Origin: Escherichia coli
Lineage (GTDB): Bacteria; Pseudomonadota; Gammaproteobacteria; Enterobacterales; Enterobacteriaceae
Reading direction: 5' to 3' (one strand)
Assembly: GCF_001677475.2 (NCBI RefSeq)
Contig: NZ_CP012497.1
Length of the DNA stretch: 64,000 nucleotides
The notes under the pieces were generated by a model, which was not told the origin of the DNA, did not search any database, and worked only from the letters and a program-made list of their open reading frames with translations. A program made the translations under genes and the position numbers. This document shows, in pieces, positions 1 through 64,000 of this stretch (positions are counted from its first letter, which is position 1; every line of letters begins with the position of its first letter).

Positions 1-772
1 CTATCATGTAGGGTTCGTCTGCATGGCGACGCTGCCATTCCGCGACAAAATCTTCGTAGGCTTCTGACATAGGTCTGCCATTCGCCTGGCGATACTGCGC
101 CAGAAATTCAGGTAGCCAGCTAATTTCCTCCGGTTTTATTTCGTCGCGTTTTCCTGGTGCCAGTAACAGCAGCCGTTCTGCGGCGTTCTGTGACTGGTTG
201 TACTTCAGCACCCACTGATAAAGTGGGTCACGACTGATGGTGCGATTAGCACCACGTTTTGCATTGGCGTTAACTGCGGCCTGTTGCAGGCGTTCCGGTA
301 GTTCACCTTTACGGGCTTTTTCGACAAGAAAGTTAATGGCTTTCAGTCGCCCGAGATCACCGTCTCTTTCCAGCCTCAGCACTTCCACCACCAGCGCAGA
401 TCTTGCTTCAGATACCCGGCGCTGGTTTTCGGTCAACGCGTTCAGGCGTTCTTCCATCAGTTGTGGAGAACCGCGATATGCTTCGATTGCCTGGACTGCA
501 TCAGGATTACGAGCCTTCCTGGTAACAACCTTCACTTCAGAAACATTGTTCTCTGTAGCCACCAGCTGTTCCACATAGCGTTCACGCAGTGCCCTTTGAG
601 TTACCTCTGGCAGGCAATCGATGTGGTATTCAATGGCTTTTGTGCCTTCACGTCGGCGGCTAACGTCATTGCGCCCATGGGCAAAACGCTGTAACGCCTG
701 ACGGATACCTTTTGCAGTGACTGGCATTCCTGGTACGCCGAGCAAGTCGTTTGCGGTAACGTACAACTGCAT
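1..772 (-). CDS. Mu-like transposase A, 5' part (gene continues past window start)
   Basis: Minus-strand ORF with ATG at 770-772 (MQLYVTANDLLGVPGMPVTAKG...), open to the window edge with no stop; N-terminus resembles the MuA/Mu-repressor winged-helix DNA-binding domain; starts 1 nt after the ner stop. Confidence 0.65.
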   Translation of the reverse strand, partial: MQLYVTANDLLGVPGMPVTAKGIRQALQRFAHGRNDVSRRREGTKAIEYHIDCLPEVTQRALRERYVEQLVATENNVSEVKVVTRKARNPDAVQAIEAYRGSPQLMEERLNALTENQRRVSEARSALVVEVLRLERDGDLGRLKAINFLVEKARKGELPERLQQAAVNANAKRGANRTISRDPLYQWVLKYNQSQNAAERLLLLAPGKRDEIKPEEISWLPEFLAQYRQANGRPMSEAYEDFVAEWQRRHADEPYMI

Positions 773-773
773 A

Positions 774-1025
774 TCACGACGCCTTCCTGATAAATCCATC
801 GTTACGATACCGGCTGGGCCAGATGATTTCTGGCGGTACACCTATAGCGTCAGAAATTACGCGTTCGTATTTTTTGTTCGGTGTACGAACTACCGCTTTC
901 AGTGAATCCTGAGCATAACCAGCATGGAGTGAAAGCTCCCGGAAGGAAGACCACCCATTATCTTTGAGCGCCAGCTGAATCTTTAGCGAAGGCCAATCGC
1001 GGTCGCGATCTTCTCTTTGTCTCAT
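774..1025 (-). CDS. ner: Ner-like DNA-binding regulator (Ner/Nlp family)
   Basis: 83 aa; C-terminal ...IGVPPEIIWPSRY matches the Ner/Nlp signature; immediately upstream of the transposase. Confidence 0.75.
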   Translation of the reverse strand: MRQREDRDRDWPSLKIQLALKDNGWSSFRELSLHAGYAQDSLKAVVRTPNKKYERVISDAIGVPPEIIWPSRYRNDGFIRKAS

Positions 1026-1216
1026 CTTTCCTTTACCCTACAAAGTTACCCGCGCGGATATCCGGTCGGATATCCGTATGGATAAAATCGTAGATCACAA
1101 AAAGTACCATTACAAGGTATTTTTTGTATTTTGTTTGTATTTTTGAATTTTCCTTTCTATTCAATTAGATAGATGGAAAAGAACCTTTATGCAGAAAAAT
1201 ACCTAGAGGTACTTTT
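1026..1216. promoter_or_regulatory. Divergent early control region between ner and repressor
   Basis: 190-bp AT-rich intergenic region with repeated TTTTGTATT-like motifs between divergent genes; the position matches the Mu c/ner operator-promoter region. Confidence 0.35.
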
Positions 1217-1732
1217 ATGGAGCAAGCAAAAGAACCTATCGTAGAGCGCATGGCATATCTTATTAGACGGTATCCATCAAGAAGTGCTGCAGCCAGAGCC
1301 TGGGGAATAAATATCAATACGTTACAAAGCTATTTTAAAAAGGGAAACACACCAGAACCTCGAGAAAGCATATTGGTACGCATTGCAGAAAGTGAAGGTG
1401 TTAGTCTTGAATGGTTAAAAACAGGCAACGGAAACCCACCAAAAATACAAGAATCACAAAGCAGTTTAAGTCAAGGCGATCAGCTAACTGAGATGCTCTC
1501 GTTTCTTACTAGTGAAGAACGAGAGGCTCTTACCAGCATGTTCGCAAGGAAAGGCGTTGAAACGGTACTACGCTTATTGGACAAAGATACTCAAGAACTG
1601 CTGCAACTAGAGGGTCGTAAACGCCTGGCTGCATTGATGTTGGTTGATATGTCCGACGAGCAAGTCAGAGAGATTTTGGAAGAAATTGAAGCAAGTATTC
1701 TCTCACACAGCGTAAAAGCAAAGGCAGGTTGA
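1217..1732 (+). CDS. Putative prophage repressor (HTH)
   Basis: 171 aa, divergent from ner; N-terminal HTH-like segment (AAARAWGININTLQSYFKKGNTP) and C-terminal coiled-coil-like region. Confidence 0.5.
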   Translation: MEQAKEPIVERMAYLIRRYPSRSAAARAWGININTLQSYFKKGNTPEPRESILVRIAESEGVSLEWLKTGNGNPPKIQESQSSLSQGDQLTEMLSFLTSEEREALTSMFARKGVETVLRLLDKDTQELLQLEGRKRLAALMLVDMSDEQVREILEEIEASILSHSVKAKAG

Positions 1733-1832
1733 CTTAATTGACCTGCTTTTGGAGCTTCTTTAAAATTCGCTTTAAAAGGAGATGCGGGCATTTTTGAAGG
1801 GGCTTAAAAGGCTTGAAATAACACGGCGCGCC

Positions 1833-2267
<435 letters not shown>

Positions 2268-2277
2268 GGTCGTTGAT

Positions 2278-2889
2278 ATGGGACTTAATGTTGCATCAGT
2301 AAAGTCTTATGTATCTTCGGCATTAACGACGACATTATTTGGCTCCGGCGTTGGTGAGCGGGAAGTTGGTAAGCTGACGTCAATCATCATGAACAAAATG
2401 CTGTTCGCGCAAGGATGGCAGTTCTCTGTCGAAGTTGATGGACTGGAGGGGGCAGACTTCTTTGCCAAAGACATTACCTACCACGATTACAGCATCGAAT
2501 ATGAAACGATTAAAATCGGCGGAGGGAATATCCTTCAGCCAACGGAGCGTTCGCCTGGGCAGATAACAATGATGGTCAGGGATACCGTTGATGGCCTCGT
2601 TTTGGACTGGTTTAAGACGGCAAAAAGTCGGGTGATTAATCCGGACGGTACTGGGAATATACCGTCTAAATATTTGCTCAATGTGCGTATTTATCGGTTA
2701 CTGTCTTCCGGTTTAACCAAACTGGAAAATGAGATGACGGTATTCCCGGTCACTACCGGCGATGTCACCTATGCGCGAGATCAGGTTACTGAATTTAAGT
2801 CATTCCCAATGACCTTCGCATTGCACAGCACGTTTAACCAATCCTCAAGTTCTTTGGCTTCCCTTCTGGGCTTTAGCTTTTCTCTTTGA
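2278..2889 (+). CDS. Putative tail tube protein (tub position)
   Basis: 203 aa, RBS-spaced after the upstream ORF; position relative to sit matches P1 tub. Confidence 0.4.
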   Translation: MGLNVASVKSYVSSALTTTLFGSGVGEREVGKLTSIIMNKMLFAQGWQFSVEVDGLEGADFFAKDITYHDYSIEYETIKIGGGNILQPTERSPGQITMMVRDTVDGLVLDWFKTAKSRVINPDGTGNIPSKYLLNVRIYRLLSSGLTKLENEMTVFPVTTGDVTYARDQVTEFKSFPMTFALHSTFNQSSSSLASLLGFSFSL

Positions 2890-2903
2890 ATTAAGGAGCA
2901 AGG

Positions 2904-3785
2904 ATGCTTTTACCTCTTTTCCCGCTACCATCGCGGCCAACTGAATTGATCCAGTTCCGTCAGCCAAATATTGCTGATGCGATGCGTTTCAACTCGATAA
3001 CACCGGAGGAACAAGAACAACAGACAACGGCGTATTTAAAAGCCTTGCTGGCTGAACCCGCGAAACATGATCCCCTGACATGGACGGCGCAGGACCGGAT
3101 TACCGCGTTATGGTGGATATTTACCGGCTCCCGTGAAACACCGGTCGAGACATTCACCTACACCTGTAAACATTGTGGTAAAGAGCATTATTACGATTGT
3201 GATATGAATGCTCTGGCTGAAGATATCCAGGTCCTGGAAGTGGAACCTTTCATTGACGATATTGAGGTGTCTGTAGAGGGAGTACCTTATCAATGGCGTA
3301 TCGTGCCGCTTGATGGTTGGGCAATGGAAATGCTGGAGATGCGCCGTGCAGCATTGCCACCTGAAGACGACGCGGAATTCAAAGAAGCGATCGTTGATTT
3401 GCGTTTTTGGGAATTCGCTTATCAGTGTGAGCTTTATAACGATGTTAGCGGTACTCGTGAAGATCAGGCTGAGCGTCGTTATGAAACGATTAAACGGATG
3501 GCCATTGATACTGAATTTATGAAGCTGGCGGCACACATCCGACTGGCTCATGAAAAGCTCGAACATGGTTTACCGTGCTACATCGATAAAGGTGAAATGC
3601 GTCTTCGTCTCCCGCCGCATAAATGCCCAAATCAGGATAAAAAGGAGTCCACAGAGGGTGCATATACCCGTCTGTGGGTGCCCTTTCGGGCTACCGACTT
3701 CATTCCACAGGTGGGGATTGAAAAGCTATCAGACCTTAGTGTCCAACCTGGTTTTGTATGGGGGTATACCGATTCAGGACGCTGA
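2904..3785 (+). CDS. Tail-associated hypothetical protein (pmgB position)
   Basis: 293 aa ORF tightly packed between the tube-like gene and sit. Confidence 0.35.
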   Translation: MLLPLFPLPSRPTELIQFRQPNIADAMRFNSITPEEQEQQTTAYLKALLAEPAKHDPLTWTAQDRITALWWIFTGSRETPVETFTYTCKHCGKEHYYDCDMNALAEDIQVLEVEPFIDDIEVSVEGVPYQWRIVPLDGWAMEMLEMRRAALPPEDDAEFKEAIVDLRFWEFAYQCELYNDVSGTREDQAERRYETIKRMAIDTEFMKLAAHIRLAHEKLEHGLPCYIDKGEMRLRLPPHKCPNQDKKESTEGAYTRLWVPFRATDFIPQVGIEKLSDLSVQPGFVWGYTDSGR

Positions 3786-3866
3786 AAGGCTCACTGAATC
3801 CTATGCGTTTTTCCTGTTGGAGAAACTGGAAGAAAAACTTAAACCGAAACGGTAGGCGATAAGATC

Positions 3867-6800
3867 ATGGAAAGAAAAAACGCCAACATTGACGATGTTA
3901 TAAGGACAGTTGAAACCGCCAGCGCAAAAGAGCTGGAAGAGCTTGCTGGTATCCGGGAAGCTGTTGAAGATTTGAAAGGTGGGCGAGTTGCTACTGTTGA
4001 TCCTGTCTCTCGCAGCGTGTCGGCATTAAATCGCACAATCGAAAATTCCCGGCCTGACTTTGTGGCCAAAGCGCCATCAGTAGACCCTATTGTTGACGCA
4101 ATGAAACGGCTTAATTTAGGGGACGTTTCTCGTGTAGTTCAGGAAGATGTTGCTCAACAGGAACAGCGGGCCAAATCAACCACACCAAAGGGTAAAAAAC
4201 GACGCAGGAAGGCTATACCAGAGGATGTAAAGGCGCAACGGACCGAAGCAGCCGAACACGCTCGCGAAATGTTCGGTCAAAAAGGCGGTGCGCAAAAAAG
4301 CCAAAACCAACGCGATGCGCGTGGTCGTTTTATTGGAAAGTCAGGGAGTAAGGCCGCAGCGGAAGATGCCCATGCTGAACGAGCAGAAAAGGCCAGGCGA
4401 AAAGAGGATGATGAGCGTCTAAATGCTGAATCAGGTTTATTAAAAAAACTGTCAAAAGTAGCTGAAGGCATAGGTAACCCTTCAGAGACTCGTGCCGTCG
4501 ATGCGTTAGGTTATGCCGTTGCTGGTCCATTGTGGGCCGCAGGGAAGGAGCTTGGCGGGATATCAAAAGAAGTTGGCGGATCGCTTAATGGTGCCAGAAA
4601 GTCTATTGCCGATGTGATTCGTGGCAATGACGATAACAGCCGTAAAAAAGGTTTTTTTAGGCGTAAATCGCAAAGTAGTGCCGATGTCGTTCAGGTTAAC
4701 ACCCAAAAACGGACGGTTCAGGAACTTCAGGATCAGACCAGCGAAATTAAAGAGGGCAATGACAAGATTCTCAGCGCCCTTGATCAGATAGCCAAAAACA
4801 CCGGGAAAAAGAAGGGCGGCTTGCTGTCCAAATTATTTAGCCTGTTAGGGAAGGGGGCCGGTGGTATTGCTTCCCTCATTTTTGGCCGTGGGGCACTAAA
4901 GAAAGTTGGCTCGATGGCACTAGGCGCTTTAGGTATAAAAAAAGTTGCAAGCTTATTGGGCTTTGGTGGGAAAAAAGCTGCTGCCAAAGAAGCTGGCGAA
5001 TTGGCTACTCGCGGTGCCGGAAAACTTGCAACTAAGGGATTGGGGAAACTAGGTGTTAAGGCACTTGCAAAGGGGGTTTTACGCGCAATTCCGCTAGTCG
5101 GCACGGTGGCTGGAGGTATCTATGATGCGGTAACCGGTTGGAATGATACAGAAGCACAACGTCGGACCTTTGGGCTTAAGGATGGGGAAGATCCATCTTT
5201 TCAGCAAAAAGCGGCTTATACACTGGCTAACGTTCTCGATATGGGAGGACTGGTATCTGGTATTAGCAGTGCCATTGGTGGCGTTCTCAAATCACTTGGA
5301 TTTGAGGATATCGGCAATATGTTGCAATCATTTTCGACGGAAAGTATTGCACAGGCCATTGATAGTGGGATTACCAATTTAGAAACATACATTTCTAACC
5401 TTGGTGACACCATATCCACAACATTCAACGATTACACAGCCAAGATTGGCGATGCTATTTCAGCTTGGTTCAGTGACACAACCAAGAGTCTGAACGAAAA
5501 ATTAGACGCCATCAAAGACTTCTTTACTGTCGATAACCTGAAAAAGGTTTTCAGTGATGCAATTGATAGTGCAATTGATTTCATTAAGAACCCGGGGAAA
5601 TACATTAAAGAGGCTGGCAGTAATCTATGGAGTGCCGCAAAAGAGCTTTCAGGTGAGGTTGCTGATGCCGCTGTTCAGAGCACCCCTGTGGCCTGGGTTG
5701 CATCAAAGCTAGTCAATAAAGCGGATGCGAAAGAGGTTACACCTGAATTAAAAACACCTGCTAAAGAACGTCAGGAGGGCAATGCTCCTAAGACTGAATA
5801 TACCCCTAAAAAGGCTAATATTGTCACTCGTGTTGTAAATGCATCCTTAGATACGGCGAAAGATAGCAATAAAACAGTTAAAGAAACTGCTAATCAGATT
5901 ATCAATGCAAATGCCGTAGAAACGGGCAATCGCGCGTTGCAGAAAATTGATAAAGCCATTGGTCAAAATAGCTCGTCATCATCGTCGCGTAATACTACTG
6001 GAACCAGGAATGATATTCAGAAAGCTGCGGATACCTACAACAATGGCAACTTGGATGTAAAAGTAGGAAGTCTTGGCGCTGAAGGTAAGGCAAATCTCGA
6101 TAAGTTGGCTCCATATTTTGCTGAACTAGAGAATAAATATGGTCTTCCAGAAGGCACTCTTTACGCGATTGCTGCAACTGAATCAGGAGGGGATCCTAAC
6201 GCAAAGTCTCCGCTTACAAGATCACCAGATGGAAAGTTAAGTGGTGGCGCACTCGGGATGTTCCAGTTCACGAGTATTGCTCGTAAAGAGACAGGGATAT
6301 CGGAACCGGATGCATTTGATCCTGTGAAATCGGCAGAAGCTGCGGCTCTTCTCATGAGCAAGTATCTGAAGCAAGCCAATGGAGACTTAAACGAGGCCAT
6401 CACTGCATATAACGCTGGGTTTGGCACTATCAATAAGTGGAAAAAAGGCACAGGTGACTTATCGAAAGAAAACCGTGAGTACGCGATCAAGGTCAATACT
6501 CATCGTGCTCGCTATTTGGGTGGTGAAATCTATACACCTGGAGCAGGAGCACAGGGTGGGGCGCAATATGGAGTGAGGGGACCACTGCCTGATAACGCTG
6601 TTATCGATCAGTCTACTGGCCTGGCGTTTACCCCTGGTGATAGCCCGTTTGAGAAAGGCGGTCTGGTAGACAAAATCGGCAATGCTGTTGGCGTTAACGA
6701 TCTGGTCAACAAATTCATGAATGGCCGGGGGATGCGTCGGGAAGTCGTTCAGGGAACCCTCGAAGAACGTGCACGAGGAAGGGGAACCGCAACGGCAGCT

Positions 6801-7295
6801 GGCAATGTGTATGTTGATACACCTATGCCAGTTGAAGAGGCACGTCCGGTAGCAAACAACTCAAGTTACTTTGACCAACTCGGTGCACAAATGGGGATTG
6901 ATGGGCTGTATGACAAACTCATTAATGCCCGGGGAATGCGCTCAAATAATTCTCCTCAACCAGCCTCCACGTCCCAGGTGACGACTGCCGCCAACGATTT
7001 GCAGCAACCAACCGGTCGTATGCAGATAGACGGGCAGGTTATTAGTGACCTTGGCGGTTCCGGTGCTAAGCCGACAATGCAGTTGGCTGATAATACCGTT
7101 TCACTTGATGGTGAAACGAAGCGGCTGTTTGCGCAGATGACCTCATTGCTTGCCAGGATTGAAGAGCACACCAAAGACTCGGCGAAAGGCCAGGGAACTG
7201 TCGTAAAGGTCAGCACGCCTCAACCGGGCGTTATGCGCACGGTGCCACTGTCAATTGATGATCCGTTGATGAATGACTACGCGAGAGTTGATTGA
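3867..7295 (+). CDS. sit: Sit: tape-measure-like internal tail protein with lytic transglycosylase domain
   Basis: 1142 aa; Gly/Ala/Lys-rich repeats; SLT motifs LYAIAATESGGDPNAKS...GALGMFQF...AYNAGFG. Confidence 0.8.
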   Translation: MERKNANIDDVIRTVETASAKELEELAGIREAVEDLKGGRVATVDPVSRSVSALNRTIENSRPDFVAKAPSVDPIVDAMKRLNLGDVSRVVQEDVAQQEQRAKSTTPKGKKRRRKAIPEDVKAQRTEAAEHAREMFGQKGGAQKSQNQRDARGRFIGKSGSKAAAEDAHAERAEKARRKEDDERLNAESGLLKKLSKVAEGIGNPSETRAVDALGYAVAGPLWAAGKELGGISKEVGGSLNGARKSIADVIRGNDDNSRKKGFFRRKSQSSADVVQVNTQKRTVQELQDQTSEIKEGNDKILSALDQIAKNTGKKKGGLLSKLFSLLGKGAGGIASLIFGRGALKKVGSMALGALGIKKVASLLGFGGKKAAAKEAGELATRGAGKLATKGLGKLGVKALAKGVLRAIPLVGTVAGGIYDAVTGWNDTEAQRRTFGLKDGEDPSFQQKAAYTLANVLDMGGLVSGISSAIGGVLKSLGFEDIGNMLQSFSTESIAQAIDSGITNLETYISNLGDTISTTFNDYTAKIGDAISAWFSDTTKSLNEKLDAIKDFFTVDNLKKVFSDAIDSAIDFIKNPGKYIKEAGSNLWSAAKELSGEVADAAVQSTPVAWVASKLVNKADAKEVTPELKTPAKERQEGNAPKTEYTPKKANIVTRVVNASLDTAKDSNKTVKETANQIINANAVETGNRALQKIDKAIGQNSSSSSSRNTTGTRNDIQKAADTYNNGNLDVKVGSLGAEGKANLDKLAPYFAELENKYGLPEGTLYAIAATESGGDPNAKSPLTRSPDGKLSGGALGMFQFTSIARKETGISEPDAFDPVKSAEAAALLMSKYLKQANGDLNEAITAYNAGFGTINKWKKGTGDLSKENREYAIKVNTHRARYLGGEIYTPGAGAQGGAQYGVRGPLPDNAVIDQSTGLAFTPGDSPFEKGGLVDKIGNAVGVNDLVNKFMNGRGMRREVVQGTLEERARGRGTATAAGNVYVDTPMPVEEARPVANNSSYFDQLGAQMGIDGLYDKLINARGMRSNNSPQPASTSQVTTAANDLQQPTGRMQIDGQVISDLGGSGAKPTMQLADNTVSLDGETKRLFAQMTSLLARIEEHTKDSAKGQGTVVKVSTPQPGVMRTVPLSIDDPLMNDYARVD

Positions 7296-7651
7296 TGGCC
7301 AACAATAACGAAATTGATCCTTTACTGACGCTGGAGTTATCCGGCGTAAAAACGTATGAGTCCCAGGAGGAGGCCTGGGGCGCTCGTTTATATGAGTGGC
7401 TAAACACTTATCAGGGTGAGGTATACGGAGATCCGTCATGGGGCAATGTTTTACCGCAGTTTAAACACGAACCGACCAACTTGTCGTATGTTCAAATTGC
7501 GGTTGAGGCAATGCTTTTGCAAAAACTGACGGTAGATTTACCCGACATACCGATTTCTGGCTTGTCAGTAGCCGAGGGAGATGCTTTTGATAAGTTGAAA
7601 ATATCCATTCGTATCAGGGATATAACTATCACACAGGACGTGGTGCTATGA
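7292..7651 (+). CDS. Small baseplate-associated protein (pmgA position)
   Basis: 119 aa, overlaps the sit stop by 4 bp (translational coupling). Confidence 0.4.
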   Translation: MMANNNEIDPLLTLELSGVKTYESQEEAWGARLYEWLNTYQGEVYGDPSWGNVLPQFKHEPTNLSYVQIAVEAMLLQKLTVDLPDIPISGLSVAEGDAFDKLKISIRIRDITITQDVVL

Positions 7652-9081
7652 GTAAAACAACACCGACTAAAGACAGTATTCGTGCAGAGTTTGAAGAGCT
7701 TGTCGAGAAAGATTCATTCTGGTCGAAGTTTGTCGGCTCTCAATTTGTCTCGATGCTGACATTGTTTATTACCCAGATTGTATACAGGTGTTTTCAATAT
7801 GCCGATGCTGCGCTGGCTGAAGGCTTTATATCGACTGCGACGCGGCGTTCCTCTATCCTGGCTGCGGCAGAAACGAACAGTTATGTTGGTACCAAGCCAA
7901 CACCGTCATCGGGGATGATTGAGATCACAGCCACAAGTGAAGATGCTCCAGCGGTAATCCCCAAAAACATGCCTTTAATATCTGACGACCAGTACCCTTA
8001 CATGACTATGGATGTATGCAGATTGGTTGACGGCACCGGTACGGTAGAAGTGGCACAGTTGGAAATCCAGGAGGTGACATATACCGTTACGGCAGCCAAA
8101 GAATTTCTGGAAGTCGTGTTATCAAAGGCTCTCACTGCTGTCTGCTATAAGCTGGAAGTATTCGTGACGACCGATGGTAAGACCACGCAGTGGTCTTCCA
8201 GCACTATGTTCCGGTTAGCCGGTAGTAAAAGCCAGGTCTACGTTGAGTTTTATAAACCATCCGAGCAGTTGGGGGTTCGATTCGGCGATGGGCTAATTGG
8301 GCAAATACCGCCAGAAGGCTCGACAATTACGCTTAAGGTATGGTGCACCAACGGCGATATAACCCTGGTTGCTGGCCAAAACCTGACGCCTGTCGATTCT
8401 GCGGCTAATTTAGCTAATTTGATTTCAGTTAAGACAACGACACCTATAACCGCAGGTACCGATGCTGAAACAACGGAGATCACACGTAACCGTGCACAAT
8501 ATTACCTTGCCTATGATGATCAGGTCGTATGGGGCGGGGACTATACGTATTTTCTGGTGCGTAACATCCCGGGACTGTCCTGGGTAAAGGCATGGGGCGA
8601 AGGCCAGCAAGAGAAATTAGATGGTGCTTATAATATTCGGAATATCAATAGGATATTTATTTCAGGATGGCATCCAAACAAAAGCCAGTCAGAGCTTGAA
8701 GAAATGATCCTGGCTGCCTTTAAGAAGGTGCCGAATGAGTTGAACAAGAAATTCTCGTATAAAGAGGTCAGAAAACTACCCTTTAAGATCACCATCACCG
8801 GGCGGATATCGGCAAGCCTGACCATTGAGAACGTGACCGATGAGCTGAAGTCGGCACTGGAAACAAAATTTGGGCGTGACTCAACTTTCTTTGATCCGAA
8901 CCGTGTCGGCAAGTACATCCTGATTAAGAAAAAAGACGTTTGGGCATTTATCGAAACGCTGGGTTATTTCCGCGACTTTTATCTGGAATTTGTCGAGTGG
9001 AATGAGTCCAACGGCTTTTACGATTTCGTTTATCTGGATACAGAAAACTCCACCTTTAATATTTCGTATGAGGAGGAGTGA
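7648..9081 (+). CDS. Baseplate protein (BplA-like)
   Basis: 477 aa, coupled to flanking genes; position matches P1 bplA. Confidence 0.5.
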   Translation: MSKTTPTKDSIRAEFEELVEKDSFWSKFVGSQFVSMLTLFITQIVYRCFQYADAALAEGFISTATRRSSILAAAETNSYVGTKPTPSSGMIEITATSEDAPAVIPKNMPLISDDQYPYMTMDVCRLVDGTGTVEVAQLEIQEVTYTVTAAKEFLEVVLSKALTAVCYKLEVFVTTDGKTTQWSSSTMFRLAGSKSQVYVEFYKPSEQLGVRFGDGLIGQIPPEGSTITLKVWCTNGDITLVAGQNLTPVDSAANLANLISVKTTTPITAGTDAETTEITRNRAQYYLAYDDQVVWGGDYTYFLVRNIPGLSWVKAWGEGQQEKLDGAYNIRNINRIFISGWHPNKSQSELEEMILAAFKKVPNELNKKFSYKEVRKLPFKITITGRISASLTIENVTDELKSALETKFGRDSTFFDPNRVGKYILIKKKDVWAFIETLGYFRDFYLEFVEWNESNGFYDFVYLDTENSTFNISYEEE

Positions 9082-9917
9082 TGCAGCGTTCCTGGTTTAA
9101 TAACCGGCTTACATCAGCTAAGCAAAAGTCATTGCTCTATAAATCATTGGCTGATTTGGTTCAGTTAATGATGGATACCTTTGTTGACCCATGGTTGGAG
9201 CGAATTACCAACCGGAAGTCTATTTTTTCCATGAGCAAGGAGGATCTGGAGACCAGGACAAATGAACTTGGCCAGTTCTTTACTATCAGAACGTCGAACT
9301 CATCTTCCGTTCCGATGTTGTTACAACAGCGTCTTGATGAGATTCACTTTAAGGGAACTGAACGCCCTATAAACCAGACAATTTACCGCGAATTTAACGG
9401 TATTTCTGTTTTATGGGATCCGATATATGCACCGGTGGACCTTGAGCGTCATCCCTATGGCACAGTTCTAATACCAGAAAGCACACTGGAGACTACCGGC
9501 GGCACATTCGGCGAGATGTTTCTGACTTCCAGAGGGATGATCAGTATTCCCATAAACGACCTGGCCCGGACAATGGGTATTACTGGCACGATAGATCAGT
9601 CAGCAATTACAGAAGAAATTCTCAGAAAGTTTAATCAGTTCGTAAAGCCTCTACTGCCACTGCATATAGTGTTTGATGGGCTTACGCTCTATTTGTCGGT
9701 TGTTGTAAATGAACAGGCCGACATGATCACCTTGAACGAGATTTCTGATACCGAAAAAGCATTCTGCTGGTTTGAAACTTCGGATACAACTTCGCTTACT
9801 GGAGTTACGTCGATTAGCGCCCCTATCACCGCAACGCCGGGTGGCACTATTGTGAAAGCGACACCTACGTTTGATCGCACACGCGCAGATGATTTGTTGC
9901 TGGATAGCGACGCCTGA
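9078..9917 (+). CDS. Baseplate / tail-fibre attachment protein (gene 16 position)
   Basis: 279 aa, 4-bp overlap with the upstream gene. Confidence 0.45.
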   Translation: MMQRSWFNNRLTSAKQKSLLYKSLADLVQLMMDTFVDPWLERITNRKSIFSMSKEDLETRTNELGQFFTIRTSNSSSVPMLLQQRLDEIHFKGTERPINQTIYREFNGISVLWDPIYAPVDLERHPYGTVLIPESTLETTGGTFGEMFLTSRGMISIPINDLARTMGITGTIDQSAITEEILRKFNQFVKPLLPLHIVFDGLTLYLSVVVNEQADMITLNEISDTEKAFCWFETSDTTSLTGVTSISAPITATPGGTIVKATPTFDRTRADDLLLDSDA

Positions 9918-9995
9918 CAATCACCCCGTCCGCAGGGCGGGGTGACAAGTTACTTCTCTTACAATGAGGCTTCACAACATTGATTAGGGAAAATC

Positions 9996-10430
9996 ATGTC
10001 TGACGTCTCAACAAACCTCTATAAGAGTCAGTTGTTGGACTATTACTATCAGCGGCGCGCTGAATCGTCCATTAACAAAGGCTCTCGATTTTTAATCAGC
10101 AAGGCCGTTTTCGGTACCAGTTCACTGGTTACTAAGAAAGGAGATGGCACTTATGAGATTGGAGAACTGCCAAAGGCTTTCGATCTGGCAGAACTGACCA
10201 GTCAATTTTGCACCATCAACCTCGTCCCAACCTACTCAGGCGGGATAATTACTGTCCGAATGGACCTTGATCAAAGCCAGTTGCAGGAAGGGAAAAACTA
10301 CCCATTCAACACTCTGGTTGTTCTGGATAACGAGAACAAGCCAATCGCCATTATTTGTGTCCAGGAAGACTCGCTGTATGTGGGCAAAACATATACCGCA
10401 GTTATGGCCATAAACACGACTACAGCATAA
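9996..10430 (+). CDS. Tail-fibre associated protein R-like
   Basis: 144 aa immediately upstream of the tail-fibre gene. Confidence 0.4.
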   Translation: MSDVSTNLYKSQLLDYYYQRRAESSINKGSRFLISKAVFGTSSLVTKKGDGTYEIGELPKAFDLAELTSQFCTINLVPTYSGGIITVRMDLDQSQLQEGKNYPFNTLVVLDNENKPIAIICVQEDSLYVGKTYTAVMAINTTTA

Positions 10431-10441
10431 GGATATGTTTG

Positions 10442-11908
10442 ATGAATGACGTTACAGTTGTCACATCGGTTACTTCCCCATCACCCGAGTCGTTGGCTCT
10501 GGTGGCTGATGTGCAATACCACGAACCATATCTGTCAGCCGCGCTAAACCGAAAATTCAGGGGGATTGTTGACCCGGGATTTTATGCCGGTTTCTTACCT
10601 AAGCCTGGCGGTGGGATGAACCTGTTAATCACCTCAGTGGATGGTGATAAAACCGCAGGCGCGGCGTCGGTGGATATTGGTGAATTCTACCAGGTAACTA
10701 TTCAGCACCGTAAGGATATTTCTCTTGCACTTAGTGCAGGCAAGAAATATGCAATTGTGCTGAAGGGAAGATACCTCCTTGGAGAGGATACCTATCAGGT
10801 TAATACCGCGTCACATATTCATGCGGCTGAATTTGTTGCCAGAACCTATACCGATTCATATCAGTTAGGAGATGGGGAGCTGCTTGTTTGTACGGTGAAT
10901 ATCCCTGCTGGCGTATCAGCCATTACCCAGGAGATGATTGATACATCCGAGCGTATTAACCGCACGATCGGCATTGATATTTCAGACTCTGTAACCAGTA
11001 GTAGAAGTGATGTTGCTGCAAGTTCGCTGGCAGTTAAAAAAGCCTACGATCTGGCAAAAAGCAAGTATACGGCGCAGGATGCAAGCACAACGCAAAAGGG
11101 ATTAGTTCAGCTCAGTAGCGAAACTAACAGCGACAGCGAAACAATGGCGGCGACCCCTAAAGCCGTTAAGTCTGTAAAGGATCTGGCTGATACCAAAGCG
11201 CCAATAGAAAGCCCGAGTCTGACAGGAACGCCAACCGCGCCGACGGCAGCGCAAGGTACAAACAGCACGCAGATCGCAAATACAGCCTTTGTTAAGGCAG
11301 CTATAACTGCACTTATCAACGGTGCGCCTGGCACACTGGATACGCTGAAAGAAATAGCGGCTGCGATCAATAACGACCCGAATTTCAGCACAACTATCAA
11401 CAATGCCCTGGCTCTCAAAGCGCCTTTGGCAAGCCCTGCATTAACGGGTGTCCCTACTGCGCCGACCGCCGCACAGGGCACAAATAATACGCAGATTGCT
11501 ACGACCGCTTATGTAAGAGCTGCCATATCCGCACTGGTTGGTTCATCACCAGAAGCTCTTGATACCCTGAATGAGCTTGCCGCAGCACTTGGCAATGACC
11601 CGAACTTTGCGACAACAATGACAAATGCGCTGGCAGGCAAACAGCCTCTGGATGCAACTTTAACCGCTCTCGCGGCCCTTGCGACTGGTGCAAACAAACT
11701 GCCTTATTTTACTGGTAAGGATACGGTAGCTCAGACTGATTTAACGTCAGTCGGTCGCGATATTCTGGCTAAAACAAGCACACTGGCCGTTATCCAATAC
11801 CTTGGTTTAAGAGAACTCGGTACCAGCGGTGAAAAGATCCCCCTGTTGAGTACGGCTAACACATGGAGTGCGCGCCAGACTTTCAACGGCGGGATCACCG
11901 GGCGCTGA
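10442..11908 (+). CDS. S: Tail fibre S, constant part plus start of inverted repeat; ends at an apparent frameshift
   Basis: Repeated fibre motifs (SPSLTGTPTAPTAAQGTNSTQIANTAFV / SPALTGVPTAPTAAQGTNNTQIATTAYV); in-frame stop at 11906-11908 is created by a 1-nt difference from the right-hand repeat copy. Confidence 0.75.
   Translation: MNDVTVVTSVTSPSPESLALVADVQYHEPYLSAALNRKFRGIVDPGFYAGFLPKPGGGMNLLITSVDGDKTAGAASVDIGEFYQVTIQHRKDISLALSAGKKYAIVLKGRYLLGEDTYQVNTASHIHAAEFVARTYTDSYQLGDGELLVCTVNIPAGVSAITQEMIDTSERINRTIGIDISDSVTSSRSDVAASSLAVKKAYDLAKSKYTAQDASTTQKGLVQLSSETNSDSETMAATPKAVKSVKDLADTKAPIESPSLTGTPTAPTAAQGTNSTQIANTAFVKAAITALINGAPGTLDTLKEIAAAINNDPNFSTTINNALALKAPLASPALTGVPTAPTAAQGTNNTQIATTAYVRAAISALVGSSPEALDTLNELAAALGNDPNFATTMTNALAGKQPLDATLTALAALATGANKLPYFTGKDTVAQTDLTSVGRDILAKTSTLAVIQYLGLRELGTSGEKIPLLSTANTWSARQTFNGGITGR
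11790..11815. other. cixL-like recombination site (TTATCCAATACC TT GGTTTAAGAGAA)
   Basis: 26-bp site resembling hix/gix/cix crossover sites, at the outer edge of the left inverted repeat. Confidence 0.6.
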
Positions 11909-12416
11909 CAGGGAACGCCGACACCGCGACGAAATTAAAAACAGCCATAAATATTAATGGCGTCAGGTTCGATGGTTCTACGACATTTCGATACCAACAA
12001 TTACGTCTAGAGGACGCGTTACTGCGCTTACCGGTACAACGCAAGGTGCTGCTACTGGATTGCAGATGTATGAGGCATACAACAATGGTTATCCGACGAC
12101 TTACGGGAATGTACTTCACCTGAAGGGAGCTGCATCAACTGGTGAAGGCGAGTTGCTCATTGGCTGGAGTGGCACAAATGGCGCTCATGCACCTGCTTTC
12201 ATTCGATCCAAAAGAGATAGCACTGCTGCGGCATGGTCCGAATGGGCACAGATCTATACGTCAAAAGACTCCGTTCCCGGCGTTAATGCCAAAGGGAATC
12301 AGGACACCTCTGGTAATGCGGCTACAGCGACCAAATTGCAGACAGCACGTACTATTAACGGTGTCTCGTTTGATGGTTCTAAAAACATTGAGCTAACGGC
12401 GGAAGATTTAAATCTT
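11816..12416. repeat. Left inverted repeat of C-segment (coding, imperfect)
   Basis: Reverse-complement match to 15485-16083; outer about 180 bp nearly identical, inner part diverged. Confidence 0.65.
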
Positions 12417-13025
12417 GAGCAAACCGTAGAATTAGCCGTAGGAGCATTACAGAAAAACCAGAACGGCGCGGATATTCCAGGAAAAGATACCTTCACCAAA
12501 AATATTGGTGCATGTCGCGCTTTTCACAGTGCTATTAGTACAGGGGCAGGTAACTGGACAACAGCACAATTGATTGAATGGCTGGATTCTCAAGGGGCAT
12601 TCAATCACCCATACTGGATGTGCAAATGTTCATGGTCATACGGCAATAATAAAATTATTACCGATACTGGCTGTGGAACTATTCATCTTGCAGGTTGCGT
12701 TATTGAGGTTATGGGTAATAAAGGTGCCATGACCATCCGTGTAACAACACCAAGCACTTCCAGCGGTGGCGGAACTACTAATGCACAATTTACTTATATA
12801 AACCACGGTGGAGATTATGCGCCAGGCTGGCGGCGTGACTACAACACGAAAAATCAGCAACCTGCATTTGCTTTAGGGCAAACAGGAAGCACTGTCGGAA
12901 ATGATAAAGCTGTTGGCTGGAACTGGAATAGCGGGGTCTATAACGCAATCATTGGTGGCGCATCGACATTAATCCTCCACTTCAATATGAATACGGGAGC
13001 TGCCCTGCTGTACAGTTCCGCGTGA
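12060..13025 (+). CDS. Tail-fibre variable part Sv (frame-shifted relative to the constant part)
   Basis: Encodes ...[25 protein letters not shown]...[52 protein letters not shown] then a unique C-terminus. Confidence 0.6.
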
Positions 13026-13360
13026 ATTACAGGAACGGTGGTATTTTTTATCGTTCAGCGCGTGATGGTTACGGATTCGAAGCTGACTGGTCAGAATTTT
13101 ACACCACAACACGCAAGCCATCAGCAGGAGATGTTGGTGCATATACGCAGGCAGAATGTAACTCAAGGTTTATTACAGGTATTCGCCTTGGCGGTCTGTC
13201 ATCTGTTCAGACATGGAATGGTCCCGGCTGGTCTGACAGGTCAGGTTATGTCGTTACGGGTTCAGTTAACGGAAACCGTGATGAATTAATTGATACAACT
13301 CAGGCAAGGCCAATTCAGTATTGCATTAATGGAACGTGGTATAACGCGGGGAGTATTTAA
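13022..13360 (+). CDS. Tail-fibre distal tip segment (separate frame; probably the frameshifted end of S)
   Basis: 112 aa ending ...[12 protein letters not shown]; homologous to the minus-strand 14454-14966 product ending ...[11 protein letters not shown]. Confidence 0.4.
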
Positions 13361-13362
13361 TT

Positions 13363-13896
13363 ATGATGCACTTAAAAAATATTACTGCTGGCAACCCTAA
13401 AACAAAAGAGCAATACCAGCTAACGAAACAATTTAACATCAAATGGCTTTATACAGAGGATGGGAAAAACTGGTATGAGGAACAAAAGAACTTTCAGCCT
13501 GATACGTTGAAAATGGTCTATGACCACAACAACGTTATTATTTGTATTGAAAAGGATGTTTCAGCAATTAATCCAGAAGGCGCAAGCGTCGTTGAGGTTC
13601 CTGATATTACAGCAAATCGCCGGGCTGATATTTCGGGTAAATGGATGTTCAAAGATGGCGTAGTGATAAAGCGAACTTATACCGAGGAGGAACAGAGGCA
13701 GCAGGCAGAGAATGAAAAGCAAAGCCTGTTGCAACTTGTCAGGGATAAAACCCAGCTATGGGACTCACAGCTACGGCTGGGCATCCTTTCCGACGAGAAT
13801 AAACAAAAATTAACCGAGTGGATGCTCTATGCGCAGAAAGTCGAATCTACAGACACCTCCAGCCTGCCAGTAACATTTCCCGAACAACCTGAATGA
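13363..13896 (+). CDS. U: Tail-fibre assembly chaperone U
   Basis: 177 aa, [20 protein letters not shown]...[16 protein letters not shown], Tfa/U family; paralogue of the inverted copy. Confidence 0.75.
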
Positions 13897-13924
13897 GACA
13901 AGGCCCGATAGCGGGCCTTAATTT

Positions 13925-14452
13925 TTATTCAGGCTTTTGTGGCCATTCAGGATTTGCCGTATCCACACGGCTGACCAGAACACTGTAGCGTTCCCATGCT
14001 TCCAGTCGTGTGCGTTCCTCGTCTGTTGCCATATTCAGCCTGACAGCGCGTTCCAGCGGCTGAATGACTGATTCAGCTTCGGAAAGCAATGCGGCCTTTT
14101 GTGATTCGGCTTGTTGTTGCTGTTCGTCTGCCGTATAAATCCGTTTAACTACAGCTCCATCCTTAAACATCCACTTTCCTGAATCATCAGCGCGGCGGTT
14201 GGCTGTTATATCGGGAACCTCAACGACGCTAAAACCTTCAGGGTTAAGCGTGGAGGCATCTTTAGTGATGGCGACAATAATATTATTTGCATCGTAAACA
14301 ATCTTTATTGTGTCTGGCTGAAAGTTTTTCACTTCCTCATACCAGTTTTTTCCGTCCTCAGAGTAAAGCCAGATAACTCCGTGTTTCTTTGTTAACTCAT
14401 ACTGTTCCAGTGTTTTAGCGTTACCCGCTTTTATGTTCTTTAAGTGCATCAT
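13925..14452 (-). CDS. Tail-fibre assembly chaperone U' (alternative orientation)
   Basis: 175 aa, [20 protein letters not shown]...; mirror arrangement to U. Confidence 0.75.
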
Positions 14453-14453
14453 A

Positions 14454-14966
14454 TTAAACGCTCGCTACATTATACCAGGTGCCATTTATATACTTTTGAA
14501 CGGGTCTGTAATAAACGCCAGCTATATTATCGGCAGAGTTGGACCCTGTATCCTGAACATTAATACCAGACAATACATGACCTGACGGGCACTGGAAATT
14601 CCATGTTTGCCAGTTGTTCACTCCATAATATTGCTGTGAACCAAGTCGAACATCTTTCACATATCTGGAATCAAAATTGCCATAGTTGCCGGGAATAACT
14701 TGCGCACCGCAAAGCCAGTTTCCGTTATTATCCATGTACGCCTGACCATCGGTGCCATTGGCTGTCCTTGAATTATTAATCATGTAAAAACCAAACTGGT
14801 AGTTACCAAGTCCACCGACAAAAAATTTGCGTTCTGCATGGTCTTGTCTTAACAAAGCCTGCGCAGAACTTGTTGATACTGCGTTTCTACCAAAAATGAC
14901 ATTCTGGTTTCGCATATCAATCCATGAGGTTGAGCCACTATTAATAGCAAACCTGTTTGCATACAC
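14454..14966 (-). CDS. Alternative tail-fibre distal tip segment
   Basis: 170 aa ending ...[12 protein letters not shown]; the frame stays open upstream to about 15040. Confidence 0.5.
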
Positions 14967-14980
14967 CCAGGCGTTAGTTG

Positions 14981-15790
14981 TTATATCTCCTGTAACATCC
15001 AGACCATGCCCATGCTTATCCGACCAGTTCTGAGATTAAGCGTAAAGGGGCGTAGTGGCCCTATATCACCATTTTCTCCCTCATTCTCTCGTGTAGGGAT
15101 GATATGCAGGCATTCTTCAGAGCGACGAAAAATAGCACCAAAAGATGAATTAAATATCCTCAGTGCATTGACTGTCGATATTTTTACTTCACTGCTGAAA
15201 AGGGCTTTAACAAGGACAGACAAAGCATCCCATTTAAGATTCATCAGGTCTTTTGTTGTGGTGCTCTGGCGGCTTCTCCATTTGAAATATTCATTTCCGT
15301 TGTCGCCTGTTTCAAACCACATGTATGAATCAGTATCGCTGTCGGCATCATTTTTAAATCCAATCTTTGCCCAGTCAGTATTTCGAATCCAGGCAAGGAT
15401 TGAGTCATTTTCAAAAGTAAGCCCGCCGGACAAGATATCGCCTGAACGCTGAACGGCATTATTTGCTTTATTAATGAATTCCTGTAGATTTAAATCTTCC
15501 GCCGTTAACTCAATGTTTTTAGAACCATCAAACGAGACACCGTTAATAGTACATGCTGTCTGCAATTTAGTCGCTGTAGCCGCATTACCAGAGGTGTCCT
15601 GATTCCCTTTGGCATTAACGCCGGGAACGGAATCTTTTGACGTATAGACCTGCGCCCATTCAGACCAGTTAGCAGAATCAGTATCCCGCCGCGAACGGAT
15701 ATGTACGGGCGCATGGTCACCACTCGTGCCACTCCAGCCAATGAATAACTCACCTTCGCCAGCAGCGGTGGCACCTTTAAGGTGAAGCAC
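14981..15790 (-). CDS. Alternative tail-fibre variable part Sv'
   Basis: Shares ...HLKGATAAGEGELFIGWSGT...[29 protein letters not shown] with Sv, then diverges; the C-terminal 60 aa look out of frame. Confidence 0.6.
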   Translation of the reverse strand: MLHLKGATAAGEGELFIGWSGTSGDHAPVHIRSRRDTDSANWSEWAQVYTSKDSVPGVNAKGNQDTSGNAATATKLQTACTINGVSFDGSKNIELTAEDLNLQEFINKANNAVQRSGDILSGGLTFENDSILAWIRNTDWAKIGFKNDADSDTDSYMWFETGDNGNEYFKWRSRQSTTTKDLMNLKWDALSVLVKALFSSEVKISTVNALRIFNSSFGAIFRRSEECLHIIPTRENEGENGDIGPLRPFTLNLRTGRISMGMVWMLQEI

Positions 15791-16083
15791 ATTGCCATAG
15801 GGGGAAGGGTAGCCATTGTTGTATGCCTCATACAGCTGAATCCCGGATGTCCCCTGTGCATTCGCCCCAGAGCCGTTACGCGACCACGCGATACCATAGT
15901 ATTGATATTAATGTCACCAGAACCATCGAACCTGACGCCATTAATGTTTCTGGCTGTTTTCAATTTCGTTGCGGTATCGGCGTTCCCTGTCAGCGCTCCG
16001 GTGATCCCGCCGTTGAAAGTCTGGCGCGCACTCCATGTGTTAGCCGTGCTCAACAGGGGGATCTTTTCACCGCTGGTACCGAG
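15485..16083. repeat. Right inverted repeat of C-segment
   Basis: Reverse-complement match to 11816-12416. Confidence 0.65.
15505..16053 (-). pseudogene. S segment encoded in the right inverted repeat, in a different frame from Sv'
   Basis: Begins [44 protein letters not shown], same as the end of the S constant region; after ...RVTALG the fibre reading ([20 protein letters not shown]) continues only in another frame. Confidence 0.4.
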
Positions 16084-16111
16084 TTCTCTTAAACCAAGGT
16101 TTAGGATTGAA
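16084..16111. other. cixR-like recombination site
   Basis: TTCTCTTAAACCAAGGTTTAGGATTGAA; its inner half is the reverse complement of the inner half of the left site. Confidence 0.55.
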
Positions 16112-16661
16112 ATGATGACGCAGGAAACTTTTTATAAAGCGTGGAAACAGCAACATCATAGATGATTGCAACCTGCTTACGGGGGATGCCATTCTCCAGC
16201 AATCGACGCATTTGCTGCCATGTTTCTTCTTGGTATTTAGGCCGACGGCCTCCTATTCGACCTTCTGCGCGAGCTGCATCAAGTCCAGCGCGTGTACGTT
16301 CAACGATAAGCTCGCGTTCCATTTCAGCCAGCGCCCCCATTACGTGAAAGAAAAAACGCCCCATTGGTGTACTGGTGTCGATAGAGTCAGTGAGACTCCG
16401 GAAATTAATTCCTCTGTCACGCAGCTCTTCCACCAGCACAACCAAGTGACGCATGCTGCGCCCAAGACGATCTAACTTCCATACGACCAGGGTGTCACCT
16501 CTGGAAAGCATACGCAAAACCTTTTTTAGCCCAGGGCGTTCAGTCTTTTTGCCGCTCGCCTTATCCTCAAAAATTAGCTCACATCCTGCGCTTTCAAGGG
16601 CATTTCGTTGCAAAGCAGTGTTTTGTTCATTTGTTGATACGCGTACATAGCCGATCAGCAT
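16101..16661 (-). CDS. cin: Cin/Pin/Gin-family serine DNA invertase
   Basis: 186 aa, MLIGYVRVSTNEQNTALQRNA...LVVWKLDRLGRSMRHLVVLVEELRDRGINFRSLTDSIDTSTPMGRFFFHVMGALAEMERELIVERT; near-identical over long stretches to Pin/Cin. Confidence 0.9.
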   Translation of the reverse strand: MLIGYVRVSTNEQNTALQRNALESAGCELIFEDKASGKKTERPGLKKVLRMLSRGDTLVVWKLDRLGRSMRHLVVLVEELRDRGINFRSLTDSIDTSTPMGRFFFHVMGALAEMERELIVERTRAGLDAARAEGRIGGRRPKYQEETWQQMRRLLENGIPRKQVAIIYDVAVSTLYKKFPASSFQS

Positions 16662-16782
16662 GATTTTTACTCTAATGCGTTGTTCTTATGAGTCTGCGAA
16701 TTTTAAAGAACAAAGCGTTATGCACAGAAATAACAATCTGAATAGGTTCCTGCTTGATTTTTGTTAGATCCGGGAGGAGCTT

Positions 16783-17067
16783 ATGCAGATTTTGATTTTT
16801 TTAATGTCCATTATTAGTGGAACCTATTTATTTCTTACTGGAGTTAGGCGTGGAGCTTATAAGCCATGTTTTTTACATTGGCTTGAAGCATGGCTGCTTG
16901 CCATAAAAGGTGGTTTTGTTGGTTTTTGTCTTGCAGAAGTTCAGTGGGGAAACTCATTTTTGAATGTGGTTGCTTTTTTGATATGTAGTTGGAATAGCCA
17001 TTTTGTATTAAGAATAACCAAAATATGGGTTTTTCACTTGATTTACGAATGTATTGGCAAATTATGA
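16783..17067 (+). CDS. Hypothetical small hydrophobic protein
   Basis: 94-aa ORF with hydrophobic segments in the AT-rich region between cin and lydA; coding status uncertain. Confidence 0.2.
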   Translation: MQILIFLMSIISGTYLFLTGVRRGAYKPCFLHWLEAWLLAIKGGFVGFCLAEVQWGNSFLNVVAFLICSWNSHFVLRITKIWVFHLIYECIGKL

Positions 17068-17127
17068 ACAACCAGATGAGAAGTTACTTTGCATACCATT
17101 ACCTCCTGACAACGTAGGAGGGAACTT

Positions 17128-17457
17128 GTGCTTGACACACAGGAATTAGCTCCAGTTGCTATTGCGCTCCTGCTTTCAGTAATTGGTGGGATAGGCACGT
17201 TCCTGATGGATGTCCGAGACGGTCGCCAGTCTGGCAATTTGTTGGGATTGGTTACGGAGATCTTTGTTGCAGTGACAGCTGGCGCGGTGGCGTACCTATT
17301 GGGGCAACACGAGGGCTGGGAGTTATCAATTACGTACTTAATGGTAACGATAGCCAGCAATAACGGTCATGAGGTGATTTCAGGGATGAAACGAGTGAAT
17401 ATCGATAGCATTCTGAATGTTCTTACAAGTTTGGTGAAAAAGGGAGGCGGGAAATGA
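17128..17457 (+). CDS. lydA: Holin LydA-like
   Basis: 109 aa with hydrophobic transmembrane segments; first gene of the operon after cin. Confidence 0.55.
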   Translation: MLDTQELAPVAIALLLSVIGGIGTFLMDVRDGRQSGNLLGLVTEIFVAVTAGAVAYLLGQHEGWELSITYLMVTIASNNGHEVISGMKRVNIDSILNVLTSLVKKGGGK

Positions 17458-17897
17458 TTGGCTGGGGTGTATGCGTTCTTGCGTTAGCCTTAGCCGATCG
17501 CTATTTGCTAAAACGCAAGGACATCACGCATTTAGAACTTGGTGATGTGGAAATTAAACCGGGTTTCATCCGGGTGCCGTTCAAATACCGGTCTAAATTC
17601 CCGTTTTTGCGCGGCGCAACGGTCAGATATTGGATCCGCGATGTTCAGAAGCCGACGACAGTGATTGAAGGCGAACAACGTTGTCTGACGTCAGCTGAAC
17701 AGGGCGAAAACAGTGAATGGTTGTACATACCCACTGAATATATGGGTAAAGGAGAGCGACTGTGGCATTTCAACGTCATGGTTACGCATGGCGACTCGTT
17801 CATTAACCCGTTGTATCGGATTTTCCCTGTTACTCAGCAAATCCGCAGAAGTTACGTAATAAATCTCGCACAGGATGTGTCAGATGACGAAAAATAA
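17454..17897 (+). CDS. lydB: LydB-like (antiholin position)
   Basis: 147 aa, N-terminal transmembrane segment, 4-bp overlap with lydA. Confidence 0.45.
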   Translation: MIGWGVCVLALALADRYLLKRKDITHLELGDVEIKPGFIRVPFKYRSKFPFLRGATVRYWIRDVQKPTTVIEGEQRCLTSAEQGENSEWLYIPTEYMGKGERLWHFNVMVTHGDSFINPLYRIFPVTQQIRRSYVINLAQDVSDDEK

Positions 17898-18486
17898 GTA
17901 TGCAACGGTCGATTTTGACCAGGTTAATGAAAAGGGGCTGAAATCCCTTATCGCGGCGATCAATAAAACCGGTGTTACGGTAATTGAGGTTGACTCCAGC
18001 AACCGCGCAACAACGAAAGATGGCGTTAAAGTTAAAACCGCAAAGCTGGTTCTTAACGACGGACAAATTCTTGCCATACAGGTAAACGATACTGGCGATA
18101 TATCGTCTGTGAAACTGAATGGAAAAGCTATTCCTAACGCTCAGTCGCCGGATATCAAGACGCTTGGTACCGTCATGGGACAGGCGGCCCGCAAAAACTC
18201 CGCAAAATTCCAGAAATCACTGATCGCCAAAGCGAAGCGTGTTGCCAATCCGGTAGACAAGAAACCGGCAGTTAAATCCAACTTTCAGCGCCTGCAAGAA
18301 GCAAAACAGCGGAATGCTCAGGTGGTTGCCGCTTATAAGTCCGCGCAGAATTCGGTGTCTTTCAATCAACAGCAGATCACTGATTTGCGGGCGAAGCTGG
18401 ATAAGGAGACGGGCCGACTCAATAACGAAAAGGCACGGAATGGCGAACTCAAACGTCGTCTTAAGCAACTGAAAGCAGGAAATTAA
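17875..18486 (+). CDS. hdf: Hdf-like (homologue of DarA fragment)
   Basis: 203 aa; shares the KNSAKFQ-containing segment with the next gene product; position matches P1 hdf. Confidence 0.5.
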   Translation: MCQMTKNKYATVDFDQVNEKGLKSLIAAINKTGVTVIEVDSSNRATTKDGVKVKTAKLVLNDGQILAIQVNDTGDISSVKLNGKAIPNAQSPDIKTLGTVMGQAARKNSAKFQKSLIAKAKRVANPVDKKPAVKSNFQRLQEAKQRNAQVVAAYKSAQNSVSFNQQQITDLRAKLDKETGRLNNEKARNGELKRRLKQLKAGN

Positions 18487-18487
18487 C

Positions 18488-20101
18488 ATGGAACAGTTAA
18501 ATATCAATAAAGGGGTGACGATCAAGCCTGGGCTTGACGTGCTTCCCCCGCCAGTGACTGATGATGAATATCGCGCATTAATGGCCGGTGAGGACCGCTA
18601 TCTGATGACGGAATCCAACACCCTGGAGGAAATCGAGGCTACGTTCTTCTATGACACGCCGATCCACTGGTGTGCTACGGATTTACTGGAGGCGATTAGT
18701 TCTACTCGTTTGCAGTTACACCGGACCATGCAGGCATTTGTCCGGGCATTGAACCAGAAGCTGAATGGTACCGGAATCTCTGCGGGGAGTGATAAAACGG
18801 GGGAGGTGGCCCAGAGCGGCGCGCGCGCGATCGGCGGTGCTGAAATTGGCCGGGCACGTAACGTTAACGGGCTGCCGGTCCTGCCAGCCATTATTCCGCT
18901 CAGTGATGGTCAGACTATCAGCATTCTGTTTCATAGCCCGACAGCGGAAAACCGGATCACCAATAGCGATACGCTGGTTGCTTTCCAGTTCTTACTGAAT
19001 AAAAAAGACGTTACTCACACCGTTGCTCCGATGAGTGGACGTGATATGACGCTGGCGCAGGTCACCATGAAACTTGCCAACCTTGCAGAGAAAAACTCGG
19101 CAAAATTCCAGCGTGCGCAGAAGAAGAAAAAAGCCCTGGTTGATGAAATAACCCAACTACAGGCTGACAGTGACCAGAAAGAGGATGCCATGAGCGACCT
19201 CGCGGATCAGGTGGCAGCGGTAGAAGGGCAGAAGGTAGATCTGGAGCAGAAAATTAACGCTGTTGCATCGGAAGCGGATTCTCTTTATGAAGAGAATGAG
19301 CGTTTGCAGACGGAGATTGATCAGCTCAATCGCACAGGTGGGCGCGATACCATTGATCCAGCGGGGATGACTGGTGGGCACTCGCGCGCGCTGACGGATC
19401 GCCTTGCCAGTATCAAAAATCGTATGCATATGAACGGGGAAGTGACGCTCAGTAATGGAGCATCAATGAAGCAATTCATTGAGGACGGCGAAGGGTATAT
19501 CCAGTTAACCGATTCGGATGGCAGCGTGTACATGATCAAGGCTAAATCCATACAGGGTGTGGACATGGCAGATGCGATCGGCAAGCTGTTTAAAGCCTAT
19601 AAAGCGGGTAATGTATCGGAATACCTGGTCCAACCAGAAGAACATAAACCGGAAAACGTCGAACCTGAACCAGCGGAGGATACCGGTAGCTCTTCGCCTG
19701 AACCAGAAGTCTCTGTAGGTGCATATCGATATGCCCTGCAAATGCGTCCGGCGGCCCCTGGCGCAATACCTGAAGGTAACAAAGCAATTCTGCCGCGCCC
19801 TGATGAAGGTGACCCGTATTATGAATATGCACGCTACGGCATTGCTACTTACGATACCCCGCTTTCTGATCAGCAAATGAGTGAGTACGACCTGAAGTTA
19901 TTGCCTCGCGAGGATTCTTTCGACTTCCTGGCGAAGACACTTACTAATGGTCCGTTTGGCAAATATGCACAAAAAGCTCTGGAGCTGGCCACCAGCTCAC
20001 CAGACGAGTTCCGCGTAATGCTGAAAACTCAGTTTCAAAAAACTTTCCCCAATATTGCGTTTCCGGGGGCGCTGGCACCGAGAAAATGGTGCAGAGCATG
20101 A
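18488..20101 (+). CDS. darA: DarA-like antirestriction protein
   Basis: 537 aa; segment LANLAEKNSAKFQRAQKKKKAL is paralogous to Hdf; coiled-coil region. Confidence 0.5.
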   Translation: MEQLNINKGVTIKPGLDVLPPPVTDDEYRALMAGEDRYLMTESNTLEEIEATFFYDTPIHWCATDLLEAISSTRLQLHRTMQAFVRALNQKLNGTGISAGSDKTGEVAQSGARAIGGAEIGRARNVNGLPVLPAIIPLSDGQTISILFHSPTAENRITNSDTLVAFQFLLNKKDVTHTVAPMSGRDMTLAQVTMKLANLAEKNSAKFQRAQKKKKALVDEITQLQADSDQKEDAMSDLADQVAAVEGQKVDLEQKINAVASEADSLYEENERLQTEIDQLNRTGGRDTIDPAGMTGGHSRALTDRLASIKNRMHMNGEVTLSNGASMKQFIEDGEGYIQLTDSDGSVYMIKAKSIQGVDMADAIGKLFKAYKAGNVSEYLVQPEEHKPENVEPEPAEDTGSSSPEPEVSVGAYRYALQMRPAAPGAIPEGNKAILPRPDEGDPYYEYARYGIATYDTPLSDQQMSEYDLKLLPREDSFDFLAKTLTNGPFGKYAQKALELATSSPDEFRVMLKTQFQKTFPNIAFPGALAPRKWCRA

Positions 20102-20406
20102 TCAATGCATTGCAGGCCGAAGTCGGTGAGATTACTCAGCCAGAACCTGCCCCGGCACAGCCTGATGAAACGGTTAGCGAAGCAGATGCAGAGGCTAATA
20201 AAGCCATTGAATATCTCAATAACGTGATGGATATGCAAAGCACTGACATGGCGGAGATCCGTAACGCCCGGGGTAATGTCCGGGAAGCGATTGCAGCCCT
20301 TCAGGCTGCCGGGCGTTTTGAGGAAAACGAAGAGCTGGTTAATGGCGCTGCTCGCCACCTGGCTGATCTGCTGGTAGCAATCCAGAAAGCGGGGGTAGCG
20401 GCATGA
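20086..20406 (+). CDS. Small acidic protein (ddrA region)
   Basis: 106 aa ORF overlapping the darA-like stop. Confidence 0.3.
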   Translation: MVQSMINALQAEVGEITQPEPAPAQPDETVSEADAEANKAIEYLNNVMDMQSTDMAEIRNARGNVREAIAALQAAGRFEENEELVNGAARHLADLLVAIQKAGVAA

Positions 20407-20768
20407 CACTATCAGCTATTGAGTTAATGGACCTCAGCGACAAGTTGGATTCTCTGATGTCCAAAGCTGCTACCGCGAGTGGCATGGAGTTGCTGGATAT
20501 CAGCGATGAAATTGACCAGATCATGCAACAGATGGGGTACGGCGCGTCCGGCGGTGGTAGTGGCGAGGAAAAACAACCTTCGGAACATGATGGTGTGCCA
20601 AAACTGGTTGCTGATTTCCTGGCTGATAAATTCGTCGATCAGAGCACAGATGCATTTATCGGTACCTTGCAGGACTTGAGTCAATATGTTGGCACATACA
20701 TCGACCTGGACCAGGTTAAACAGCACACGGCGGCATGGATAGCCGCCAACATTGAAGAGGCAGCATAA
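20403..20768 (+). CDS. Small acidic protein (ddrA region)
   Basis: 121 aa, 4-bp overlap with the upstream ORF. Confidence 0.3.
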   Translation: MTLSAIELMDLSDKLDSLMSKAATASGMELLDISDEIDQIMQQMGYGASGGGSGEEKQPSEHDGVPKLVADFLADKFVDQSTDAFIGTLQDLSQYVGTYIDLDQVKQHTAAWIAANIEEAA

Positions 20769-20780
20769 GGCGTAACAGGG

Positions 20781-22997
20781 ATGAGCTTAAGCGATCAGGT
20801 GGTAATTGCCACCAGCATAGAAACGCTGATCGAGCTGCTTAAGAACCTGCCCGATTATGGGCGGGTTTCGTATGTGGTGACAGCGAAGGGAGACGAGGTA
20901 AAAACAGCGTTTGATATCGTCGATGCCTCAGCTCTTTTGGTATCCAATACTCTGGATGGGAAAATTAATCCTGACTATCCCCAGGAACTTCAGCCGCGCG
21001 ACCGGACCCGCGCATCCAGCCTTCTTCAGGTTAACCAGATATCCAAAGATTTGCGGCCTGCTCAGCTTACCGATTCCGGTTTATCCAGCCATGGCGCGCC
21101 GATAATTGGTGAGGACAATGCCGTTGAGTCAGGTAATGGACGGACCATGGGAATCATTAAAGCCTATCAGGACGGCAATGCGGATCGGTATCGTGAGTAC
21201 CTGATTGAACATGCGACCGAATTCGGCATACGACCTGAAAAGGTTGAATCAATGACGGCTCCTGTATTGGTGCGCCGCCGGTTAACTAAGGTTGACCGCG
21301 TTCAGTTTGCCAAGGACTCAAATATTTCTGATCTTCAGGAAATGGCAGCCAGTGAAAAGGCTTTTGTTGATGCCGACAGCATAACACCGGCGATGATGGC
21401 GCTGTTTAATCCGTCAGAAAGCGGAGATCTGCTTAGCCGCAGTAATGACGCGTTTATTCGCGGATTCATGACGCAAGTTGGTGCCACACAGGCTGCTGGC
21501 CTTGTAACGGAAGATGGGCGACCAACGCGGCAACTTGTTGACCGTATACAAAACGCGATCTTTGCCAAGGCATATAAGGATGCGCGCCTGGTAAGGATGG
21601 TTGCAGAAGAACCTGATCCGGATATGCGTAATGTTCTGACGGCGCTTAATGCGGCAGCCAATGATTTTGTCCAGATGCAGGCTTTATCAGGAGAAGCGCA
21701 CAAGCAGGCTGTGACAACTATTGTTGATGGCATTGAGACAGCGGATAGCCTCGATAAAAAGGCGCTGGCGGCATTGAAAGATGCGGTAGACCTGGTAAGG
21801 CAATCGAAGGAGTCAGGCCAGCATATTACCGATGTTATTGCTCAGGGGGATATGTTCAGCGAAACGGCCCCGGAAGTGAAAGCACTCGCGTTGTTCATCG
21901 TCGCGAATAACCGTAGCGCGAAGCGTATGGCCACCGCCTTTAAGTTGATGGCTCAACGTATCAATGATGAGTTACAGCACCAGGGCCAGGCGCTGGGGGA
22001 TATGTTTGGCGGCGGCGATGTGTCGTTACAGGATATCCTTCGCCAGGTGTCTCAGGAACTGGAAAACGAAGGCATGCAAGGGATATCCGGCGGTCTTTTC
22101 GAGTCCGTTTCCGGCGGTAGTTACAACGGTGTTGCTCCATATACCAGCTTGCTATTACATCGGGCATCCGGCATCAAAGACATTATTCATCTGATCAGGC
22201 TGCTTTCCCGTACAGATCCCCAGGATGAACAGCTTGTACAAGTGCTTGCGCATTTTGTTCGAATGCCTGTTGCCGACGTGAATAAATGGTGCCGATTATT
22301 CGGTATCAGCAATTCGTTACTTCGCGGATTGTTAAATCACGCATCCTCCCTTGGGCGCGACGGCTTTGATGAGATAGCGCAGGCGATACAAAACGGAGAT
22401 ATGCCACCAGCTATTGACTGGTTTTCCATTCGCCCAACCAGGGTGAAAGCATTCCTTAGCGCGGCGCATTCGGCATCACCATTGGCAGAAATGGTTCAGA
22501 GGTTGTCGCTCATATTCACAGACCATACCGCGTTGGGTGATCTGACTCTGGACGAGATGAAAGAAGCCTCCATTCAGTGGGCCGATCAACAAAATGAGGT
22601 TAACTCAGACTTCTTGCCAGCATTCAGGAAGGCCGTTAGTAAAGCGGATGATTCCCGTGGAATTCTGAAGGCATTTAAGGCATTGCAAAGTCGGGTTAAT
22701 AAACATGTCGGTGATATCGATGGGGTAACGGCGGAAGGCAGGGATATTCTTAAAGAGCACGGCATAACGCCAGAGTTTATTGATGAGATCAGGACGGATA
22801 TGCAGCGTGAGGTCGTATCGTCCCTGCAAATTGTAGCCAGAGCGTTGGCGGATGCTAATCCGAAGAGTGCGGCCATTGTTAACCGGGTTATTGGTGATAT
22901 TGAAGCATCGGAGGGCATGGGGGCGCTGAAACTCTTCCTTTCGCGAGCGTTTAATCCTAACGGCAATATTCTCCCTGGCATTATTGGTGAGGTATGA
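20781..22997 (+). pseudogene. ddrB: ddrB-like gene, 5' part, interrupted by IS insertion
   Basis: 738 codons ending ...ILPGIIGEV followed by a stop inside the IS; the reading frame resumes exactly after the IS. Confidence 0.55.
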
Positions 22998-23085
22998 GAC
23001 GACAATAACTCAGTCCGCCTGGCGCCGATTATTCTGGCCGGTTTTGTAACCTGAGTGTCATTTACATGATCCAACAGGAAATGGC

Positions 23086-24585
23086 GTGACGCTCAATACT
23101 TCTCAGGTCAGTTACTATATGACTCAGCGTAAGAAAGGTATAACTCAGCATATCTCGGCCATGAAGGCTGGTATCTCAGTCCGTTCTGGTCGTCGGATCG
23201 AAAAAGGAGAGTGGGCAAAAAACAGTGTTCGGCACTGGCGCACACGCAAAGATCCTCTGGAAGCTGTGTGGGACAGCATGCTTGTTCCTCTGTTGAAAGA
23301 GAGGCCGGCTCTGACACCAACAACTCTACTGGAGATGCTACAGGATAAATATCCCGGCCAGTACCCCAACAGCCTTCGAAGAACAATGCAACGGCGGGTT
23401 CGCGAATGGAAACTACAGTATGGTACAGAGCAGGAGGTCATGTTCCGCCAGCAACATCAGCCCGGCCTGCGAGGCCTGTCGGACTTTACTGAACTGAAAG
23501 GTGTAGTTGTCACCATCGCCGGTAAGTTGTTGGCGCATAAGTTGTATCACTTCCGTCTGGAATGGAGCCACTGGAGCTGGATGCGGGTTGTTCTGGGTGG
23601 TGAGAGCTTCTCTGCTCTGGCTGAAGGCCTGCAGGAAGCCCTCGGACAACTGGGCGGAGTGCCGGTAGAACATAAAACGGACAGCCTGAGGGCAGCATGG
23701 AAACAACAGGGCGAAGATGGACGCCGCGAGCTGACTGAGCGTTATGCTACTCTCTGTCAGCACTACGGAATGCAGGGCGTACACAATAATGCCGGTCGGG
23801 GCCACGAAAATGGCTCGGTTGAAAGTGCCCACGGACATCTGAAAAGGCGTATCTGTCAGGCGCTGATACTGCGGGGCAGTAACGACTTCAGCACCATAGA
23901 AGAATATCAGGCCTTCATCACTCAGCAGGTTATGCGGCACAACCGTAACAATCAGGATCTGGTCAAGGAAGAACGTCTTCATCTGAAACCGCTGCCGCTT
24001 CGTCGCAGTGCTGACTATGATGAGCTGACTGTGAGGGTTAGTCGCAGCAGTACCATCAATGTGAAGCACGTCGTCTACAGCGTACCTTCCCGGCTTGTAG
24101 GTCAACTGTTACGGGTCAGGTTATGGGACGATCGTCTGAGCTGTTACGTTGGCAGCAGCGAGGTCATGAGCTGCCCTCGCGTCAGACCAGAAAAAGGGAA
24201 GACGCGGGCCCGTCGTATCGACTTCCGACATGTGATCGACAGTCTGGCAAAAAAGCCCGGTGCGTTCTGCCATGCAACGCTGAGAAATGACATCCTGCCG
24301 GACGATGAATGGCGGAGGCTGTGGCGTCGCTTATGTAATCATCTGGAGCCCGATATGGCAGGAAGGCTGATGGTACATGCCCTGAAACTGGCTGCAGGAT
24401 ACGACGATATCTCAGTCGTGGCAAAAGGTATGGAGCAGATGCTGAATACCCCGGGAAACGTGGATCTGCACCGGCTGATGCGCTTCCTGGGTATAAAAGA
24501 AAAGGCGTTGCCGGTAGTCAATGTGATACAGCATAACCTGAGCAGTTATGAGCAACTACTGCGTGGCAAGGGAGGTTCGCAGTGA
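23086..24585 (+). CDS. istA: IS21-family transposase IstA
   Basis: 499 aa; N-terminal HTH and integrase-core-like region; followed by overlapping istB. Confidence 0.85.
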   Translation: MTLNTSQVSYYMTQRKKGITQHISAMKAGISVRSGRRIEKGEWAKNSVRHWRTRKDPLEAVWDSMLVPLLKERPALTPTTLLEMLQDKYPGQYPNSLRRTMQRRVREWKLQYGTEQEVMFRQQHQPGLRGLSDFTELKGVVVTIAGKLLAHKLYHFRLEWSHWSWMRVVLGGESFSALAEGLQEALGQLGGVPVEHKTDSLRAAWKQQGEDGRRELTERYATLCQHYGMQGVHNNAGRGHENGSVESAHGHLKRRICQALILRGSNDFSTIEEYQAFITQQVMRHNRNNQDLVKEERLHLKPLPLRRSADYDELTVRVSRSSTINVKHVVYSVPSRLVGQLLRVRLWDDRLSCYVGSSEVMSCPRVRPEKGKTRARRIDFRHVIDSLAKKPGAFCHATLRNDILPDDEWRRLWRRLCNHLEPDMAGRLMVHALKLAAGYDDISVVAKGMEQMLNTPGNVDLHRLMRFLGIKEKALPVVNVIQHNLSSYEQLLRGKGGSQ

Positions 24586-25337
24586 GCAATATCCATCACC
24601 TTGAACATAGCCTGCGTAAACTACGCCTGACACGAGTTGGAGCTGAATGGCACGCTCTGGAAAAACGAGCGCTGGCAGAAGGCTGGACACCATCGCGCTA
24701 TCTTCTGACGCTATGCAATGAAGAACTCCTGTGGCGCGAGAGTGAAAAACTGCGTCGTTATAAAAAGGAGGCCCGGTTGCCAGTTGCCAAAACGCTGAGC
24801 GAATACGACTTCAGTCAGGTGCCGGAACTGAATGGAGCTCAGTTCCGGCAACTCTGTGAAACGACAGACTGGGTTGATGCAGGAGAAAACGTTCTGCTGT
24901 TCGGAGCCAGCGGGTTGGGGAAAAGCCATCTGGCGGCAGCGATCGTGGATGGCGTAGTAGGTCAGGGCTACCGGGCCCGGTTCTACAGCGCAGGAGAGCT
25001 GTTGCAGGAACTACGTAAAGCCAGAGCTCAGTTGAAACTGAATGAGCTGCTACTGAAACTGGATCGCTACCGGGTGATAGTGGTGGATGATCTTGGCTAT
25101 GTCAAACGCGATAGTGCCGAAACGGGTGTGCTGTTCGAGTTAATAGCGCATCGCTATGAACGTGGGAGCCTGGTGATAACCAGTAACCATCCGTTCAGCA
25201 TGTGGGGCAGCATCTTCGTGGATGAGACTATGGCGGTGGCTGCGGCAGACAGGCTGATCCATCACGGATATATGTTCGAACTGAAAGGGGAAAGCTACAG
25301 GAAAAAGACAGCGAAGGCAGTAACAAGCGCGACTTGA
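24582..25337 (+). CDS. istB: IS21-family ATP-binding helper IstB
   Basis: 251 aa; Walker A GASGLGKSHLAAA and Walker B VIVVDDLGY. Confidence 0.85.
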   Translation: MSNIHHLEHSLRKLRLTRVGAEWHALEKRALAEGWTPSRYLLTLCNEELLWRESEKLRRYKKEARLPVAKTLSEYDFSQVPELNGAQFRQLCETTDWVDAGENVLLFGASGLGKSHLAAAIVDGVVGQGYRARFYSAGELLQELRKARAQLKLNELLLKLDRYRVIVVDDLGYVKRDSAETGVLFELIAHRYERGSLVITSNHPFSMWGSIFVDETMAVAAADRLIHHGYMFELKGESYRKKTAKAVTSAT

Positions 25338-25389
25338 TGTCGCCCTGAAGGGTGCGGCCAGTATAGTTGGCGCGAGTCGGCAAAACTAG

Positions 25390-26184
25390 TTGACGTCTAA
25401 TAGTGAGGCTAAAAAGTATGTCAGTGAAGAAGAACTTGAGCAGCTTGACCAACTACTTAAGCGATTCTCATATAACCCGCAGACACGCTGGCAAATGAAT
25501 CAGCGAAGTATGGGTTCGGTCCACGAGAAAGTGTTATCTGCCATGAACAGTGCGATCGCAAACTCATCCGTATCTGAAGAAAAAGCTCTTGAGTGGGCCG
25601 ACTCTTTTATCACAGAAGAAGTGGAAGAAGCCCGCGCTGGACAGAATGGTGGGATAGACCTGCGCAAGGAACTTGCTGATATTTATCGCCTGACCGGCGG
25701 GAAAATATCGACCTTATCAAAGGTAGTTCACCACCAGGGAAGGGCATATGCAAATCTAAATGGTGTTGTTGCTGTCAATTTGAACGATGAAAATGCAAGT
25801 GCACTGTGGCACGAGCTGGGTCATCATCTTGAGTACAGTAACCCTGGTTTGTTAGAGAAAGCCCGGTCATTCCTGAAGGCCAATGTTGAAGGGGATAAGC
25901 CATCTTTCGTCAATATCGGTGGGCGTGGCAAGCCTGAATGGTGCTTCAGATCTCGATTGAGTAATATTTATATGGCGAAGGTATACCCGCCAGCCTCAGT
26001 AAGTAACACCGGGAAAATTCGGCAGAAATCACCGACTATTTCCAAAACGTCAGCAACGGAAGTATTCTCTATGGCTCTTCAGTTGTATCATGACAAAGAG
26101 GCCGCTGCCGCATCACTGATGAATGGTGACGGATTGCTGGAACTGTTATTAGGTGTGGCAAAGGAGCTAAATAATGCAGATTAA
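25390..26184 (+). pseudogene. ddrB: ddrB-like gene, 3' part
   Basis: Frame continues from the upstream part once the IS and one copy of GTGAGG are removed (...GIIGE|AKKYVSEEELEQ...). Confidence 0.5.
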
Positions 26185-26482
26185 AATCGCAGCGCCATTA
26201 GGTGGAGATGCCATTATCGAATTTGATGATAATGAAGAAGTTTCCGGGCGTTTAAGCATTATCTCCGGTGACATTACCGAGGACATGATCGCTGAAGCCA
26301 TAGCTGGAGCAAATCCCAATAGCTATATGGGATTCGTTAACACCCTTGATGCTCCCGCAAGTGATGTTCTCCGAACGCTGCATCTTTACGCTGGCTGGTT
26401 TGTTGATTGGCCAGCAGTAGATGGTGGCGATGAGGACGACGACGATGATTTTGGTGATCATGTAGACCAGATCGTATATTGA
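26174..26482 (+). CDS. Small acidic protein
   Basis: 102 aa with a Asp/Glu-rich C-terminus (DGGDEDDDDDFGD); last gene of the plus-strand operon. Confidence 0.35.
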   Translation: MQIKIAAPLGGDAIIEFDDNEEVSGRLSIISGDITEDMIAEAIAGANPNSYMGFVNTLDAPASDVLRTLHLYAGWFVDWPAVDGGDEDDDDDFGDHVDQIVY

Positions 26483-26484
26483 AG

Positions 26485-26510
26485 AAATCCCGCCAATCGG
26501 CGGGATTTTT
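26485..26510. terminator. Rho-independent terminator (bidirectional position)
   Basis: AAATCCCGCC-AATC-GGCGGGATTTTT hairpin with T-run between convergent genes. Confidence 0.5.
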
Positions 26511-26513
26511 ACC

Positions 26514-27608
26514 TCACGAGAAGCTTTTTTCTGATGTCAGCCAACAGTGCTCGTGCAAATCTCTTGGTGGTTTTTCGACAAACGCCTCTTCAGCCACATC
26601 CTGCCAGGGGATTTGTTTAGCCCATTCAGTTATAGCGTTATGGTTTGCCGAGAATAACGGTATTGTATAGGCCTTCAGCCAGTCTAATGTGCTGGAGTTG
26701 TGTTTTTGAGCGTGATGTTTCGCATGGTGTTTGGCGATCACGATCGTAGGCACTACCCATTTACTACCGTCAGTCATTGTGAAGTGCATATTACGGGGAA
26801 CAGATGACTTTTCCATCAACTCCCGAATCCCGGGGAATTTCCCCAAGATCAATCGGCGATATTCATCGCTATTGCGTCCACCAAACTCTTTGGCTTTGAA
26901 TTCAAGATATGCTTCAGAAACGAGAGGTGAATCCTCTGTGTTTAGAGTTATCGCCGTGAAAAAACCAGCAGGATTGTTTTTACTATGGGCCAACCGGTGA
27001 TGCGAATCATAAAAGTACCCTTTCTCGCGTTCCGATGGTTTCGACAGCAACAGCAGGCGCGAGTCATAATTGGTTAAATTGCCAGTTATCACTGCATGAG
27101 CGCGATCGCTGATTTCCGCCGAGTTAATAACGATGAAAAGATCGTGCGGTCCAGTAAAACCAGCCAGAGACTCTTCGTTATTCAGACAATAGGTTATATA
27201 GACGCATCCCCATGTTTCACTGATATGCACCAACCCTTTGTCAGGGTGTATTCTGAAATAATTGCCAAGAAAAGGGTGTTTTTGGGTAACTCGCTCCCAA
27301 TAACGGAACATATAGTCAATTATTGTTTTTCGACTATCGTTAATCGCAGGAGAAACAACCACTGTACGGGAACACGAATACAGTATTGTTTGCAGGATGC
27401 TAATCACTGCCACAATAGAGGTTTCCCCAATACCATGTGGTGTGGTGGCAGTGACTTTGGCTCCGGTGTTCTTTATCGCGTTAATAATTTTTGCTTGATG
27501 AGGTGTTAACTCAATATCAAGCAACTCTTTTGCTGCCAGTTCCCAATTGTCTTTATACCGTTCTATCAGTGCTAACCAGGCAGATTCATTCTGTATACGA
27601 TTAATCAC
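26514..27608 (-). CDS. Terminase-large-subunit (PacB) ATPase-domain paralogue with degenerate Walker A/B; no nuclease domain
   Basis: 364 aa; alignable with the PacB N-terminal 250 aa in this window (e.g. GYFYDSHHRLA...FTAITLNTEDSPLV vs [11 protein letters not shown]...[14 protein letters not shown]); Walker A HGIGETS vs PacB HGTGKSD; Walker B VINSAE vs IIDEAS. Confidence 0.6.
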   Translation of the reverse strand: MINRIQNESAWLALIERYKDNWELAAKELLDIELTPHQAKIINAIKNTGAKVTATTPHGIGETSIVAVISILQTILYSCSRTVVVSPAINDSRKTIIDYMFRYWERVTQKHPFLGNYFRIHPDKGLVHISETWGCVYITYCLNNEESLAGFTGPHDLFIVINSAEISDRAHAVITGNLTNYDSRLLLLSKPSEREKGYFYDSHHRLAHSKNNPAGFFTAITLNTEDSPLVSEAYLEFKAKEFGGRNSDEYRRLILGKFPGIRELMEKSSVPRNMHFTMTDGSKWVVPTIVIAKHHAKHHAQKHNSSTLDWLKAYTIPLFSANHNAITEWAKQIPWQDVAEEAFVEKPPRDLHEHCWLTSEKSFS

Positions 27609-28383
27609 TTTCCACCTCTTCCGTGGTGTTTTCTTGCAGTTCTGTTAATGCAGCACGACATAGGTTCCGGGCATTGGCTATAGCCACACTTTTGACTTCA
27701 TCCGTCATCGTGCAGGTAATGTACTGATCGAGTTCTTCAGCGCGGATGATGCTTTTGCCAATCAGAAACTGTATTTGCCATAGCAGATCGGCATCCATAA
27801 TCAGAATTTCTGCCGGGCCTTCAGGGCCAGCCGGGAAGGAAACATAAGACTGTTTGCCCAGGCCGACAACTCGACAACTTGCTTCAAGAATTGCGCGCTT
27901 GAGGTCTGACTTTATAACGGAAACAGGTTGATTTTCACCAGTGATTACGCCGTTGACATGGAAAGGCATGTAGCTTGAAATACGCTCCACTTTCCACACG
28001 CCAGCAAGCGATCCTTCATGCAGCACAATGGGGGTAACCGCGAGTTTCATCTCACCATATAACTGCTGGCAGATAGCTGGATTGCTGAATACATCTAAAG
28101 GCTCACATTCAAACAGCGGCGCAATCTGCATGAGGTCCATCATGGTCATCCCTGGGGTACGAGCAGTAATGAATCTGCGCATACCAGTATCCATTGCGCT
28201 CCAGATTGCTACACCATGCTTTTTGCTCACTTCTTCAGTAAAGCCAAGGTGGCACATGATGGTTTTTTCGATAGCCAGATCAGAGATCGAAACCTTTTCG
28301 CCAGGCACACCATCATTATTGATGGTCACTTCGACACTCTGACCATTACGCAGGCGGTATTGAATTGCTTTAGTATTTTCCAC
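27601..28383 (-). CDS. Hypothetical protein (middle gene of ssb-linked operon)
   Basis: 260 aa; 8-bp overlap with the downstream gene, 6-bp gap from the upstream gene. Confidence 0.45.
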   Translation of the reverse strand: MENTKAIQYRLRNGQSVEVTINNDGVPGEKVSISDLAIEKTIMCHLGFTEEVSKKHGVAIWSAMDTGMRRFITARTPGMTMMDLMQIAPLFECEPLDVFSNPAICQQLYGEMKLAVTPIVLHEGSLAGVWKVERISSYMPFHVNGVITGENQPVSVIKSDLKRAILEASCRVVGLGKQSYVSFPAGPEGPAEILIMDADLLWQIQFLIGKSIIRAEELDQYITCTMTDEVKSVAIANARNLCRAALTELQENTTEEVESD

Positions 28384-28389
28384 GTTAAA

Positions 28390-29118
28390 TCACTCCACTA
28401 CAAACCAGTCACATGCCAGTAAATCATCCACAGACGGCAACCAAACGCTGTCCATATTTTGTGCATCTTTCAATACAAAATGGTCACCATAAGGAACGTG
28501 AATGCCGTGTAAATTGACGCTTCCAGCGAGAACTAACCAGCAGAATTGCTTTTCGCCTTTCCACTCGCGTCGGGCAACTTTCTTGCCTTCCTTCAACCAC
28601 ATTAGCGCGTCAGAGAAGTCGGCTGCTTCAAGGTCGATTTCTTCTTGTGTGGTAATGATGCCACCGGCAGCAATAGTTACGTCCCTGGCTGTAATGAATG
28701 TCACCCCATTGTGACCTTCAATGCTAAGCGATACCTCATTTTCGAAGAAGTCGTTAGTCCGACTAAAGCCTTCTTCAAATGTTTTTTCTGGTGAATAGGA
28801 CAGATAACCGTCCTCATAACCGAGCAGATAGCCGCCAGTATCTGGTCGGTGTTTTTGCAAAAACGCTGCATCAACACGAACCGTTACGCCTTGGGGGTCC
28901 ATTAATGTGATATAGCCACAAGCAGGGGTATTATCAATCAATGAGATAATCTCGATATCTTTGATTTTCGATGCACTAACGATTTTGTGAGCTTTGTATT
29001 TGGGAAGGAACTTAAAAAGCTCTTTCGTTGCCATTTTATTCATAGTCTTTTCTCTGCTTAAAATTTGATGTATTGCGCCTTCAGGTGGGGAGGAATGTTT
29101 TCCCACCAGCGAAAGCAA
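28390..29118 (-). CDS. Hypothetical protein with C-terminal DUF2829-like (Tad2-like) motif
   Basis: C-terminus [25 protein letters not shown]...[18 protein letters not shown] resembles the DUF2829 signature as I recall it; true start probably an internal Met (MNKMATKEL) near 29040. Confidence 0.4.
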
Positions 29119-29713
29119 TGCCTCGGGGTGTTCTTTTCGTGAAAAGCGCGTGCCATTGCCAGCTTTGGCGTTTTTTAGCGAGTTCGTGCTTTTGTCGGCG
29201 TCTGGACCACCGCTTTTCTTTCAGTCGTTTTTGAATATCGTCGTCAAAGTCCATTGGAGGTTCGTTATTGGCGTTGCTCTGAGGTTTACCGCCACCACTG
29301 TATTGCTGGTGGTTTTGAGGTTGGTTTGATTGCCCCCAGCCATTTGAGGACTGTGAATCGTCACGGCGAGCGCCGATCATTTGCATGGTGCCGCCCTGGC
29401 TGACGATAATTTCCGTCGTGTAACGTTCTACACCGGCGTCATCTGTCCACTTACGGGTTTTAAGTTTCCCTTCGATGTAGACCTGAGAACCTTTTCGTAA
29501 ATACTCACTCGCAATTTCAGCAAGTTTTCCGAACAAAACGACTTTATGCCATTCTGTTTGCTCTTTCTGTTGGTCCGTTTGCTTGTCGCGCCATGATTCA
29601 TTCGTTGCGATGCTGAGTCTTCCGACCGCGCCGCCATTTGGTATATACCTGATCTCCGGGTCTTGCCCCAGGGTACCAATCAGGATGACTTTGTTTACAC
29701 CGCGTTGTGCCAC
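29081..29713 (-). CDS. ssb: Single-stranded DNA-binding protein; annotated ORF has an unusual C-terminal extension
   Basis: OB-fold N-terminus [23 protein letters not shown]..., Gly/Gln-rich linker, acidic tip PPMDFDDDI at residues 152-160; the canonical IPF ending is absent and the frame runs 50 more codons. Confidence 0.8.
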
Positions 29714-29732
29714 TTATCTTACCTAATAAAAT

Positions 29733-29749
29733 AAATTAATTAGAGCAAT
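29733..29749. promoter_or_regulatory. C1 operator-like site upstream of ssb
   Basis: Reverse complement ATTGCTCTAATTAATTT vs P1 C1 operator consensus ATTGCTCTAATAAATTT. Confidence 0.5.
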
Positions 29750-29882
29750 AATGTATATCTTTGAAACGTAGCTAACAAGTGATTTGCATTATCCTGTACC
29801 TTCTAAAGGGATCGAGTCAGTCGGTATTGGCTGTGAATGGGTGTTTGTCCTGGAGCGTAAAAAATTCGCTTATGAGGTCTTT

Positions 29883-30440
29883 ATGAAGGGAAAAACAGCC
29901 GCAGGAGGCGGTGCAATTTGCGCTATCGCGGTGATGATTACCATCGTGATGGGTAATGGCAATGTGCGAACCAACCAGGCGGGGCTTGAGCTTATCGGAA
30001 ACGCTGAAGGTTGCCGACGTGATCCATACATGTGCCCGGCGGGGGTATGGACTGACGGGATCGGTAATACACACGGGGTAACGCCGGGTGTGCGAAAAAC
30101 AGACCAGCAAATCGCCGCTGATTGGGAAAAGAATATCCTGATCGCTGAACGCTGTATTAATCAGCACTTCCGGGGCAAAGACATGCCCGATAATGCCTTC
30201 AGTGCAATGACAAGCGCGGCATTCAATATGGGATGCAATAGCTTACGGACCTACTACAGCAAAGCGCGAGGCATGCGAGTTGAAACGTCCATCCACAAGT
30301 GGGCGCAGAAAGGGGAATGGGTGAATATGTGTAACCATCTCCCTGATTTCGTGAACAGTAACGGCGTGCCCCTGCGAGGTTTAAAGATTCGCCGTGAAAA
30401 AGAACGCCAGCTTTGCCTGACGGGACTGGTCAATGAATAA
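29883..30440 (+). CDS. lyz: SAR endolysin Lyz (T4-lysozyme family)
   Basis: 185 aa from internal Met MKGKTAAGGGAICAIAVMITIVMGNGN (SAR-type N-terminal membrane segment); the ORF-track start at 29784 is an upstream extension. Confidence 0.85.
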   Translation: MKGKTAAGGGAICAIAVMITIVMGNGNVRTNQAGLELIGNAEGCRRDPYMCPAGVWTDGIGNTHGVTPGVRKTDQQIAADWEKNILIAERCINQHFRGKDMPDNAFSAMTSAAFNMGCNSLRTYYSKARGMRVETSIHKWAQKGEWVNMCNHLPDFVNSNGVPLRGLKIRREKERQLCLTGLVNE

Positions 30441-30687
30441 ACTCCGGCAGCTCCGCCGACTTTCGACAATGAAGTTATCGCTGGCGGCGATAGTTTTTGA
30501 CTCGATTTTCATGGCGGTATATGTGCTCAATGAGACGTGGCCACTGGAACCGCTATTGTATGCCGGGCTTCGGCTGTGCCTGACATTTTTGAGCATGGCT
30601 GCGAGATTGATGCAGCAGAAAGAAACTGCTTCAGATTGTCCACGCCGCGCGGTGCGCAAATATATGGCACGCAGGCGAAGGAGATAA
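30433..30687 (+). CDS. Small membrane protein downstream of lyz
   Basis: 84 aa, two hydrophobic segments, Arg-rich C-terminus; overlaps the lyz stop; followed by a terminator. Confidence 0.3.
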   Translation: MNKLRQLRRLSTMKLSLAAIVFDSIFMAVYVLNETWPLEPLLYAGLRLCLTFLSMAARLMQQKETASDCPRRAVRKYMARRRRR

Positions 30688-30698
30688 TAGTTAACGAG

Positions 30699-30727
30699 AA
30701 CCCCGGCAGCCGCCGGGGTTATTTTTG
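30699..30727. terminator. Rho-independent terminator
   Basis: CCCCGGC-AGC-CGCCGGGG hairpin followed by TTATTTTT. Confidence 0.55.
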
Positions 30728-30731
30728 GTGG

Positions 30732-33462
<2,731 letters not shown>

Positions 33463-33528
33463 TTAATTAGAATAATTCGCATCGTGTTTTAACGGAATTT
33501 AACACTAGTCACTTGTTAAGGATTACCA

Positions 33529-36500
33529 ATGAACAAGCTATCTATGGGGGTGTTTCGCTGTTCAAGTGTCAGCGAAATATTGAAATACATTAGGGCAATA
33601 ACATCTCACCGAGCGCCGATTAAATACGGCGTGGAAAAGGTGGAAGGCAAAAGCTATGACCGACTGCGCCGGGAGGCGAATCAGAAGGCGATAGATTTGC
33701 TTAATTCGCTGGTGGACGGCGCGACACTGACAGATGAACAGCGCCAGATCCTGGCTGGGTACACCGGTGAAGGCGGCATTGGCGGGTCCGTCTCCGAATA
33801 TTACACACCAAAGCCGATCGCTGAAGGTGTCTGGGAGATCATGAAGCTCTACGGCGCGGACGTAGGTAACACTCTGGAACCATCGGCGGGAACTGGCGTT
33901 TTTAATGAGACAAAACCGGTTGGTACGGTGATGACCGCGACTGAGATCAGCAGTGTTTCCGGTCGTATAAACCAGTTGTTACACCCGGAAGACAGCGTAC
34001 AGATTTCCCCGTTCGAACAGCTGGCTATAAGCACACCTAACGATTCATTCGACCATGTTGTGGGTAACGTTCCGTTCGGCGGTCGTGATAACACACGCAA
34101 CATCGATAAGCCTTACGCAGAAGAAACGGACATGGGTTCTTACTTCATGCTCCGCATGCTGGACAAGATAAAGCCAGGCGGATTCATGTGCGTGATTGTG
34201 CCGCCGTCCATTGTTTCAGGTTCAAACATGAAGCGGTTACGCCTGCGCCTATCACGGAAAGCTGAATTTCTTGGTGCCCACCGCTTGCCTACCGGTACTT
34301 TTGACGCAAACGGGACCAGTACAGTCGTTGATGTGGTGCTGATGCGCAAACATCCGGCAGAGATGGCTGAGAAAATCCCCCTGGTGGATGAAAGCACTCT
34401 TGAATCGGCAAATGTGCTTTGGCCAACGTTTATTTCTGGCAAGTGGTTTGAAAAGGATGGCCGCCGGTTTGTTCATGGTACCCAGGAAAAGGGCTTCCAG
34501 GGGCGTATTGAGGTTCGTGCCGACGGGCAGATTGATAACCAGGCTCTTAAAGCGAAGCTGATTCATCGTTTCGAAAGTCGTATCGACTGGTCTTTGCTCG
34601 ATATGGCTGAACCGTCACCGACCGCAGATGTTGTTGATGAAGGGGAAATGCGCCTGATTAATGGCGTATGGCAAAAATATGCTGGTGGTCGCTGGATTGA
34701 AGCTGATGCTGGTAAGGAGCTTAAGATTGATGCTGCCAGTTATGGCGCGGATAGCTGGGAGGCTCTTCAGCGTAACCTGACTACAACAGAAGGCCGTCTC
34801 GGTATGACATTTACCCAGATGGCAAATGTCCGCGATAAGTACACCACATCAATCAGCGACGATATGGTGCAGCTGGTGGACTGGATTAACAGCCAGCCTG
34901 AAAAATACCGTGAACGCTTGTATCGCGGGGCGATGATTGGCCGGATGTTAATTGAATATCAGGATATGAAGGCCGCCGGGCATAGTGCTGAACAAATCGA
35001 ACAGAAGCGCCTTTCTCTGGTATCCCGTTTGCAGGCAGAGATTGACCGTTTTGGTAACCCCGGTCGCGGTCCGATAGCTAAATTATCGGGAAGCGGTGCG
35101 CGCGCCTGGTTTGCTTTCCGTGGGGCAATTAAGCTGGATGGCACTATTTCTGACGAGCTGACAGGAAAGCTGGTTACGCATGATTCCAGCGCCAGTTATG
35201 ACTCCACCAGCTATCAGGACACCCTGCGTTATCTCTATAGCGATCTTACCCGCGATCCAATCCAGCTCGATGATTTCCGCCTTGCGTTTACCGGCGAACT
35301 GCCAGCCAGTGATGAAGAGTTGCTTAATTTATTGGCCAGCACCCCTGGTATTGCGGTTTCACCGTATGGCGGGATTGTTCCGTTCGCCCGCGCCACCAGC
35401 GGCGACATTAACGAGATAGTGGCTCCAAAACAGGAATTCCTTGCCACACTCCCCGACGGTCCAGTAAAGAACAACGTCCTTAATCAGCTGGCAGCGATCG
35501 AAGAGAAGCGCATCAAGACGCCAGCAGAGAATATCCGCTTTAAGCTCAATAGCCGTTGGTTCGACCGCTCCGTCATTCTGGAGTTTTTGCAGAAAAACGG
35601 CTATCCGGATCTGCGCTATGTGCAGTCAGTGCAGCTGGAAGGCGACGAAATGGTTTCTGACACCTATCACGGTGGTGATGGTCTGTTCGTCGGGCACCGA
35701 TACGGTGTCGTCCAGCGCAAGGATAAAGAAACAGGCGAGATCCGCTACGAGTGGGACCGTAAATCAGGTGAAAACGCGACCGGGTTCCCGGCACAGCTGG
35801 AAAAGTATCTCAATGGTGCGCGTATCGGTGGCAAAGATAGCGCGACGGCGAACGGCTACCGCGAGCAGATGGCACTGCTTGAGGACCAGTTCAATAAGTG
35901 GATCAAGACGCACGATCGCTACGATGAGCTGGTTGCCAAATACAACGATGTGTTCAATAGCAATATCCCGTATGAACACTCTGGCGATCCGCTTGGGTTG
36001 AAGGGATTAAGCGGTAAGCGTCAGCCATTTGATTACCAGAATAGCGAGGTGCGCCGACTGTCCGAAGATGGGCGCGGCATCCTGGGCTTCGGCACCGGGC
36101 TGGGTAAAACCACGACCGCGCTGGCACTTGAGGCGTTCAACTATGAGAACGGTCGCTCCACCCGTACTGCGTATGTAGTGCCTAAATCAGTGCTGGAAAA
36201 CTGGTATTACGAAGCAAAAGAATTCCTGAGTGAAGAGGCATTCAGTAACTACCTGTTCGTCGGTCTTGATGTGCTGATGGATGGCGATCAGATTCGCCAG
36301 GTGCCGGTGCTCGATGAGAACGGTAAACCTGTTCTTGGTGCTGATGGCACTCCAGTTATGCGCGATGCTCTTAAGCTGGCAGATGAAGCCACTATCACGG
36401 CGCGGATGAATGCGATCCCGCACTCAAATTACCGTGCAGTCGTGTTTACCAAAGAACAATACGCCCGCATTCCGCTACGTGATGACACCGTAGATGAGCA

Positions 36501-39500
36501 TGCACAAGACATGCTTTATGACTTCGTTGCTGCCGGACGTGTGGCCAGCGCAATGGATTCCGATTCCCATCGCAAAGAGGCGGCGCGTCGCCGGGTATTG
36601 TCGGAGTATTCAGATACCGGTACCGAAAAAGCAGAGAAGTATCCGTACTTTGAGGATATGGGCTTCGACAGCGTGATCGCCGACGAAGGCCACAACTACC
36701 GCAATAGCTATAAAAATGGTCGCGAAGCGTCACAACTGGCCTATCTGCCCACCAGTGCGGTGGCGCAATCGGCGCGGGATATGGCAATTAAAAACGCGTA
36801 CCTGATGAAAAAGAATGGCGGGCGCGGACCGGTTCTCCTGACTGCAACGCCAGTCGTTAACACCCCGATCGATGCATACAACATGCTTTCTCATGTTCTG
36901 CCGAAGGAATACTGGCAGAAGATGGGGATCTACGGTCCTGATGACTTCGTTAAATTCTTCGGCAAGACCAGGCTGGAAACGGTACAGAAAATCAGCGGTG
37001 AAGTTGAAGAAAAAATGGCGCTGGTGGGCTTTGAAAACCTTGATGCGCTGCGCGGTATATTCCATCGCTGGGTAACGCTTAAAACGGCGGAAGACGTTAA
37101 GGATACCGTGGAGATCCCGGAGCTGGACGAACACCAGCAGGATGCACCACTTACTGAAGAACAACTGGCGGCGTATGAAGAATTGCGTCAGCAGGCGGAA
37201 GCGGCAGCAAAAGCCAACAATGGCGTAACGACCTCGGTTAATGAAGACGGCGTGATTGAGCACGAGAAAGCCCGTCCGATCTTCTCAATAATCAGGGATA
37301 TGGACCGCGTATGTACTGACATGGACCTGTACTATCGCCGGATCACCTATCGTTTCCTGCCGGAGTACGCCGATGCGGTGCAGCAGCTGGCGGACAGTTT
37401 GCCTAAACAAGCCACCAGCGAAGACGACGACAGTGATGATTCAATCACGCAGCAATCGCAATACTCCCTGATAGATAAGGGCGAGTTTATTCAGTTGCAG
37501 GTTCCGGAAGCGTTTGAGCAGGAAGTGAATAAGCGCCTGGCCAAGTTTGGCATTGACGAACAGACCGTAACTCACCCCGTTACGCCCAAATACGCGAAGC
37601 TGATCGCCACGCTGAAGGAGTTTTTCCCGGAAGGTAAGCAAATCATCTTCACCGATGAAAAAACGCAACACCAGAAGCTCAAACGCATTATCTGCAATGC
37701 TCTTAACCTTGAACCTTCAAAGGTGGGGATCCTGAATGCTCAGACGGTTGCCGAGGCAGGCAAAACCGGTCAGAAACTGAAAGCTGTTAAACCGCCGAAA
37801 GAGCTACCGGATGAACCAACAGATGCACAGATAGCGAAATACAACGAGCAAATGGCTCTGTATGACGCCTATATCGCGCAGCAAAATGAAATGTCGTTGG
37901 GCGGTCTGGAAAAGATTGCAGCCGACTTCCAGGAGGGCTGGACTCCGATCATCATCTGCAACAAAAAGGCAGAGGTGGGTATCAACCTGCATCGAGGAAC
38001 GACTGACATCCATCATCTGACGTTGCCATGGACACCAGCCAGTATCGCACAGCGTAACGGTCGCGGTGCCCGAGTTGGCTCCAACCGTGCAAGCGTTCGC
38101 GTTCATTACTACTGCGGCAAGGGTTCTTTCGATGAATACCGACTTAAGACGCTGAAGCGTAAAGCAGGCTGGATCTCCGATATCCTCCGTTCAGATAAGT
38201 CAGAAATGGAGAACGCCGACGCCAACGATATGATCGAAATGCAGATGTATACCGCTAAGGATGATGGCGAACGTCTGGCAATGATGCAGGTTCAAATGGA
38301 TAAGGCGAAAGCCGCGCAACGCGCTCGCCAGAAAGAACAGGCTACTATCGACCTTCAGAACTACATCAAGGCGCAGCACGCAGCTGGCGAGGATGTGGAG
38401 GTACTTACCGCTGAATTAGAGCGAAGCAAAGCGGAATTTGAAAAGAGCACCGACGAGGTAGCTAAATTCAAACAGGCGGTAATGGCCAAAGCAGCTGATA
38501 ACGCAGACTGGAAGGCCCGCTGGGGGAGTGTCCATCACACAGACCGTATGTTGTTAGCACAGTATCGCGCGTCGTTGAAAAGCGCCATTCAGCGCAAGGC
38601 TAATATCTCTCAAGCCATTTCCCGCTATGAGAAATTATTGAACCGTACTCAGAAGGCCGCGACGGATATCAAACGCCTGCGCCCGCTGGTGGAGGATGCA
38701 ATAAATAAAGGCATTCTGGATGTTGATCCTGATCTGGTTAACCATGCGAATGAGTTCCTTGTTATCGGCGATCGCTCATGGCGTGTAGGCCAATACTACG
38801 ATTGTGCCGGTGATATCGTTCGCATTAAGTCGCTGGACTTCGACAGCCAGCGCGCAGACGTGGAGATTATCTTTACCTTCAAAGGCACCAAATCGGGTAA
38901 CTGGGATGTGAAGACGCTGGATAAACAGGTGGATGTAACTCCCGATGAAGATGCTGTTATGCAGAAAATCAGTGGTGGCGTCTCCATCGCCGGGATTAAC
39001 GACATCATTTCCTGTGACGATTTCTACCGTTTCCAGCAGCGCGGCATGATCAAAATCACTGACTCATACGGCGTTCAGACTACAGAGTCAGGCTATAGCA
39101 TTGATTTTGTCGGTACCTATACGAACCCACTGAAGCATGCGGTTTACCCGGATCGCCGTGACGGCGCGCTGAAGTCGTCAATTGCAAAATGGGTGCTTGG
39201 TATGATGTCGGAAGGGAATAACCGCCAGGTCCGTTTGGCAGAAGTATTCCTGACTGAACTGTTTGGCTCCAATTATGGCGATGTAATCGCGTCATACGGA
39301 GATACGCTATCTCCTGAAGCAATTCAGGAGAAAATAGCGGATGCGATCGCCAGAATGCCGGAGAAAACAAGCCAGGGGGCTACTCGTAACGGGGATTCTG
39401 AACTTGAGGTCACCAATGCTATTTTCGGTACCCATGAGTTCCGGTCGTCAGATTATGAGATCACCACAACACAGTTTGGCACCATTGACATTTACAGCAA

Positions 39501-40296
39501 TAAAGATGAGATCAAGCAGGCAATGGACGCAGCAAGCGCGCGCATTGCAGCAGAACGGAAAGCCAATCTGAATCATGCAGTCGCCGCGCTGACTCAATCG
39601 TGGGTAACAGCAATCAGGGAGGCCGCCACCACAGGGAAAATCACACCTGCAATTGCGGATGTCGTAAACGAAGGCTCTAAATTTATGGATGCCTATAAAA
39701 TGGATTCGGTGCAGTTGCCATCAGCCTATGGCCAACTCAGCTATCGCATGACCTACAACCTGGTATCAATGTTTTCTGACCTTGCCATTCTTGGGCTGGT
39801 GGACCTTAACGAGGTTACGCCGGAATTGCTCAGCATGCGCAAGAATCATGTGGAGATATTGCAGAGAATTAACACGGCACTTGCCGGGCGCACTGATGAA
39901 GAGAAACAGGCCGACGCTGATCGGATAAACCTGGCCCTAGGCAACATCACGGAGGAAGAAATTGCCGCCAGAAACGAGAAACAAGAAGAGTTATCATCAA
40001 TACAGGGTGATGCCACCAGCATAGCTCAGTCTCTTGGTCTGAATTATCGCGTATCCACCGCCGACTTGAAGATGATGTACGCACCAAAATTCGCCGCTGG
40101 TGAGGTATTTGGGCTTCAGGAGGCGTCCGGCATGAAAGGCATTCTTTTCCGTGCGAAAGACGCAATCAAGGCGAAATTCGGCGCTCGCTGGCTGCCAGCG
40201 AAGGCGAAGAACAGCGATTTCCCGGGTAACTGGTGGATTATCGAGACAAAACACAACGTGGCGGACGTTCTGGCCGTCATCCAACAATACGCATAA
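33529..40296 (+). CDS. darB: DarB antirestriction protein (N6-adenine methyltransferase plus SF2 helicase)
   Basis: 2255 aa; MTase-like motifs EPSAGTGVF and GNVPFG; helicase motif I GFGTGLGKTT and motif II VIADEGHNY. Confidence 0.85.
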   Translation: MNKLSMGVFRCSSVSEILKYIRAITSHRAPIKYGVEKVEGKSYDRLRREANQKAIDLLNSLVDGATLTDEQRQILAGYTGEGGIGGSVSEYYTPKPIAEGVWEIMKLYGADVGNTLEPSAGTGVFNETKPVGTVMTATEISSVSGRINQLLHPEDSVQISPFEQLAISTPNDSFDHVVGNVPFGGRDNTRNIDKPYAEETDMGSYFMLRMLDKIKPGGFMCVIVPPSIVSGSNMKRLRLRLSRKAEFLGAHRLPTGTFDANGTSTVVDVVLMRKHPAEMAEKIPLVDESTLESANVLWPTFISGKWFEKDGRRFVHGTQEKGFQGRIEVRADGQIDNQALKAKLIHRFESRIDWSLLDMAEPSPTADVVDEGEMRLINGVWQKYAGGRWIEADAGKELKIDAASYGADSWEALQRNLTTTEGRLGMTFTQMANVRDKYTTSISDDMVQLVDWINSQPEKYRERLYRGAMIGRMLIEYQDMKAAGHSAEQIEQKRLSLVSRLQAEIDRFGNPGRGPIAKLSGSGARAWFAFRGAIKLDGTISDELTGKLVTHDSSASYDSTSYQDTLRYLYSDLTRDPIQLDDFRLAFTGELPASDEELLNLLASTPGIAVSPYGGIVPFARATSGDINEIVAPKQEFLATLPDGPVKNNVLNQLAAIEEKRIKTPAENIRFKLNSRWFDRSVILEFLQKNGYPDLRYVQSVQLEGDEMVSDTYHGGDGLFVGHRYGVVQRKDKETGEIRYEWDRKSGENATGFPAQLEKYLNGARIGGKDSATANGYREQMALLEDQFNKWIKTHDRYDELVAKYNDVFNSNIPYEHSGDPLGLKGLSGKRQPFDYQNSEVRRLSEDGRGILGFGTGLGKTTTALALEAFNYENGRSTRTAYVVPKSVLENWYYEAKEFLSEEAFSNYLFVGLDVLMDGDQIRQVPVLDENGKPVLGADGTPVMRDALKLADEATITARMNAIPHSNYRAVVFTKEQYARIPLRDDTVDEHAQDMLYDFVAAGRVASAMDSDSHRKEAARRRVLSEYSDTGTEKAEKYPYFEDMGFDSVIADEGHNYRNSYKNGREASQLAYLPTSAVAQSARDMAIKNAYLMKKNGGRGPVLLTATPVVNTPIDAYNMLSHVLPKEYWQKMGIYGPDDFVKFFGKTRLETVQKISGEVEEKMALVGFENLDALRGIFHRWVTLKTAEDVKDTVEIPELDEHQQDAPLTEEQLAAYEELRQQAEAAAKANNGVTTSVNEDGVIEHEKARPIFSIIRDMDRVCTDMDLYYRRITYRFLPEYADAVQQLADSLPKQATSEDDDSDDSITQQSQYSLIDKGEFIQLQVPEAFEQEVNKRLAKFGIDEQTVTHPVTPKYAKLIATLKEFFPEGKQIIFTDEKTQHQKLKRIICNALNLEPSKVGILNAQTVAEAGKTGQKLKAVKPPKELPDEPTDAQIAKYNEQMALYDAYIAQQNEMSLGGLEKIAADFQEGWTPIIICNKKAEVGINLHRGTTDIHHLTLPWTPASIAQRNGRGARVGSNRASVRVHYYCGKGSFDEYRLKTLKRKAGWISDILRSDKSEMENADANDMIEMQMYTAKDDGERLAMMQVQMDKAKAAQRARQKEQATIDLQNYIKAQHAAGEDVEVLTAELERSKAEFEKSTDEVAKFKQAVMAKAADNADWKARWGSVHHTDRMLLAQYRASLKSAIQRKANISQAISRYEKLLNRTQKAATDIKRLRPLVEDAINKGILDVDPDLVNHANEFLVIGDRSWRVGQYYDCAGDIVRIKSLDFDSQRADVEIIFTFKGTKSGNWDVKTLDKQVDVTPDEDAVMQKISGGVSIAGINDIISCDDFYRFQQRGMIKITDSYGVQTTESGYSIDFVGTYTNPLKHAVYPDRRDGALKSSIAKWVLGMMSEGNNRQVRLAEVFLTELFGSNYGDVIASYGDTLSPEAIQEKIADAIARMPEKTSQGATRNGDSELEVTNAIFGTHEFRSSDYEITTTQFGTIDIYSNKDEIKQAMDAASARIAAERKANLNHAVAALTQSWVTAIREAATTGKITPAIADVVNEGSKFMDAYKMDSVQLPSAYGQLSYRMTYNLVSMFSDLAILGLVDLNEVTPELLSMRKNHVEILQRINTALAGRTDEEKQADADRINLALGNITEEEIAARNEKQEELSSIQGDATSIAQSLGLNYRVSTADLKMMYAPKFAAGEVFGLQEASGMKGILFRAKDAIKAKFGARWLPAKAKNSDFPGNWWIIETKHNVADVLAVIQQYA

Positions 40297-40329
40297 CAGG
40301 AGCGCCCGGTTCGCCGGGCGTCGCATAAT

Positions 40330-40770
40330 ATGGCCACACTATCTGATACAATAAAACCGAATAAAACATATCTTGAGGCGGTACTCCGTACAGCGTTGTT
40401 AGGAAAGACAGAAGACGAATACGTTGATTTCTTCCTGTCAGGGCTACGCGGGCGATTACTGAAAAATCCCCGCCTGTACCGCAGCTACGGCCCATACTGG
40501 CCGGAAATTAAAAAATTATTACTGGAGCGCGGTTATGGTAATTTCGGTCGTCTCGTTGACCGTGACGTTCGCAAAATTTACCGTTATGACCGCCCGGCGC
40601 TGACGCTCATAGCCGCGACGCTCTACAGCCAGGAGCGTTTTGATAATGGTCAGATATACTCAGCCTGGCATTTACTGCCAGTGCCTGAAGAGGTTGACGA
40701 CCAGGACTATGAGTTTGAGTCTTACGATTTGGAAGTTGAAGCCTTAGCACAGGCTGGAGAGAAAACTTGA
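40330..40770 (+). CDS. Hypothetical protein (ulx position)
   Basis: 146-aa ORF 34 bp downstream of darB. Confidence 0.35.
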   Translation: MATLSDTIKPNKTYLEAVLRTALLGKTEDEYVDFFLSGLRGRLLKNPRLYRSYGPYWPEIKKLLLERGYGNFGRLVDRDVRKIYRYDRPALTLIAATLYSQERFDNGQIYSAWHLLPVPEEVDDQDYEFESYDLEVEALAQAGEKT

Positions 40771-41015
40771 AAAAGCGATACTACACAGTAAAGCATGGGA
40801 CGCTACGAGCATTACAAGAGTTTGCTGATAAGCATAACGTTGAGGTGCGCAGGGAAGGGGGAAGTAAAGCTCTGCGGATGTACCGTCCGGACGGAAAATG
40901 GCGGACGGTCGTCGATTTCAAAACTAACAGCGTTCCCCAGGGCGTCCGCGACCGGGCATTCGAAGAATGGGAGCAAATCATCATAGATAATGCATTGCTC
41001 CTGAATATAGATTGA
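40767..41015 (+). CDS. Lxc/Bof-like small protein (by size and position)
   Basis: 82 aa, 4-bp overlap with the upstream ORF. Confidence 0.35.
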   Translation: MKKRYYTVKHGTLRALQEFADKHNVEVRREGGSKALRMYRPDGKWRTVVDFKTNSVPQGVRDRAFEEWEQIIIDNALLLNID

Positions 41016-41155
41016 TATACTTAAAGGTTGCGGTTACTGGCCCCTCTGATAGCCATACTCCATGAAGAGCAAACTTGTGAAGTTCCATATCTTCATGCGT
41101 TTCTTGGTCATGGAGTATTTATATTGTATAGGTAGATATTGTTTGAGTGCAGTTA

Positions 41156-41500
41156 TCACTGCATCGAGATGTAATTAGGACATGGTAATATACATTTCTT
41201 GAACGTACTATCTTTACCGGAGAACTTTATTCTCACATAAGGGGATAATGAAATATCTACCCAGAATGTGATGTCATTATGAATTCCTAACTTTTTGTAT
41301 ATTTTGTATTTCTGAAAAGAAACTGTTTTAATGCTGCGAAATCGGGACTTTGATATCTGAGTGATATTATATCCCTTTAATAATAACTCAAGTACGCTGC
41401 ATTCAGCTTCTGTCAATGATGCAGATATCCACACATGAACTGTAATATCATGCCTTTCTATATGTGCTTTTATATAACAAGTTTCTTTTTTATTATTCAT
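41156..41500 (-). CDS. LuxR/GerE-type HTH transcriptional regulator (small, no receiver domain)
   Basis: 114 aa; LTEAECSVLELLLKGYNITQISKSRFRSIKTVSFQKYKIYKKLGI matches the LuxR C-terminal HTH; AT-rich context. Confidence 0.55.
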   Translation of the reverse strand: MNNKKETCYIKAHIERHDITVHVWISASLTEAECSVLELLLKGYNITQISKSRFRSIKTVSFQKYKIYKKLGIHNDITFWVDISLSPYVRIKFSGKDSTFKKCILPCPNYISMQ

Positions 41501-41604
41501 TTTGTTAATATATATATCAAAAGATAGAAATAATGGAATATCGGTGTCATGGTAAAGAGCAGTCCATCCATGGTTCTGCTCTTTGTTCTTAGATGCTATT
41601 TAGT

Positions 41605-44600
41605 TCAGAAGGTATACTTCACACCCAACATTGCAGATGTGTCGTTATACCCTTTGTCACCGACTTGAACACCTACATTCCCCCACAGGTTCAGTCTGGA
41701 ATTTATCTGCCCCTCAACACCGGTTTTTATTTCTCCGATATTACGGGCACCGTCCTGATGTACCGTCACACCATTCATACGAGTACCAAAATCACGGGTG
41801 TTATGCAGCCAGTTCACTTCCACAAATGGGCTGAATTCCCGGGATTTGCCTTCATCTATACGACTGTGGCTTTTAATCCATGTTTTCACGCCCAGACGGG
41901 TACGGACATTACCATCTCCGGTGCTTTCAACACGGGTACCGTTGCTTTCGCGATGTTCGTCCGCTTTAACACCCATCCAGATGACCTGAGCCTGAGGCTG
42001 GACATACCACTCATTCAAACCACCTTGGCTGCCCGTAAACTCACCAGCCTTCCAGGTATAACCAGTTTCCAGTGATGCAGTAAGTCCTTTTGATTTCCAG
42101 GATTCACTCTGCAATCCATCACCTTTAACATAGTTATCAAACCAGCTGTACTGTGCCCAAGAGTCTAGGTAAGCCCCGTTATGTGTTTCATCATTGGCAT
42201 ACCAGGTGGCATACAGCCCAGTGCTGTAACCATTCACACTACCTTTTGAACGATATCCTGTGCGCACAGATTCTGTATTATTGTGGTCATTACCGTATCC
42301 GGCCATTAAGCCAAGATGCCAGCGATCCGTTTTATTCCAACCCCACTGTGCTATATCGCCGCCCAGTTGCATAACATAACGGTTGCTTTGTGTTTTTAAC
42401 TGGTTGCTTCCGTCGCGCCAGCGATTGTGTCCACCCTCATGACGCATCCACATGCTTGTAGTTTTCAATTCACCGGTAATCACATCGGTATACTGCATTT
42501 GCCCCTGACGTTCGTGTAGGCGAGTCACGAACATAGTATTTGCAGCAGCAATGTTTGCCGTATAGCTACCAGCTTCTGGGCGAAGATCATTGTCACCTGG
42601 TGTTGGGGTCGGATTTGGCTCCGGGTCCGGGTTCGGAGTTGGATCCTCAGGTTGTTTGCCACTAGTTAGGTACCAGTTGCCATTTTTATCGCCTTGCCCC
42701 CGCCCAAGAGTGTAATCATAAGCACCAGCCGCAATTCGGCCAACTTGTACAAAGTCACCGTTAGATTGACCATCAACCTGGATAATGTTGATGCCATTGA
42801 GTGTTTGTGCCCCAATACCACCAACGTTGTTTACGGAAACAAAGGTTTTACCCTCTGTATTTCCTTTTACAACCAACTTATCGATTGGAGATGTGTCGTC
42901 ACCAAGAACGCCTGAAAAGTAGATATAGCCATTTTCGCCAGTATAATCACCATTAATTGTTAAAGTGTTTTTTGCATCGCTGCCCAAATATATAGAGCCA
43001 TTATTATTAAGATGAGCAACATCCGAATCGCTAACCATATTCCAGATGCTGTTTTTAGCTAAATTAACAATGCCACCATTATACGCGGTTCCAGTCCAGT
43101 TGGAATTTTCTAATGAAAGATTGGCAATACTGTTACTATCAGCGCGAATATCGCCATTAAAGGAAGTATTCTTGACTGTAACATCAACGTTCCCTCCCAC
43201 ACCGGCATCATTACTGGTTGAGAAGATGAATGTGCCGTTATTCTTTATTTGGCTGCCATCTAACGTGGCGGAAATAGCACCACCATTAGCATTAAAGTTA
43301 TATCTAGTTTCGCTAATCATCACCCCATTCTCTTGGGTAAGCTCAACTTTTGCATTATTGGCAGCGACTACAGAGTCAGCCTCTTTTCCTGATACATGAA
43401 TGGATGCATTATTGCCACTAATAACTGTATTGTCATCACTGACCCATATTCCATGAGCATAATCACCGCTTGTTGTAATCGATGAACCAGAACCAAGTGT
43501 AATTTTTGCAGCTGAATTTGCTGTTGCTCCATATGAGTTTAGCCCCTTAGTAATAATCTGGGCTGTATGGGCATTAACAGTGGCTTCATTTTGTGCATTT
43601 ATACCGTATGAGTCAGTACCGGCTGTATTAATAGCTATTTGCTCGAAGCTAATATCAGCTACTTTACCATGCCCCCACACACCTATTGACTGATCACCTA
43701 ATGTGGCGATTGTTGATGTTCCCGTCAGCTCTACGCGTGAATCAGGTGCTGAGTCTGAGGGATTTAAAGCCGTAACATATATACCTTTGGCTGATGTGCC
43801 ATTTGTTTTTATTGAGATACTATCACCCGTTATTATACCACCATTACCACCGGTGATATGGATGGTATTAGCCTGCGTCCCTGATGTTTCAAGAGATGCA
43901 TTTACTCCAAGATTTATATTCCCATTATTAGAGGCAGTTACGGCATGAGCTTGTTTGCCAGAAGTGGTTACCTGGAGTCCTTTAGATACAGATATACTAG
44001 AGTTATTGCCATCTGCACGTAAACCATAGCCATTTTGGCCTGAAGTGGAAATATGAACATCAGCTAATTCAGCTGAGCCAGCTGACGATGCAGATACTCC
44101 CCAAGCCCCTGTTCCATCAGTTTTAATCTGCGTATTTGTTAGTGAAACATAACCGTTGTTTTCGGCAGATATGCCACGAGCTCCCCATGCTTGTGATGGT
44201 TTTTTATCCCCCAGAGTGGTAATGGTTGAGTCGCTAATTACTATTTTGCTATTTATGCCAGAGCTAACAATACCTCTGGCATTATCTCCAGATGTGGTAA
44301 TGTTAACTTTATTTAAACTGGCTTGGCCTCCATTTAAAATAGAAACACCACTAGCATTTACACCAGATGTGTTAATATCACCTTGTTCAACAGTTAGTGA
44401 AGATTTGTCAACATTAATCCCTGTAGCGTTTATCCCACTTGTTGTAATTGACATACCGTTAGCGATAGTCATTGAAGAATTATTATCAAGTGAAATGCCA
44501 GAGGCGTTTTTGCCTTTTGTGGTTATTGTAATCCCACCTTGAGAGTTAATTTTAGACCCACTGGATATATTAACTCCGTTTGCCTTATCACCTTCTGTAG

Positions 44601-44859
44601 ATAACGTCACTGTACCTTCGGTAGTTAGTTCACCTGAATTTGTGACAGAGATCGCATATCCATTACTTCCTGTATTACTGCCCGTATTAATATCGAGGTT
44701 ATCTTTATTAACTTGAACATCATTATCAATTTTAATAGCAGTTGTTGAAGCGTAAGCATTTGAAAATAATGCGCCGATTATAGCTGCCAGTAGGGTCAAG
44801 CGAGGAGAGTTCCCCCCTGAAGAGCTATTTTTTTTATTATTATAAACAGAAAGTGACAT
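41605..44859 (-). CDS. AIDA-I-type autotransporter adhesin (type Va secretion)
   Basis: 1084 aa; N-terminal signal peptide; about 700 aa of imperfect Gly/Ser/Thr/Asn-rich repeats; Pro-rich linker PEDPTPNPDPEPNPTPTPG; C-terminal beta-barrel ending GVKYTF. Confidence 0.85.
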   Translation of the reverse strand: MSLSVYNNKKNSSSGGNSPRLTLLAAIIGALFSNAYASTTAIKIDNDVQVNKDNLDINTGSNTGSNGYAISVTNSGELTTEGTVTLSTEGDKANGVNISSGSKINSQGGITITTKGKNASGISLDNNSSMTIANGMSITTSGINATGINVDKSSLTVEQGDINTSGVNASGVSILNGGQASLNKVNITTSGDNARGIVSSGINSKIVISDSTITTLGDKKPSQAWGARGISAENNGYVSLTNTQIKTDGTGAWGVSASSAGSAELADVHISTSGQNGYGLRADGNNSSISVSKGLQVTTSGKQAHAVTASNNGNINLGVNASLETSGTQANTIHITGGNGGIITGDSISIKTNGTSAKGIYVTALNPSDSAPDSRVELTGTSTIATLGDQSIGVWGHGKVADISFEQIAINTAGTDSYGINAQNEATVNAHTAQIITKGLNSYGATANSAAKITLGSGSSITTSGDYAHGIWVSDDNTVISGNNASIHVSGKEADSVVAANNAKVELTQENGVMISETRYNFNANGGAISATLDGSQIKNNGTFIFSTSNDAGVGGNVDVTVKNTSFNGDIRADSNSIANLSLENSNWTGTAYNGGIVNLAKNSIWNMVSDSDVAHLNNNGSIYLGSDAKNTLTINGDYTGENGYIYFSGVLGDDTSPIDKLVVKGNTEGKTFVSVNNVGGIGAQTLNGINIIQVDGQSNGDFVQVGRIAAGAYDYTLGRGQGDKNGNWYLTSGKQPEDPTPNPDPEPNPTPTPGDNDLRPEAGSYTANIAAANTMFVTRLHERQGQMQYTDVITGELKTTSMWMRHEGGHNRWRDGSNQLKTQSNRYVMQLGGDIAQWGWNKTDRWHLGLMAGYGNDHNNTESVRTGYRSKGSVNGYSTGLYATWYANDETHNGAYLDSWAQYSWFDNYVKGDGLQSESWKSKGLTASLETGYTWKAGEFTGSQGGLNEWYVQPQAQVIWMGVKADEHRESNGTRVESTGDGNVRTRLGVKTWIKSHSRIDEGKSREFSPFVEVNWLHNTRDFGTRMNGVTVHQDGARNIGEIKTGVEGQINSRLNLWGNVGVQVGDKGYNDTSAMLGVKYTF

Positions 44860-45343
44860 AGATAACCTCGAGTTTATACATTATCCGGATTTATAATAAC
44901 AGATGTTTTAGTTTACTGTGTGATTATGTTCTCGCAAATATTCATGCATTTCGCTGCACAAAATCGGAAAAATAATAAATAAGGAGGTTGAATAAATCAA
45001 TTATTCACTTTAAATAAATTTCAAATGAAAATCATTCAACAAATATATGCGATTAATGTGCATCGTTACATAAAAATCATGGAGACGCATTGAATTATTA
45101 TTCAATTATTGATTATGAAACAACCAGCTTAATATGCGTGCTATTAATTCCTCCATTTATCACCTTTATATCTACTGGTAATAGATGCTGAGGCTTGGTT
45201 AGTAAAATGTCTTCATTTGGTGTTGATGTTAATTTGTGTTTTTTATTGTTTTGTTTTTGTTTTTTATGTGTTTTGCAAATAATAATTTTTGGTTACCTTA
45301 AGTAGTAATTTGTAATTAGCTGCTTGGTGTAATAAGTTTGAAA

Positions 45344-46012
45344 TTAAAGGTAATCATATTTACCTGTGAGTAAGCCTTGCGGCACACGTGTTTCTCCCAT
45401 TCGTTGAGTAGCATTAATAATATTGATGAATGGCTCTATCAGCGAGGGCTCACGCTGCGTATTAATCCTACCAGCCATTGCCTGAATGTAGTGCGCGCTC
45501 ACCACGTTGTTGTATTCCGTTGCAAAGCAACATAGTAGCGTCAGAACGTGCTCTGTGGTTATTTCGCTCCAGTTGATGTTGAAAAATTCATCGCCTTTTT
45601 TGTCGTGTTCGGAATCGAAGATGCTTTGATGGAGAATGTACTTGCCGGACTCCTTGCGTGGTAACTTGATCGCTTTCTGGCGTTCCAGCTCCTTGTAAAT
45701 CTGCATTGCTTCAATCAGTACCGGCCTGCCGTTCATGAAGGGATCGCGCAACCTTACACGCTGGCCAACTCGACCAGTAATAAAGCTGTTTTCCTCTTCC
45801 ACCAGCACGATAAAACCCTTTTCCTCTTTTTCTCGCAATTCGCGCAGCAGCTGGAGTTCCATGTCGCGGCGGCGTTCAGGGTAGCTGGTCCGCTCAGCCA
45901 TTATCAGCTCGTTGTTGATCCATGCAGCAGTCATTGACGCCGGTTTGCCGACGTTCATCGAAACAACGCATATTTTCTTATCCATAGCTCCCCCTACAAA
46001 AAGAAAAGCCAC
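45344..46012 (-). CDS. Hypothetical protein (mat position)
   Basis: 222-aa ORF between the autotransporter island and ref. Confidence 0.35.
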   Translation of the reverse strand: MAFLFVGGAMDKKICVVSMNVGKPASMTAAWINNELIMAERTSYPERRRDMELQLLRELREKEEKGFIVLVEEENSFITGRVGQRVRLRDPFMNGRPVLIEAMQIYKELERQKAIKLPRKESGKYILHQSIFDSEHDKKGDEFFNINWSEITTEHVLTLLCCFATEYNNVVSAHYIQAMAGRINTQREPSLIEPFINIINATQRMGETRVPQGLLTGKYDYL

Positions 46013-46173
46013 CAGCGGCGGCTTAGCAATACAACTGAAGGTAGCGCCCGGTACTCAGACTGTGCCGTCCATGGAATATTTGAAAAGGGATCCATCCGTA
46101 CCGGGCGTGTGATGATTCTGACTCAAGTCACTTGTCAGTTGTCAATCATTTAAGATTAAAAATAATATATTTA

Positions 46174-46734
46174 TTAGTGCATGATGTTTGCCATTTCATA
46201 GGCGTCAGCCAGCAACTCCATCTCTGACTTGTTCAGCAAGGTGAATTCTTTCTTGCCTCCAACCACACCATCGGCATGAACAGGGACCAGCCAGGGGTAT
46301 TTTTCTCTTACTTCAGCCGGAGCTGCATGCTGGTGGTGCCATCTACAAAGTGGCAATTGCTTTTTATGACAACCCGGCGCGGTACGACCGGCGATATGGT
46401 GCAGAGACACCTCATTAGATATTACTCCATGCATATAGCAGGCAATGCAGGGGAGAGCGCCAAGAGCATTGGCGATGCGCCGTTCCTCCGCCGTTGGTGT
46501 TCTCCCCTTCAAGCCACGAGATTTTATTTTTACCGCGCTTTTCCGCGTTTTGCTGGCTGGTGGGCGCTCTTTCTGTTTAGCGATACGGCGGTCGATAGTA
46601 TCTCGCATTTTCTGATATTGAGATTCTCGCCAGACCGGATCAGCCAACTTCTCCCGTTGCCGAGCGATCGCTCGTTCTCTGGCTGCCTTCTGCCACTTGC
46701 GGCACTGTTCAATTTTTTGTTCGATTGTTTTCAT
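46174..46734 (-). CDS. ref: Ref recombination enhancement function (HNH-type nuclease)
   Basis: 186 aa, MKTIEQKIEQCRKWQKAARERAIARQREKLADP...CRWHHQHAAP; recognised as P1 Ref. Confidence 0.85.
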   Translation of the reverse strand: MKTIEQKIEQCRKWQKAARERAIARQREKLADPVWRESQYQKMRDTIDRRIAKQKERPPASKTRKSAVKIKSRGLKGRTPTAEERRIANALGALPCIACYMHGVISNEVSLHHIAGRTAPGCHKKQLPLCRWHHQHAAPAEVREKYPWLVPVHADGVVGGKKEFTLLNKSEMELLADAYEMANIMH

Positions 46735-46820
46735 ATGGTCAAAAAAAAGGCGGCCTAATGGCCGCCTATGATGTCAAGGAGTTAAGTAATGGCTCGTCTT
46801 CGTAGTTGACAAAAACCGCG

Positions 46821-46849
46821 GCTCAATTATAGCAATCAATTAGAGCAAT
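46821..46849. promoter_or_regulatory. Tandem overlapping C1 operator-like sites upstream of ref
   Basis: Reverse complements ATTGCTCTAATTGATT and ATTGCTATAATTGAGC. Confidence 0.5.
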
Positions 46850-46981
46850 GATAGATATTTTGTTTATCGCGAATCACATTTTTTCACTTCAGTACCAGTG
46901 TGCTATACTCCTTCTTGATTGATTGGATGCGGAATACAAACCCGCTCTTTTGTGCAGCCTGGCTCCTTGCCAAGCTTTTTT

Positions 46982-47293
46982 TTATTTCATCATGGAAGCT
47001 GTTAACGCTTTGGACCTTGCTGAACTGATTGAAAGGACATTGTTAACCTTACCCAAGAGTTCGCCAAACTCAGACATCACTTTAGCAAAACCGCGCCGTG
47101 CTTCTTCCTCGGTGGCATTCATCACGAAATGTTCAGCACTACGCATACTTTTGACAGGAAACGCAACGGATATTGAGTCAATATCAGGCATTCTATCGCT
47201 CAGCTTTACAGTGACAATGACGGCTGGCGACTGAATATTAGTGCTTACAGACAGCACTACATATTTTCCGTCGATGTTGAAATCCTTTCTCAT
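46982..47293 (-). CDS. Hypothetical protein (cra position)
   Basis: 103-aa ORF between cre and ref. Confidence 0.35.
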   Translation of the reverse strand: MRKDFNIDGKYVVLSVSTNIQSPAVIVTVKLSDRMPDIDSISVAFPVKSMRSAEHFVMNATEEEARRGFAKVMSEFGELLGKVNNVLSISSARSKALTASMMK

Positions 47294-47310
47294 ATGTCAC
47301 CATAAATATC

Positions 47311-47326
47311 AAAGAATTAGAGCAAT
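47311..47326. promoter_or_regulatory. C1 operator-like site
   Basis: Reverse complement ATTGCTCTAATTCTTT. Confidence 0.45.
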
Positions 47327-47343
47327 CATTTACGCATTAATGG

Positions 47344-48375
47344 CTAATCGCCATCTTCCAGCAGGCGCACCATTGCCCCTGTTTCACTATCCAGGTTACG
47401 GATATAGTTCATGACAATATTTACGTTGGTCCAGCCACCAGCTTGCATGATCTCCGGTATTGAAACTCCGGCACGGGCCATATCTCGCGCGGCTCCGACA
47501 CGGGCACTGTGTCCAGACCAGGCCAGGTACCTCTGGCCAGAGTCATCCTTAGCCCCGTAAATCAATCGGTGAGTTGCTTCAAAAATCCCTTCCAGGGCGC
47601 GAGTTGATAGCTGGCTGGTGGGTGATGGCGAGGCAACACCATTTTTTCTGACCCGGCAAAACAAGTAGTTATTCGGATCATCAGCCACACCAGAGACAGA
47701 AATCCATCGCTCGACCAGTTTAGTTACCCCCAGGCTAAGTGCCTTCTCTACACCTGCGGTGCTAACCAGCGTTTTCGTTCTGCCAATATGGATTAACATT
47801 CTCCCACCGTCAGTACGTGAGATATCTTTAACCCTGATCCTGGCAATTTCGGCTATACGTAACAGGGTGTTATAAGCAATCCCCAGAAATGCCAGATTAC
47901 GTATATCCTGGCAGCGATCGCTATTTTCCATGAGTGAACGAACCTGGTCGAAATCAGTGCGTTCGAACGCTAGTGCCTGTTTTGCACGTTCACCGGCATC
48001 AACGTTTTCTTTTCGGATCCGCCGCATAACCAGTGAAACAGCATTGCTGTCACTTGGTCGCGGCAGCCCGGACCGACGATGAAGCATGTTTAGCTGGCCC
48101 AAATGTTGCTGGATAGTTTTTACTGCCAGACCGCGCGCCTGAAGATATAGAAGATAATCGCGAACATCTTCAGGTTCTGCGGGAAACCATTTCCGGTTAT
48201 TCAACTTGCACCATGCCGCCCATGACCGGCAAACGGACAGAAGCATTTTCCAGGTATGCTCAGAAAACGCCTGGCGATCCCTGAACATATCCATCAGGTT
48301 CTTGCGAACCTCATCACTCGTTGCATCGACCGGCAATGCAGGCAAATTTTGGTGAACGGTTAACGATTTAGTCAT
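47344..48375 (-). CDS. cre: Cre tyrosine recombinase
   Basis: 343 aa, ...LTVHQNLPALPVDATSDEVRKNLMDMFRDRQAFSEHTWKMLLSVCRSWAAWCKLNNRKWFPAEPEDVRDYLLYLQARGLAVKTIQQHLGQLNMLHRRSGLP...; matches Cre apart from N-terminal residues. Confidence 0.95.
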   Translation of the reverse strand: MTKSLTVHQNLPALPVDATSDEVRKNLMDMFRDRQAFSEHTWKMLLSVCRSWAAWCKLNNRKWFPAEPEDVRDYLLYLQARGLAVKTIQQHLGQLNMLHRRSGLPRPSDSNAVSLVMRRIRKENVDAGERAKQALAFERTDFDQVRSLMENSDRCQDIRNLAFLGIAYNTLLRIAEIARIRVKDISRTDGGRMLIHIGRTKTLVSTAGVEKALSLGVTKLVERWISVSGVADDPNNYLFCRVRKNGVASPSPTSQLSTRALEGIFEATHRLIYGAKDDSGQRYLAWSGHSARVGAARDMARAGVSIPEIMQAGGWTNVNIVMNYIRNLDSETGAMVRLLEDGD

Positions 48376-48767
48376 TTATTATGCGTAATTTTAACAGTTA
48401 AGCCTTGTTCATGAAGTATCTCATCAATAATTCGAATCACATCCCCAGGTAGATCATCGTTCTCGAAATATCTGTGATCGGGGATTTCTACAGTGATTGG
48501 AGTTGCTGCTTCATGCAAAATCCGAACAGTCTTTTTTTCTTCTTTGCATGCTGAATATTCAGCCTCTTCGATATCTTTCCAGCTTGCACCATCAAATTGC
48601 TGGTAAACCCGAGTGTACTGCATGCGGTTTCGCTTTACTTCTTCTGCTAACTCCCAAATTGCAACGGCCATAGCACGTTCATTTTCACTCGTTCCAGGGT
48701 TAGCAGCTTTTTGTTTTGCGTCCTTAAGTAAGGCGTTTACCTTGGCATCCGTCAGGCTATTAAACAT
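48372..48767 (-). CDS. Hypothetical protein upstream of cre
   Basis: 131 aa; its stop overlaps the cre start by 4 bp. Confidence 0.4.
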   Translation of the reverse strand: MFNSLTDAKVNALLKDAKQKAANPGTSENERAMAVAIWELAEEVKRNRMQYTRVYQQFDGASWKDIEEAEYSACKEEKKTVRILHEAATPITVEIPDHRYFENDDLPGDVIRIIDEILHEQGLTVKITHNK

Positions 48768-48786
48768 GCATCACCTCATGATCAAG

Positions 48787-49008
48787 TTAAATTATTGTTT
48801 TCAGCAGAGTGTACAGGATTGGATCTGCCTTTACCTGTTTATGGTTCTCGTCATAGAAACGCCAGCGACCGCGCGTGCGTTCTATTTTCTCTTCACCGCG
48901 AGATAATGACAGTTGGTAACTATCACGCTCAAACCCTTTTGCCCGCCAGTAACCACGGTTTTTCTCAAGCTCAAGATGAGTGGACACTTTAGCAGCTGAA
49001 TATCCCAT
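48787..49008 (-). CDS. Hypothetical small basic protein
   Basis: 73-aa ORF between loxP and cre. Confidence 0.25.
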   Translation of the reverse strand: MGYSAAKVSTHLELEKNRGYWRAKGFERDSYQLSLSRGEEKIERTRGRWRFYDENHKQVKADPILYTLLKTII

Positions 49009-49197
49009 TTTTCACCTCTGATTGATTGGTGGTGCTAAGTGCGCTACGCGAAATCTGGAGCACTAACACTGCCAACATTTCGCAGATTTTACGTAGCGCA
49101 ACCTTGATCAAATGATCAAGTGATCACTATTTGACCTGATAAGGTATTGAACTGTATGGATTTACAGGTAAATTGATCATGTTCAATAACCCTTAAG

Positions 49198-49231
49198 ATA
49201 ACTTCGTATAATGTATGCTATACGAAGTTAT
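49198..49231. other. loxP site
   Basis: Exact ATAACTTCGTATA-ATGTATGC-TATACGAAGTTAT (13-bp inverted repeats, 8-bp spacer). Confidence 0.95.
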
Positions 49232-49276
49232 TAGGTCTGAAGAGGAGTTTACGTCCAGCTGCGCATAAAAAACAAG

Positions 49277-49291
49277 AATTATTAGAGCAAT
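49277..49291. promoter_or_regulatory. C1 operator (minus orientation)
   Basis: Reverse complement ATTGCTCTAATAATT. Confidence 0.55.
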
Positions 49292-49357
49292 ATATTTTGA
49301 GAGATAAATCCCACTCCACCAGCCAAAAACTGGATTGTTTTTCATAGTTGTTTGACA

Positions 49358-49373
49358 ATTGCTCTAATAAATT
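49358..49373. promoter_or_regulatory. C1 operator (plus orientation), upstream of coi-c1
   Basis: ATTGCTCTAATAAATT, near-exact consensus. Confidence 0.6.
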
Positions 49374-49612
49374 ATAGTTTTGCCACCGTTTCGTAATACG
49401 ACTTTGGATTCACTATTTAATGTGTCTTCAGCGTTGTAGAGCGGCTCAGAAGGAAATGAGCAAACAGGGAAACCTTATACAACGGCATTACAGCTATGCA
49501 TTGCTCATCTTACACACAGCGCAATGTTGATAGATAACCCCAGCATGGAACATGGGTGAAACAGTAGGTCAGAGCTTCAGGCTCTGTGTTGTCAATACAG
49601 TGAGGCATAATT

Positions 49613-49822
49613 ATGGCTTTCATTCCACCAACCATCGACGATGTTAGACATTGCTCTAACGCTTTATCTGTAGACCCCGCCGAAACCGACGCTGCTCGCG
49701 CCATTGCTGAACACTACTCAAAGATATCCAATCAGGAGTACCGCATCACCCAAGACGACCTGGATGACCTCACTGACACAATCGAATATCTCATGGCAAC
49801 TAACCAGTTAGACTCACAATAA
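49613..49822 (+). CDS. coi: Coi-like (C1 inactivator), by size and position
   Basis: 69 aa immediately upstream of c1. Confidence 0.55.
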   Translation: MAFIPPTIDDVRHCSNALSVDPAETDAARAIAEHYSKISNQEYRITQDDLDDLTDTIEYLMATNQLDSQ

Positions 49823-49932
49823 ATGCACTAATAAATCTATTATTTTTGTTTGATCCCTCTATAATATAGGTCAGTAATGACCGGTTTTCTCAGCCGGGCG
49901 TTATTGACCATGTCAATTCTGGAGGAGGATCA

Positions 49933-50784
49933 ATGATAAATTATGTCTACGGCGAACAACTGTACCAGGAGTTCGTCAGCTTCAGGGATCTCTTTCTAAA
50001 AAAAGCTGTTGCACGCGCCCAACACGTTGATGCCGCCAGCGACGGTCGTCCTGTACGCCCGGTTGTCGTTCTACCGTTCAAAGAAACAGACAGCATTCAG
50101 GCTGAAATTGATAAATGGACTTTAATGGCGCGGGAACTGGAACAGTACCCAGACCTCAATATCCCAAAGACTATTTTATATCCTGTGCCTAACATCCTTC
50201 GCGGTGTACGTAAGGTTACGACTTATCAGACAGAAGCTGTGAACAGCGTCAACATGACCGCTGGCCGCATTATTCATCTGATTGATAAGGACATTCGCAT
50301 CCAAAAAAGCGCGGGGATCAATGAGCACAGTGCGAAATACATAGAGAACCTGGAAGCAACAAAAGAGCTAATGAAGCAGTACCCAGAGGATGAAAAATTC
50401 CGTATGCGCGTACACGGCTTTAGCGAAACAATGCTGCGCGTCCACTACATTTCCAGTAGCCCTAACTACAATGATGGTAAATCAGTTAGTTACCATGTGC
50501 CACTGTGTGGCGTGTTTATCTGCGATGAAACTCTCCGTGATGGAATTATCATCAACGGTGAATTCGAAAAAGCAAAATTTAGCCTTTATGACTCCATAGA
50601 ACCGATCATCTGCGACCGCTGGCCGCAAGCAAAAATATATCGCCTGGCAGATATTGAAAATGTAAAAAAACAAATTGCCATCACTCGCGAAGAGAAAAAG
50701 GTTAAGTCAGCCGCATCAGTTACGCGCAGCCGTAAAACTAAGAAGGGGCAGCCAGTAAACGACAACCCCGAAAGCGCGCAATAA
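49933..50784 (+). CDS. c1: C1 immunity repressor
   Basis: 283 aa, MINYVYGEQLYQEFVSFRDLFLKKAVARAQ...; matching operators throughout the window. Confidence 0.85.
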   Translation: MINYVYGEQLYQEFVSFRDLFLKKAVARAQHVDAASDGRPVRPVVVLPFKETDSIQAEIDKWTLMARELEQYPDLNIPKTILYPVPNILRGVRKVTTYQTEAVNSVNMTAGRIIHLIDKDIRIQKSAGINEHSAKYIENLEATKELMKQYPEDEKFRMRVHGFSETMLRVHYISSSPNYNDGKSVSYHVPLCGVFICDETLRDGIIINGEFEKAKFSLYDSIEPIICDRWPQAKIYRLADIENVKKQIAITREEKKVKSAASVTRSRKTKKGQPVNDNPESAQ

Positions 50785-50816
50785 ATTATGCCCGGCATCA
50801 ACCGGGCATTCTTCCA

Positions 50817-51932
50817 TTATTCAGCCGCCACCGGTTTTAACAAGCCAGCATCGAGCAGTTTACGCGTCAACCACTGTTGGCCTTTCCCCGTTAATTGAGG
50901 CGTCAGCCGTATCTGATAGCCATCTTCATCATCCAGCACCACTTCTCTCACTGTGAAATATCCGGCGTTTATGTACTGCTGAAACGGTACATTTTTACGT
51001 CCGCCGGACGCAATCAGGATGCCGTTCTCCCGTAACCAGGCAAACAGCGCATTTTGCTTAAGTCCAACAACCTTTGCAAAATTCCCAATCAGGATCCCCT
51101 TAGCCACTGATACCCGGTCGGCAAAATCGACTTTAGGGGCTGCGGCCACCAGCTGCTGATTTAGCTGGTGGGTTTTCTGTTCCAGAAGTTGCTTTTGTTC
51201 AGCCAGCTCGGCAGCCAGGCGCAGAGCTTCTGGAAGCGTCTGGGGGATTGCGATCGGTTGCTGTTCTTTTTGTCGGAAGTAGCTGTCTTCCAGTTTTTCA
51301 AAGAATGCCCATGCCTGATCTGTTTCGAGCATTTTTGCGTGACGGGCAGCTCCTCGTTCCGTCCAGAGGATGAGTGAGCGGGCTTTAGGAGAGATGGGAT
51401 TTTGTGAGTTACTTAAAGTCACCCGCAAATTGTTCAAATCATCTCCAATAACTTTATAGAAATGCTTGCCTTCACAAAAACGTTCAGCATTACGGGAAAA
51501 GTTCTTCTTGATGTTATCCGCATCGGTCCCATACCCCTTAGCAAGGATCTTGGTTGTCACTACACGCACTCCCAGCCATTCCAGAACGGGAATTTCATCA
51601 GACTGATTCTGAACAACCACCAGCTCTGACTCCTGAACTGAAGGTGCATGAACTTTTTCTGATTTAACGTTAGTTGCTTTCATTCTGTGTGCCTCCTTGC
51701 GTGTTTCGGCTGCGACGGTTGCGTAATTCAGATGCCCCTGTTCGAGCAGGTATTCGCGGATATCAGACAGCAGGATGCGGTGAACCGCGTTCTTGTCCTT
51801 TCTCCGGTAAAGTTGTTTGGTGATCATGAAGTAGTTGGCTATAACGCCTGGTATATCCCTGGTACTGATACAAGCAGTGTGCTGTTCAATTGCCTCGATC
51901 ATCTCTTCACGGGTGACTAATGACGTTCTCAT
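50817..51932 (-). CDS. ant1: Antirepressor Ant1-like (KilA-C / antirepressor C-terminal domain)
   Basis: 371 aa from MRTSLVTREEM...; its start overlaps the icd stop (ATGA); C-terminal DFADRVSVAKGILIGNFAKVVGLKQNALFAWLRENGIL. Confidence 0.6.
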   Translation of the reverse strand: MRTSLVTREEMIEAIEQHTACISTRDIPGVIANYFMITKQLYRRKDKNAVHRILLSDIREYLLEQGHLNYATVAAETRKEAHRMKATNVKSEKVHAPSVQESELVVVQNQSDEIPVLEWLGVRVVTTKILAKGYGTDADNIKKNFSRNAERFCEGKHFYKVIGDDLNNLRVTLSNSQNPISPKARSLILWTERGAARHAKMLETDQAWAFFEKLEDSYFRQKEQQPIAIPQTLPEALRLAAELAEQKQLLEQKTHQLNQQLVAAAPKVDFADRVSVAKGILIGNFAKVVGLKQNALFAWLRENGILIASGGRKNVPFQQYINAGYFTVREVVLDDEDGYQIRLTPQLTGKGQQWLTRKLLDAGLLKPVAAE

Positions 51933-52150
51933 AGTCCCTCCTGAGCACAAGCGTTTACAGGGGGGCACCAGTAACTGAGAGAATTGCGCAAATCGGTAGA
52001 AAAACGGGCGGAGAAAATACAGGGAGCATCCGGAAGCTGAGAACGTGCCTCATCTTCTGTTGGTGCGATAACGAAGTGATAGTGACGTTTCTGGCAGGAG
52101 TAAAAGCGCCAGATGAATTCAGGGTGAGCTGGGGTAGGGGTAGTAGCCAT
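51929..52150 (-). CDS. icd: Icd-like small protein
   Basis: 73 aa (MATTPTPAHPEFIWRFY...), strong SD AAGGAGG 8 nt upstream; translationally coupled to ant. Confidence 0.55.
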   Translation of the reverse strand: MATTPTPAHPEFIWRFYSCQKRHYHFVIAPTEDEARSQLPDAPCIFSARFSTDLRNSLSYWCPPVNACAQEGL

Positions 52151-52159
52151 AATGGCAGC

Positions 52160-52468
52160 CTCCTTAGACGTTGGTATGTAACCACCGCAGAAGAGACCAA
52201 TCTTGCTGGCGGTGGACTGTACGGAGTTGGCCTTACTGGCGTCCAAGGTAACCAGCCTACCCGAAGGTAGCCCCATACAGCCCACCATTGTAGAGGTGTG
52301 CGTGTACGCCGATACAAAAAAAGACGCGAGCGGCGTCTGTATCGCCTTAGACTTAAGCGGGAGGCCAATCCCGGCACCCGTTTTAATGAGGTGCCTGATC
52401 AGCATAAACCGAAAATGCCTCAAGGCGCAAGAGGTCAGGTTCAATGTAACATCGGTAGTTAAAAAACA
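52160..52468 (-). ncRNA. Candidate c4-like antisense RNA / structured leader of the icd-ant operon
   Basis: About 300 bp non-coding region upstream of icd, with a terminator-like hairpin and a repeat of the icd RBS-region sequence (CCTTAGAC). Confidence 0.3.
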
Positions 52469-52469
52469 C

Positions 52470-52486
52470 AATTTATTAGAGCAAAT
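52470..52486. promoter_or_regulatory. C1 operator variant upstream of the icd-ant region
   Basis: Reverse complement ATTTGCTCTAATAAATT. Confidence 0.45.
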
Positions 52487-52488
52487 AT

Positions 52489-53973
52489 TCATTCATTAAG
52501 CCATGCCAGAGCTTCATCAACCTGCGCTTCGTCTTCGACGCTAAGCACTTCATCCTGGGGAACATAATCCGCCAGCATAGCGAAACAATATGTATCCCAA
52601 TGGTCTGGTGAGTGCAGGTTGAGTTTTTTCTTCATATCCTCCTTACTCATCACCTTCCATTGACCTGCGGAGTTAATCCCTACAGGGATTTTCGACGCTT
52701 CCTCAATAGTTTCATTACCCTTATCCAGTCTCATACGACCAGATTTTACGGCCTCTGCGGCTTGAACGTTGGCATAAGCACGTTTATCAAAGTACAGGCT
52801 CTTATCTTCACGGCTATGCATCTTTTTACCCCAGCGTATACGCTGTACGGTAATACCATAATACTCGTACATCAGATCCGCCGTTGCTTTACCCAGGCCA
52901 TCGCCGTCTATCGCTATGGTGATATTGGGGAATCGCTCAGGATTACATTCTGCGAAAATTTTGGCAGCAAGCTGCGTTTCTGTAACGTCTGTGTATTCCA
53001 GCATTCGATAGTTGATTACACGGCGTTTATTTCGCTGGCCGGACACCATCATGATATTGATAACGGACTTATCCCGTCCCGTACCACCAGCAACGTCCAC
53101 ACATGCAAGCCAGCCCCATCCTTTGGCAATCTTGACTTTCCGCCGCGTTGCACGTTCAACCTCATCACGTCCAAGAAGGAAGCCATCCTGTGATTTAGGG
53201 AATAGGCCGCGTACCTTAATCATGTACATAGGGTTATCACGCCCGCCGTACTCCGCCAGCTTCATTTTGATAAATGCTGGCGTTACCAGCGGTGATTCCT
53301 CACTGTTAAGCGTGATCGCCGTATAAACGCCATCAGGGTTACCAGGACGCTTGGCCAGTTTATGGTGAGTATCGTAGAAATAGCCGCTTGGGCGTGTAGG
53401 CTGTGACAGCAATAAGATGCGGTTATCCTGTCCGGTAAGAGCACCGGTGATGATACCGAAAGCTCTATCACTGACACCGGAGGCTTCATCGATAATATAC
53501 AGAAGATGGTCTGCGTGTTCACCAGCGAGAGCTTCTTCACTTCCCAGACGAAAGCCCTTCGGTACTACAGTCCATACACCTTTACCAGTAACCTCATAGA
53601 AAGCGGTTTCTGTCAGAACAAAATAATCAGCAAGCCATGGAAAACGGCTGGTGGCCGTAGCCCAGTTTATCTTGATGTACTTGAATATACCGGTCATTAC
53701 CTGCTGAATTTTGTTCGCAACGATAATGGCGCGGGCACCGGGATACATGATTATGAACAACATGATCATGATAGAAGTCATGTCTGATTTCCCGGTACCG
53801 TGACCAGACGAAACAGATGTCTTGCTACCCTGTTCCTGCACAGACTCAATAATCAGATCCTGCTGCCAGGTAGGTGTTTTGCCGAACAAAACATCTGCCG
53901 CCGCAATCCAGTCATAACGATATAGCGCCACCAGCTCGCGCCAACGCGGATCCGTTACGCAACTTCTGGCCAT
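52489..53973 (-). CDS. pacB: Terminase large subunit PacB
   Basis: 494 aa; Walker A HGTGKSD, Walker B IIDEAS, C-terminal nuclease-like domain. Confidence 0.9.
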
Positions 53974-55166
53974 TAATCATCATCCCCGTATAGCTTGCGG
54001 GTAACTTCTTCGTCTTCCTCCTCGTCTTCGTCCAGGTCTTGTTCCAGCCATGGTTCGTTTGATACACCTTCAGTATCAACATCTCCATAACCGCCTGTAT
54101 CAACGATATCGGCGATTTCTTCCCTACGTTGCTCAATCCACAATGCGGCATCGGCGCGGCGGTTGGCGGCCCGTTCTCGCGCAACTTTGTCCAGATCTTC
54201 AAGAGAAGGGCCACCGACGGCAGTTTGCCTTTCCTCATCATCGGTATTGGTCTTAGGAGCACGCAGATCGGCTTTGATTTGCTCCAGCATCAGGGGCGGC
54301 ACTTTCCCACCATGCGCCTCGATGAATTCAGCTGCTTCCAGCACTGACCAGTTATTTTCACGCTTTCGTTCGTATGCCAGCTTAACAATGCCAGCTTGCC
54401 CCATAGATAAAGCGTGCTTTTCCGCCTCCCGGCTTTCTTTTCGATAGTTATTCCGGATGCTGTAAATGGTGTTGATCAGACTGCTTATCTGCGCGGAACA
54501 GCTGTTTAGCATGCTCGCGATACGGTATTCAGGCGGAGTACCTTCATCATCGTCTTTTTGCTGATCGCGCATTTCCTGCACCAGGCGAATACACGTATCC
54601 CTGGCGTTCTCCAGCATAATGAGATGAGAAAGAGACTTTTCCAGAAGAGTGGTTTCCAGAACATCGGCCCCGGACCGACGCAACATAGCGCGCGCGGCCT
54701 TCCGCGCTTCAACGTTATCTATCAGGTAATCGCCAGCTTCGAATTCAAAGCGTTCACCATCATCATCCAGGGTGTCGCGTTCCAGGCGATCACGTAAGGT
54801 CCGGTGGGCACGGGTGATCACGTCATGATCATCAGAACGATCATTTATGCGCTTATTTTGGCGCTTCGCATTCTCGACTGCGGCACTGACAACGGCATTA
54901 ACTCTTTGTTTTTTCGCTATTCCAGCCGCAATGTGATCACCTGCATGTTGATCATTAGAGTGATCAATGATCATGCTTTTTAGTGGCTTCCTGACTGGCT
55001 TATTTGGCTTGCGGCTGTCCGCTGTCCTGGTGTCTTCTTTGAAGGCACGGAGATAACGACGTGCGGTATTAGGGTTAAGATTAAACTCGGCGGCATACTG
55101 TGCGATGGTGTAACCACCATCTCGCGCCAGGCGAGCAAAATTCTTCTTGTGATCGTCCCAGGTCAC
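53973..55166 (-). CDS. pacA: Terminase small subunit PacA (contains pac site)
   Basis: 397 aa, acidic C-terminus; hexamer repeats inside the 5' third of the gene. Confidence 0.9.
54787..54975. other. pac packaging site (two clusters of TGATCA/G / GATC hexamers)
   Basis: GATC hexamers at 54787, 54815, 54826, 54838 and TGATCA at 54934, 54949, 54961, 54968, separated by about 90 bp. Confidence 0.75.
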
Positions 55167-55251
55167 TTATGCTTCCTTTCGTAAAAACTCTTTTTGACGC
55201 GAGGGTAACGAAAGTCACATGTCAAAAGGCCCGGAACGGGCAAGCAATCAA

Positions 55252-55704
55252 TCAGATACGTGCGGATGTGGCATTACCGTAATGACGGTGCTGACGGGCC
55301 ACCTTATTGAAAAGTTGACGCGCCATTACCCAAGGCTGGTGCTCCCGGCGTTCCTTTTCGTCCTGCGTCATATAGAGTTCGTTCTGGAGTTTTTCATCAA
55401 ACCGGCGCGGCGCGCGGCTGCGGCGAAAGAATTCAGGATTCAGAGAGTGGATCTGAAATCTACGTGGGCGTGTACTGTCATCAATCAAAACAGACGAATA
55501 CTTAGACACAGCGATAGCCTTTAAGCGCAGATAAACGTCGCGCTTATCGACATCCAGATGCGGGTATTCCTTTTCAAGGATTGCTGCGAGTTCTTTCGCT
55601 GATAGAAGAGATTTAGTGCGGATCATGTAATCCGCAATCTCATACGATGTTATTCGTGAGTGATTTATTTCCATGAAGTGGCGTCCCTGCCAGTTAAGTA
55701 ACAT
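55252..55704 (-). CDS. lpa: Lpa-like late promoter activator (by size and position)
   Basis: 150 aa directly upstream of pacA; preceded by a C1 operator. Confidence 0.55.
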   Translation of the reverse strand: MLLNWQGRHFMEINHSRITSYEIADYMIRTKSLLSAKELAAILEKEYPHLDVDKRDVYLRLKAIAVSKYSSVLIDDSTRPRRFQIHSLNPEFFRRSRAPRRFDEKLQNELYMTQDEKERREHQPWVMARQLFNKVARQHRHYGNATSARI

Positions 55705-55776
55705 CCTGTCACCTACTGATTAGCCCATGTCAACTAATCAACGTGCAATATAATACACTAGATTAAAGAAATATCA

Positions 55777-55791
55777 ATGCATTAGAGCAAT
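55777..55791. promoter_or_regulatory. C1 operator-like site upstream of lpa
   Basis: Reverse complement ATTGCTCTAATGCAT. Confidence 0.45.
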
Positions 55792-55792
55792 T

Positions 55793-56836
55793 TTATCTAA
55801 CACACGACGAATGACTTGTGATAGCGCCGACTCCAAGCGCGTAATCAAAGAACAATCGTTGATGCATCGCCAGCCTGCCGTGCGTTTTCTCCCAATTATC
55901 GCGGTCACGCTCAATATCACGCTGGCATGACTGGCACAGAGGAATTGCGTAAATGTCATGCGCGCATAATCGACTATGACGAACGATATAAGGCGTAATG
56001 TGAGCGCCAGCTCTCGCAGCTCCACAGCCACAGCATGGACGGGAAGCCACAAAGTCCATGTACTCGGGCAATTTTAGCGATTGAAGTTTTGGTATTTTGA
56101 AATGCGCCATACCTGGGTCGGAGTCAACATCCACAGGGCATACTTTTGCACGCATCGGCGCGGCGCGTTCTTCCATCATCTGAACATATGCTGTAGCGCG
56201 ATCGTCATACGGGCGAATATCCGCCTCTTTCAGAGGTCCGCTATCCTGCGTTGCAGCTTTCATCTTATTTATTGATATACGGCAGACTTCTTCCGGCATC
56301 AGGTGCATCATGTTGCGCATGAAAGCCCACCAGCACAGTTCCTGAATACTTAAATCATGGCCATCTGAAAGCCCCATTTCCTGACGGGCGACATCCAGCA
56401 TCCAGTTAACGCGATTATTATGCAGCGTTTCTTTCAGCTCATTAAAACCACGCATCCGGTAATGGTTATCGTGATGCCAGCACAACAACACCGCGCTATT
56501 GTCTCGTTCAGCGTGGACAATATGGTTGTCACACCAACTACGATCTGCGGCCTGGCATCGCCCCTCTTTCCTGCGCAACCACGCCACCAGCGCGTCAATT
56601 CCACCAATACGGCGAAACAGTTCATCGCTGTTAAAAAACGGCTGCAACGCCTCATTTGTTGCCATGGTTTGCTCGGAAACAACGAGGCCGTCGTCCATGT
56701 GCTCGATTAACTCACGCGGCACCGGCTCCATAATAAATTTACGGCCAGCCTCCACCAGCTTTCTGACTTCCTGATCCACTTTGAATGTGGCGAGGCCAAG
56801 CTCTTTTTGTACAAAGGGAGTAATTACGGCTTTCAC
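55793..56836 (-). CDS. Cys/His-rich hypothetical protein (pdcB position)
   Basis: 347-aa ORF with several Cys/His clusters. Confidence 0.4.
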
Positions 56837-56863
56837 ATCACACCTTTAATCACTGATTGGGCT

Positions 56864-57064
56864 TTATCTGCTGCCCGGCATTTTCTGTTTAAGCACAACC
56901 ATTTCCTGACGGCATAACACAGCAATAGCGGTCCTGGCACCAATTTGCTTACCAACCAGGTATTGCTTTACCTCGCGGCGACTCACGCCATCAAGAAGCA
57001 TCTTTAACGCTCTACGGGACAATTTGTTGTATTTACGTGCCATTAATCTACTCCGCAGAACCAT
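56864..57064 (-). CDS. Small basic hypothetical protein (pdcA position)
   Basis: 66-aa ORF overlapping the doc 3' end. Confidence 0.3.
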
Positions 57065-57428
57065 ACAATCTACGTAACGTGGCGGCGACAGTAGATACAG
57101 ATATCTCTCCGGTCGCAGCCCCTACGGTAAGGTCTGCCAGTTCTGGTGAATCAAATACCTGCACCCCGTTACGGCGTAGAAATAGCAGCGCACTGTTTAG
57201 CGCGGTACGCTTATTGGCATCATTGAATATATGCCCTCTCGCAGTAGCCACCAGGTAGGTGGCGGAGACTTCGAAAAGGTCGGTGATCTCTTCGTAGGCA
57301 ACTCTGGCCTGAACTCTCCCGATAATGGCCTCTGCCCTACCCGGATCTGACATTCCCGGCAGGCCGCCGTAGCGGCTTATATTCGCATCATGAAGCGCAA
57401 TAAGTTCTTCCGGTGATATATGCCTCAT
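57048..57428 (-). CDS. doc: Doc toxin (Fic-fold)
   Basis: 126 aa, [25 protein letters not shown]... Confidence 0.9.
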
Positions 57429-57649
57429 TATCGGTTTACCAGTTCCTTGTTGGTGGAGTCCAGGGTGTCAAACAGGGATGCAAATTCGGCATCCAGCGCC
57501 GCTTTTTTGTAGGCTTCGAAAGTAGCCTTGCTGACAATTACTGCTGGCTCACGGCCTCTGCGAGTGATTTCAACCTCTTCCCCGGCTTCAACATTGTTGA
57601 GCACTTCAGAAAGGTTGCCGCGCGCGGTACGGAAGTTAATGGATTGCAT
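57428..57649 (-). CDS. phd: Phd antitoxin
   Basis: 73 aa, [41 protein letters not shown]...; the ORF-track start is 2 codons upstream. Confidence 0.9.
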
Positions 57650-57721
57650 AAACACCTCGTGTACTCGTTATGTGTACACAATTATAAACTTCACAGGCAT
57701 AAAGCACCAGCACTTTGCAGC

Positions 57722-58111
57722 TTAAATCACCGGACAATCATCAAATTCCCCACTTCGGGCATCATTAATGACATGAGTGATCACACCAAAAACAGCATTA
57801 CTACCCGTGTAACCATCGTCATCTACTGGTAACGCCTCTTTCTTCCCGGTGCTTAAATCCTCAAGGTGCTGACGCGGATACTTTCGGTATCTCTTTATGC
57901 GATATTCACCCTCCATAGCGCAGACAAGCAGCGAACCATCAACTGGAGTAAGCGAAGAATCAACCACCAGCAAAGCACCCTGCAATATTCCCTCACGGTG
58001 ATGACTATCAGCTGCCCTCATGAAGTAGGTCGCTGAAGGATGTCTAATTATCTGCTGATCAAGAGAAATACGGCTCTCAGCATAATCCGCCGCAGGAGAA
58101 GGGAAGCCCAT
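57722..58111 (-). CDS. humD: HumD (UmuD'-like S24 peptidase domain)
   Basis: 129 aa, S24 LexA/UmuD-like C-terminal domain. Confidence 0.8.
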   Translation of the reverse strand: MGFPSPAADYAESRISLDQQIIRHPSATYFMRAADSHHREGILQGALLVVDSSLTPVDGSLLVCAMEGEYRIKRYRKYPRQHLEDLSTGKKEALPVDDDGYTGSNAVFGVITHVINDARSGEFDDCPVI

Positions 58112-58127
58112 AATACTCGCCTCTTAA

Positions 58128-58147
58128 TACTGTATATACATACGGTA
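58128..58147. promoter_or_regulatory. LexA (SOS) box upstream of humD
   Basis: TACTGTATATACATACGGTA vs consensus TACTG(TA)5CAGTA. Confidence 0.5.
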
Positions 58148-58442
58148 TATGTTGAAGCTATATATTTTTGAACTCTATCTCTTAAAAAAGATGTTAATAA
58201 GATGCTAACTATTGAAAGGCATAAATATATACAATTCCAACAAACGTTATTTTTAACAAATTTTTTCTCTCCGTTGACTTTTGCGAAAGCCTTGTCTGGC
58301 CTAAATTGCGCGGAAGCTACTTTTTCCTTCCTGAGTTATCCACAGAGTTATGCACTTGCATGTATAACCTATACACACTATCTTAATTCGCAAGACACTG
58401 ATGTTGCGGTATTGAAGGTTCATTGGGTTAAAAATAGACATT

Positions 58443-58473
58443 AAAAAGCCCAGTTGACTAGGCTGGGCTTTTT
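58443..58473. terminator. Rho-independent terminator-like hairpin (A-run / T-run flanked)
   Basis: AAAAAGCCCAG-TTGACTA-GGCTGGGCTTTTT. Confidence 0.5.
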
Positions 58474-58773
58474 AAGAGGAAACAGAGTTTGCGGCTCTGT
58501 TCCTGAGCCATAAGTATCTGGCGACTGAATTAAGATTAACCGAATGTACTGGATTCATCAAGAAACGTTGAGTGGTCATACCAGGTAATAATGACCATTT
58601 ACTAAACATCGTTGTTCTCAAAGAAGATTTAAGTCCAGGTTTTTGGTGACTCTAAAACCTTACCTTAACTCGAAATCGTGCCGTAAGTATCTGGCGACTA
58701 CAGATATTGCAACTGCAAAGGCAAGCCCAAAGGTATTTGCAGCTAGGCGCGATAAAACTAAGTGAGACCTGTT

Positions 58774-58857
58774 ATGGTTAACTTACTGTTCAAAATCGTG
58801 CCGCCGATGTTCGCGATTATCAAAGCGATCATTGAGTACGTAAACCAGCGTCCATAA
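58774..58857 (+). CDS. Candidate 27-aa hydrophobic peptide
   Basis: ATG...TAA encoding MVNLLFKIVPPMFAIIKAIIEYVNQRP, followed by a hairpin at 58871-58897; weak SD. Confidence 0.2.
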   Translation: MVNLLFKIVPPMFAIIKAIIEYVNQRP

Positions 58858-58912
58858 CGCTAGTTGCTACAGGCCCCATCAAGAGCATGGGGCCTCTTTA
58901 TCGTACTATTGC

Positions 58913-59578
58913 TTATTTTTTACGGACTGAGTTGTTCACTGCTCTGGCAATCTTCTCCCGCAATTGCTGCGTTCCGTGGTACTGAACCGCAATATCCCTC
59001 AACTCGTTCACCAGTTCTCGAATCTGGTGATCTTTAAGCTCATTATTTGGGTGATTGGTAACAACTCTGGTTAATTCACCCTTGTCTTTTGCTCTTACGT
59101 ATGCAGCTCTTGTGCATTCGACCCATGTATTACCGCCTACATTAACTTCGTAGATTAGGCTGGACTTATCTGTCAATTCGGAACAAATACGGGCCGTGGT
59201 CTGGCAACTAGAGCATTCGCAGTTATCGCGGAAACCGTGGTCTACTGGCTTCGGTTTCACATCATCAACTTTTTCTACCCTATTGGAATTTAAATACTTC
59301 GAAGCCTTGCTATGCCAATCGCTTGTTTTAGGATCTTGTCCATCCATCAAACGCCAGGCTTCAGCGATTAACTCATAACTAGTGACTGTAGCTTCCTGCG
59401 CATCACCAACAAGCCGTGTAATCTCTCTTTCAAGCCGACCGCCTAGCTCTGTTTTAGTGCAATGTTCTGACCAATCGCCAGCCTCAAGCAGCGCGAGAAT
59501 GCTTAAAATATCGTCCAATAGAACGGTAGTATTATCGACTTCCTTCTGAAACTCACCGGCTACTGATTTATGCATCAT
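58913..59578 (-). CDS. Hypothetical late protein
   Basis: 221-aa ORF in the minus-strand late operon. Confidence 0.4.
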   Translation of the reverse strand: MMHKSVAGEFQKEVDNTTVLLDDILSILALLEAGDWSEHCTKTELGGRLEREITRLVGDAQEATVTSYELIAEAWRLMDGQDPKTSDWHSKASKYLNSNRVEKVDDVKPKPVDHGFRDNCECSSCQTTARICSELTDKSSLIYEVNVGGNTWVECTRAAYVRAKDKGELTRVVTNHPNNELKDHQIRELVNELRDIAVQYHGTQQLREKIARAVNNSVRKK

Positions 59579-59781
59579 TCGTCATCCTCATCACAGGATG
59601 AGAGTAGTGGGTTAGTCATTCGCCCTACTTGAGTGGCGTAGCCACGCCGACAGAGATTGCGCAGCACACTGTATATTTCGAACATCTCGGTTCGTTCATC
59701 GCCAACATCAAGCTCAGATGCTATAGCGTGGCATTCAGTCGCGAGAGCCGATATTTTCTGAAATAACTCTGCTTTATTCAC
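59575..59781 (-). CDS. Hypothetical small acidic protein
   Basis: 68 aa, 4-bp overlap with the downstream gene. Confidence 0.3.
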   Translation of the reverse strand: MNKAELFQKISALATECHAIASELDVGDERTEMFEIYSVLRNLCRRGYATQVGRMTNPLLSSCDEDDE

Positions 59782-60046
59782 TCTTCGACTCCTGTGGCGG
59801 TTCTGGTAGTGGCATCCAGTGAGTTAGTTTCGATGCTGATTCTTCCCCATCGTCAGTGACTGCCCACCATTTGTTTCTCGACCAATCGTAATACCTTTCG
59901 AAGGTATCGCACTCAGTCCAGCCGTAAGACTTATCCATAAAAATGAAATGGACGCTAGCGCCAGCTTTTCGCTGTGCTTCCATCAGATGAACGAGATAAG
60001 CCGATGTTCGTCCACCTGAAAAGCTGACGACTTGATGCATACTCAC
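59774..60046 (-). CDS. PP-loop ATPase-like N-terminal fragment
   Basis: 90 aa with VVSFSGGRTSAYL (PP-loop motif) but too short for a complete PAPS-reductase/QueC-type enzyme. Confidence 0.35.
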   Translation of the reverse strand: MSMHQVVSFSGGRTSAYLVHLMEAQRKAGASVHFIFMDKSYGWTECDTFERYYDWSRNKWWAVTDDGEESASKLTHWMPLPEPPQESKSE

Positions 60047-60049
60047 GGT

Positions 60050-60778
60050 TTATTCCTGAATGCGCTTAAACTCGATTACCCACACCCAGGGATTAGCGTT
60101 CCAGCTTTCTTCGCCGTAGATGGACTCCCACAGACGCTGGAACGCAACCTTGGCCATTGCGAAGTCCCCATTGGGAGTAAGGAATGTTCCCGGGTAATCA
60201 GGAAGTAAACTTCCAGCAGGCGGAACGCCCTCAGCCCCTGCATCGCATTCGCTGATATCGTTCAACCGCTCAACGCGCACGTTGGTAATTTCCAACAGAA
60301 TGCGTGATGCCCATCGCGGCATGTGAATTGATGGACGCCACCCACCATCAAACTTTTCATTCACAGTGTGAGGTTTCCAGTCGGCATCATCGGGTATCGA
60401 CCATAAGCCGTAATCACCAGGCTTTTGCTCACAACTGGCCCGATAAATCCTTGCTGCGTTCTTCTCATCGCCACGACAAGGGTTGTCGTTCCAGTCCACA
60501 CTGCAACCATCCTCATTGCCTAATATCGCCCATGTTTCACGAACCCAAATTCGATCGCCGACGATACCAAAGGGGCAATTGAAAACACTGCTTACACCAT
60601 CAGCCCCGTACCACTGAAAACCTGCACCAATTTTTCTAACCATCACTGGTGCTTCTGGACCAACTTCCGCAGGCTGATTTTTCATTATCCGCCGCGTCTG
60701 CGTTTTCCTTCCTTCGAGGATGGCCCGGACCATCTCATCGTTGAAAATCATGCCGCGCTCTTTCACTTCGCCTTTCAT
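60050..60778 (-). CDS. Hypothetical protein
   Basis: 242-aa ORF with 4-bp overlap to the downstream gene. Confidence 0.4.
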   Translation of the reverse strand: MKGEVKERGMIFNDEMVRAILEGRKTQTRRIMKNQPAEVGPEAPVMVRKIGAGFQWYGADGVSSVFNCPFGIVGDRIWVRETWAILGNEDGCSVDWNDNPCRGDEKNAARIYRASCEQKPGDYGLWSIPDDADWKPHTVNEKFDGGWRPSIHMPRWASRILLEITNVRVERLNDISECDAGAEGVPPAGSLLPDYPGTFLTPNGDFAMAKVAFQRLWESIYGEESWNANPWVWVIEFKRIQE

Positions 60779-60787
60779 GCATCCCCC

Positions 60788-60874
60788 TTACCCATGCGCG
60801 ACGATGCCGCCAAAAGTGATAGAGAACAGCCAGAAATAGATCGCGGCCATAATGATTTTGAATGCCGTGTTCAT
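60788..60874 (-). CDS. Candidate 28-aa hydrophobic peptide
   Basis: MNTAFKIIMAAIYFWLFSITFGGIVAHG with SD AGGAG 8 nt upstream, 9 nt before the next gene start. Confidence 0.3.
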   Translation of the reverse strand: MNTAFKIIMAAIYFWLFSITFGGIVAHG

Positions 60875-60958
60875 ATTTTCAGCTCCTGTGATTGATTGGA
60901 TACATGCCGCGCCTTGCGGCATGTTTTTATTTTCACTTTCTCTGTTTTAAAAATCAAC

Positions 60959-60973
60959 ATTTATTAGAGCAAT
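60959..60973. promoter_or_regulatory. C1 operator
   Basis: Reverse complement ATTGCTCTAATAAAT, exact consensus core. Confidence 0.55.
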
Positions 60974-61479
60974 TATTGTTGATGAAGAAGCGCATTTTCA
61001 TACTCCCTAACCATTAATGTAAGTACGCCGTGACTCCTGAAAACACGCGCCACTTCAATCTTATCTTCCAGCGCGAACGCAATTTTACTTAGACCAATTT
61101 TCTTCAGGAGATCAATCTTTGCTGGACCGTCATTTCTGTCATCGGTGGCAGGACGCATAGATAGCAAAGGCTCATCCCCGTTTGTTACGTACTTTCGCAG
61201 CCAGGCTCGTGTTTTATCCCTTGCGATCTCACAGCGCCCGGTTACAAACCAGACCGTGTAAATGCTGGATAACTGGCGCACCATATCAATAACTGGAGTA
61301 ATGGGAGCATCAGTTTCACAGGCAAGGTTAAACTCGTTCCAGTGCTCTGTTAATGCACCTTTACCTGGTGGTGGAAGTAAATGCAGCCTGTCTTCCGTTG
61401 CCTCTGATATCGTCCCATCAATATCTACTATGACGATGTACGGACGTTCCTGGTGTGCGTGTTTATTGAAAATACTCAA
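60973..61479 (-). CDS. pap: HAD-family phosphatase (Pap-like)
   Basis: 168 aa, HAD motif I VIVDIDGTIS. Confidence 0.55.
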   Translation of the reverse strand: MSIFNKHAHQERPYIVIVDIDGTISEATEDRLHLLPPPGKGALTEHWNEFNLACETDAPITPVIDMVRQLSSIYTVWFVTGRCEIARDKTRAWLRKYVTNGDEPLLSMRPATDDRNDGPAKIDLLKKIGLSKIAFALEDKIEVARVFRSHGVLTLMVREYENALLHQQ

Positions 61480-61551
61480 ATGCCCTCCTCATTGGACGAA
61501 AAAAATGCTGGTGGGCGCACTCCACCAGCATTAAAAGTGACACTGTAACTA

Positions 61552-62814
61552 TCAGCGAACGTAAATAGTGCCGCCGTTCTCTTTTTCCCATGCATCGCTA
61601 CGTGCATAGCAAACATCGAGAAGTCTTCTTGCCGCAGTTTCCTCTAAACCCAATTCGACAACCAACTGCTCATGACGGCGGGTAACCACATCAAACAGGG
61701 TATGCAGTCCTTTAGTTGCCAGATCATCAATGAATTCCGGTTCGAACGGCAGCTCTGCATCTGCCAACATAACCTCTTGCGCCCACTCAACTCGACGGAC
61801 CAGTTCCGGGCGGCGGCTTTCCATCTCTTTACAGATCAATTCATGGAAGAACTCTACCCAACCTTCCGGCTGGAACTCGCGGAAAATTGCCAACGGCTGG
61901 AAGTTTGGCATCAACCATTCGTTGATTCGGATATCAATGGCATAGCCCATGTCGCAGCAGAACTGATAAGCAAAGTCCAGCTTAGAAACGATATAAGGAC
62001 GCTCGTTATTGAACTCTTTAGGCGATGAGATCCCATAAGCCAGGAGGCGCGGGAAGAAGGAGATTTGCCCTAACGTCGGATGAAGTTTGCTTGCAGGGAA
62101 ACGGCGCTCAGTAATGCCATACATTTCCTTCTTGAGCGTCGCAAATTTGGCATTCTCATTAACCAGCGCGGTAACCTCTGCTTTTTTATTAGCAAATGCC
62201 ACGCGCGCCTCACTTGCATCTTTAATAGTCTTTTTGAGCTGTTGGTTAAGGTCGGCGACCTGCTTACGCAGTTCCTGTCGCTCACTTTTGGCTTTGTTAT
62301 AGCGTTTCTCAAGGTTAAAAGGATCAAGTTTCATGATCTCTTTATATTGAGATTTTAGCGTTGAAATCTGTGAGTTCCGCAGTTCAACCATCGCTGTCAT
62401 TTCATTGAGTTTTGTTTCCAGCTCAATGCTTATACGTTCGGCATTATCAGCACGCAGGTTGGCGTCATGCGTCGCATCGTCGATCGCATCCTGTTGCTGG
62501 CGTTTCAAATGTTCAATTTGCAGATGAAGCTCTTCAATTTCTTTACCCTTCAGGCCGAGATCCAACTGCATATTTTCGGCTTCATCTACCAGGGAGTTAT
62601 GGCTATCAGCTTCTGCGTTATAAACATCAATAAGCTGTGCGTGAAGCATCTCCGCTGACTGAACCGCATTATCAAAAAAACGCGCTGTGAGGTCATCACA
62701 ACTAACGCGGCGTTGCGCGGCTCGGATGTTCTGGATAATGGCCGGGATACCGGCATTCAGGACGTCAGGGATAGATACATTTTCGATTGATTGGTTTTGT
62801 GCTGAAGTGCTCAT
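61552..62814 (-). CDS. Hypothetical coiled-coil protein
   Basis: 420 aa with a long coiled-coil segment. Confidence 0.4.
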   Translation of the reverse strand: MSTSAQNQSIENVSIPDVLNAGIPAIIQNIRAAQRRVSCDDLTARFFDNAVQSAEMLHAQLIDVYNAEADSHNSLVDEAENMQLDLGLKGKEIEELHLQIEHLKRQQQDAIDDATHDANLRADNAERISIELETKLNEMTAMVELRNSQISTLKSQYKEIMKLDPFNLEKRYNKAKSERQELRKQVADLNQQLKKTIKDASEARVAFANKKAEVTALVNENAKFATLKKEMYGITERRFPASKLHPTLGQISFFPRLLAYGISSPKEFNNERPYIVSKLDFAYQFCCDMGYAIDIRINEWLMPNFQPLAIFREFQPEGWVEFFHELICKEMESRRPELVRRVEWAQEVMLADAELPFEPEFIDDLATKGLHTLFDVVTRRHEQLVVELGLEETAARRLLDVCYARSDAWEKENGGTIYVR

Positions 62815-62815
62815 T

Positions 62816-63034
62816 TCAAAGTTCCGTATTAGCTTGTTCTTCGGTCATTTTTCCTAAGTATGAAGGTGGAAGGACTACGCAATTTGTATCCAGCCCCTCA
62901 CCTATGGCAGCCTGTAAAATTCTGGCTAAGGTGAGCCTCTTGTTGCGATACCTGGTGATGACATGCCTGATACCGCCGGTCGGCGTAACAAAGGCGATCA
63001 GCCAGTAGTGATATTTCCGTCGGAATGGCCACAT
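62816..63034 (-). CDS. Hypothetical small protein
   Basis: 72 aa; preceded by a pair of C1 operators. Confidence 0.3.
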   Translation of the reverse strand: MWPFRRKYHYWLIAFVTPTGGIRHVITRYRNKRLTLARILQAAIGEGLDTNCVVLPPSYLGKMTEEQANTEL

Positions 63035-63048
63035 AGTGCACCTTGCAG

Positions 63049-63065
63049 ATTGCTCTAATAAAAAA
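63049..63065. promoter_or_regulatory. C1 operator (plus orientation)
   Basis: ATTGCTCTAATAAAAAA. Confidence 0.5.
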
Positions 63066-63099
63066 CGTGATGAGTGTACATCACGTTTTAAAAATATGG

Positions 63100-63114
63100 A
63101 ATTATTAGAGCAAT
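63100..63114. promoter_or_regulatory. C1 operator (minus orientation)
   Basis: Reverse complement ATTGCTCTAATAATT. Confidence 0.5.
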
Positions 63115-63115
63115 A

Positions 63116-63817
63116 TTATTCTGATTCTAGCTCAAAAAACGAGCTAATAAGGGGAAGCCAATCCTCTGACACTTCGCGAGGTCGCGGTTTGCCGTGGAAA
63201 AAGATTATTCGGCAGTCCTTTGGTAATGCCCCATTCCCCCTGGAGTAACGCGCGCTTGCATATTTTGAACCAGGTTCCACAACATCGGCCTTGTAACTTA
63301 CAAACCATCCCGGATACAGATCCTGAAATGCTGGTGTATCATCGCCCATAACCTTCCGTAAGAACCCCTGATCACCCCAGCACTCAGTAGTGACACAACG
63401 AGAAATCCAACCTTCCGGATCTTGCCAGAATGAACTCCAGATATGCGCTTTTACACTATTTGGTATCCACAGGGCACCGCTACCACGATATTGTGGATGG
63501 TAAAAATCCCTAAGCATGGTGAAGCTGGTTGGTGGATTCTCAAGGATTGGGCGTATATCACCGGCAATAACCGTGTCCAAATCCAGATAGAACAGATCAT
63601 CGGTTATATCCGGTCGGAACAACTCGATTTTCGCCCACCAGCCACGGCACTTTTGCCACTGGTTGATCAATGGGACAACTTTGACGCCAGGTACATGTAA
63701 ACGCTTCAGGTCTGTCAGGCAAATAATTTCATAGCCTTTTGGCAGTTGATTAACCAGCCACTGCACATCGGAAGCGTTATAGTCACCACCAGAGCGAAGA
63801 ACTAAAGCAATCTTCAT
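63116..63817 (-). CDS. Hypothetical protein
   Basis: 233 aa; its start overlaps the stop of the upstream phosphatase gene. Confidence 0.4.
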
Positions 63818-64000
63818 GCTGCACCATCACCTTTCACTTTCATCAATGTCAGGTTTCCGCAAAATACGGCACCAGTGTCGATATAATGCTGATTCCAGAA
63901 TGTCTTCGGGATTTTCACCGGAGTGTGACCAAAGATAAAACGATCTGCGCCCGAAATTTCGCCACCAATATCATCCATCGAATCACTGATACGCTCGCGC
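63814..64000 (-). CDS. Ser/Thr protein phosphatase (calcineurin-like metallophosphatase), C-terminal part; gene continues past window end
   Basis: Open frame to the window edge encoding ...[43 protein letters not shown] (GHTP and IDTG motifs). Confidence 0.55.

Follow-up and report, generated by a model that had tools for sequence, protein, structure and literature searches.

The stretch 10442-13360 of the window (the whole 64,000-nt piece of DNA that was analyzed) is, as judged from alignment with its relatives, a single tail-fiber gene S of the P1/P7 type, in which three single-nucleotide deletions break the reading frame. Two more deletions of the same kind break Sv', the alternative C-terminal part of the gene, and all five fall within the invertible C-segment at 11803-16097. 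The five deletions are probably residual homopolymer-length errors of the deposited consensus, a technical cause to which the pattern of the lesions points. An earlier note on this DNA had posed real decay of the fiber and consensus error as alternatives; the sequence comparison favors consensus error, because every deletion lies within the C-segment and is a homopolymer contraction private to this sequence, and because no other lesions accompany them.

Layout of the invertible tail-fiber locus

The locus is the standard tail-fiber host-range switch of P1/P7-type phage-plasmids and as such an already known system. Its genes are arranged in the order R, S (Sc plus Sv), U, U', Sv', and cin, collinear with the annotated loci of P7 and RCS47, and encode the Pfam domains Phage_fiber_2, Caudo_TAP (twice), and Resolvase plus HTH_7. 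The features of the locus are:

9996-10430, plus strand: R, tail-fiber structure/assembly gene 5' of S; ORF collinear with P7 gene R
10442-11802, plus strand: Sc, constant N-terminal part of S; intact and in frame
11790-11815: cixR recombination site; crossover between 11802 and 11803
11803-16097: invertible C-segment between the cix sites, containing Sv, U, U', and Sv'
11803-13360, plus strand: Sv, variable C-terminal part of S in the present orientation; in three frames through deletions 1-3
13363-13896, plus strand: U, tail-fiber assembly chaperone; intact, 177 aa, Caudo_TAP E=1e-36
13925-14452, minus strand: U', alternative chaperone; intact, 175 aa, Caudo_TAP E=9e-38
14454-16097, minus strand: Sv', alternative C-terminal part of S; in three frame segments
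16085-16110: cixL recombination site; crossover between 16097 and 16098
16101-16661, minus strand: cin, serine DNA invertase; intact, 186 aa, Pfam Resolvase plus HTH_7, collinear with P7 cin

The position of cixR was carried over through alignment from the annotation of P7, in which Sc extends to the cixR crossover, and that of cixL is based on alignment to the P7 right arm together with the P7 cixL annotation. Both sites contain the common core AACCTTGGTTTAAGAGAA, located at 11798-11815 and, inverted, at 16085-16102. Alignment of the repeat arms to those of P7 places the cix sites in inverted orientation at the Sc/Sv junction and beside cin. A repeat search of the window showed that inverted repeat I3 begins at 11792; the two arms (11792-12422 and 15479-16107) are 83-97% complementary and lie just within the segment ends. 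Zero frameshifting gaps were found when Sc was aligned to S of P7, RCS47, and E. fergusonii. Once repaired, Sv' is open when entered from the cixL side, and with this arrangement of the repeats Sv and Sv' are both continuations of the frame of Sc. The invertase gene cin is intact and both cix sites are in place; Cin is predicted to invert the 4.3-kb segment, which would join Sc either to Sv or to Sv'.

The nearest known systems are those of P7 and RCS47 (Punavirus; AF503408 and FO818745), in which the gene order and the cix positions are as in the window; DNA identity across the locus is 93-95%. In the window, Sc and the left repeat arm are of the P7 type, whereas the Sv' of about 550 codons is of the longer type found in EC02, the P7 type having 449 codons. 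S is continuous with 976 codons in P7 and RCS47, while S of the window requires three inserted bases. Plasmid p3 of E. coli EC02 (NZ_JBXRYZ010000004.1), a P1-like phage-plasmid, is 99-100% identical over the right repeat arm and most of Sv', identical over 200 nt at the Sv end around deletion 3, and collinear in its backbone at about 97%. EC02 is intact where the window is broken, namely in S (974 codons), Sv' (550 codons), and darA, and its repeat arms are nearly alike, in contrast to the only 83-97% likeness of the arms in the window. The G-segment/Gin system of Mu and other Din-family switches are likewise invertible, with two fiber ends and two chaperones, and over positions 12441-15444 the window shares about 90% identity with G-segment genes of Mu, D108, and SfMu; unlike Mu, the element is of the P1 type in its constant part and in the remainder of its genome. 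Irregular loci also occur among annotated records: S is split in the records of pE2863-2 and of the 2015C-3108 plasmid, the latter with an IS beside a truncated cin, the cin gene of RCS47 is split, and U of P7 is annotated as Ua/Ub.

Single-base deletions in S and Sv'

The earlier note had described S as four segments in frames 1, 0, 2, and 1, equivalent to one ORF of about 970 codons with three 1-nt deletions. The four segments agree with the ORF list, and alignment to S of P7 (976 codons), RCS47 (976 codons), and E. fergusonii pRHB23-C01_3 (974 codons) yields exactly three gaps of 1 nt. An additional difference of 6 nt is in frame and common to the window and one relative; intact S homologs have 974-976 codons. 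Alignment of the two arms also bore out the comparison of the first two deletions with the right inverted-repeat copy, and the two shifts that had been noticed on the Sv' side correspond to one missing C at each of two sites relative to Sv' of plasmid p3 of E. coli EC02, which is intact with 550 codons. The frame segments of S and the coding lesions, including the one in darA outside the segment, are:

10355/10442-11908, 11863-12123, 12060-13025, and 13022-13360, plus strand: S frame segments according to the ORF list
11900-11902, plus strand: deletion 1; GGG, with GGGG in left-type relatives and GGAG in the right repeat copy
11983, plus strand: deletion 2; AA to A, giving GAC, with GAAC in relatives
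12995-12997, plus strand: deletion 3; GGG, with GGGG or TGGG in relatives
15009-15011, minus strand: deletion 4 (Sv'); CCCC to CCC on the plus strand, coding strand GGG, with four in relatives
15865-15868, minus strand: deletion 5 (Sv'); CCCCC to CCCC on the plus strand
20065-20069, plus strand: 1-nt deletion in darA; GGGGG, with GGGGGG in EC02 and AGGGGG in P7

After deletion 1, the S frame ends at the TGA at 11906-11908 (codon 489). On the minus strand, Sv' is represented by the ORFs 14454-14966, 14981-15790, and 15505-16053. A continuous S frame of about 975 codons is absent from the sequence as written and is obtained when one base is inserted at each of three sites: restoring the three bases leads to a clean S of 973 codons, restoring two leads to a clean Sv' of 552 codons, and zero other lesions are left. 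All six coding lesions, darA included, are losses of one base where the same base is repeated 2-6 times. Five are in G/C runs of 4-6, and insertions, nonsense codons, and larger indels are absent among the six.

The short alleles of the five deletions are absent from 5,426 complete E. coli genomes, IMG/VR, and metagenomes, and also from all of the 16-83 local relatives aligned per site. Every reference spanning the respective site is one base longer at deletion 1 (83/83 local alignments), deletion 2 (16/16), deletion 4 (30/30), and deletion 5 (29/29). The short allele of deletion 1 was found in 0 of 64 IMG/VR matches, and that of deletion 3 in 0 of 21 IMG/VR, 0 of 12 metagenome, and 0 of 386 E. 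coli records. The region comprising deletions 1 and 2 is matched by 250 E. coli records, and every best one is 2 nt longer across both sites. Deletions 3 and 5 are each flanked on both sides by 100 nt that match the intact EC02 sequence exactly. A near-identical haplotype of the locus was found in none of INPHARED, PLSDB, the 5,426 E. coli genomes, IMG/VR, JGI metagenomes, and GTDB representatives, where the best match over the whole locus has about 95-96% identity. A search of the literature did not find a paper on frameshifted S genes in P1-like plasmids.

Clustering of the frameshifts and state of the other genes

Five of the six coding frameshifts are located in the 4.3-kb C-segment, which makes up 9% of the 48.8 kb compared (binomial P about 3e-5). 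G/C runs of 4 or more are contracted at 3 of 15 sites inside the segment versus 1 of 147 outside (Fisher P=0.0025); in Sv and Sv', 4 of 13 such runs are contracted when each site is scored against the best-matching type, and U contains zero of them. Contraction affects 4 of 9 G-runs and 0 of 4 C-runs on the coding strand, numbers too small to mean anything, and no consistent Dam/Dcm motif was found at the lesion sites, with CCWGG present only in the P7 version of the darA site. Three of the five deletions sit in the inverted-repeat arms, where deletion 1 falls on a column at which the arms disagree (GGGG versus GGAG) and deletion 2 is directly beside several clustered differences between the arms. 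Compared with 83 reference loci, the C-segment has 5 private substitutions versus 5 private 1-nt deletions, while Sc has 3 private substitutions and cin has none, with indels in neither. Spontaneous mutation in E. coli produces roughly ten substitutions per small indel.

The earlier note had also regarded the other long genes as intact, which holds for sit (3867-7295) and darB (33529-40296) and fails for darA, which is split, and for ddrB, which is interrupted by an IS. The IS21-family insertion in ddrB is flanked by a 6-bp target duplication and is undoubtedly a real lesion; the element is therefore not pristine. The gene darA is split into 18488-20101 and 20086-20406 by the only coding frameshift found in the remaining 44 kb or so that were compared. 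Its short allele was found in 0 of 458 matching E. coli records; 201 records match the site with at least 99% identity, and all among the matches listed span 202 nt versus 201 nt in the query. Being located outside the segment, the darA deletion needs a separate explanation. Indels in the mat region (45994-46003) were considered as a seventh frameshift and omitted as ambiguous; they precede the start codon given in the EC02 annotation, and P7 and EC02 also differ from each other by 1 nt in this region.

Explanations for the deletions

Homopolymer-length errors would persist only in the invertible segment because this segment would be hard to polish. Possible obstacles are the diverged inverted repeats and a DNA population that may be mixed in orientation, and similar tail-fiber cassettes in other prophages, present in about a third of E. 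coli genomes, would cause ambiguous read mapping. Matches to the C-segment are found in 1,719 of the 5,426 E. coli genomes, with 2,038 chromosomal places. At five errors per 4.3 kb, the accuracy would be about 99.9%, which is typical of an unpolished long-read consensus. According to the Polypolish paper (PMC8812927), homopolymer-length errors are the commonest residual error in long-read bacterial assemblies and outlast short-read polishing in repeats, and the errors described there are single-base run-length errors at places where reads map ambiguously. All six lesions are alike in this respect, as each is a single-base length change in a run and private to one assembly, and the repeated, invertible region holds five of the six. 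Against a technical cause, mixed orientation by itself is not expected to disturb the consensus at deletions 3 and 4, which are located in the unique part of the segment; cross-mapping of reads from paralogs as the cause at these two sites is a conjecture.

Alternatively, the frameshifts could be real and recent, both fiber ends having been lost via replication slippage in short G/C runs, which we consider rather unlikely. The element would then encode a truncated S consisting of Sc and about 35 residues up to the stop at 11906-11908, adsorption would be lost, and it would survive as a plasmid. The sequence as given is indeed frameshifted in S and Sv', the same element carries the genuine IS in ddrB and the split darA, S or cin is split or interrupted by an IS in other P1-like plasmids of complete genomes, and short one-base runs are natural hot spots of slippage. 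However, one hit is enough to kill each fiber end, and five hits within the 3.2 kb of Sv and Sv' would imply a long neutral period. Uniform neutral decay of a dead phage is expected to leave lesions across all late genes, yet the 44 kb or so of other phage genes contain one frameshift and the repaired frames contain no nonsense codons. No more than 5 private substitutions were counted in the segment, two of the deletions have flanks that match an intact relative without a difference, and the short alleles are common to no related sequence, so that no carrier lineage has been sampled. The signs of a decayed pseudogene are thus missing, as the repaired frames are clean, 4.3 kb contain 5 private substitutions, and the lesions are unshared; a pseudogene of very recent origin may be compatible with this. 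That both receptor-binding ends were really lost by G-run slippage confined to the segment, with about 44 kb left almost untouched, appears very unlikely; if true, it would indicate either raised local slippage tied to invertible quasi-palindromic DNA or selection for fiber loss that keeps the virion genes.

Clustering would also be accounted for if the segment, or large parts of it, had been recombined in from a long-decayed cryptic-prophage cassette and had brought several frameshifts at once. Homologous cassettes are common on E. coli chromosomes, and the segment is a mosaic without a single close relative, composed of 31 exact-match pieces, and along the whole of it no record exceeds about 95-96% identity. 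Against this stands that the short alleles have no chromosomal or plasmid donor in the 5,426 complete E. coli genomes, IMG/VR, and metagenomes, that a long-decayed donor should import nonsense codons and many private substitutions, neither of which is seen, and that the mosaicism is ordinary, since the EC02 segment requires 43 pieces. Import from a prophage cassette is therefore largely refuted and, in our estimation, extremely improbable. The same piece counts, obtained by greedy exact-match painting with 90+ reference loci (31 versus 43 in EC02), led to an artificial blend of two templates being dropped as a candidate. Expression of the segments on purpose, as separate genes or through programmed ribosomal frameshifting, would find a possible start codon in each frame segment, but its probability is close to negligible. 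In 39 of the 39 closest plasmid homologs in PLSDB, S is one continuous frame, and the segments are thus not the separate genes in relatives that the earlier note had allowed for. The frame changes are conserved in 0 of the 16-83 relatives per site, every spanning relative having the extra base, and the out-of-frame stretches align base for base to the in-frame sequence of relatives. For three +1 recoding events within a single gene, at sites that are not conserved, we know of no precedent.

Invertible tail-fiber segments can form local islands of poor consensus within otherwise clean assemblies, and frameshifts in such segments should therefore not be called decay without a check of the reads. 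In either orientation of the segment, the element as written would be annotated as fiber-less and non-infectious. Real deletions would make it another defective P1-like plasmid, which is a common thing; if they are errors, as we favor, the element probably is a P1-like phage-plasmid that is competent and has an ordinary host-range switch with two states.

Layout of the tail-fibre locus

A P1/P7-like phage-plasmid (Punavirus) makes up the window, which is oriented opposite to phage P7 (AF503408): its plus strand matches the P7 minus strand. Between 9900 and 16800, P7 and RCS47 match with about 95% identity over 93% of the length. The gene layout was derived from collinearity with the annotated loci of P7 and RCS47 together with domain searches, and the positions of the cix sites were carried across from the P7 annotation via an alignment of both repeat arms. 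The crossovers at 11802/11803 and 16097/16098 thus delimit the Cin-invertible C-segment at 11803-16097.

Features of the tail-fibre locus
9996-10430, tail-fibre gene R
10442-13360, tail-fibre gene S, with Phage_fiber_2 repeats
11792-12422 and 15479-16107, inverted repeats at the ends of the C-segment
11802/11803, cixR crossover (P7 annotation and arm alignment)
13363-13896, U, Caudo_TAP chaperone
13925-14452, minus strand, U', Caudo_TAP chaperone
14454-16097, minus strand, Sv', the alternative C-terminal end of S
16097/16098, cixL crossover (P7 annotation and arm alignment)
16101-16661, minus strand, cin, 186 aa, with Resolvase and HTH_7 domains

In its architecture, which contains nothing new, the locus is a textbook example of the C-segment/Cin system of P1 and P7, which is related to Mu G/Gin. 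All defining features of this system that were examined are present, except for the continuous S frame, which is obtained in the window only after three single-base repairs. The inverted-repeat arms are 97% and 94% alike in the first ~190 nt and 83% further on, whereas those of the P1-like plasmid p3 of E. coli EC02 (hereafter EC02) hardly differ from each other. The left arm is of the P7 type and the right arm of the EC02 type, indicating that the two differ in origin. Recombination has made the tail-fibre locus a mosaic on a fine scale, and it has no single close relative. An artificial blend of two templates is unsupported, exact-match painting requiring 31 pieces for the window versus 43 for EC02.

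Single-base deletions and their distribution

An earlier note had described S as one ORF broken into four segments by three 1-nt losses. The ORF list reproduces these segments and their frames exactly, and the reading as one broken ORF is right: when 10442-13360 is aligned with the uninterrupted S of P7 (976 codons), RCS47 (976), and E. fergusonii pRHB23-C01_3 (974), the window lacks one base at each of three sites and otherwise shows no difference that would alter the frame. The two shifts that had been noticed on the Sv' side correspond to two single-base losses relative to the intact 550-codon Sv' of EC02.

Single-base deletions in the C-segment
11900-11902, deletion 1, in S: GGG; relatives GGGG or GGAG
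11983, deletion 2, in S: single A; relatives GAAC
12995-12997, deletion 3, in S: GGG; relatives GGGG or TGGG
15009-15011, deletion 4, in Sv': CCC; four C in relatives
15865-15868, deletion 5, in Sv': CCCC; five C in relatives

As written, S ends at a TGA stop at 11906-11908 and encodes 488 residues, consisting of the constant part Sc and about 35 further residues. Restoring the three bases leads to a clean S of 973 codons, and restoring the two bases in Sv' to a clean frame of 552 codons; no nonsense codons or further lesions were found in either repaired frame. The repaired S protein shares 97.1% identity with two plasmid S genes, and around deletions 3 and 5 the window agrees with EC02 at every position for 100 nt in either direction.

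Indels were listed for the window against the complete P7 and EC02 sequences, with 48.8 kb compared. Outside the C-segment, the only frame-breaking gene change is located in darA (18488-20406), which a single-base loss in a G-run (GGGGG at 20065-20069; six G in EC02, AGGGGG in P7) divides into 18488-20101 and 20086-20406. The remaining indels there are multiples of three, intergenic, or, where sit is divergent, offset by another indel a few bases away. Five of the six coding frameshifts therefore lie inside the 4.3-kb C-segment (binomial P ~3e-5). In the EC02 alignment, G/C runs of at least 4 are shortened in 3 of 15 cases inside the segment versus 1 of 147 outside (Fisher P=0.0025), and the variable parts Sv and Sv' together have 4 of 13 runs shortened when each site is scored against its best-matching type. 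The intactness of U and U' is uninformative because neither has a G/C run of at least 4. The earlier statement that other long genes are intact holds for sit (1142 codons), darB (2255 codons), cin, pacA, pacB, and the remaining long genes, but it passed over the split darA and the ddrB gene interrupted by an IS element.

The surroundings of deletion 1 (11896-11907) and of the darA deletion (20060-20074) have the context CC-G(n)-CGCTG in common. Of the six G{3,}CGCTG sites in the window, four had runs of at least 4, and two of these four are shortened; with such small numbers, this context could hint at a context-specific base-calling error.

Short queries spanning each site were run against 5,426 complete E. 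coli genomes and matched 250 (deletions 1 and 2), 386 (deletion 3), 872 (deletions 4 and 5), and 458 records (darA), the last without any short darA allele. No record in these genomes reached 100% identity to a query. Compared with the queries, the best full-length matches contain 2 extra nt across deletions 1 and 2, 1 extra nt at deletion 3 and at the darA site, and 1-2 extra nt across deletions 4 and 5. In pattern scans that accepted both allele lengths, IMG/VR contained only the long allele (64/64 for deletion 1, 21/21 for deletion 3), as did all 12 metagenome matches for deletion 3; a scan of GTDB representatives gave zero matches. All site-spanning alignments among more than 90 collected loci (83, 16, 50, 30, and 29 for deletions 1-5) carry at least one extra base. 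The closest 39 PLSDB S genes (full length, at least 89% protein identity) are each a single piece by tblastn, which speaks against the segments being independent genes in relatives, a possibility raised earlier. Since the relatives' frames are continuous, the frame changes are not conserved and the segments are not separate genes there, programmed frameshifting is ruled out.

Origin of the deletions

A genome-wide technical error is rejected because the other 147 runs would be affected too, and neutral decay of a fibre-less phage because the same would apply to other late genes. As both uniform processes fail, a C-segment-specific cause is needed. Private substitutions, defined as window bases absent from all 83 reference loci, amount to 3 each in Sc and Sv, 1 each in U/U' and Sv', and 0 in cin. 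Private substitutions and private 1-nt deletions are thus equally numerous in the C-segment (five each), while Sc and cin on its flanks together show three substitutions and zero indels. In E. coli mutation-accumulation work, substitutions outnumber small indels roughly tenfold; a ratio of 1:1 with exclusively -1 events is unlike neutral decay.

The deletions probably result from a local consensus or polishing failure at the invertible segment; of the two causes proposed earlier, the evidence favors consensus error specific to this region over real decay. The repeat arms contain three of the five deletions. Deletion 1 coincides with a column in which the arms differ (GGGG vs GGAG) and deletion 2 adjoins a four-column cluster of arm differences, a placement that is suggestive only, with a chance probability of a few per cent. 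Five errors per 4.3 kb equal an accuracy of ~99.9%, which is typical for unpolished long-read consensus; elsewhere the window is far cleaner. Reads of the opposite orientation could align into arms that are 83-97% alike, and a mixture of C-segment orientations may disturb consensus and polishing. Polishing might also be disturbed by homologous tail-fibre cassettes elsewhere, which occur in 1,719 of 5,426 E. coli genomes and are mostly chromosomal. Homopolymer-length errors are described in PMC8812927 as the commonest residual error in long-read bacterial assemblies and as surviving short-read polishing where alignment is ambiguous.

A real, recent inactivation of the tail fibre is rather unlikely, although the same element carries a genuine lesion, the IS21-family insertion in ddrB, and further deposited P1-like elements have lesions at this locus. 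Two of them, the 2015C-3108 plasmid and pE2863-2 (between them records NZ_CP027309.1 and NZ_AP018804.1), each have a split S; in the 2015C-3108 plasmid, S has C4 where a relative has C5, and IS1203 adjoins a truncated cin. RCS47 has a cin annotated as two parts, and P7 a U annotated as Ua/Ub. Arguments against such an inactivation are that the frameshifts cluster in the C-segment, that the frames are clean once repaired, that private substitutions are almost absent, and that no lineage shares the short alleles. The clustering would also be accounted for if a cassette had already decayed in a cryptic prophage before being imported, but this is highly improbable: a donor with these alleles occurs in none of the searched collections, and the cassette is free of other decay.

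Further features of the element

The IS21-family element lies inside ddrB ('prt' in P7 naming) and is a genuine disruption within the anti-restriction dar operon. It is flanked by a 6-bp target duplication (GTGAGG), and its terminal inverted repeats are imperfect.

Features elsewhere in the window
20781-22997 and 25403-26184, ddrB remnants
22993-25402, IS21-family element
23086-24585, IstA-like protein, 499 aa
24582-25337, IstB, 251 aa
28390-29118, minus strand, 242-aa protein with a C-terminal Tad2-like (Thoeris anti-defence 2) domain
41605-44859, minus strand, 1084-aa autotransporter with Autotransporter beta-domain and AC_1 autochaperone
50817-52492, minus strand, immunity region

At 45994-46003, upstream of or at the mat start, the window has C5,A5, P7 C5,A6, and EC02 C4,A6; the coding status of these run differences depends on the true mat start codon. 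The autotransporter occupies the place of the res/mod type III restriction genes of P1 and P7 and looks like a cargo replacement. The stretch encoding the Tad2-like protein is unalignable with P7 or EC02. The immunity region is likewise unlike P7 and EC02 and encodes a 383-aa Ant-type antirepressor (ORF6N and KilAC domains), which is preceded by an overlapping 187-aa ORF matching phage transcriptional-regulator families.

Follow-up and report, generated by a model that had tools for sequence, protein, structure and literature searches.

The window analysed here is a stretch of 64,000 nucleotides of Escherichia coli DNA (contig NZ_CP012497.1), in which two oppositely oriented tail-fibre ends lie next to the gene of a DNA invertase. 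An earlier note had compared this region with the C-segment of phage P1 and had remarked that its two inverted repeats are not alike. The questions are therefore whether the window contains a working host-range switch and how its repeats came to differ.

Identification of a P1/P7-type C-segment

The features of the region are listed in Table 1. LPs, R and Sc lie outside the segment; inside it are Sv and U and the oppositely oriented Sv' and U', with one chaperone for each variable end. This order is collinear with the C-segments as annotated in P7 and P1. By tblastn, amino acids 1-487 of S match the S proteins of P1, P7 and relatives at 97-99% identity. The two cores are about 4295 bp apart, in line with the 4.3-kb segment carrying Sv/U and Sv'/U' between two sites that had been described before. 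The GC-rich hairpin at the centre of the segment is likely a terminator, as judged from a pattern match only.

Both cix sites have the 12+2+12 layout, with matching 2-bp cores (TT/AA) and in inverted orientation, the reverse complement of the right site reading CAATCCTAAACC-TT-GGTTTAAGAGAA. Their alignment to P1 cixL and cixR, which the earlier note had called for, showed complete identity (26/26) in both cases. The left site lies exactly where it had been placed, and so does the start of the right site (16084); the end given for the latter (16111) was 2 nt too far, a 26-bp site ending at 16109. By chance, 0.00 matches to the full cix pattern are expected in 64 kb, and with a looser cix-core pattern no further convincing site came to light anywhere in the window. 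With only two cix sites, the region differs from a Min-type shufflon as in p15B, which has more than two crossover sites.

Table 1. Coordinates of the C-segment and of its flanking features in the window
Feature	Position	Strand	Remarks
Late promoter LPs of the R-S-U fibre operon (predicted)	9947..9965	+	-22 box AAGTTACTT, -10 TACAAT as annotated in P1
R, tail-fibre structure or assembly gene	9996..10430	+	144 aa, 100% identical to R of a relative
Sc, constant N-terminal part of S	10442..11802	+	Ends in left cix core; Pfam Phage_fiber_2
Left cix, Sc side (= cixR of P1)	11790..11815	.	TTATCCAATACC-TT-GGTTTAAGAGAA, core TT 11802-11803; 26/26 vs P1 cixR and vs P7
Left inverted-repeat arm	11792..12415	.	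Encodes aa ~452-659 of S; P7-type central block 11980-12241
Sv, variable end expressed in the orientation shown	11803..13360	+	Interrupted by three single-base deletions
U, assembly chaperone for S fibre	13363..13896	+	177 aa, intact; Caudo_TAP E=1e-36; 98.9% vs U of a relative
Putative terminator hairpin between convergent U and U'	13900..13919	.	8-bp stem, 6 GC pairs, then AATTTTTATT
U', assembly chaperone for alternative fibre	13925..14452	-	175 aa, intact; Caudo_TAP E=9e-38
Sv', alternative variable end, silent in the orientation shown	14454..16096	-	Interrupted by two single-base deletions
Right inverted-repeat arm	15486..16107	.	P1-type central block 15660-15918
Right cix, cin side (= cixL of P1)	16084..16109	.	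TTCTCTTAAACC-AA-GGTTTAGGATTG, core AA 16096-16097; 26/26 vs P1 cixL
cin, serine DNA invertase	16101..16661	-	186 aa, intact; directly outside right cix site
sis recombinational enhancer (predicted)	16576..16643	.	Within 5' part of cin; 68/68 vs P7 annotated enhancer

The invertase gene lies directly outside the segment, as had been noticed previously. Cin is identical to P1 Cin at 184 of 186 positions and to P7 Cin at 185 of 186, and contains the Resolvase (E=4e-51, 173 bits) and HTH_7 (E=2e-18, 66 bits) domains of Pfam. A mutated catalytic serine would, according to the earlier note, have spoken against a working switch; Ser9 was found in place, in the N-terminal motif GYVRVST. The sis sequence is identical to the annotated P1 enhancer at 69 of 72 positions, and LPs shares its -22 box and -10 sequence with P1 LPs, with one mismatch in the spacer. 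From these similarities we infer that sis would act as a recombinational enhancer and LPs as a promoter, which, being outside the switch, would drive the fibre end that happens to be fused to Sc.

We consider it highly probable that a plasmid prophage of the P1/P7 family has its C-segment host-range switch here. At the level of sequence, the assignment to the P1/P7 C-segment, and with it the previously proposed P1 architecture, is supported by the identical cix sites, the near-identical Cin and the presence of the sis enhancer. All the features that mark this switch family were observed, namely an adjacent invertase, two inverted cix sites, an enhancer in cis, a promoter and constant part outside the segment, two opposed variable ends with their chaperones inside it and, by comparison between assemblies, both orientations. 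The two-state fibre switch in the window is complete and probably functional. Transcription from LPs would run through R and Sc and enter the segment. Cin, aided by the enhancer within its own gene, would exchange strands at the 2-bp cores of the inverted 26-bp cix sites and thereby flip the 4.3 kb, so that Sc would continue into Sv, served by chaperone U, in one orientation and into Sv', served by U', in the other. Inversion by Cin requires the host protein Fis. The long inverted repeats are not needed for this recombination and simply represent the coding sequence with which both variable ends begin.

Origin of the unequal inverted repeats

The two arms (11792-12415 compared with 16107-15486) could be aligned over 628 columns, with 82.8% identity, 98 mismatches and 6 gap openings. 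The same method gave 98.3% without gaps for P1, 99.0% for pO165, 99.7% for plasmid p3 of strain EC02, and 87.6%/90.2% for P7, in which part of one arm is deleted. The arms therefore do differ at many positions, including indels, unlike those of P1, as had been pointed out. Three of the indels (at about 11900, 11983 and 15865) are however single-base deletions private to this record, and probably errors instead of evolved differences (see below). The 0.62-kb inverted repeats of the strict P1 type are 98-99% alike. Near-identical arms do not define the switch family, because P7 itself is without them, and a C-segment with unequal arms is already known as the common P7-type variant, present in P7 and many P1-like plasmids.

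The differences between the arms are unevenly distributed, with about 190 nt at 95.2% identity, about 260 nt at 66.9% and about 175 nt at 96.6%. The central block of the left arm was 99.2% identical to P7, 98.8% to RCS47 and 91% to D6, while it matched P1 at only 77%, over half of its length. As assessed from these alignments, this odd block is an Sv allele of the P7/RCS47 type. It is the combination of a P7-type block in the Sv arm with a P1-type one in the Sv' arm that lowers the arm identity from 98-99% to 83%. The P7-type block was found at 64 places in 61 plasmids, nearly always in one arm only, and the P1-type block at 237 places in 160 plasmids. Mixed arms were also present in pRHB23-C01_3 (83.6%), P7 and p2RM9154-C1.

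The earlier note had concluded that the repeats are not being homogenised, which implied that they drifted gradually in place once gene conversion between them had stopped. The first part is fair for the central 260-nt block, since its P7-type version is nearly always restricted to one arm; the divergence itself corresponds to block replacement and not to diffuse drift. The overall identity of 82.8% and the several indels are what gradual drift would leave behind, but the divergence is confined to a single 260-nt block (67%) between flanks at 95-97%, and this block is 99% identical to the P7/RCS47 Sv allele (91% to D6), which indicates allele replacement by recombination. Furthermore, the whole segment is 100% identical in another public contig (L020) on a backbone that is 2-3% different, indicating that the segment moves as a cassette. 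Gradual drift is for these reasons very unlikely. On the sequence comparisons, the arm divergence is best described as block replacement by a different Sv allele, a known recurrent state that is also seen in P7, RCS47 and pRHB23-C01_3.

Occurrence of both orientations

Contig L020 contains positions 11792-16107 of the window on the opposite strand at 99.79% identity, the only mismatches being at 11796, 11798, 16101 and 16103, i.e. in the outer half-sites; the flanks of the flipped segment are 97-98% identical to the window. Contig L005 and about one third of the top E. coli matches break at query positions 93 and 4408, corresponding to 11792 and 16107 in the window. Among the sibling contigs, it is GCA_051060675.1 in which the segment has the opposite orientation. 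As judged by alignment, the same allele thus occurs both ways round in public assemblies, the breakpoints coinciding with the cix cores.

We considered the idea that the segment is a frozen relic, in which sites and gene have been kept and inversion has been lost in this lineage. It accommodates the single orientation of the assembled sequence, which two siblings (L010 and L011) share, but every known component in cis or in trans is identical or near-identical to that of the functional P1 and P7 systems, and L020 carries the exact segment flipped precisely at the cix cores, which means that this allele does invert in nature. We regard a frozen relic as very unlikely, and inversion is inferred to be active in this particular host as well. 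The ends of short-read sibling contigs (11797-11850) were discounted as a sign of mixed orientation, since a 51-nt stretch identical in both arms would break k=31 graphs in any case.

Single-base deletions in Sv, Sv' and darA

Both Sv and Sv' are frameshifted in the sequence as written, through five single-base deletions that the earlier note had overlooked. Those in Sv are at about 11900, 11983 and 12995, and those in Sv' at about 15009-15012 and 15865-15869. With tblastn, the reading frame of S jumped through +2, +1, +3 and +2, and that of Sv' through -2, -1 and -3, at 99-99.7% amino acid identity to intact relatives. S consequently stops at amino acid 488 (stop codon at 11906-11908), and the S' obtained after inversion at amino acid 650. 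Restoring the five bases yielded an intact S of 973 aa and, after inversion, an S' of 1001 aa. These are the lengths called in siblings, and an S' of 1001 aa is also the product called in L020. A sixth single-base deletion, at 20065, was found in darA.

Siblings were retrieved by exact look-up of the intact sit product and of the repaired darA and darB products. Three of them (L010, L011 and L024) showed, over window positions 1-22988, no mismatch and exactly six single-base gaps. An exact 32-mer spanning the first deletion site (about 11900) was absent from the viral and genome contigs searched, and neither the truncated S (488 aa) nor the truncated DarA (537 aa) had an exact match among 153 billion gene positions. 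Because siblings without a single substitution over 23 kb lack all six deletions, these are most probably consensus errors private to this record rather than biology.

The deletions could instead be real, in which case an intact Cin/cix switch would flip dead cargo, both fibre ends being inactive, and the phage would be non-infective. This would take the stops at amino acids 488 and 650 at face value and would agree with the clustering of the deletions in the segment, with the ISEc10 insertion in the ddrB homologue of the same plasmid, and with the degenerate C-segments reported in other P1-like plasmids (PMC6906374). Natural mutation would not, however, produce six indels and no substitution over the 23 kb shared with deletion-free siblings; in-frame stops are lacking, the fragments all match intact relatives at 99-100% amino acid identity, and neither truncated product is on record in the gene collection. 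Real frameshifts are accordingly very unlikely, and natural decay of the fibre genes was rejected on account of the absence of substitutions relative to siblings and of any excess of private substitutions inside the segment. Genome-wide sequencing error was also rejected: only 2 of 431 A/T runs were changed, both of them lying outside annotated genes, in a stretch of higher divergence, and 25 kb elsewhere in the window (25375-50298) showed no single-base gap relative to the siblings.

Five of the six deletions fall within the 4.3 kb of the segment (binomial P about 5e-5), a clustering not predicted by uniform sequencing error. Short-read sibling contigs end at the left cix site and at the ISEc10 junction, and the six deletions are all located between these two points. 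An assembly-pipeline cause is the only reason that we can offer for the clustering. It is possible that the culture was mixed for orientation and that the reads corrupted the consensus, which would be an indirect sign that the switch is active. A more daring suggestion is that G/C runs slip more often inside the segment than elsewhere. Separately, the stably unequal central block might be favoured by selection for preventing RecA-driven inversion or conversion between the arms, which would free the two fibre ends to evolve independently. These readings, in which the cluster is a real property of the DNA and not an accident of assembly, appear very improbable.

As to the surroundings, the ISEc10/ddrB junction was not found in plasmids, viral contigs or E. 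coli genomes (no match covering at least 80%). At its start the window contains an element that resembles Mu in gene content only, and a search for the canonical Mu left-end sequence gave no match.

Comparison with other invertible fibre segments

P7 (AF503408) and RCS47, about 95% identical over the region, share with the window the order R, Sc, cix, Sv, U, U', Sv', cix, cin, the Sc-side cix, the enhancer, Cin (185/186) and the P7-type Sv allele, whose central block is the source of the arm inequality. In P7, about 280 nt of the Sv' arm are missing, which leaves a segment of 3998 bp, and the U annotation is divided into Ua and Ub; in the window the Sv' arm is of the P1 type and full-length, and U is an intact protein of 177 aa. 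P1 (AF234172) has the same cixL and cixR, a similar Cin and enhancer, a conserved LPs and the P1-type Sv' arm block, but its Sv and U are unlike those of the window, and megablast covered only 54% of the region.

The combination of a P7-type Sv arm with a P1-type Sv' arm was also present in the E. fergusonii plasmid pRHB23-C01_3 (NZ_CP057567) and in the sibling contigs, with an arm identity of 83.3-83.6%. Contigs GCA_033692955.1, GCA_043014985.2 and GCA_051060675.1 agree base for base with the window apart from its private deletions. S and S' are intact in pRHB23-C01_3 and the sibling contigs, and the cin locus of pRHB23-C01_3 is rearranged. More distantly, the Mu G-segment with Gin, Salmonella Hin, e14 Pin and p15B Min belong to the same class of enhancer-dependent serine invertases with 26-bp sites, but have other flanking genomes, and p15B has six crossover sites instead of two. 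The inner part of the segment is matched at about 89-90% identity by the fibre genes of Mu, D108 and SfMu.

Significance

As a textbook Cin/cix host-range switch, the region has little value for discovery. It is of use for annotation, the apparent pseudogenes S, S' and darA being weak grounds for calling the prophage defective before the reads have been checked. The identical segment on a backbone that has diverged by 2-3% provides an example of the exchange of fibre cassettes among phage-plasmids.

Identity and layout of the locus

A query of the 7.5 kb around the C-segment, the 4.3-kb Cin-invertible tail-fibre switch, matched P7 and RCS47 with 94% coverage and about 95% identity, and P1 with 54% coverage at 94% identity. 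Hundreds of Escherichia and Salmonella plasmids were also hit, those examined being typed IncY. In the P7 and P1 annotation, LPs is followed by R, S (constant part Sc plus variable end Sv) and U, then by the alternative U' and Sv' on the opposite strand and by cin, the segment being limited by cixR within S and cixL at the end of cin. The window follows the same gene order.

The left cix site had been located and quoted correctly in the earlier note; the right one is present as well, but its end had been set at 16111, 2 nt too far. In the same sense, the sites read TTATCCAATACC-TT-GGTTTAAGAGAA and CAATCCTAAACC-TT-GGTTTAAGAGAA; aligned with P1 cixR and cixL, they showed 26/26 identity each. Their core-to-core distance is about 4295 bp. 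No further convincing cix site was found in the 64 kb, which makes the locus a two-state switch and rules out a Min-type shufflon. The Cin protein is identical to P1 Cin at 184/186 residues and to P7 Cin at 185/186. A mutated catalytic serine had been proposed as an argument against the switch, yet the N-terminal serine is kept (motif GYVRVST).

The locus has every defining feature of the P1/P7 Cin-cix switch; it lacks only near-identical arms (the 0.62-kb inverted repeats), a P1-specific trait that is missing in P7 too. The system is thus already known, and in a known allelic configuration. Functional background comes from host-range work on P1 S and S' (bioRxiv 10.1101/2022.07.24.501295), and a survey of P1-like plasmids named the C-segment a hot-spot of variation (PMC6906374).

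Features of the window
Feature	Coordinates	Strand	Description
ner-like ORF	774-1025	-	HTH_35; in Mu-like prophage
171-aa ORF	1217-1732	+	in Mu-like prophage
sit	3867-7295	+	tape-measure/transglycosylase
LPs late promoter	9947-9965		-22 and -10 boxes as in P1
Left cix site	11790-11815
Deletion	about 11900		G4 to G3
Deletion	11983		GAAC to GAC
Deletion	12995		G4 to G3
U and U'			intact Caudo_TAP chaperones
GC-rich hairpin, then T-run	13900-13919		between U and U'
Deletion	15009		C4 to C3
Deletion	15865		C5 to C4
Right cix site	16084-16109
cin	16101-16661	-	186 aa; Resolvase and HTH_7 domains
Enhancer	16576-16643		inside cin; 68/68 with P7 annotated enhancer, 69/72 with P1 enhancer
Sixth deletion	20065		G6 to G5; darA split into 537-aa and about 122-aa pieces
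ISEc10 (IS21 family)	22993-25402		splits 995-aa ddrB homologue
istA	23086-24585		in ISEc10
istB	24582-25337		in ISEc10
Tad2-like ORF	28390-29118	-	Thoeris anti-defence 2 domain; adjoins ssb
1084-aa autotransporter	41605-44859	-	AC_1 and Autotransporter beta domains; cargo amid P1 backbone genes

Other elements in the window

The left edge (1-1980) falls inside a Mu-like transposable prophage, which terminates with GGTCA at about 1979-1980 within a P1 backbone gene; residues 94-188 of this gene resume at 1980. In sibling contigs (from assemblies near-identical to the window), the leftward continuation encodes MuA, MuB, Gam and GemA homologues. No Pfam family was found for the 171-aa ORF, a putative repressor from its position only. 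A Gin/G-segment is normally part of Mu-like elements, and cross-action between it and Cin would be possible; this part would fall outside the window.

At the ISEc10 insertion point, 6 nt of a relative can be aligned to either flank, as a 6-bp target duplication would predict. In the searched collections, the ISEc10/ddrB junction had no counterpart among plasmids or E. coli genomes. One sibling (L026) is without ISEc10, and the contig of another (L024) stops at it. The Tad2-like ORF is called as 217 aa in siblings. The autotransporter is found in siblings and missing from the relative L007. Compared with L007, a relative otherwise 97-99% identical, the sit allele has only 76.8% identity and thus marks another mosaic spot.

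Divergence of the inverted-repeat arms

The arms (11792-12415 and 16107-15486) are 82.8% identical; their alignment has 98 mismatches and opens 6 gaps. The same computation gave 98.3% without gaps for P1, in agreement with the near-identity given in the earlier note, 99.0% for pO165, 99.7% for EC02 plasmid p3 and 97.8% for NZ_CP027309, so that the divergence remarked on there is indeed unusual. The P7 arms matched in two pieces only (87.6% and 90.2%), owing to a partial deletion of the Sv' arm.

The divergence is block-wise rather than diffuse: identity is 95.2% in the outer 188 nt, 66.9% in the central 262/259 nt (29 gap columns) and 96.6% in the inner 174 nt. In the left arm, the central block shows 99.2% identity with P7, 98.8% with RCS47 and 91% with D6, versus only 77% with P1, across half its length; that of the right arm is of the P1 type. 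The P7-type block occurred at 64 places in 61 PLSDB plasmid records, thus almost always in one arm only, and the P1-type block at 237 places in 160 records, indicating both arms in roughly half and one arm in the other half. With the fibre genes repaired (see below), S and S' show no difference in the first 502 residues, remain collinear across the diverged block (about residues 514-601) and are near-identical again to about residue 659. The unequal arms therefore reflect a combination of two different alleles, one in Sv and the other in Sv'. The same block combination is found in pRHB23-C01_3 from E. fergusonii (arms 83.6% identical, both fibre ORFs annotated intact); the mixed-arm state is thus recurrent and already sequenced elsewhere. 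Long arm homology is unnecessary, since recombination by Cin, Gin and Hin requires nothing beyond the enhancer, Fis and the 26-bp sites.

Each arm also carries two related copies of a fibre motif of about 29 residues (about 69% amino acid identity) on either side of the central block (11902-11980 and 12309-12395, mirrored in the right arm), which give rise to additional weak pairs of inverted repeats (I5 and I7).

Single-base deletions in the fibre genes and darA

As written, neither fibre is intact in the window, which the earlier note had overlooked. Intact S homologues align in four pieces (frames +2, +1, +3 and +2) and Sv' homologues in frames -2, -1 and -3, with 96-100% amino acid identity per piece; these jumps are due to five single-base deletions. 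S stops at 11906-11908, after 488 residues, and S' would end at 650 after inversion. Restoring the five bases gives an S of 973 and an S' of 1001 residues.

Sibling assemblies were located by exact-protein look-ups, the exact sit product being the key query. Two of them (L010 and L011) aligned with window 1-17290 with no mismatch and exactly five of the deletions as gaps, and L024 with 8493-22988 with no mismatch and exactly the six. Across 25375-50298, the window differs from other siblings by 0-7 substitutions and lacks no single base. All six deletions are private to the NZ_CP012497.1 record. In a comparison with eight relatives, private substitutions were not over-represented in the segment (12 in 4.3 kb versus 10 in 2.3 kb upstream), and the truncated products were absent from the gene-position index. 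Natural mutation was rejected, as the pattern (six single-base deletions, yet not one substitution, over 23 kb) does not fit it. From these comparisons, the six deletions are very probably consensus errors.

The six are strikingly clustered, five of them within the segment (P about 5e-5). Five are in G/C runs, and A/T runs are far less affected. The left cix repeat and the ISEc10 junction, both end points of short-read sibling contigs, enclose the whole set; this suggests a stretch filled from lower-accuracy reads.

Inversion of the segment in nature

In GCA_051060675.1, window 11792-16107 is found on the opposite strand with 99.79% identity, between flanks aligning in forward sense at 97-98%. 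The only four mismatches (11796, 11798, 16101 and 16103) are the outer half-sites retained by the flanks, and the expressed fibre product is the 1001-residue S'. The match was likewise limited to 11792-16107 (query 93-4408) in about one in three of the top-ranking E. coli plasmids and in NZ_CP027309. The breakpoints thus coincide with the cix sites, and both states exist for a segment whose arms are 83% identical. This provides good comparative evidence that this C-segment allele flips in nature.

Private deletions apart, the segment of GCA_051060675.1 (3300-7620) is base-for-base identical to that of the window on a backbone 2-3% diverged; the fibre cassette has therefore been swapped between P1-like plasmids since the flanks diverged. 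In pRHB23-C01_3 (NZ_CP057567), which shares the mixed-arm C-segment, the invertase locus is rearranged: the cin position (6657-7595) is taken up by a recombinase of 193 aa, encoded on the other strand, and a 74-aa recombinase fragment.

Readers of this record should be cautious with the fibre genes and darA, whose pseudogene appearance probably stems from sequence errors. The useful results are the corrected end of the right cix site, the explanation of the arm divergence by blocks and the support for inversion of this allele in nature.

Follow-up and report, generated by a model that had tools for sequence, protein, structure and literature searches.

Adjacent hdf and darA genes of a P1/P7-type darA operon share a DarA_N domain marked by the heptapeptide KNSAKFQ

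The name of the bacteriophage P1 gene hdf stands for 'homologue of DarA fragment'. The P1 proteins DarA and Hdf pair via their long helices, which form a parallel bundle (Zheng et al. 2026, PMC12810830), and 55 DarA-Hdf pairs are bound to the inside of the capsid where pentons and hexons meet, with a basic face contacting DNA (PMC12810830). According to cryo-EM of P1, these heterodimers fix the head size and nucleate the packaging of other antirestriction proteins (PMC12810830); packaging of DarB, DdrB and Ulx depends on both Hdf and DarA (PMC12810830, PMC9024508). DarA, Hdf and their partner proteins accompany the DNA when it is ejected and shield it from type I restriction (PMC12810830, PMC9024508); this mechanism is also the subject of bioRxiv 10.1101/2025.11.26.689930, and the P1 virion proteome is that of PMC9024508. 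A survey of polyvalent phage proteins characterized the DarA-N domain by a conserved Asp and an N-x-basic motif (Iyer et al. 2017). The relationship between Hdf and DarA, as well as their pairing in the phage head, is therefore already published, in the gene name, the Pfam family, the 2017 domain survey and the 2025-26 cryo-EM work.

We analysed a 64-kb stretch of Escherichia coli DNA (the window), which carries what is, as judged from its sequence, a P1/P7-type darA operon of a phage-plasmid; all features given below lie on the plus strand. A preliminary description had made this assignment by synteny, and it holds beyond synteny: positions 16000-22992 show 98.0-98.6% DNA identity to P1, P7 and RCS47, the genes come in the order cin, lydC, lydA, lydB, hdf, darA, ddrA, ddrB, as in P1 and P7, and the late promoter LPdar (-22 box and -10; 17081-17099) has the same sequence as LPdar in the P1 annotation (L001 4092-4110) and in P7. 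The first gene of the operon is lydA (17128-17457), an ORF for a holin of 109 aa that is colinear with P1 lydA at 98% nucleotide identity. It is followed by lydB (17454-17897), encoding the 147-aa LydA antagonist, also colinear with P1, the 3' end of which overlaps the start of hdf. Downstream of darA lies ddrA (20403-20768; 121 aa), colinear with P1 ddrA and matching PHROG 1855 'DdrA-like anti-restriction protein' (E 3e-57), and then the 5' part of ddrB (20781-22992), with a Pfam ddrB-ParB domain at 36-167 (E 1.4e-39). Homology to P1 and P7 ends at 22992, at the edge of an ISEc10 element of the IS21 family (22993-25402), which contains istA (23086-24585; 99% nucleotide identity to ISEc10 istA) and istB (24582-25337; product IstB_IS21, E 9e-62) and is flanked by a 6-bp target duplication, GTGAGG, at 22987-22992 and 25403-25408. 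The 5' ORF of ddrB reads into the element and stops at 22997, giving 738 aa versus 995 in P1. Past ISEc10, ddrB resumes (3' part, 25403-26184), and positions 25403-26480 are 98-99% identical in nucleotides to the 3' end of ddrB and to hxr of P1/P7. The P1 order behind LPdar, lydA-lydB-hdf-darA-ddrA-ddrB-hxr, is kept, with ddrB interrupted by ISEc10. The junction of ddrB with ISEc10 was found neither among the plasmids of PLSDB nor among complete E. coli genomes.

Between lydB and darA, hdf occupies positions 17875-18486 and encodes 203 aa, the length annotated for P1; with 17884 as the start instead, 8 nt downstream of AGGA (17872-17875), the product is the 200-aa form of the P7 annotation and of most database entries. 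The protein differs from P1 Hdf (gp25; PDB 9ukm/9vz0 chain H) in only 2 of 203 residues (T27A and S61N relative to P1), has the same length as 9ukm_H and shares with it the DarA_N domain and C-terminal helix. Phage phi456 and two other P1 records have exactly this Hdf, which matches PHROG 1620 'Hdf-like antirestriction' (E 5e-80). The location between lydB and darA and the overlap with lydB are the same for P1 Hdf and for its P7 counterpart OdaE. By near-identity and position we assign this gene as the orthologue of P1 hdf.

The gene pair had been described as spanning 17875-20101. The ORFs are as described; position 20101, however, is not the natural end of darA. Compared with P1 and P7, the window gene lacks 1 bp at about 20064-20067, a frameshift that had been overlooked, and the intact gene would end at 20406. 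The sequence at the deletion site is CCGGGGGC in the window, CCAGGGGGC in P7 and CCGGGTGGC in P1, and a global alignment of darA contains a single gap, at this site (1919 nt in the window versus 1920 nt). The deletion shifts the frame at codon 528, and therefore the 537-aa product of the 5' ORF (18488-20101) consists of DarA residues 1-527 and 10 out-of-frame residues (ALAPRKWCRA). The in-frame part differs from P1 DarA at 13 of 527 residues and matches PDB 9ukm_I. The detached 3' part (20086-20406) is an ORF of 106 aa that corresponds to DarA residues 534-639, with 1 of 106 residues different from P1, and to PHROG 1926 positions 539-658 (E 5e-52). P1 DarA (gp24, 639 aa; PDB 9ukm/9vz0 chain I) thus shares with the window protein the DarA_N domain, the DarA_C domain (PF18789; residues 411-472, E 5e-17) and the operon position, but has an intact 639-codon frame, whereas the window ORF stops at 20101. 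The window copy keeps intact the part of DarA that is resolved in structures, residues 70-382. The frameshift allele is also found in pE2865-1, and the identical out-of-frame tail occurs in only 2 of 464 plasmid records, which makes it a rare allele. We consider the window darA to be an orthologue of P1 darA by descent, in a frameshifted copy that is possibly pseudogenised or mis-sequenced. For the two genes, plain hdf and darA are more fitting names than the 'hdf-like' and 'darA-like' of the preliminary description.

The segment KNSAKFQ, reported to occur in both products in similar context, is indeed present in Hdf at residues 107-113 (nt 18193-18213), in the middle of a predicted helix (94-124) that is the last helix of the DarA_N domain, and in DarA at residues 202-208 (nt 19091-19111), at the junction of the N-terminal domain and the long helix. 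The context is similar (Hdf ...GQAARKNSAKFQKSLIAK... versus DarA ...LANLAEKNSAKFQRAQKKK...) because in both proteins the motif belongs to the helix that closes the DarA_N domain; both copies lie within a helix and are followed by basic residues. KNSAKFQ is the longest exact peptide common to the two proteins and the best-conserved spot of their wider homology, though within family PF18788 it is not the defining motif and is placed at the C-terminal edge of the domain. It is strongly conserved in DarA, where N203, K206 and F207 are invariant across three diverged proteins, and variable in Hdf (NNSVKFR, SNSLKFQ, RNTVKFT, RGATSFQ and others); its Phe is the only motif residue invariant across the diverged Hdf and DarA proteins compared. 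Judging by helical periodicity alone, the Asn and Phe would face the core of the domain and the lysines would be exposed. Escherichia phage D6 and Cronobacter phage JK004 also have the genes in the order lydA-lydB-hdf-darA-ddrA-ddrB, with a two-protein architecture like that of the window, but their motifs are unequal: NNSVKFR in Hdf versus KNTAKFQ in DarA of JK004, and RGATSFQ versus RNSEKFK in D6. The exact identity of the heptapeptides is therefore specific to the P1/P7 lineage.

A heptapeptide could in principle be shared by chance alone, the two proteins being rich in lysine, alanine and glutamine but not truly homologous. Both proteins do contain low-complexity, coiled-coil-like stretches, and a 6-residue peptide shared with DarA was found in 17 of 2000 shuffled Hdf sequences; a shared 7-residue peptide, however, was found in none of the 2000. 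Nor is the similarity limited to the heptapeptide. BLASTP of Hdf against DarA gave 28/90 identities at E 7e-4, but outside the motif the wider similarity is weak by pairwise alignment: the alignment upstream of the motif alone has z = 3.5 (11 of 1000 shuffles equal or exceed the observed score), and the one downstream is not significant (137 of 1000 shuffles). Profiles gave a much clearer answer. With the gathering score of 27 bits as the threshold for membership, both proteins belong to DarA_N (PF18788), each matching profile positions 2-122 of 122: Hdf with residues 13-109 (77.3 bits, E 1.1e-21) and DarA with residues 66-204 (145 bits, E 1.2e-42). Alignment of the two family profiles with hhalign gave 95.5% probability and E 1.4e-8 over about 145 columns (Hdf 42-201 versus DarA 120-282), and 95.2% and E 2.6e-8 when repeated with a 15-sequence Hdf profile, carrying the homology past DarA_N into the following long helix. 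When the six sequences of three Hdf/DarA pairs are aligned, D62, Q64, L81, N82 and F112 (Hdf numbering) are invariant. The hallmarks of the DarA-N domain of Iyer et al. are present in both proteins (D62 and N82-G-K84 in Hdf; D140 and N171-K-K173 in DarA), and neither the Asp nor the N-x-basic motif varies among the six aligned sequences or among 15 Hdf proteins. Hdf and DarA are thus alike in the full-profile match, the Asp and the N-x-basic motif. Because the downstream pairwise score is not significant, composition could contribute to the coiled-coil part of the alignment, but coiled-coil composition alone does not explain the similarity, as the DarA_N match spans the beta-rich part upstream of the helices.

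Structure comparison points in the same direction. [quoted passage not shown] The global TM-score of the superposition is low (0.40-0.44) and the rmsd large, because helix orientations differ between the model and capsid-bound DarA. [quoted passage not shown] Plain pairwise alignment gives weak evidence of the wider homology, and it is only profiles and structure that settle the matter. The shuffles, the same full-length Pfam domain in both proteins, the hhalign result (E of about 2e-8) and DarA as the top structural match together refute a chance origin, to which we give almost no credence, and bear out the earlier proposal that Hdf is a homologue of part of DarA.

A minor point of interest is the match at the DNA level, which hints weakly at short-tract gene conversion. 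The two KNSAKFQ copies form a 21-nt direct repeat with 20 of 21 bases identical, the best direct repeat in the region; its sole sites in the 64-kb window are those in hdf and darA (chance expectation 0.01). Such a repeat within both genes might be a DNA- or RNA-level signal, either a protein-binding site or a regulatory element, and its rank and its exactly two occurrences would suit this reading. However, the two copies occupy corresponding codons of proteins that are themselves homologous, the window holds no third copy, and in JK004 and D6 the nucleotides vary freely, including at synonymous sites of darA (AAAAATACTGCCAAATTCCAA in JK004). A regulatory repeat was rejected on the lack of a third copy and of nucleotide conservation in JK004 or D6, and we regard it as very improbable. 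Alternatively, the exact identity may reflect gene conversion, with darA as donor of a short tract to hdf within the P1 lineage, or selection keeping a surface patch the same on both partners, because a ligand bound by both members of the heterodimer (such as DNA, the capsid protein or DdrA) demands one and the same helix surface. In favour of this pair of explanations, the 20/21 nt of the motif copies contrast with 24-nt flanks that share only 6 and 7 nt, and the same codon is used for 6 of the 7 motif residues but for 13 of the 35 remaining identical residues of the alignment (Fisher one-sided p = 0.025; likewise p = 0.025 against the expectation from local codon usage). Also in favour, the 21-nt core of the window hdf is nearer to its own darA (20/21) than to the orthologous JK004 hdf (14/21), while its flanks are nearer to JK004 hdf (16/24 and 18/24), and donation from darA fits a motif conserved in DarA and variable in Hdf. 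The test, though, is post hoc and its p is only about 0.025; a tract of 21 nt that lacks homology on its flanks is below the length that homologous recombination normally requires; and each motif residue of P1 Hdf occurs in some other Hdf, so that ancestral retention and drift are enough. The different motifs within the JK004 and D6 pairs also argue against these explanations, and led us to reject a general concerted evolution of the hdf-darA pair. Chimeras of hdf and darA arising by deletion between the 21-nt repeats were not found (0 of 51 Hdf-family clusters exceed 210 aa). Overall we think conversion or selection, taken together, unlikely; if true, either would mean concerted evolution, on a local scale, of two paralogues that are otherwise saturated.

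The above results make it very probable that the element is a P1/P7-type phage-plasmid with hdf and darA as tandem paralogues in its late-transcribed darA operon. The two proteins have in common a core in which the DarA_N domain, of alpha+beta type (one helix, then a small beta-sheet and the closing helix), is followed by a long alpha-helix; DarA has in addition an N-terminal propeptide and C-terminal domains. The heterodimer, its location in the capsid and its antirestriction role would apply to the element in the window by extension from P1, solely through the 97-99% identity to the P1 proteins. The antirestriction system of this element may be partly disabled, given the frameshift at codon 528 of darA and the ISEc10 insertion in ddrB. 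Given what has already been published on P1, the value of this analysis is mainly correct annotation: the window carries a P1/P7-type darA operon, and the heptapeptide marks a genuine common domain. The two lesions, the darA frameshift and ddrB::ISEc10, are relevant to any inference of Dar-competent, large-headed virions from this phage-plasmid.

The region 16000-22992 of the window shares 98.0-98.6% DNA identity with phages P1, P7 and RCS47 as well as with many P1-like plasmids. Its genes cin, lydC, lydA, lydB, hdf, darA, ddrA and ddrB are colinear with those of P1 and P7 (where the counterpart of hdf is named odaE), and a late promoter identical in sequence to P1 LPdar lies at 17081-17099 (+ strand). 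The darA-operon assignment, made previously by synteny, is thus borne out. On the same strand, hdf (17875-18486, 203 aa) is directly followed by the 5′ ORF of darA (18488-20101, 537 aa). Against the P1 proteins, Hdf has 2 substitutions and DarA has 13 within its first 527 residues, and each matches its own chain in the deposited cryo-EM entry (9ukm_H and 9ukm_I, respectively); the ORFs are hdf and darA proper, beyond mere resemblance. The start of hdf is ambiguous (17872-17886), with two candidate ATG codons on the + strand. The ATG at 17875 (203 aa), used in the P1 annotation and the PDB entry, directly abuts an AGGA, whereas that at 17884, which gives the 200-aa form annotated in P7 and in the majority of database entries, is spaced 8 nt from it and looks like the better start.

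The peptide KNSAKFQ, reported by the preliminary description in both products, was located at Hdf 107-113 (nt 18193-18213) and DarA 202-208 (nt 19091-19111), and is the longest peptide they have in common. A chance match was ruled out, since none of 2,000 shuffles of Hdf produced a 7-mer shared with DarA; the observation is therefore confirmed. BLASTP aligned Hdf 44-115 to DarA 122-210 (28/90 identical, E 7e-4). With the motif excluded, the pairwise score upstream of it gave z = 3.5 (reached by 11 of 1,000 shuffles), and that downstream was not significant (137 of 1,000), so that plain pairwise evidence without the motif is weak. Profile methods are decisive for a wider homology. Pfam DarA_N (PF18788; gathering score, 27 bits) matches over profile positions 2-122 of 122 both in Hdf (residues 13-109, E 1.1e-21, 77 bits) and in DarA (66-204, E 1.2e-42, 145 bits). 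Comparison of Hdf and DarA alignments (window/P1, Cronobacter phage JK004 and Escherichia phage D6) by hhalign gave 95.5% probability and E 1.4e-8, and a 15-member Hdf profile gave 95.2% and E 2.6e-8 (Hdf 42-201 against DarA 120-282). The joint alignment shows no variation at D62, Q64, L81, N82 or F112 (numbered as in Hdf). Iyer et al. [quoted passage not shown]

In an AlphaFold2 model of Hdf (15-sequence alignment, mean pLDDT 81.5), a short helix (23-31) precedes five strands (36-81); helix 94-124 follows, and a loop then leads to a long helix (136-200). The best two PDB matches of this model are solved P1 DarA chains, 9vz0_I at E 5e-6 and 9ukm_I at E 3e-5, aligned over 200 columns at 21% identity; the match ranked after them has E 0.03. 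The global TM-score against the DarA chains is low (0.40-0.44), because helix directions differ between the model and capsid-bound DarA. The ranking and E-values of the modelled fold nevertheless support a common fold. KNSAKFQ lies within helix 94-124 and therefore in the helix that closes the domain common to both proteins; in DarA this helix runs straight into the long helix, while in Hdf a loop (~125-135) intervenes. The view of Hdf as a homologue of part of DarA, with similarity wider than the heptapeptide (the test named beforehand), is therefore supported by BLASTP, full-length PF18788 matches, hhalign and the structural match.

Across DarA proteins (~39% identity) N203, K206 and F207 are invariant; in Hdf proteins F112 is the only invariant motif residue, followed by S115, L116 and K119. 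From helical periodicity, N108 and F112 presumably share a face with L97, M101 and L116, packed on the sheet, and K107, K111 and K114 would be exposed, in agreement with the published basic, DNA-facing surface of the N-terminal domains. The motif pairs of JK004 (NNSVKFR in Hdf, KNTAKFQ in DarA) and D6 (RGATSFQ, RNSEKFK) are mismatched, so exact identity is a feature of the P1/P7 lineage.

The sole unexplained residue of the finding is the nucleotide identity of the two motif copies: 20 of 21 nt, with 24-nt flanks sharing just 6 and 7 nt. Over the 21-nt core, hdf agrees with the window's darA at 20/21 positions and with JK004 hdf at 14/21, whereas the hdf flanks are nearer JK004 hdf. These contrasts are compatible with conversion of hdf by a very short stretch of darA. 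Six of the 7 motif residues use the same codon in both genes, compared with 13 of the 35 remaining identities in the alignment (Fisher p = 0.025; also p = 0.025 against codon-usage expectation), a weak hint in the same direction. However, this comparison was post hoc, such a tract would be very short and ancestral retention suffices, which makes conversion improbable in our view. A DNA-level signal behind the 21-nt repeat is likewise unlikely, given that the 64-kb window holds no third copy and that nucleotides at the motif vary freely in JK004 and D6.

Set against its P1 and P7 counterparts, darA lacks one base at ~20064-20067 (CCGGGGGC versus CCAGGGGGC and CCGGGTGGC), so that DarA residues 1-527 are followed by 10 foreign ones and a stop; a detached 3′ ORF (20086-20406, + strand, 106 aa) encodes DarA residues 534-639. 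The span 17875-20101 described earlier does hold the adjacent hdf and darA ORFs, but its end is this premature stop. Plasmid pE2865-1 of E. coli (NZ_AP018809.1) shares this allele, and plasmid NZ_CP058773.1 of Shigella flexneri has the identical out-of-frame tail; among 464 plasmid records that cover the region, these 2 are the only ones, and ~99% of P1-like plasmids lack the allele. Either the deletion is a genuine, rare allele, or the same homopolymer error has recurred in sequencing.

Downstream, ddrB is broken at 22992/22993 by ISEc10 (IS21 family; 22993-25402, 2410 bp; istA 23086-24585, istB 24582-25337), flanked by a 6-bp target duplication, GTGAGG, and followed by the 3′ part of ddrB and hxr (25403-26482). 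This junction was absent from the PLSDB plasmids and complete E. coli genomes searched. Within ddrB, an antisense ORF (21335-21733, − strand, 132 aa) has the position and length of annotated P1 iddB. An overlapping pair of 364- and 260-aa ORFs (26517-28383, − strand), without Pfam match, sits where P1 has isaB/IS1 and P7 nmpC, and recurs in pE2865-1; the site looks like one at which P1-like plasmids carry variable cargo. A 242-aa ORF (28393-29118, − strand), adjoining an SSB gene (29084-29713, − strand), carries at its C terminus a domain that resembles Tad2 (Thoeris anti-defence 2, PF11195; E 4e-18). Further on, a 2255-aa ORF (33529-40296, + strand) with N6-methylase, SNF2 and helicase domains agrees in length with P1 DarB. 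Its frame appears intact, and this DarB-like ORF places the second half of the Dar antirestriction system in the same window.

Earlier work covers the finding in full: the name hdf, the Pfam family DarA_N, the domain survey of 2017 and the structures of 2025-26. In the P1 heads studied by Zheng et al. 2026 (PMC12810830), DarA is resolved over residues 70-382 and Hdf over 135-203. There, 55 DarA-Hdf pairs line the inner capsid surface at penton-hexon junctions, joined via a bundle of parallel helices whose charges are complementary, and contact DNA through a positively charged face of their N-terminal domains. Heads with all DNA ejected lacked the pairs, and the unseen DarA residues 1-69 fit cleavage by the prohead protease. 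Earlier genetics, as cited there, had deletion of hdf or darA reduce normal-size heads from ~80% to ~15% and keep DdrA, DdrB, DarB and Ulx out of virions. An independent preprint (bioRxiv 10.1101/2025.11.26.689930) reports the same placement, with small T=7 heads without appendages, and the P1 virion proteome (PMC9024508) lists both proteins as head-size determinants. Because of the 97-99% identity, we take the P1 mechanism as the default for this element, in which, by analogy, DarA-Hdf would work as in P1.

Follow-up and report, generated by a model that had tools for sequence, protein, structure and literature searches.

The ddrB gene of a P1-like phage-plasmid from Escherichia coli is split at codon 737/738 by a complete insertion sequence of the IS21 family. 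ISEc10 has very probably transposed into this gene, leaving a predicted 738-residue product of the 5' part, a 3' part that is most likely silent, and a DdrB function that is expected to be lost or changed. The DNA analysed, here called the window, is a stretch of 64,000 nucleotides. By comparison of its sequence it is assigned to a P1-like phage-plasmid that is colinear with P1, and the genes around the insertion follow the order found in P1, hdf-darA-ddrA-ddrB-hxr. The features are as follows.

17081–17099, + strand: LPdar, the P1 late promoter of the lydA-lydB-hdf-darA-ddrA-ddrB-hxr operon (19 nt, 100% identical to LPdar in NC_005856)
20781–22997, + strand: 5' part of ddrB, predicted 738 residues, 80.3 kDa, from the list of open reading frames (phrog_2299 positions 1–737)
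22987–22992: target-site duplication GTGAGG, left copy (single copy at the P1 site)
22993–25402, + strand: ISEc10 (IS21 family), one complete copy of 2410 bp, codirectional with the dar operon
22993–23040, + strand: left terminal inverted repeat of ISEc10, from a repeat search (48 nt, 71% complementary)
23086–24585, + strand: istA, DDE transposase, 499 residues, intact (NF033546, IS21 family transposase, 226 bits)
24582–25337, + strand: istB, AAA+ helper ATPase, 251 residues, intact (NF038214, IstB, 266.7 bits)
25355–25402, − strand: right terminal inverted repeat of ISEc10, from the repeat search, containing TTGACG at 25390–25395
25403–25408: target-site duplication GTGAGG, right copy, read from the sequence
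25408–26184, + strand: 3' part of ddrB, codons 738–995 (258 residues), predicted zincin-like metallopeptidase domain with HELGH at residues 872–876
26174–26482, + strand: hxr, which closes the operon and now lies downstream of the insertion (98% identical to P1 hxr; phrog_2292)

Identity of the inserted element

The original prediction of an IS21-family istA-istB element at 22993–25402 is exact in its coordinates. Across the whole of its 2410 bp (100%) the element shares 99.9% identity with copies annotated in RefSeq as ISEc10 family; the E. coli OkiPb01695 copy differs from it at 3 nucleotides. The tips of the element, TATGAGACG...CGTCTAATA, recur unchanged in five further ISEc10 copies whose contexts are unrelated. 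It is thus identified by similarity as ISEc10.

Both genes are full length and occur in the order expected of the IS21 family, with the transposase followed by the helper ATPase. The scores listed above compare with NCBIfam equivalog cut-offs of 160 bits for NF033546 and 200 bits for NF038214. The coordinates of istA equal those of RefSeq istA in other ISEc10 copies, with 2–4 amino acid differences, and istB differs from the other copies at one residue. The start of istB overlaps the stop of istA at GTGA, and is preceded by a ribosome-binding site, GGGAGG. The terminal inverted repeats are present and imperfect, as had been proposed, although they are 48 nt long rather than about 49; 34 of the 48 positions are complementary, for which the binomial chance is about 3e-11. 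Compared with other ISEc10 copies, the length, the ends, the gene coordinates and the intact reading frames are all the same, and only the insertion site differs.

The window holds a single copy of ISEc10. Many E. coli genomes carry the element in multiple copies, at up to 14 places per genome.

The insertion site and the reconstructed gene

A perfect GTGAGG stands on either side of ISEc10; six bases would agree by chance with a probability of 1/4096. At the homologous site P1 has this hexamer only once, and it is precisely these 6 bp that both BLAST segments against P1 share. Target duplications at other ISEc10 copies are 4, 5, 6 and 6 bp, so that the duplication seen here lies within the range of 4–6 bp. 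The range for the IS21 family is 4–8 bp. A duplication of 5 bp has been described for IS5376/IS21 (PMC10122671).

When the element and one copy of GTGAGG are removed in silico, the flanking reading frames rejoin into a single ORF of 2988 nt and 995 codons, reading ILPGIIGE immediately before the junction and AKKYVSEEELEQ immediately after it. A gene of about 1000 codons had been expected from excision. The rejoined protein aligns with P1 DdrB over its full length with zero gaps and 981 of 995 residues identical (98.6%; 14 residues differ), and both halves match one PHROG, phrog_2299, at positions 1–737 and 738–995 of 995. P1 DdrB (YP_006491.1) belongs to the darA operon and the Dar antirestriction system, and shares with the window gene its neighbours, its late promoter, a ddrB-ParB domain and an HExxH motif. 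The similarity and the gene context together indicate that the interrupted gene is a true ddrB orthologue; the P1 gene is uninterrupted, while that in the window is split.

Searches of NCBIfam and of PDB sequences with the two halves of DdrB gave no matches.

The insertion appears to be recent, as originally suggested, because the duplication is perfect, the element is intact, both halves of ddrB are free of indels and stops when set against P1, and the junction was found in no other record searched. A 400-nt junction query was covered on both sides in none of 5426 complete E. coli genomes; the junction is in none of the 483 PLSDB records that contain this part of ddrB; and exact 32-nt junction patterns had no matches in IMG/VR or in JGI metagenomes.

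Insertion sequences have been found in related phages. In the P1 reference, IS1 lies between isaA and isaB, and the res-mod region holds IS5. RCS47 and SJ46 carry an IS200/IS605 insQ in the same operon, between ddrA and ddrB and a few bases upstream of ddrB. All of these are intergenic or in other genes and belong to IS families other than that of ISEc10, whereas ISEc10 in the window breaks the ddrB frame. Both the element and the gene were already known, and the allele is a routine insertion, a mutation of an ordinary sort.

The two parts of DdrB

The 5' ORF retains its own start, the ddrB-ParB domain (residues 36–167; Pfam PF18763, 6e-39) and 74% of the protein. It is 97.9% identical, with no gaps, to nucleotides 1–2212 of P1 ddrB. 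The 737 native codons are followed by GTA (Val) and a TGA stop, both of which come from the opening bases of the element.

The C-terminal 258 residues of DdrB are predicted to adopt a zincin fold and to form a zincin-like metallopeptidase, for which peptidase activity has been proposed (PMC5512222). A confident structure model of this domain matches PPEP-3, PPEP-2, MtfA and lethal factor, a likeness to the Pro-Pro endopeptidase or anthrax lethal factor-like M34 fold. A word-indexed search for DdrB homologues returned only eight near-identical or partial fragments, and the alignment of the peptidase domain was built from an exhaustive homologue search. In 26 homologues at 22–40% identity, H872, E873 and H876 of the HExxH motif are invariant. 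The result agrees with the published assignment of a metallopeptidase (MPTase) domain to the C-terminus of DdrB (PMC5512222), and zincin-like MPTase domains in the polyvalent proteins of phages and plasmids share the HExxH (Iyer et al. 2017, PMC5512222).

The break lies just upstream of this domain, within a Pro/Gly/Asn-rich stretch, NPNGNILPGIIGE. For the 3' part, a search for in-frame start codons preceded by a ribosome-binding site found none. An ORF listed from a TTG at 25390 (25390–26184) was considered as a restart of this half and rejected, as the call is purely mechanical and offers no usable start. The metallopeptidase domain is certainly cut off from DdrB.

Transcription across the insertion

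The element had been described as facing outward within the operon. This has little support: its orientation is that of the operon, and a scan of the + strand for sigma-70 promoters found no outward site. The right end does contain an outward −35-like TTGACG, for which the best −10 in the flank matches at only 3/6 positions. An outward promoter from ISEc10 into the flank is thus unsupported. In IS21 the right end reportedly carries a −35 box and the left end a −10 box, which form a promoter when the ends abut (PMC10122671). Here TTGACG lies 8–13 nt from the right tip, and if the ends are abutted with a spacer of 1–3 nt, GACAAT (4/6) falls at a spacing of 16–18 nt, a consensus match only.

Neither within ISEc10 nor beyond it did the + strand show a convincing terminator, and polarity caused by a terminator was rejected. 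Read-through from istAB could still transcribe both the 3' half of ddrB and hxr, which overlaps the 3' end of ddrB and has its own ribosome-binding site (AAGGAG).

Proposed event and alternative explanations

Very probably, one active-looking copy of ISEc10 jumped into ddrB of a P1-like phage-plasmid, where a staggered cut of the target by IstA and IstB would have produced the 6-bp duplication GTGAGG. The 5' part would then be transcribed from LPdar and translated from its own start, stopping one codon into the element to give 738 residues that include the ddrB-ParB domain. The remaining 258 codons would be left without a place to start translation, and most likely they are silent. Carriage as a plasmid prophage would probably leave the insertion neutral, since expression of the dar operon is confined to late lytic growth. 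For the phage, the expected effect is that DdrB function is lost or altered, and a polar reduction of hxr is possible. P1 DdrB is packaged in virions and contributes to DarB loading and antirestriction (PMC9024508, PMC12810830); its reported role, in Table 1 of PMC9024508, is that it "aids DarB addition to capsid". An effect on the protection against EcoB/EcoK-type restriction would therefore be expected.

It had been concluded that the gene is inactivated by the insertion. Inactivation is likely, with some reserve, given that the 738-residue ORF is close in size to a processed form of the protein. P1 DdrB is reported to be processed to a 76-kDa polypeptide of about 700 residues before it is packaged into P1 heads; the packaged fragment is predicted to be the N-terminal, ParB-containing part, and processing by the C-terminal MPTase as an autoprotease is a proposal of the same work (PMC5512222). 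The truncated ORF encodes 80.3 kDa, and the computed mass of residues 1–700 is 76.3 kDa. The truncated DdrB may thus keep function, and it is possible, if on balance doubtful, that the insertion is functionally mild: the 738-residue product would mimic processed DdrB and would still be packaged and active, with the Dar phenotype largely retained. The position of the break fits this, as remote homology to the peptidase domain begins about 30–50 residues past it. However, helices predicted for the 30 residues that follow the break (pLDDT 75–79) are part of the C-terminal model; moreover, the processing site of DdrB is unmapped and its packaged half only predicted (PMC5512222). In phage N4, encapsidation of vRNAP requires the MPTase-containing region (PMC5512222), and the DdrB domain may likewise be needed before cleavage.

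The whole dar operon could also be degenerating, with selection relaxed in the plasmid lifestyle and the insertion as one of several lesions. We consider this unlikely. There is a second change in the operon, the loss of 1 nt in darA at about 20066–20070, which shortens DarA from 639 to 537 residues; across this site, no identical sequence occurs in any of 466 PLSDB relatives; and the IS200/IS605 elements upstream of ddrB in other P1-like phages point the same way. But the darA change is a contraction from G6 to G5 in a homopolymer relative to the closest relative, which is a typical sequencing or assembly error, while hdf, ddrA, darB, ulx, lydA and lydB are full length and free of gaps, and neither half of ddrB has further lesions. 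A copy of ISEc10 from elsewhere, wrongly placed in ddrB by the assembler, is very improbable. Multicopy repeats of this kind can confuse assemblers, but an artefact would not join both complete ends of the element to two halves of one gene, nor would it yield a perfect 6-bp duplication of a target that is single-copy in P1. The exact duplication leads us to reject it.

Implications

Transposition of ISEc10 into ddrB, the preferred reading, has a direct consequence for annotation: the ORFs at 20781–22997 and 25390–26184 are best annotated as a single ddrB pseudogene that ISEc10 interrupts, instead of as a pair of hypothetical proteins. It is a further case of a phage-plasmid that carries and spreads an insertion sequence, with the cost borne by an accessory antirestriction gene that is non-essential for plaque formation (PMC10695390).

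The break separates the ParB-containing part of DdrB from the metallopeptidase domain, and so provides a natural truncation allele with which to ask what the peptidase does. Tentatively, the insertion point may nearly coincide with the border between the N-terminal part that is packaged and the autoprotease at the C-terminus, making the allele a natural "pre-processed" DdrB. Packaging of an active 738-residue product would mean that DdrB can load and function without its metallopeptidase domain; the opposite result would mean that the domain is required ahead of cleavage. In both cases the answer would tell which half of DdrB goes into the capsid, a question raised by PMC5512222.

Identity and boundaries of the insertion

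The presence of an insertion sequence within ddrB is confirmed, and the interpretation given in the original prediction is supported with two caveats, which concern the inactivation of the gene and the description of the element as outward-facing. Both the ORF list and the raw sequence place ORFs of 499 and 251 residues between two ddrB ORFs on the same strand.

ORFs of the interrupted gene
20781-22997, + strand, 5' ddrB ORF, 738 aa (ORF list and raw sequence)
25390-26184, + strand, 3' ddrB ORF as listed (ORF list)

The insert occupies 22993-25402 (2410 bp), beginning with TATGAGACG and ending with CGTCTAATA. No inverted repeat in the region is longer than the one formed by its ends, 48 nt with 34/48 matched (binomial chance about 3e-11), close to the 49 bp or so that had been predicted. 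As was also predicted, the insert is immediately bordered on either side by GTGAGG (22987-22992 and 25403-25408). The first and last 20 bases are identical in five copies of ISEc10 from unrelated contexts, with one base different in a nested, degraded copy, and four of the five fetched copies have flanking duplications of their own (4, 5, 6 and 6 bp). The boundaries and the 6-bp duplication are therefore the normal product of ISEc10.

Among 5426 complete genomes of E. coli searched by megablast, the whole 2410 bp recurs at up to 99.9% identity; 898 genomes have a match and 525 a near-full copy; all the full-length copies among those listed are annotated as ISEc10 family. Against the NCBIfam equivalogs, IstA reaches 226 bits with the IS21 transposase model (cut-off 160) and IstB 266.7 bits with the IstB model (cut-off 200), which bears out the assignment as a 2.4-kb istA-istB element of the IS21 family. 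Both proteins are full length and differ by 1-4 residues from other copies, and istB starts at a GTG overlapping the istA stop. No other copy occurs in the window.

The interrupted gene

Excision of 22993-25408 (the IS and one repeat copy) followed by translation recovers a single ORF of 2988 nt, as anticipated. Its product is identical to P1 DdrB (YP_006491.1, 995 aa) at 981/995 positions over the full length without gaps, and is thus homologous to a single protein; the two halves match phrog_2299 at positions 1-737 and 738-995. P1 has a single GTGAGG at the homologous point (...ATTGGTGAGGCTAAAAAG...), and when the whole window is compared with P1 by BLAST, the two segments flanking the IS overlap by exactly these 6 bp. 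In the same comparison the window and P1 are colinear, in opposite orientations; lydA, lydB, hdf, ddrA, darB, ulx and hxr can each be aligned over their full length with no gaps. The late promoter of the operon is also conserved:

17081-17099, LPdar late promoter, 100% conserved relative to P1

These observations identify the element as a P1-like phage-plasmid and the gene as ddrB itself and more than merely ddrB-like. The P1 ORF iddB, which lies inside ddrB on the opposite strand, has an intact counterpart of 132 aa at 21335-21733 (- strand); this is upstream of the IS, so that the insertion does not affect it.

Predicted consequences for ddrB and hxr

The frame is broken at codon 737/738. 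The upstream ORF retains its own start and 737 native codons; the junction and the end of the IS then supply GTA TGA, so that the predicted product is 738 aa long (80.3 kDa) and keeps the ddrB-ParB domain (PF18763, residues 36-167, 6e-39). The motif HELGH, at residues 872-876, is encoded by the 258 downstream codons. Searched exhaustively with HMMER, this fragment has 391 remote relatives, in which homology starts 30-50 residues past the break point. Both the position of the domain and the length of the protein vary among them, so that the C-terminal part behaves like a domain in its own right. For the 3' fragment we found no in-frame start accompanied by a ribosome-binding site, and it is therefore most likely untranslated.

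P1 virions contain DdrB, which is listed as an aid in adding DarB to the capsid (PMC9024508, Table 1). Along with DarB and Ulx, it has a bearing on EcoB/EcoK restriction (PMC12810830). Plaques can form without ddrB, which is not essential (PMC10695390). Iyer et al. reported that DdrB is processed before packaging to a 76-kDa form of roughly 700 aa, and proposed that the C-terminal peptidase cleaves and the N-terminal part is packaged (PMC5512222). The predicted truncated product is within about 4 kDa of this processed form. Thus insertional inactivation, as originally predicted, is most likely but short of certain: the 80.3-kDa ParB-containing product could still work, which we consider rather unlikely.

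The following gene, hxr, overlaps the end of ddrB. It has its own ribosome-binding site (AAGGAG), and there is no convincing + strand terminator in or after the IS; a polar effect on hxr is therefore uncertain.

The IS and the operon have the same orientation, so that late transcripts from LPdar should extend into istAB. IS21 carries a -35 box at its right end and a -10 box at its left end, forming a promoter on abutment (PMC10122671, PMC9330008). A -35-like TTGACG of the IS21 type is present at 25390-25395, and with the ends abutted would pair with GACAAT at a spacing of 16-18 nt (a consensus match). In the present flank the best -10 candidate matches 3/6, and a promoter scan found no outward promoter there. 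The suggestion of an outward-facing element therefore has little support, there being no sign that the IS drives downstream genes.

Neighbouring differences from P1

Relative to its relatives, darA (18488-20406) has lost one base at about 20066-20070, where the window has G5, the closest plasmid relative G6 and P1 GGGTGG. The frame shifts at codon 527 to give a 537-aa ORF, compared to 639 aa for DarA, and the rest of the gene becomes a separate ORF (20086-20406). The 466 PLSDB relatives include none with an identical sequence across the site. Either the key protein of Dar assembly carries a real slippage mutation, or the lost base is a sequencing error in a homopolymer.

In P1 a defence system, the type III restriction-modification genes res/mod (EcoPI, with IS5), fills the slot that is taken up here, at 41007-45470, by different DNA with an adhesin-like cargo. 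At 26481-27599 a 364-aa gene takes the place of the P1 isaB-IS1 segment. The P1-like genome MH422554 shares this arrangement, and its annotation calls the gene a terminase large subunit.

Genes in the replaced segments
26514-27608, - strand, 364-aa gene, phrog_5902, function unknown, weak match to the terminase large subunit family
41156-41500, - strand, LuxR-type HTH regulator, 114 aa, within the 41007-45470 replacement
41605-44859, - strand, AIDA-I-type autotransporter gene, 1084 aa, beta-barrel domain TIGR01414, 412 bits

The comparison covered P1 positions 1-50000, with 49215-64000 of the window lying outside it; 1-1980 of the window (the sim region side) does not match this first half of P1. 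One short 85% match to the P1 ant region, at 50833-51167, suggests a second, diverged antirepressor-like segment.

Age of the insertion and other IS in P1-type genomes

Only 3 nt separate the ISEc10 copy from its closest relatives, and neither ddrB half has an indel or stop. The IS-ddrB junction is absent from the 5426 E. coli genomes, PLSDB (483 records with this part of ddrB), IMG/VR and JGI metagenomes; among the intact ddrB genes of PLSDB, the nearest has 99.2% identity. Together with the perfect duplication, these features point to a recent event, in keeping with the original prediction.

The IS and the gene are both known, and only the insertion site is new. IS insertions are familiar in P1-type genomes, the P1 reference itself carrying IS1 and IS5. 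The P1-like phage-plasmid RCS47 (FO818745.1, 1310-2518) has an insQ of the IS200/IS605 family in the short ddrA-ddrB gap, leaving ddrB intact, and SJ46 has the same arrangement upstream of ddrB. The same operon has therefore been struck independently by a different IS family.

Follow-up and report, generated by a model that had tools for sequence, protein, structure and literature searches.

The ssb-hxr interval of a P1-like phage-plasmid contains a gene, here called g3, which almost certainly encodes a functional, non-catalytic paralogue of the ATPase domain of PacB, the large terminase (TerL) of the same element. The gene was analysed within a 64,000-nucleotide stretch of Escherichia coli DNA (the window), where it is the last of three closely spaced minus-strand genes (g1, g2 and g3) downstream of ssb; the features of the locus are compiled in Table 1. 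The g3 protein probably works by binding a partner and not by packaging DNA, because every catalytic residue has been lost although the protein is well conserved. No description of the g3 family or of a PacB paralogue, terminase pseudo-enzyme or decoy was found in the literature searched.

Table 1. Features of the ssb-hxr interval and of pacB, in coordinates of the window.
Feature	Position	Strand	Remark
g3, 364-aa PacB (TerL) ATPase-domain paralogue with tail domain of ~95 aa	26514..27608	minus	catalytically dead by its motifs
g3 TerL-ATPase-like domain, residues 1-262	26823..27608	minus	BLASTP, AF2, Foldseek
g3 degenerate Walker A, residues 56-63, TPHGIGET	27420..27443	minus	Glu62 at the Lys position
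g3 degenerate Walker B, residues 157-163, LFIVINS	27120..27140	minus
g3 tail domain, residues ~270-364	26517..26801	minus	phrog_17928 positions 407-489
g2, IsaA orthologue, 260 aa	27601..28383	minus	95% identity to P1 IsaA residues 60-320
g1, 217-aa protein	28390..29043	minus	N-terminal domain phrog_11049, C-terminal Tad2-like/DUF2829 domain
g1 Tad2-like domain (PF11195), residues ~142-217	28393..28620	minus	Pfam and PDB matches
ssb-g1 spacer, conserved, ~190-200 nt	29044..29232	minus	alignment
ssb	29081..29713	minus	private 15-bp deletion at 29232/29233
C1 operator Ossb (Op21)	29733..29749	minus	exact match ATTGCTCTAATTAATTT; overlaps the ssb promoters
pacB, functional large terminase of the element, parent type of g3	52489..53973	minus	context

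The relationship to PacB is evident from BLASTP, in which g3 residues 11-272 aligned with the PacB of the window with 94 identities in 266 positions (35%; E 8e-55). Beyond residue 272 no similarity to PacB was detected by BLASTP, PacB residues 275-494 were left unaligned, and g3 lacks the C-terminal RNase H-like nuclease domain. Thus, a preliminary description of the locus had correctly recognized both the alignment of the N-terminal part with the PacB ATPase domain and the replacement of the nuclease domain by an unrelated tail. It was also right about the Walker A motif, where HGIGETS of g3 stands opposite HGTGKSD of PacB, so that the lysine has become glutamate and the pattern G-x-x-x-x-G-K-[ST] is no longer present. 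This lysine was found in all 27 canonical relatives but in none of the 13 representatives of the pseudo-clade. For Walker B, a change from DE to NS had been proposed. The acidic residues are indeed lost in either register, but the proposed register is off by one, as BLAST and MAFFT agree in aligning PacB D162-E163 to g3 I161-N162. The hhhhDE pattern is not found in g3, the catalytic glutamate is absent from the 13 pseudo-clade representatives as well, and g3 has also lost a histidine that occurs without exception in the aligned PacB-type TerLs (H153 of PacB). Across the 13 representatives of the family the scaffold columns are kept and the catalytic columns lost, whereby the scaffold residues stay conserved down to ~30% identity. 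The scaffold motifs that g3 has in common with PacB/TerL are the QQ motif, the P-loop G-x-G, LAG, P-x-x-x-x-G-x-F, SP, and G-x-F. Whereas PacB/TerL is essential and carries the nuclease domain, g3 is accessory and carries an unrelated C-terminal domain.

The AF2 model of g3 reached a pLDDT of 86.5 (above 90 across the ATPase-like part) and a pTM of 0.80. A Foldseek search with this model yielded as top matches the ATPase domains of Sf6 gp2, P74-26, T4 gp17, and D6E TerL, with E-values down to 1.5e-10 for TerL ATPase domains, and the list also contains the Avs3-bound PhiV-1 terminase (8dgc). The matches in BFVD were terminases only. The fold is thus that of TerL ATPase domains and not an unrelated one, which the preliminary description had named as an observation that would speak against its view. 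No match to g3 was obtained in Pfam, NCBIfam, PADLOC or a PDB sequence search. A word-indexed protein search returned three g3 relatives only, and the family was found by an exhaustive search of representatives. The motifs of g3 recur in its 90%-identity cluster of 851 sequences; with identical copies thus numbering in the hundreds and with copies of at least 80% identity in ~119 plasmids, a sequencing error behind the lost motifs was rejected.

Of the 13 cluster representatives without the motifs, 12 fell into a single clade in a neighbour-joining tree, and all long context contigs that were recovered are P1-like phage-plasmids. Within the P1 lineage, g3 has a dN/dS of 0.14-0.27. In D6-like plasmids the order g1-isaA-g3 and the gene overlaps are kept at 47-61% identity and at another genome position. 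Because of this dN/dS, the motif-less clade, and the conserved order in D6-like plasmids, g3 is to be regarded, on sequence grounds, as an old, selectively maintained pseudo-enzyme and not as a product of decay. The loss of the catalytic motifs and of the nuclease domain would also fit a functionless, decaying remnant of a pacB duplication, but hardly any credence can be given to such an origin: besides the low dN/dS and the conservation of scaffold residues, the 364-codon reading frame is intact in all full-length copies examined, with a single copy cut by an IS911 insertion, and g3 has diverged between the P1 and D6 lineages (~50%) about as far as the essential PacB (57%). As far as sequence evidence allows, the pseudogene reading is refuted by these signs of selection and conservation.

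The middle gene, g2, encodes the IsaA orthologue (phrog_2326). It shares 247 of 261 residues with P1 IsaA (P1 gp017), lies in the syntenic position between ssb and hxr, has a dN/dS of 0.10-0.23, and is 47-50% identical to its counterparts in D6-like elements. The question raised in the preliminary description, whether the three genes are homologues of the P1 isa genes, can therefore be answered in the affirmative for IsaA and in the negative for IsaB and g3. P1 has IS1 and isaB at the site of g3 and lacks both g1 and g3; by BLASTP against g3, P1 IsaB (P1 gp020) reached at best an E-value of 0.056 over 57 residues, and it belongs to a PHROG family (phrog_30162) other than that of g3. Homology of IsaB to g3, or to the g3 tail, was consequently rejected. 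The idea that IsaA is a paralogue of the small terminase PacA, and isaA-g3 a duplicated pacAB pair, was likewise dismissed, as no BLASTP similarity was detected and the PHROG families differ. IsaA had no match in Pfam, a PDB sequence search, NCBIfam or PADLOC. Its AF2 model was of low quality (pLDDT 55.7; shallow alignment of 12 sequences), and a Foldseek search of the PDB with this model gave nothing under E 0.3. The ssb-g1 spacer corresponds to the annotated N-terminal extension of IsaA in P1, and its reading frame is broken in the window; the annotated start of P1 IsaA is probably a mis-annotation. In P1, ssb, isaA, and isaB are dispensable by CRISPRi (PMC10695390).

The ssb-hxr locus is a mosaic accessory cluster around isaA. 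The interval corresponds to the variable hot spot RD-2 (PMC6906374). A copy of g3 with at least 80% identity occurs in ~119 plasmids, among ~767 with a PacB-like gene, and isaA was found in 473 plasmids compared to ~120 with g3. The P1-type arrangements comprise g1+isaA+g3, isaA+g3, g1+isaA, and isaA+IS1+isaB. Since g1 and g3 occur independently around isaA and P1 is without both, the notion of a fixed three-gene unit has to be given up, and so has its designation as ssb-linked, because the module of D6-like plasmids adjoins dut and not ssb. Nevertheless, isaA is the upstream partner of g3 in two lineages, so that g3 is not devoid of conserved partners, another finding that the preliminary description had considered adverse to its view. 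The pseudo-TerL of more distant P1-like lineages has other neighbours, namely a Ref-like nuclease and a radical SAM protein besides unknown proteins, and one g3-family member overlaps a Ref-like RecA-dependent nuclease gene. Among the most distant lineages a conserved partner was not seen, the neighbours of P0014 and P0010 not being IsaA-like, and only L008 has a distant IsaA homologue, which is not adjacent to the pseudo-TerL. Near-identical g3 copies (98.6%) are found with PacB alleles that differ by 11%, and SJ46 has the PacB allele of the window without g3. Therefore, g3 does not co-vary with PacB.

The assignment of g1 to the DUF2829/Tad2 proteins proved correct. It matches the Pfam family Tad2-like (PF11195) with an E-value of 7.6e-18 and the solved Tad2 structures 9eib (E 8e-11), 8v3e (E 1e-10), and SPO1 Gp34.65 (8sme; E 5e-6). 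The start proposed for it, TTG at 29118, was not upheld, as the conserved ATG at 29043 is most likely the translation start judging from the sequence. It is the C-terminal 76 residues of g1 that match Tad2 (SPO1 Gp34.65, MoTad2/ModTad2); Tad2 proteins have ~90 aa, whereas g1 has an N-terminal extension of ~135 aa. Tad2 proteins are sponges for Thoeris, Pycsar, and CBASS signals, in which a homotetramer sequesters the immune signalling nucleotide, and the ligand specificities within the family are diverse; AcrIIA7, too, belongs to the DUF2829 proteins. Of the pocket residues of SPO1 Tad2, W25, W73, S76, and D79 are kept in g1 and I63 is replaced by L, but N26, T65, D67, H71, and T78 correspond to K, D, Q, S, and D. 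Because these five residues differ, the ligand of g1 is not predictable. PADLOC and NCBIfam contained no match to g1.

The three genes are as tightly packed and co-oriented after ssb as had been described: the stop codon of g1 (28390-28392) and the start of g2 (28383) are separated by 6 bp, and the end of g2 (stop codon at 27601-27603) overlaps the beginning of g3 (GTG start at 27608) by 8 bp. A Shine-Dalgarno sequence (GGAG/GAGG) precedes both downstream starts. The C1 operator that had been noted at ssb is present and is identical to P1 Ossb/Op21 in 17 of 17 positions, and ~110 nt around it are 98% identical to the annotated operator/promoter region of P1. For the minus strand, prediction gave no terminator in the region from ssb to g3, and the ssb-g1 spacer contained no terminator-like or promoter-like site on this strand. 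A single weak promoter-like site, located within g1, and no strong promoter was predicted for the coding strand, and a search of positions 26000-30000 against Rfam gave no match. Thus, we infer that g1-g3 are transcribed together with ssb from the C1-repressed ssb promoters. In the window, the ssb deletion takes out the two terminal Pro-Phe codons together with the stop codon, which extends the reading frame by 48 codons; it is shared by none of 402 matching plasmid records.

The tail of g3 belongs to a family of early accessory proteins of temperate phages. These proteins of ~100 aa are widespread (1671 clusters at E <= 0.001) and also occur free-standing. In JK004 and in lambdoid prophages the tail-domain genes are placed after DnaB-like helicase genes, and in Xanthomonas CP2-like phages a protein from the recombinase/exonuclease/SSB module carries the domain as a fusion. 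Most members of the g3 family are without this domain.

A possible role of g3, and the one that we tentatively prefer, is counter-defence by mimicry of the terminase; a decoy for terminase-sensing immunity had been proposed in the preliminary description, beside packaging interference. Early after induction or infection, the C1-repressed ssb promoters would drive transcription of the cluster, and g1, like other Tad2 proteins, would sequester an immune signal of nucleotide nature. Translationally coupled to IsaA and probably acting together with it, g3 would imitate the structure of the terminase ATPase domain and act through binding alone. It might occupy host proteins that recognize this domain, such as sensors of the Avs1-3 or Upx type, and, being without ATP and the active-site features read by the sensors, might weaken the detection of the real PacB. 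Such a role is suggested by the match of g1 to validated Tad2 sponges, by the adjoining Dar antirestriction operon (hxr-ddrB-ddrA-darA), and by the affiliation of the tail with early accessory genes. According to the literature, the TerL ATPase domain is by itself sufficient to activate EcAvs2, which makes contact with the ATP bound to the terminase; SeAvs3 senses ATP as well as residues of the active site, and Upx binds the ATPase core. The same pocket is also the binding site of the TerL-ATPase-like accessory proteins T4 vs.8 and Ksap1/2, for which an anti-defence role was raised as one possibility by the authors (bioRxiv 10.64898/2026.04.30.721860). However, in the studied cases these accessory proteins activate Avs2 and do not inhibit it, and sensors that read ATP may not bind a mimic without an ATP site. 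Furthermore, co-transcription with ssb is deduced from the sequence. The independent occurrence of g1 and g3 makes the guilt by association with Tad2 weak, and the differing neighbours in more distant P1-like lineages, the replication genes next to the tail domain in other phages, and the lack of any match of g1-g3 in PADLOC or NCBIfam also weigh against counter-defence. The more specific version, in which the g3 clade consists of early mimics that saturate or mis-assemble Avs1-3/Upx sensors with IsaA and the tail as co-factors, is rather doubtful.

It might also be that g3 interferes with or controls packaging, the dead domain acting as a dominant-negative subunit via PacA, PacB or portal surfaces and either poisoning the terminase of another P1-like phage, be it co-resident or superinfecting, or tuning the timing of the element's own pac cleavage. 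The PacB-type origin of g3 with its retained N-terminal ~50 residues and scaffold motifs, as well as the confinement of the family to PacAB-using elements, would agree with this. Ring ATPases are sensitive to inactive subunits, and satellites redirect or block helper packaging by small-terminase mimics or binders (SaPI Ppi, PICI Rpp). We nevertheless consider packaging interference somewhat unlikely, as g3 does not co-vary with the terminase, the element's own PacB would be an obvious target with the risk of self-poisoning, C1 control would silence g3 in the lysogen, where exclusion would matter, and IsaA is without similarity to PacA. A function in DNA replication, recombination or repair, in which g3 would serve as an inert TerL-like DNA-binding scaffold that its tail, perhaps together with IsaA, anchors to SSB or to replication intermediates, is clearly unlikely. 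It could account for the position of the cluster after ssb in P1-type and after dut in D6-type elements, for the overlap with the Ref-like nuclease gene, and for the replication and recombination genes that accompany the tail domain elsewhere; yet nin-type regions near replication genes typically hold miscellaneous accessory genes, the tail is missing from most of the family, and no DNA-binding or replisome motif was detected in g3. Very unlikely is a role in prophage defence or exclusion, whereby an unrecognized promoter would drive g3 in the lysogen and the protein would trap terminase partners of incoming phages. The accessory, patchy distribution of g3 would be in line with this, and P1-like plasmid hot spots often contain defence genes (PMC6906374; PMC13221032). 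Against it stand the negative PADLOC result, the absence of an effector-like domain, the weak site within g1 as the only promoter-like sequence on the coding strand, and the fact that the neighbour g1 comes from an anti-defence and not a defence family.

No other viral protein is sensed as widely by the NLR-like immunity of bacteria as the large terminase, and several phage groups carry extra TerL-ATPase look-alikes. Like g3, T4 vs.8 and Ksap1/Ksap2 are non-essential, occur in one phage group each, and resemble the terminase ATPase domain. However, both Walker motifs are retained in vs.8, which is of T4-type terminase origin, whereas g3 is PacB-derived and has lost all catalytic residues, and Ksap1 (74 aa) and Ksap2 are small proteins with a similarity in fold at most, while g3 has an extra domain; these distinctions were drawn from the descriptions of vs.8 and Ksap1/2. 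SaPI Ppi and PICI Rpp resemble what is proposed for g3 in being non-catalytic and in acting on the terminase by binding, but they are satellite-encoded and target or mimic the small subunit, whereas g3 is a phage-encoded large-subunit paralogue. With no catalytic residues, purifying selection, IsaA as upstream partner, and sometimes a Tad2-type sponge as neighbour, the P1-like g3 clade is the clearest pseudo-enzyme case among the terminase look-alikes. If the more specific version with early mimics against Avs1-3/Upx sensors holds true, g3 would be the first anti-Avs or anti-Upx protein that mimics the sensed viral protein. E. coli and P1 are genetically tractable, so that the question of decoy, trigger or packaging regulator is directly testable. 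Some phage records label g3 as "terminase large subunit"; this annotation is corrected here, as is probably that of the P1 IsaA start.

The window represents a P1-like phage-plasmid, and its PacB protein shares 99.8–100% identity with the PacB proteins of SJ46, RCS47, and vB_EcoM-673R5 and 88.7% with P1 PacB. On the minus strand, ssb is followed by three open reading frames, here referred to as g1, isaA (g2), and g3, which are separated by a 6-bp gap and then joined by an 8-bp overlap, with Shine-Dalgarno sequences (GGAG/GAGG) ahead of both downstream starts. The gene coordinates of the preliminary description hold except at the upstream end, where g1 had been started at 29118. This TTG (242-codon ORF) is an ORF-extension artefact; related records use the conserved ATG at 29043, which aligns with the isaA start region in elements without g1. 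A conserved, apparently non-coding spacer of ∼190 nt lies between ssb and g1. DNA comparison together with annotated records revealed three segments in common with P1. The middle gene, whose relation to isaA had been left open, encodes an IsaA orthologue (247 of 261 residues identical). P1 is devoid of g1 and carries IS1 and isaB at the g3 position; g3 and IsaB are unrelated in sequence, and IsaB belongs to a different PHROG family. The ssb-hxr interval corresponds to RD-2, a hot spot described for P1-like plasmids (PMC6906374), and CRISPRi showed none of ssb, isaA, and isaB to be essential in P1 (PMC10695390).

Coordinates of features in the window and in related records (P1, NC_005856; L002, L008, and L021–L023, context records)
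Feature	Record	Position	Remark
g1	window	28390-29043 (-)	217 aa
isaA (g2)	window	27601-28383 (-)	260 aa
g3	window	26514-27608 (-)	364 aa
ssb	window	29081-29713	15-bp deletion at 29232/29233
ssb-g1 spacer	window	29044-29232	N-terminal IsaA frame broken
Common with P1	window	25403-26480	ddrB 3' end and hxr
Common with P1	window	27600-28379	isaA
Common with P1	window	29040-30500	ssb-lyz
C1-operator-like sites	window	46833-46849, 49275-49291, 49358-49374, 52469-52485, 60957-60973
ddrB, split	window	20781-26184	IS21-family insertion
ddrB 5' part	window	20781-22997	738 codons
istA	window	23086-24585	IS21-family element inside ddrB
istB	window	24582-25337	IS21-family element inside ddrB
ddrB 3' part	window	25390-26184	264 codons
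IsaA spacer	P1	5081-5258	start of annotated 320-aa IsaA
g1 counterpart	L002	4491-5165	75% identity
Pseudo-TerL and Ref-like gene	L008	7336-8792	4-bp overlap
g3 with IS911	L021	728-2961	cut after codon 331
Tail domain	L022	5001-5297
Tail domain	L023	1894-3309
Tail domain	P0025 (protein cluster), L026–L029

As proposed before, g3 is a paralogue of the PacB ATPase domain: in a BLASTP comparison with the window PacB, 266 residues align at 35% identity (E 8e-55), with no similarity past residue ∼272. An AlphaFold2 model calculated from a 43-sequence alignment (pLDDT 86.5, pTM 0.80; pLDDT >90 over residues 10–260) has its best PDB matches in the TerL ATPase domains of Sf6 gp2, P74-26, T4 gp17, and D6E. 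The Avs3-bound PhiV-1 terminase is also in the match list, and the top BFVD matches are all terminases. An exhaustive search of 1.84 billion representatives identified 746 relatives. In an alignment of the 139 relatives of at least 225 aa, window g3 and PacB included, 119 contain canonical GK[ST] and DE motifs, whereas both motifs are missing in 13, among them g3 and its own cluster representative. Twelve of the 13 fall into one clade of a neighbour-joining tree (midpoint root, no bootstrap support). The Walker A lysine, the catalytic glutamate, and the invariant histidine of the LAGxH motif are each found in all 27 canonical relatives and in none of the 13 pseudo clade members, and the Walker B aspartate in 25/27 compared to 2/13. 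The previously noted absence of DE from g3 was correct, but the register was one off, since the PacB D-E pair stands opposite I-N and not NS. Scaffold positions are kept (Q38, G59, G61, G150, P191, G197, F199, H204, S227, P228, Y250, G256, F258). From its sequence, g3 thus keeps the shape of a TerL ATPase domain, should not bind or hydrolyze ATP in the canonical way, and is predicted to be unable to cut DNA. Pairwise dN/dS values of 0.14–0.27 within the P1 lineage and 0.31–0.44 among D6-like copies (a second lineage) identify g3 as a maintained pseudo-enzyme, and decay is effectively excluded. In E. albertii pEA36_1 (L021), an IS911 insertion causes a natural loss of the tail end. Some PacB-type canonical terminases of 650–860 aa (P0030, P0037, and others) carry intein-like insertions right after the Walker A G-H-G, visible as long alignment insertions.

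The g3 tail (residues ∼270–364, modelled pLDDT 58–77) forms a separate domain matching the last ∼90 positions of phrog_17928. In Cronobacter phage JK004, it is a standalone 98-aa protein encoded two genes past a DnaB-like helicase; in Xanthomonas CP2-like phages, it forms the C-terminus of a 471-aa protein encoded in the recombination module; and in P0025, it is fused to the N-terminus of another dead pseudo-TerL. A profile search assigned at least 1671 clusters to the tail family, nearly all of them standalone proteins of ∼100 aa that match no Pfam domain and whose genes, in lambdoid prophages, are located between ninB and the replication genes. By these matches, the tail is an unnamed domain that is very widespread among temperate phages. 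Since most clade members (252–268 aa) end without the tail, and one carries another kind of extension, the inert ATPase domain is evidently the family core, to which variable appendages are added.

The three genes had been regarded as a fixed unit; instead, P1-type elements show a mosaic of four configurations: g1-isaA-g3 (window, CP058750), isaA-g3 (MH422554), g1-isaA (SJ46, CP088789), and isaA-IS1-isaB (P1). By tblastn, IsaA was found in 473 plasmids and g3 (≥80% identity) in ∼119 of 767 plasmids carrying a PacB-like gene. In every P1-type and D6-type element examined, g3 comes immediately after isaA, with the isaA stop and the g3 start overlapping; it is no loose passenger. The order g1-isaA-g3 also occurs in three D6-like elements at a different genome position (cre-x-x-dut-g1-isaA-g3, then humD or phd/doc), with 61% (g1), 47–50% (IsaA), and 49–52% (g3) identity to the window. 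PacB identity between the two lineages is 57%, so that the isaA-g3 pair seems to date back to roughly the time of their split. For g1, cross-lineage identity is 65–85%, higher than that of core genes between P1 and D6, yet g1 is only 75% identical to its L002 counterpart amid neighbouring genes and flanks of 99.6–99.7%. It thus appears to be exchanged separately, which together with a dN/dS of 0.28–0.54 indicates frequent cassette swapping or diversifying change. All long context contigs obtained for clade members are P1-like elements, recognized by C1_P7 repressor, Cre-like recombinase, ParM, Ref, Hot, or HumD; the remaining contigs are too short to classify.

The assignment of g1 to DUF2829/Tad2 is supported by a match of residues 142–217 to Pfam Tad2-like (E 7.6e-18) and to the solved ModTad2 (9eib), Tad2 (8v3e), and SPO1 Gp34.65 (8sme). 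When the ligand contacts of SPO1 Tad2 (Yirmiya et al.) were mapped onto the alignment with solved structures, W25, W73, S76, and D79 were kept, I63 was replaced by L, and N26, T65, D67, H71, and T78 were altered. g1 is likely a sponge; because Tad2 proteins bind very different signals, its ligand is not predictable from homology. The N-terminal ∼135 aa, partly deleted in D6 and the context record L018, have no Pfam match and hit only PHROG families of unknown function. IsaA matched nothing in Pfam, PDB, NCBIfam, or PADLOC, and its poor structure model gave no fold match; a relationship to PacA was considered and not found. A dN/dS of 0.10–0.23 points to strong purifying selection on isaA. A third P1-like lineage (L008, Logan SRR34349115) encodes a distant IsaA homologue (hhalign probability 98%) 3 kb upstream of its dead pseudo-TerL P0013, whose gene overlaps that of a Ref-like RecA-dependent nuclease. 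The annotated P1 IsaA starts right after the ssb stop, inside the conserved spacer. Since this upstream frame is broken in both the window and MH422554, a conserved internal ATG (264 aa) suggests itself as the real start, with the spacer non-coding though strongly conserved.

The C1 operator described upstream of ssb was recovered: the 17-bp site matches P1 Ossb/P2ssb exactly, as does the promoter region around it. From ssb to the end of g3, the coding strand contains no terminator-like site and a single, weak promoter-like site inside g1, so that early, C1-controlled co-transcription of the cluster is plausible. Five further C1-operator-like sites (1–2 mismatches to the consensus; 0.03 matches expected by chance) occur in the window, one immediately downstream of pacB. 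In the window ssb, a 15-bp deletion, where relatives have CGTTTTGAATGTGTA, eliminates the stop and the two codons before it (Pro-Phe of the conserved acidic tip DDDIPF) and adds 48 unrelated residues; it is present in 0 of 402 plasmid records matching that stretch. Partner proteins dock at the C-terminal tip of SSB, and thus the window SSB may be defective; alternatively, the deletion may stem from an assembly error.

Without ATP binding, hydrolysis, and DNA cutting, g3 would have to act by binding. Tentatively, we rank first a role in counter-defence, in which g3 mimics the terminase ATPase but, being without the features read by terminase sensors, could occupy these without activating them. 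Recent findings are consistent with this: EcAvs2 is triggered by the TerL ATPase domain alone and reads terminase-bound ATP, SeAvs3 recognizes ATP as well as active-site residues, and the ATPase core is what Upx binds. The location in an accessory hot spot next to the Dar antirestriction operon, g1 as a Tad2-type neighbour, the fusion to a widespread early accessory domain, and a patchy distribution independent of PacB alleles also speak for mimicry. On the other hand, the TerL-like accessory proteins vs.8 and Ksap1/2, the nearest described to g3, activate Avs2; moreover, g3 might not be bound by sensors at all, and its association with g1 is loose. It is rather unlikely that g3 interferes with or controls packaging, and a function in DNA metabolism, to which the tail domain contexts point, seems more doubtful still, while a role in prophage defence would be quite surprising. 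No description of the family was found in the literature searched; in databases, it appears solely under phrog_5902 (“unknown function”), under the label “hypothetical protein”, or wrongly as “terminase large subunit”.

Beyond hxr, the antirestriction gene ddrB is split by an IS21-family element, and its 3' part matches phrog_2299 positions 736–995.
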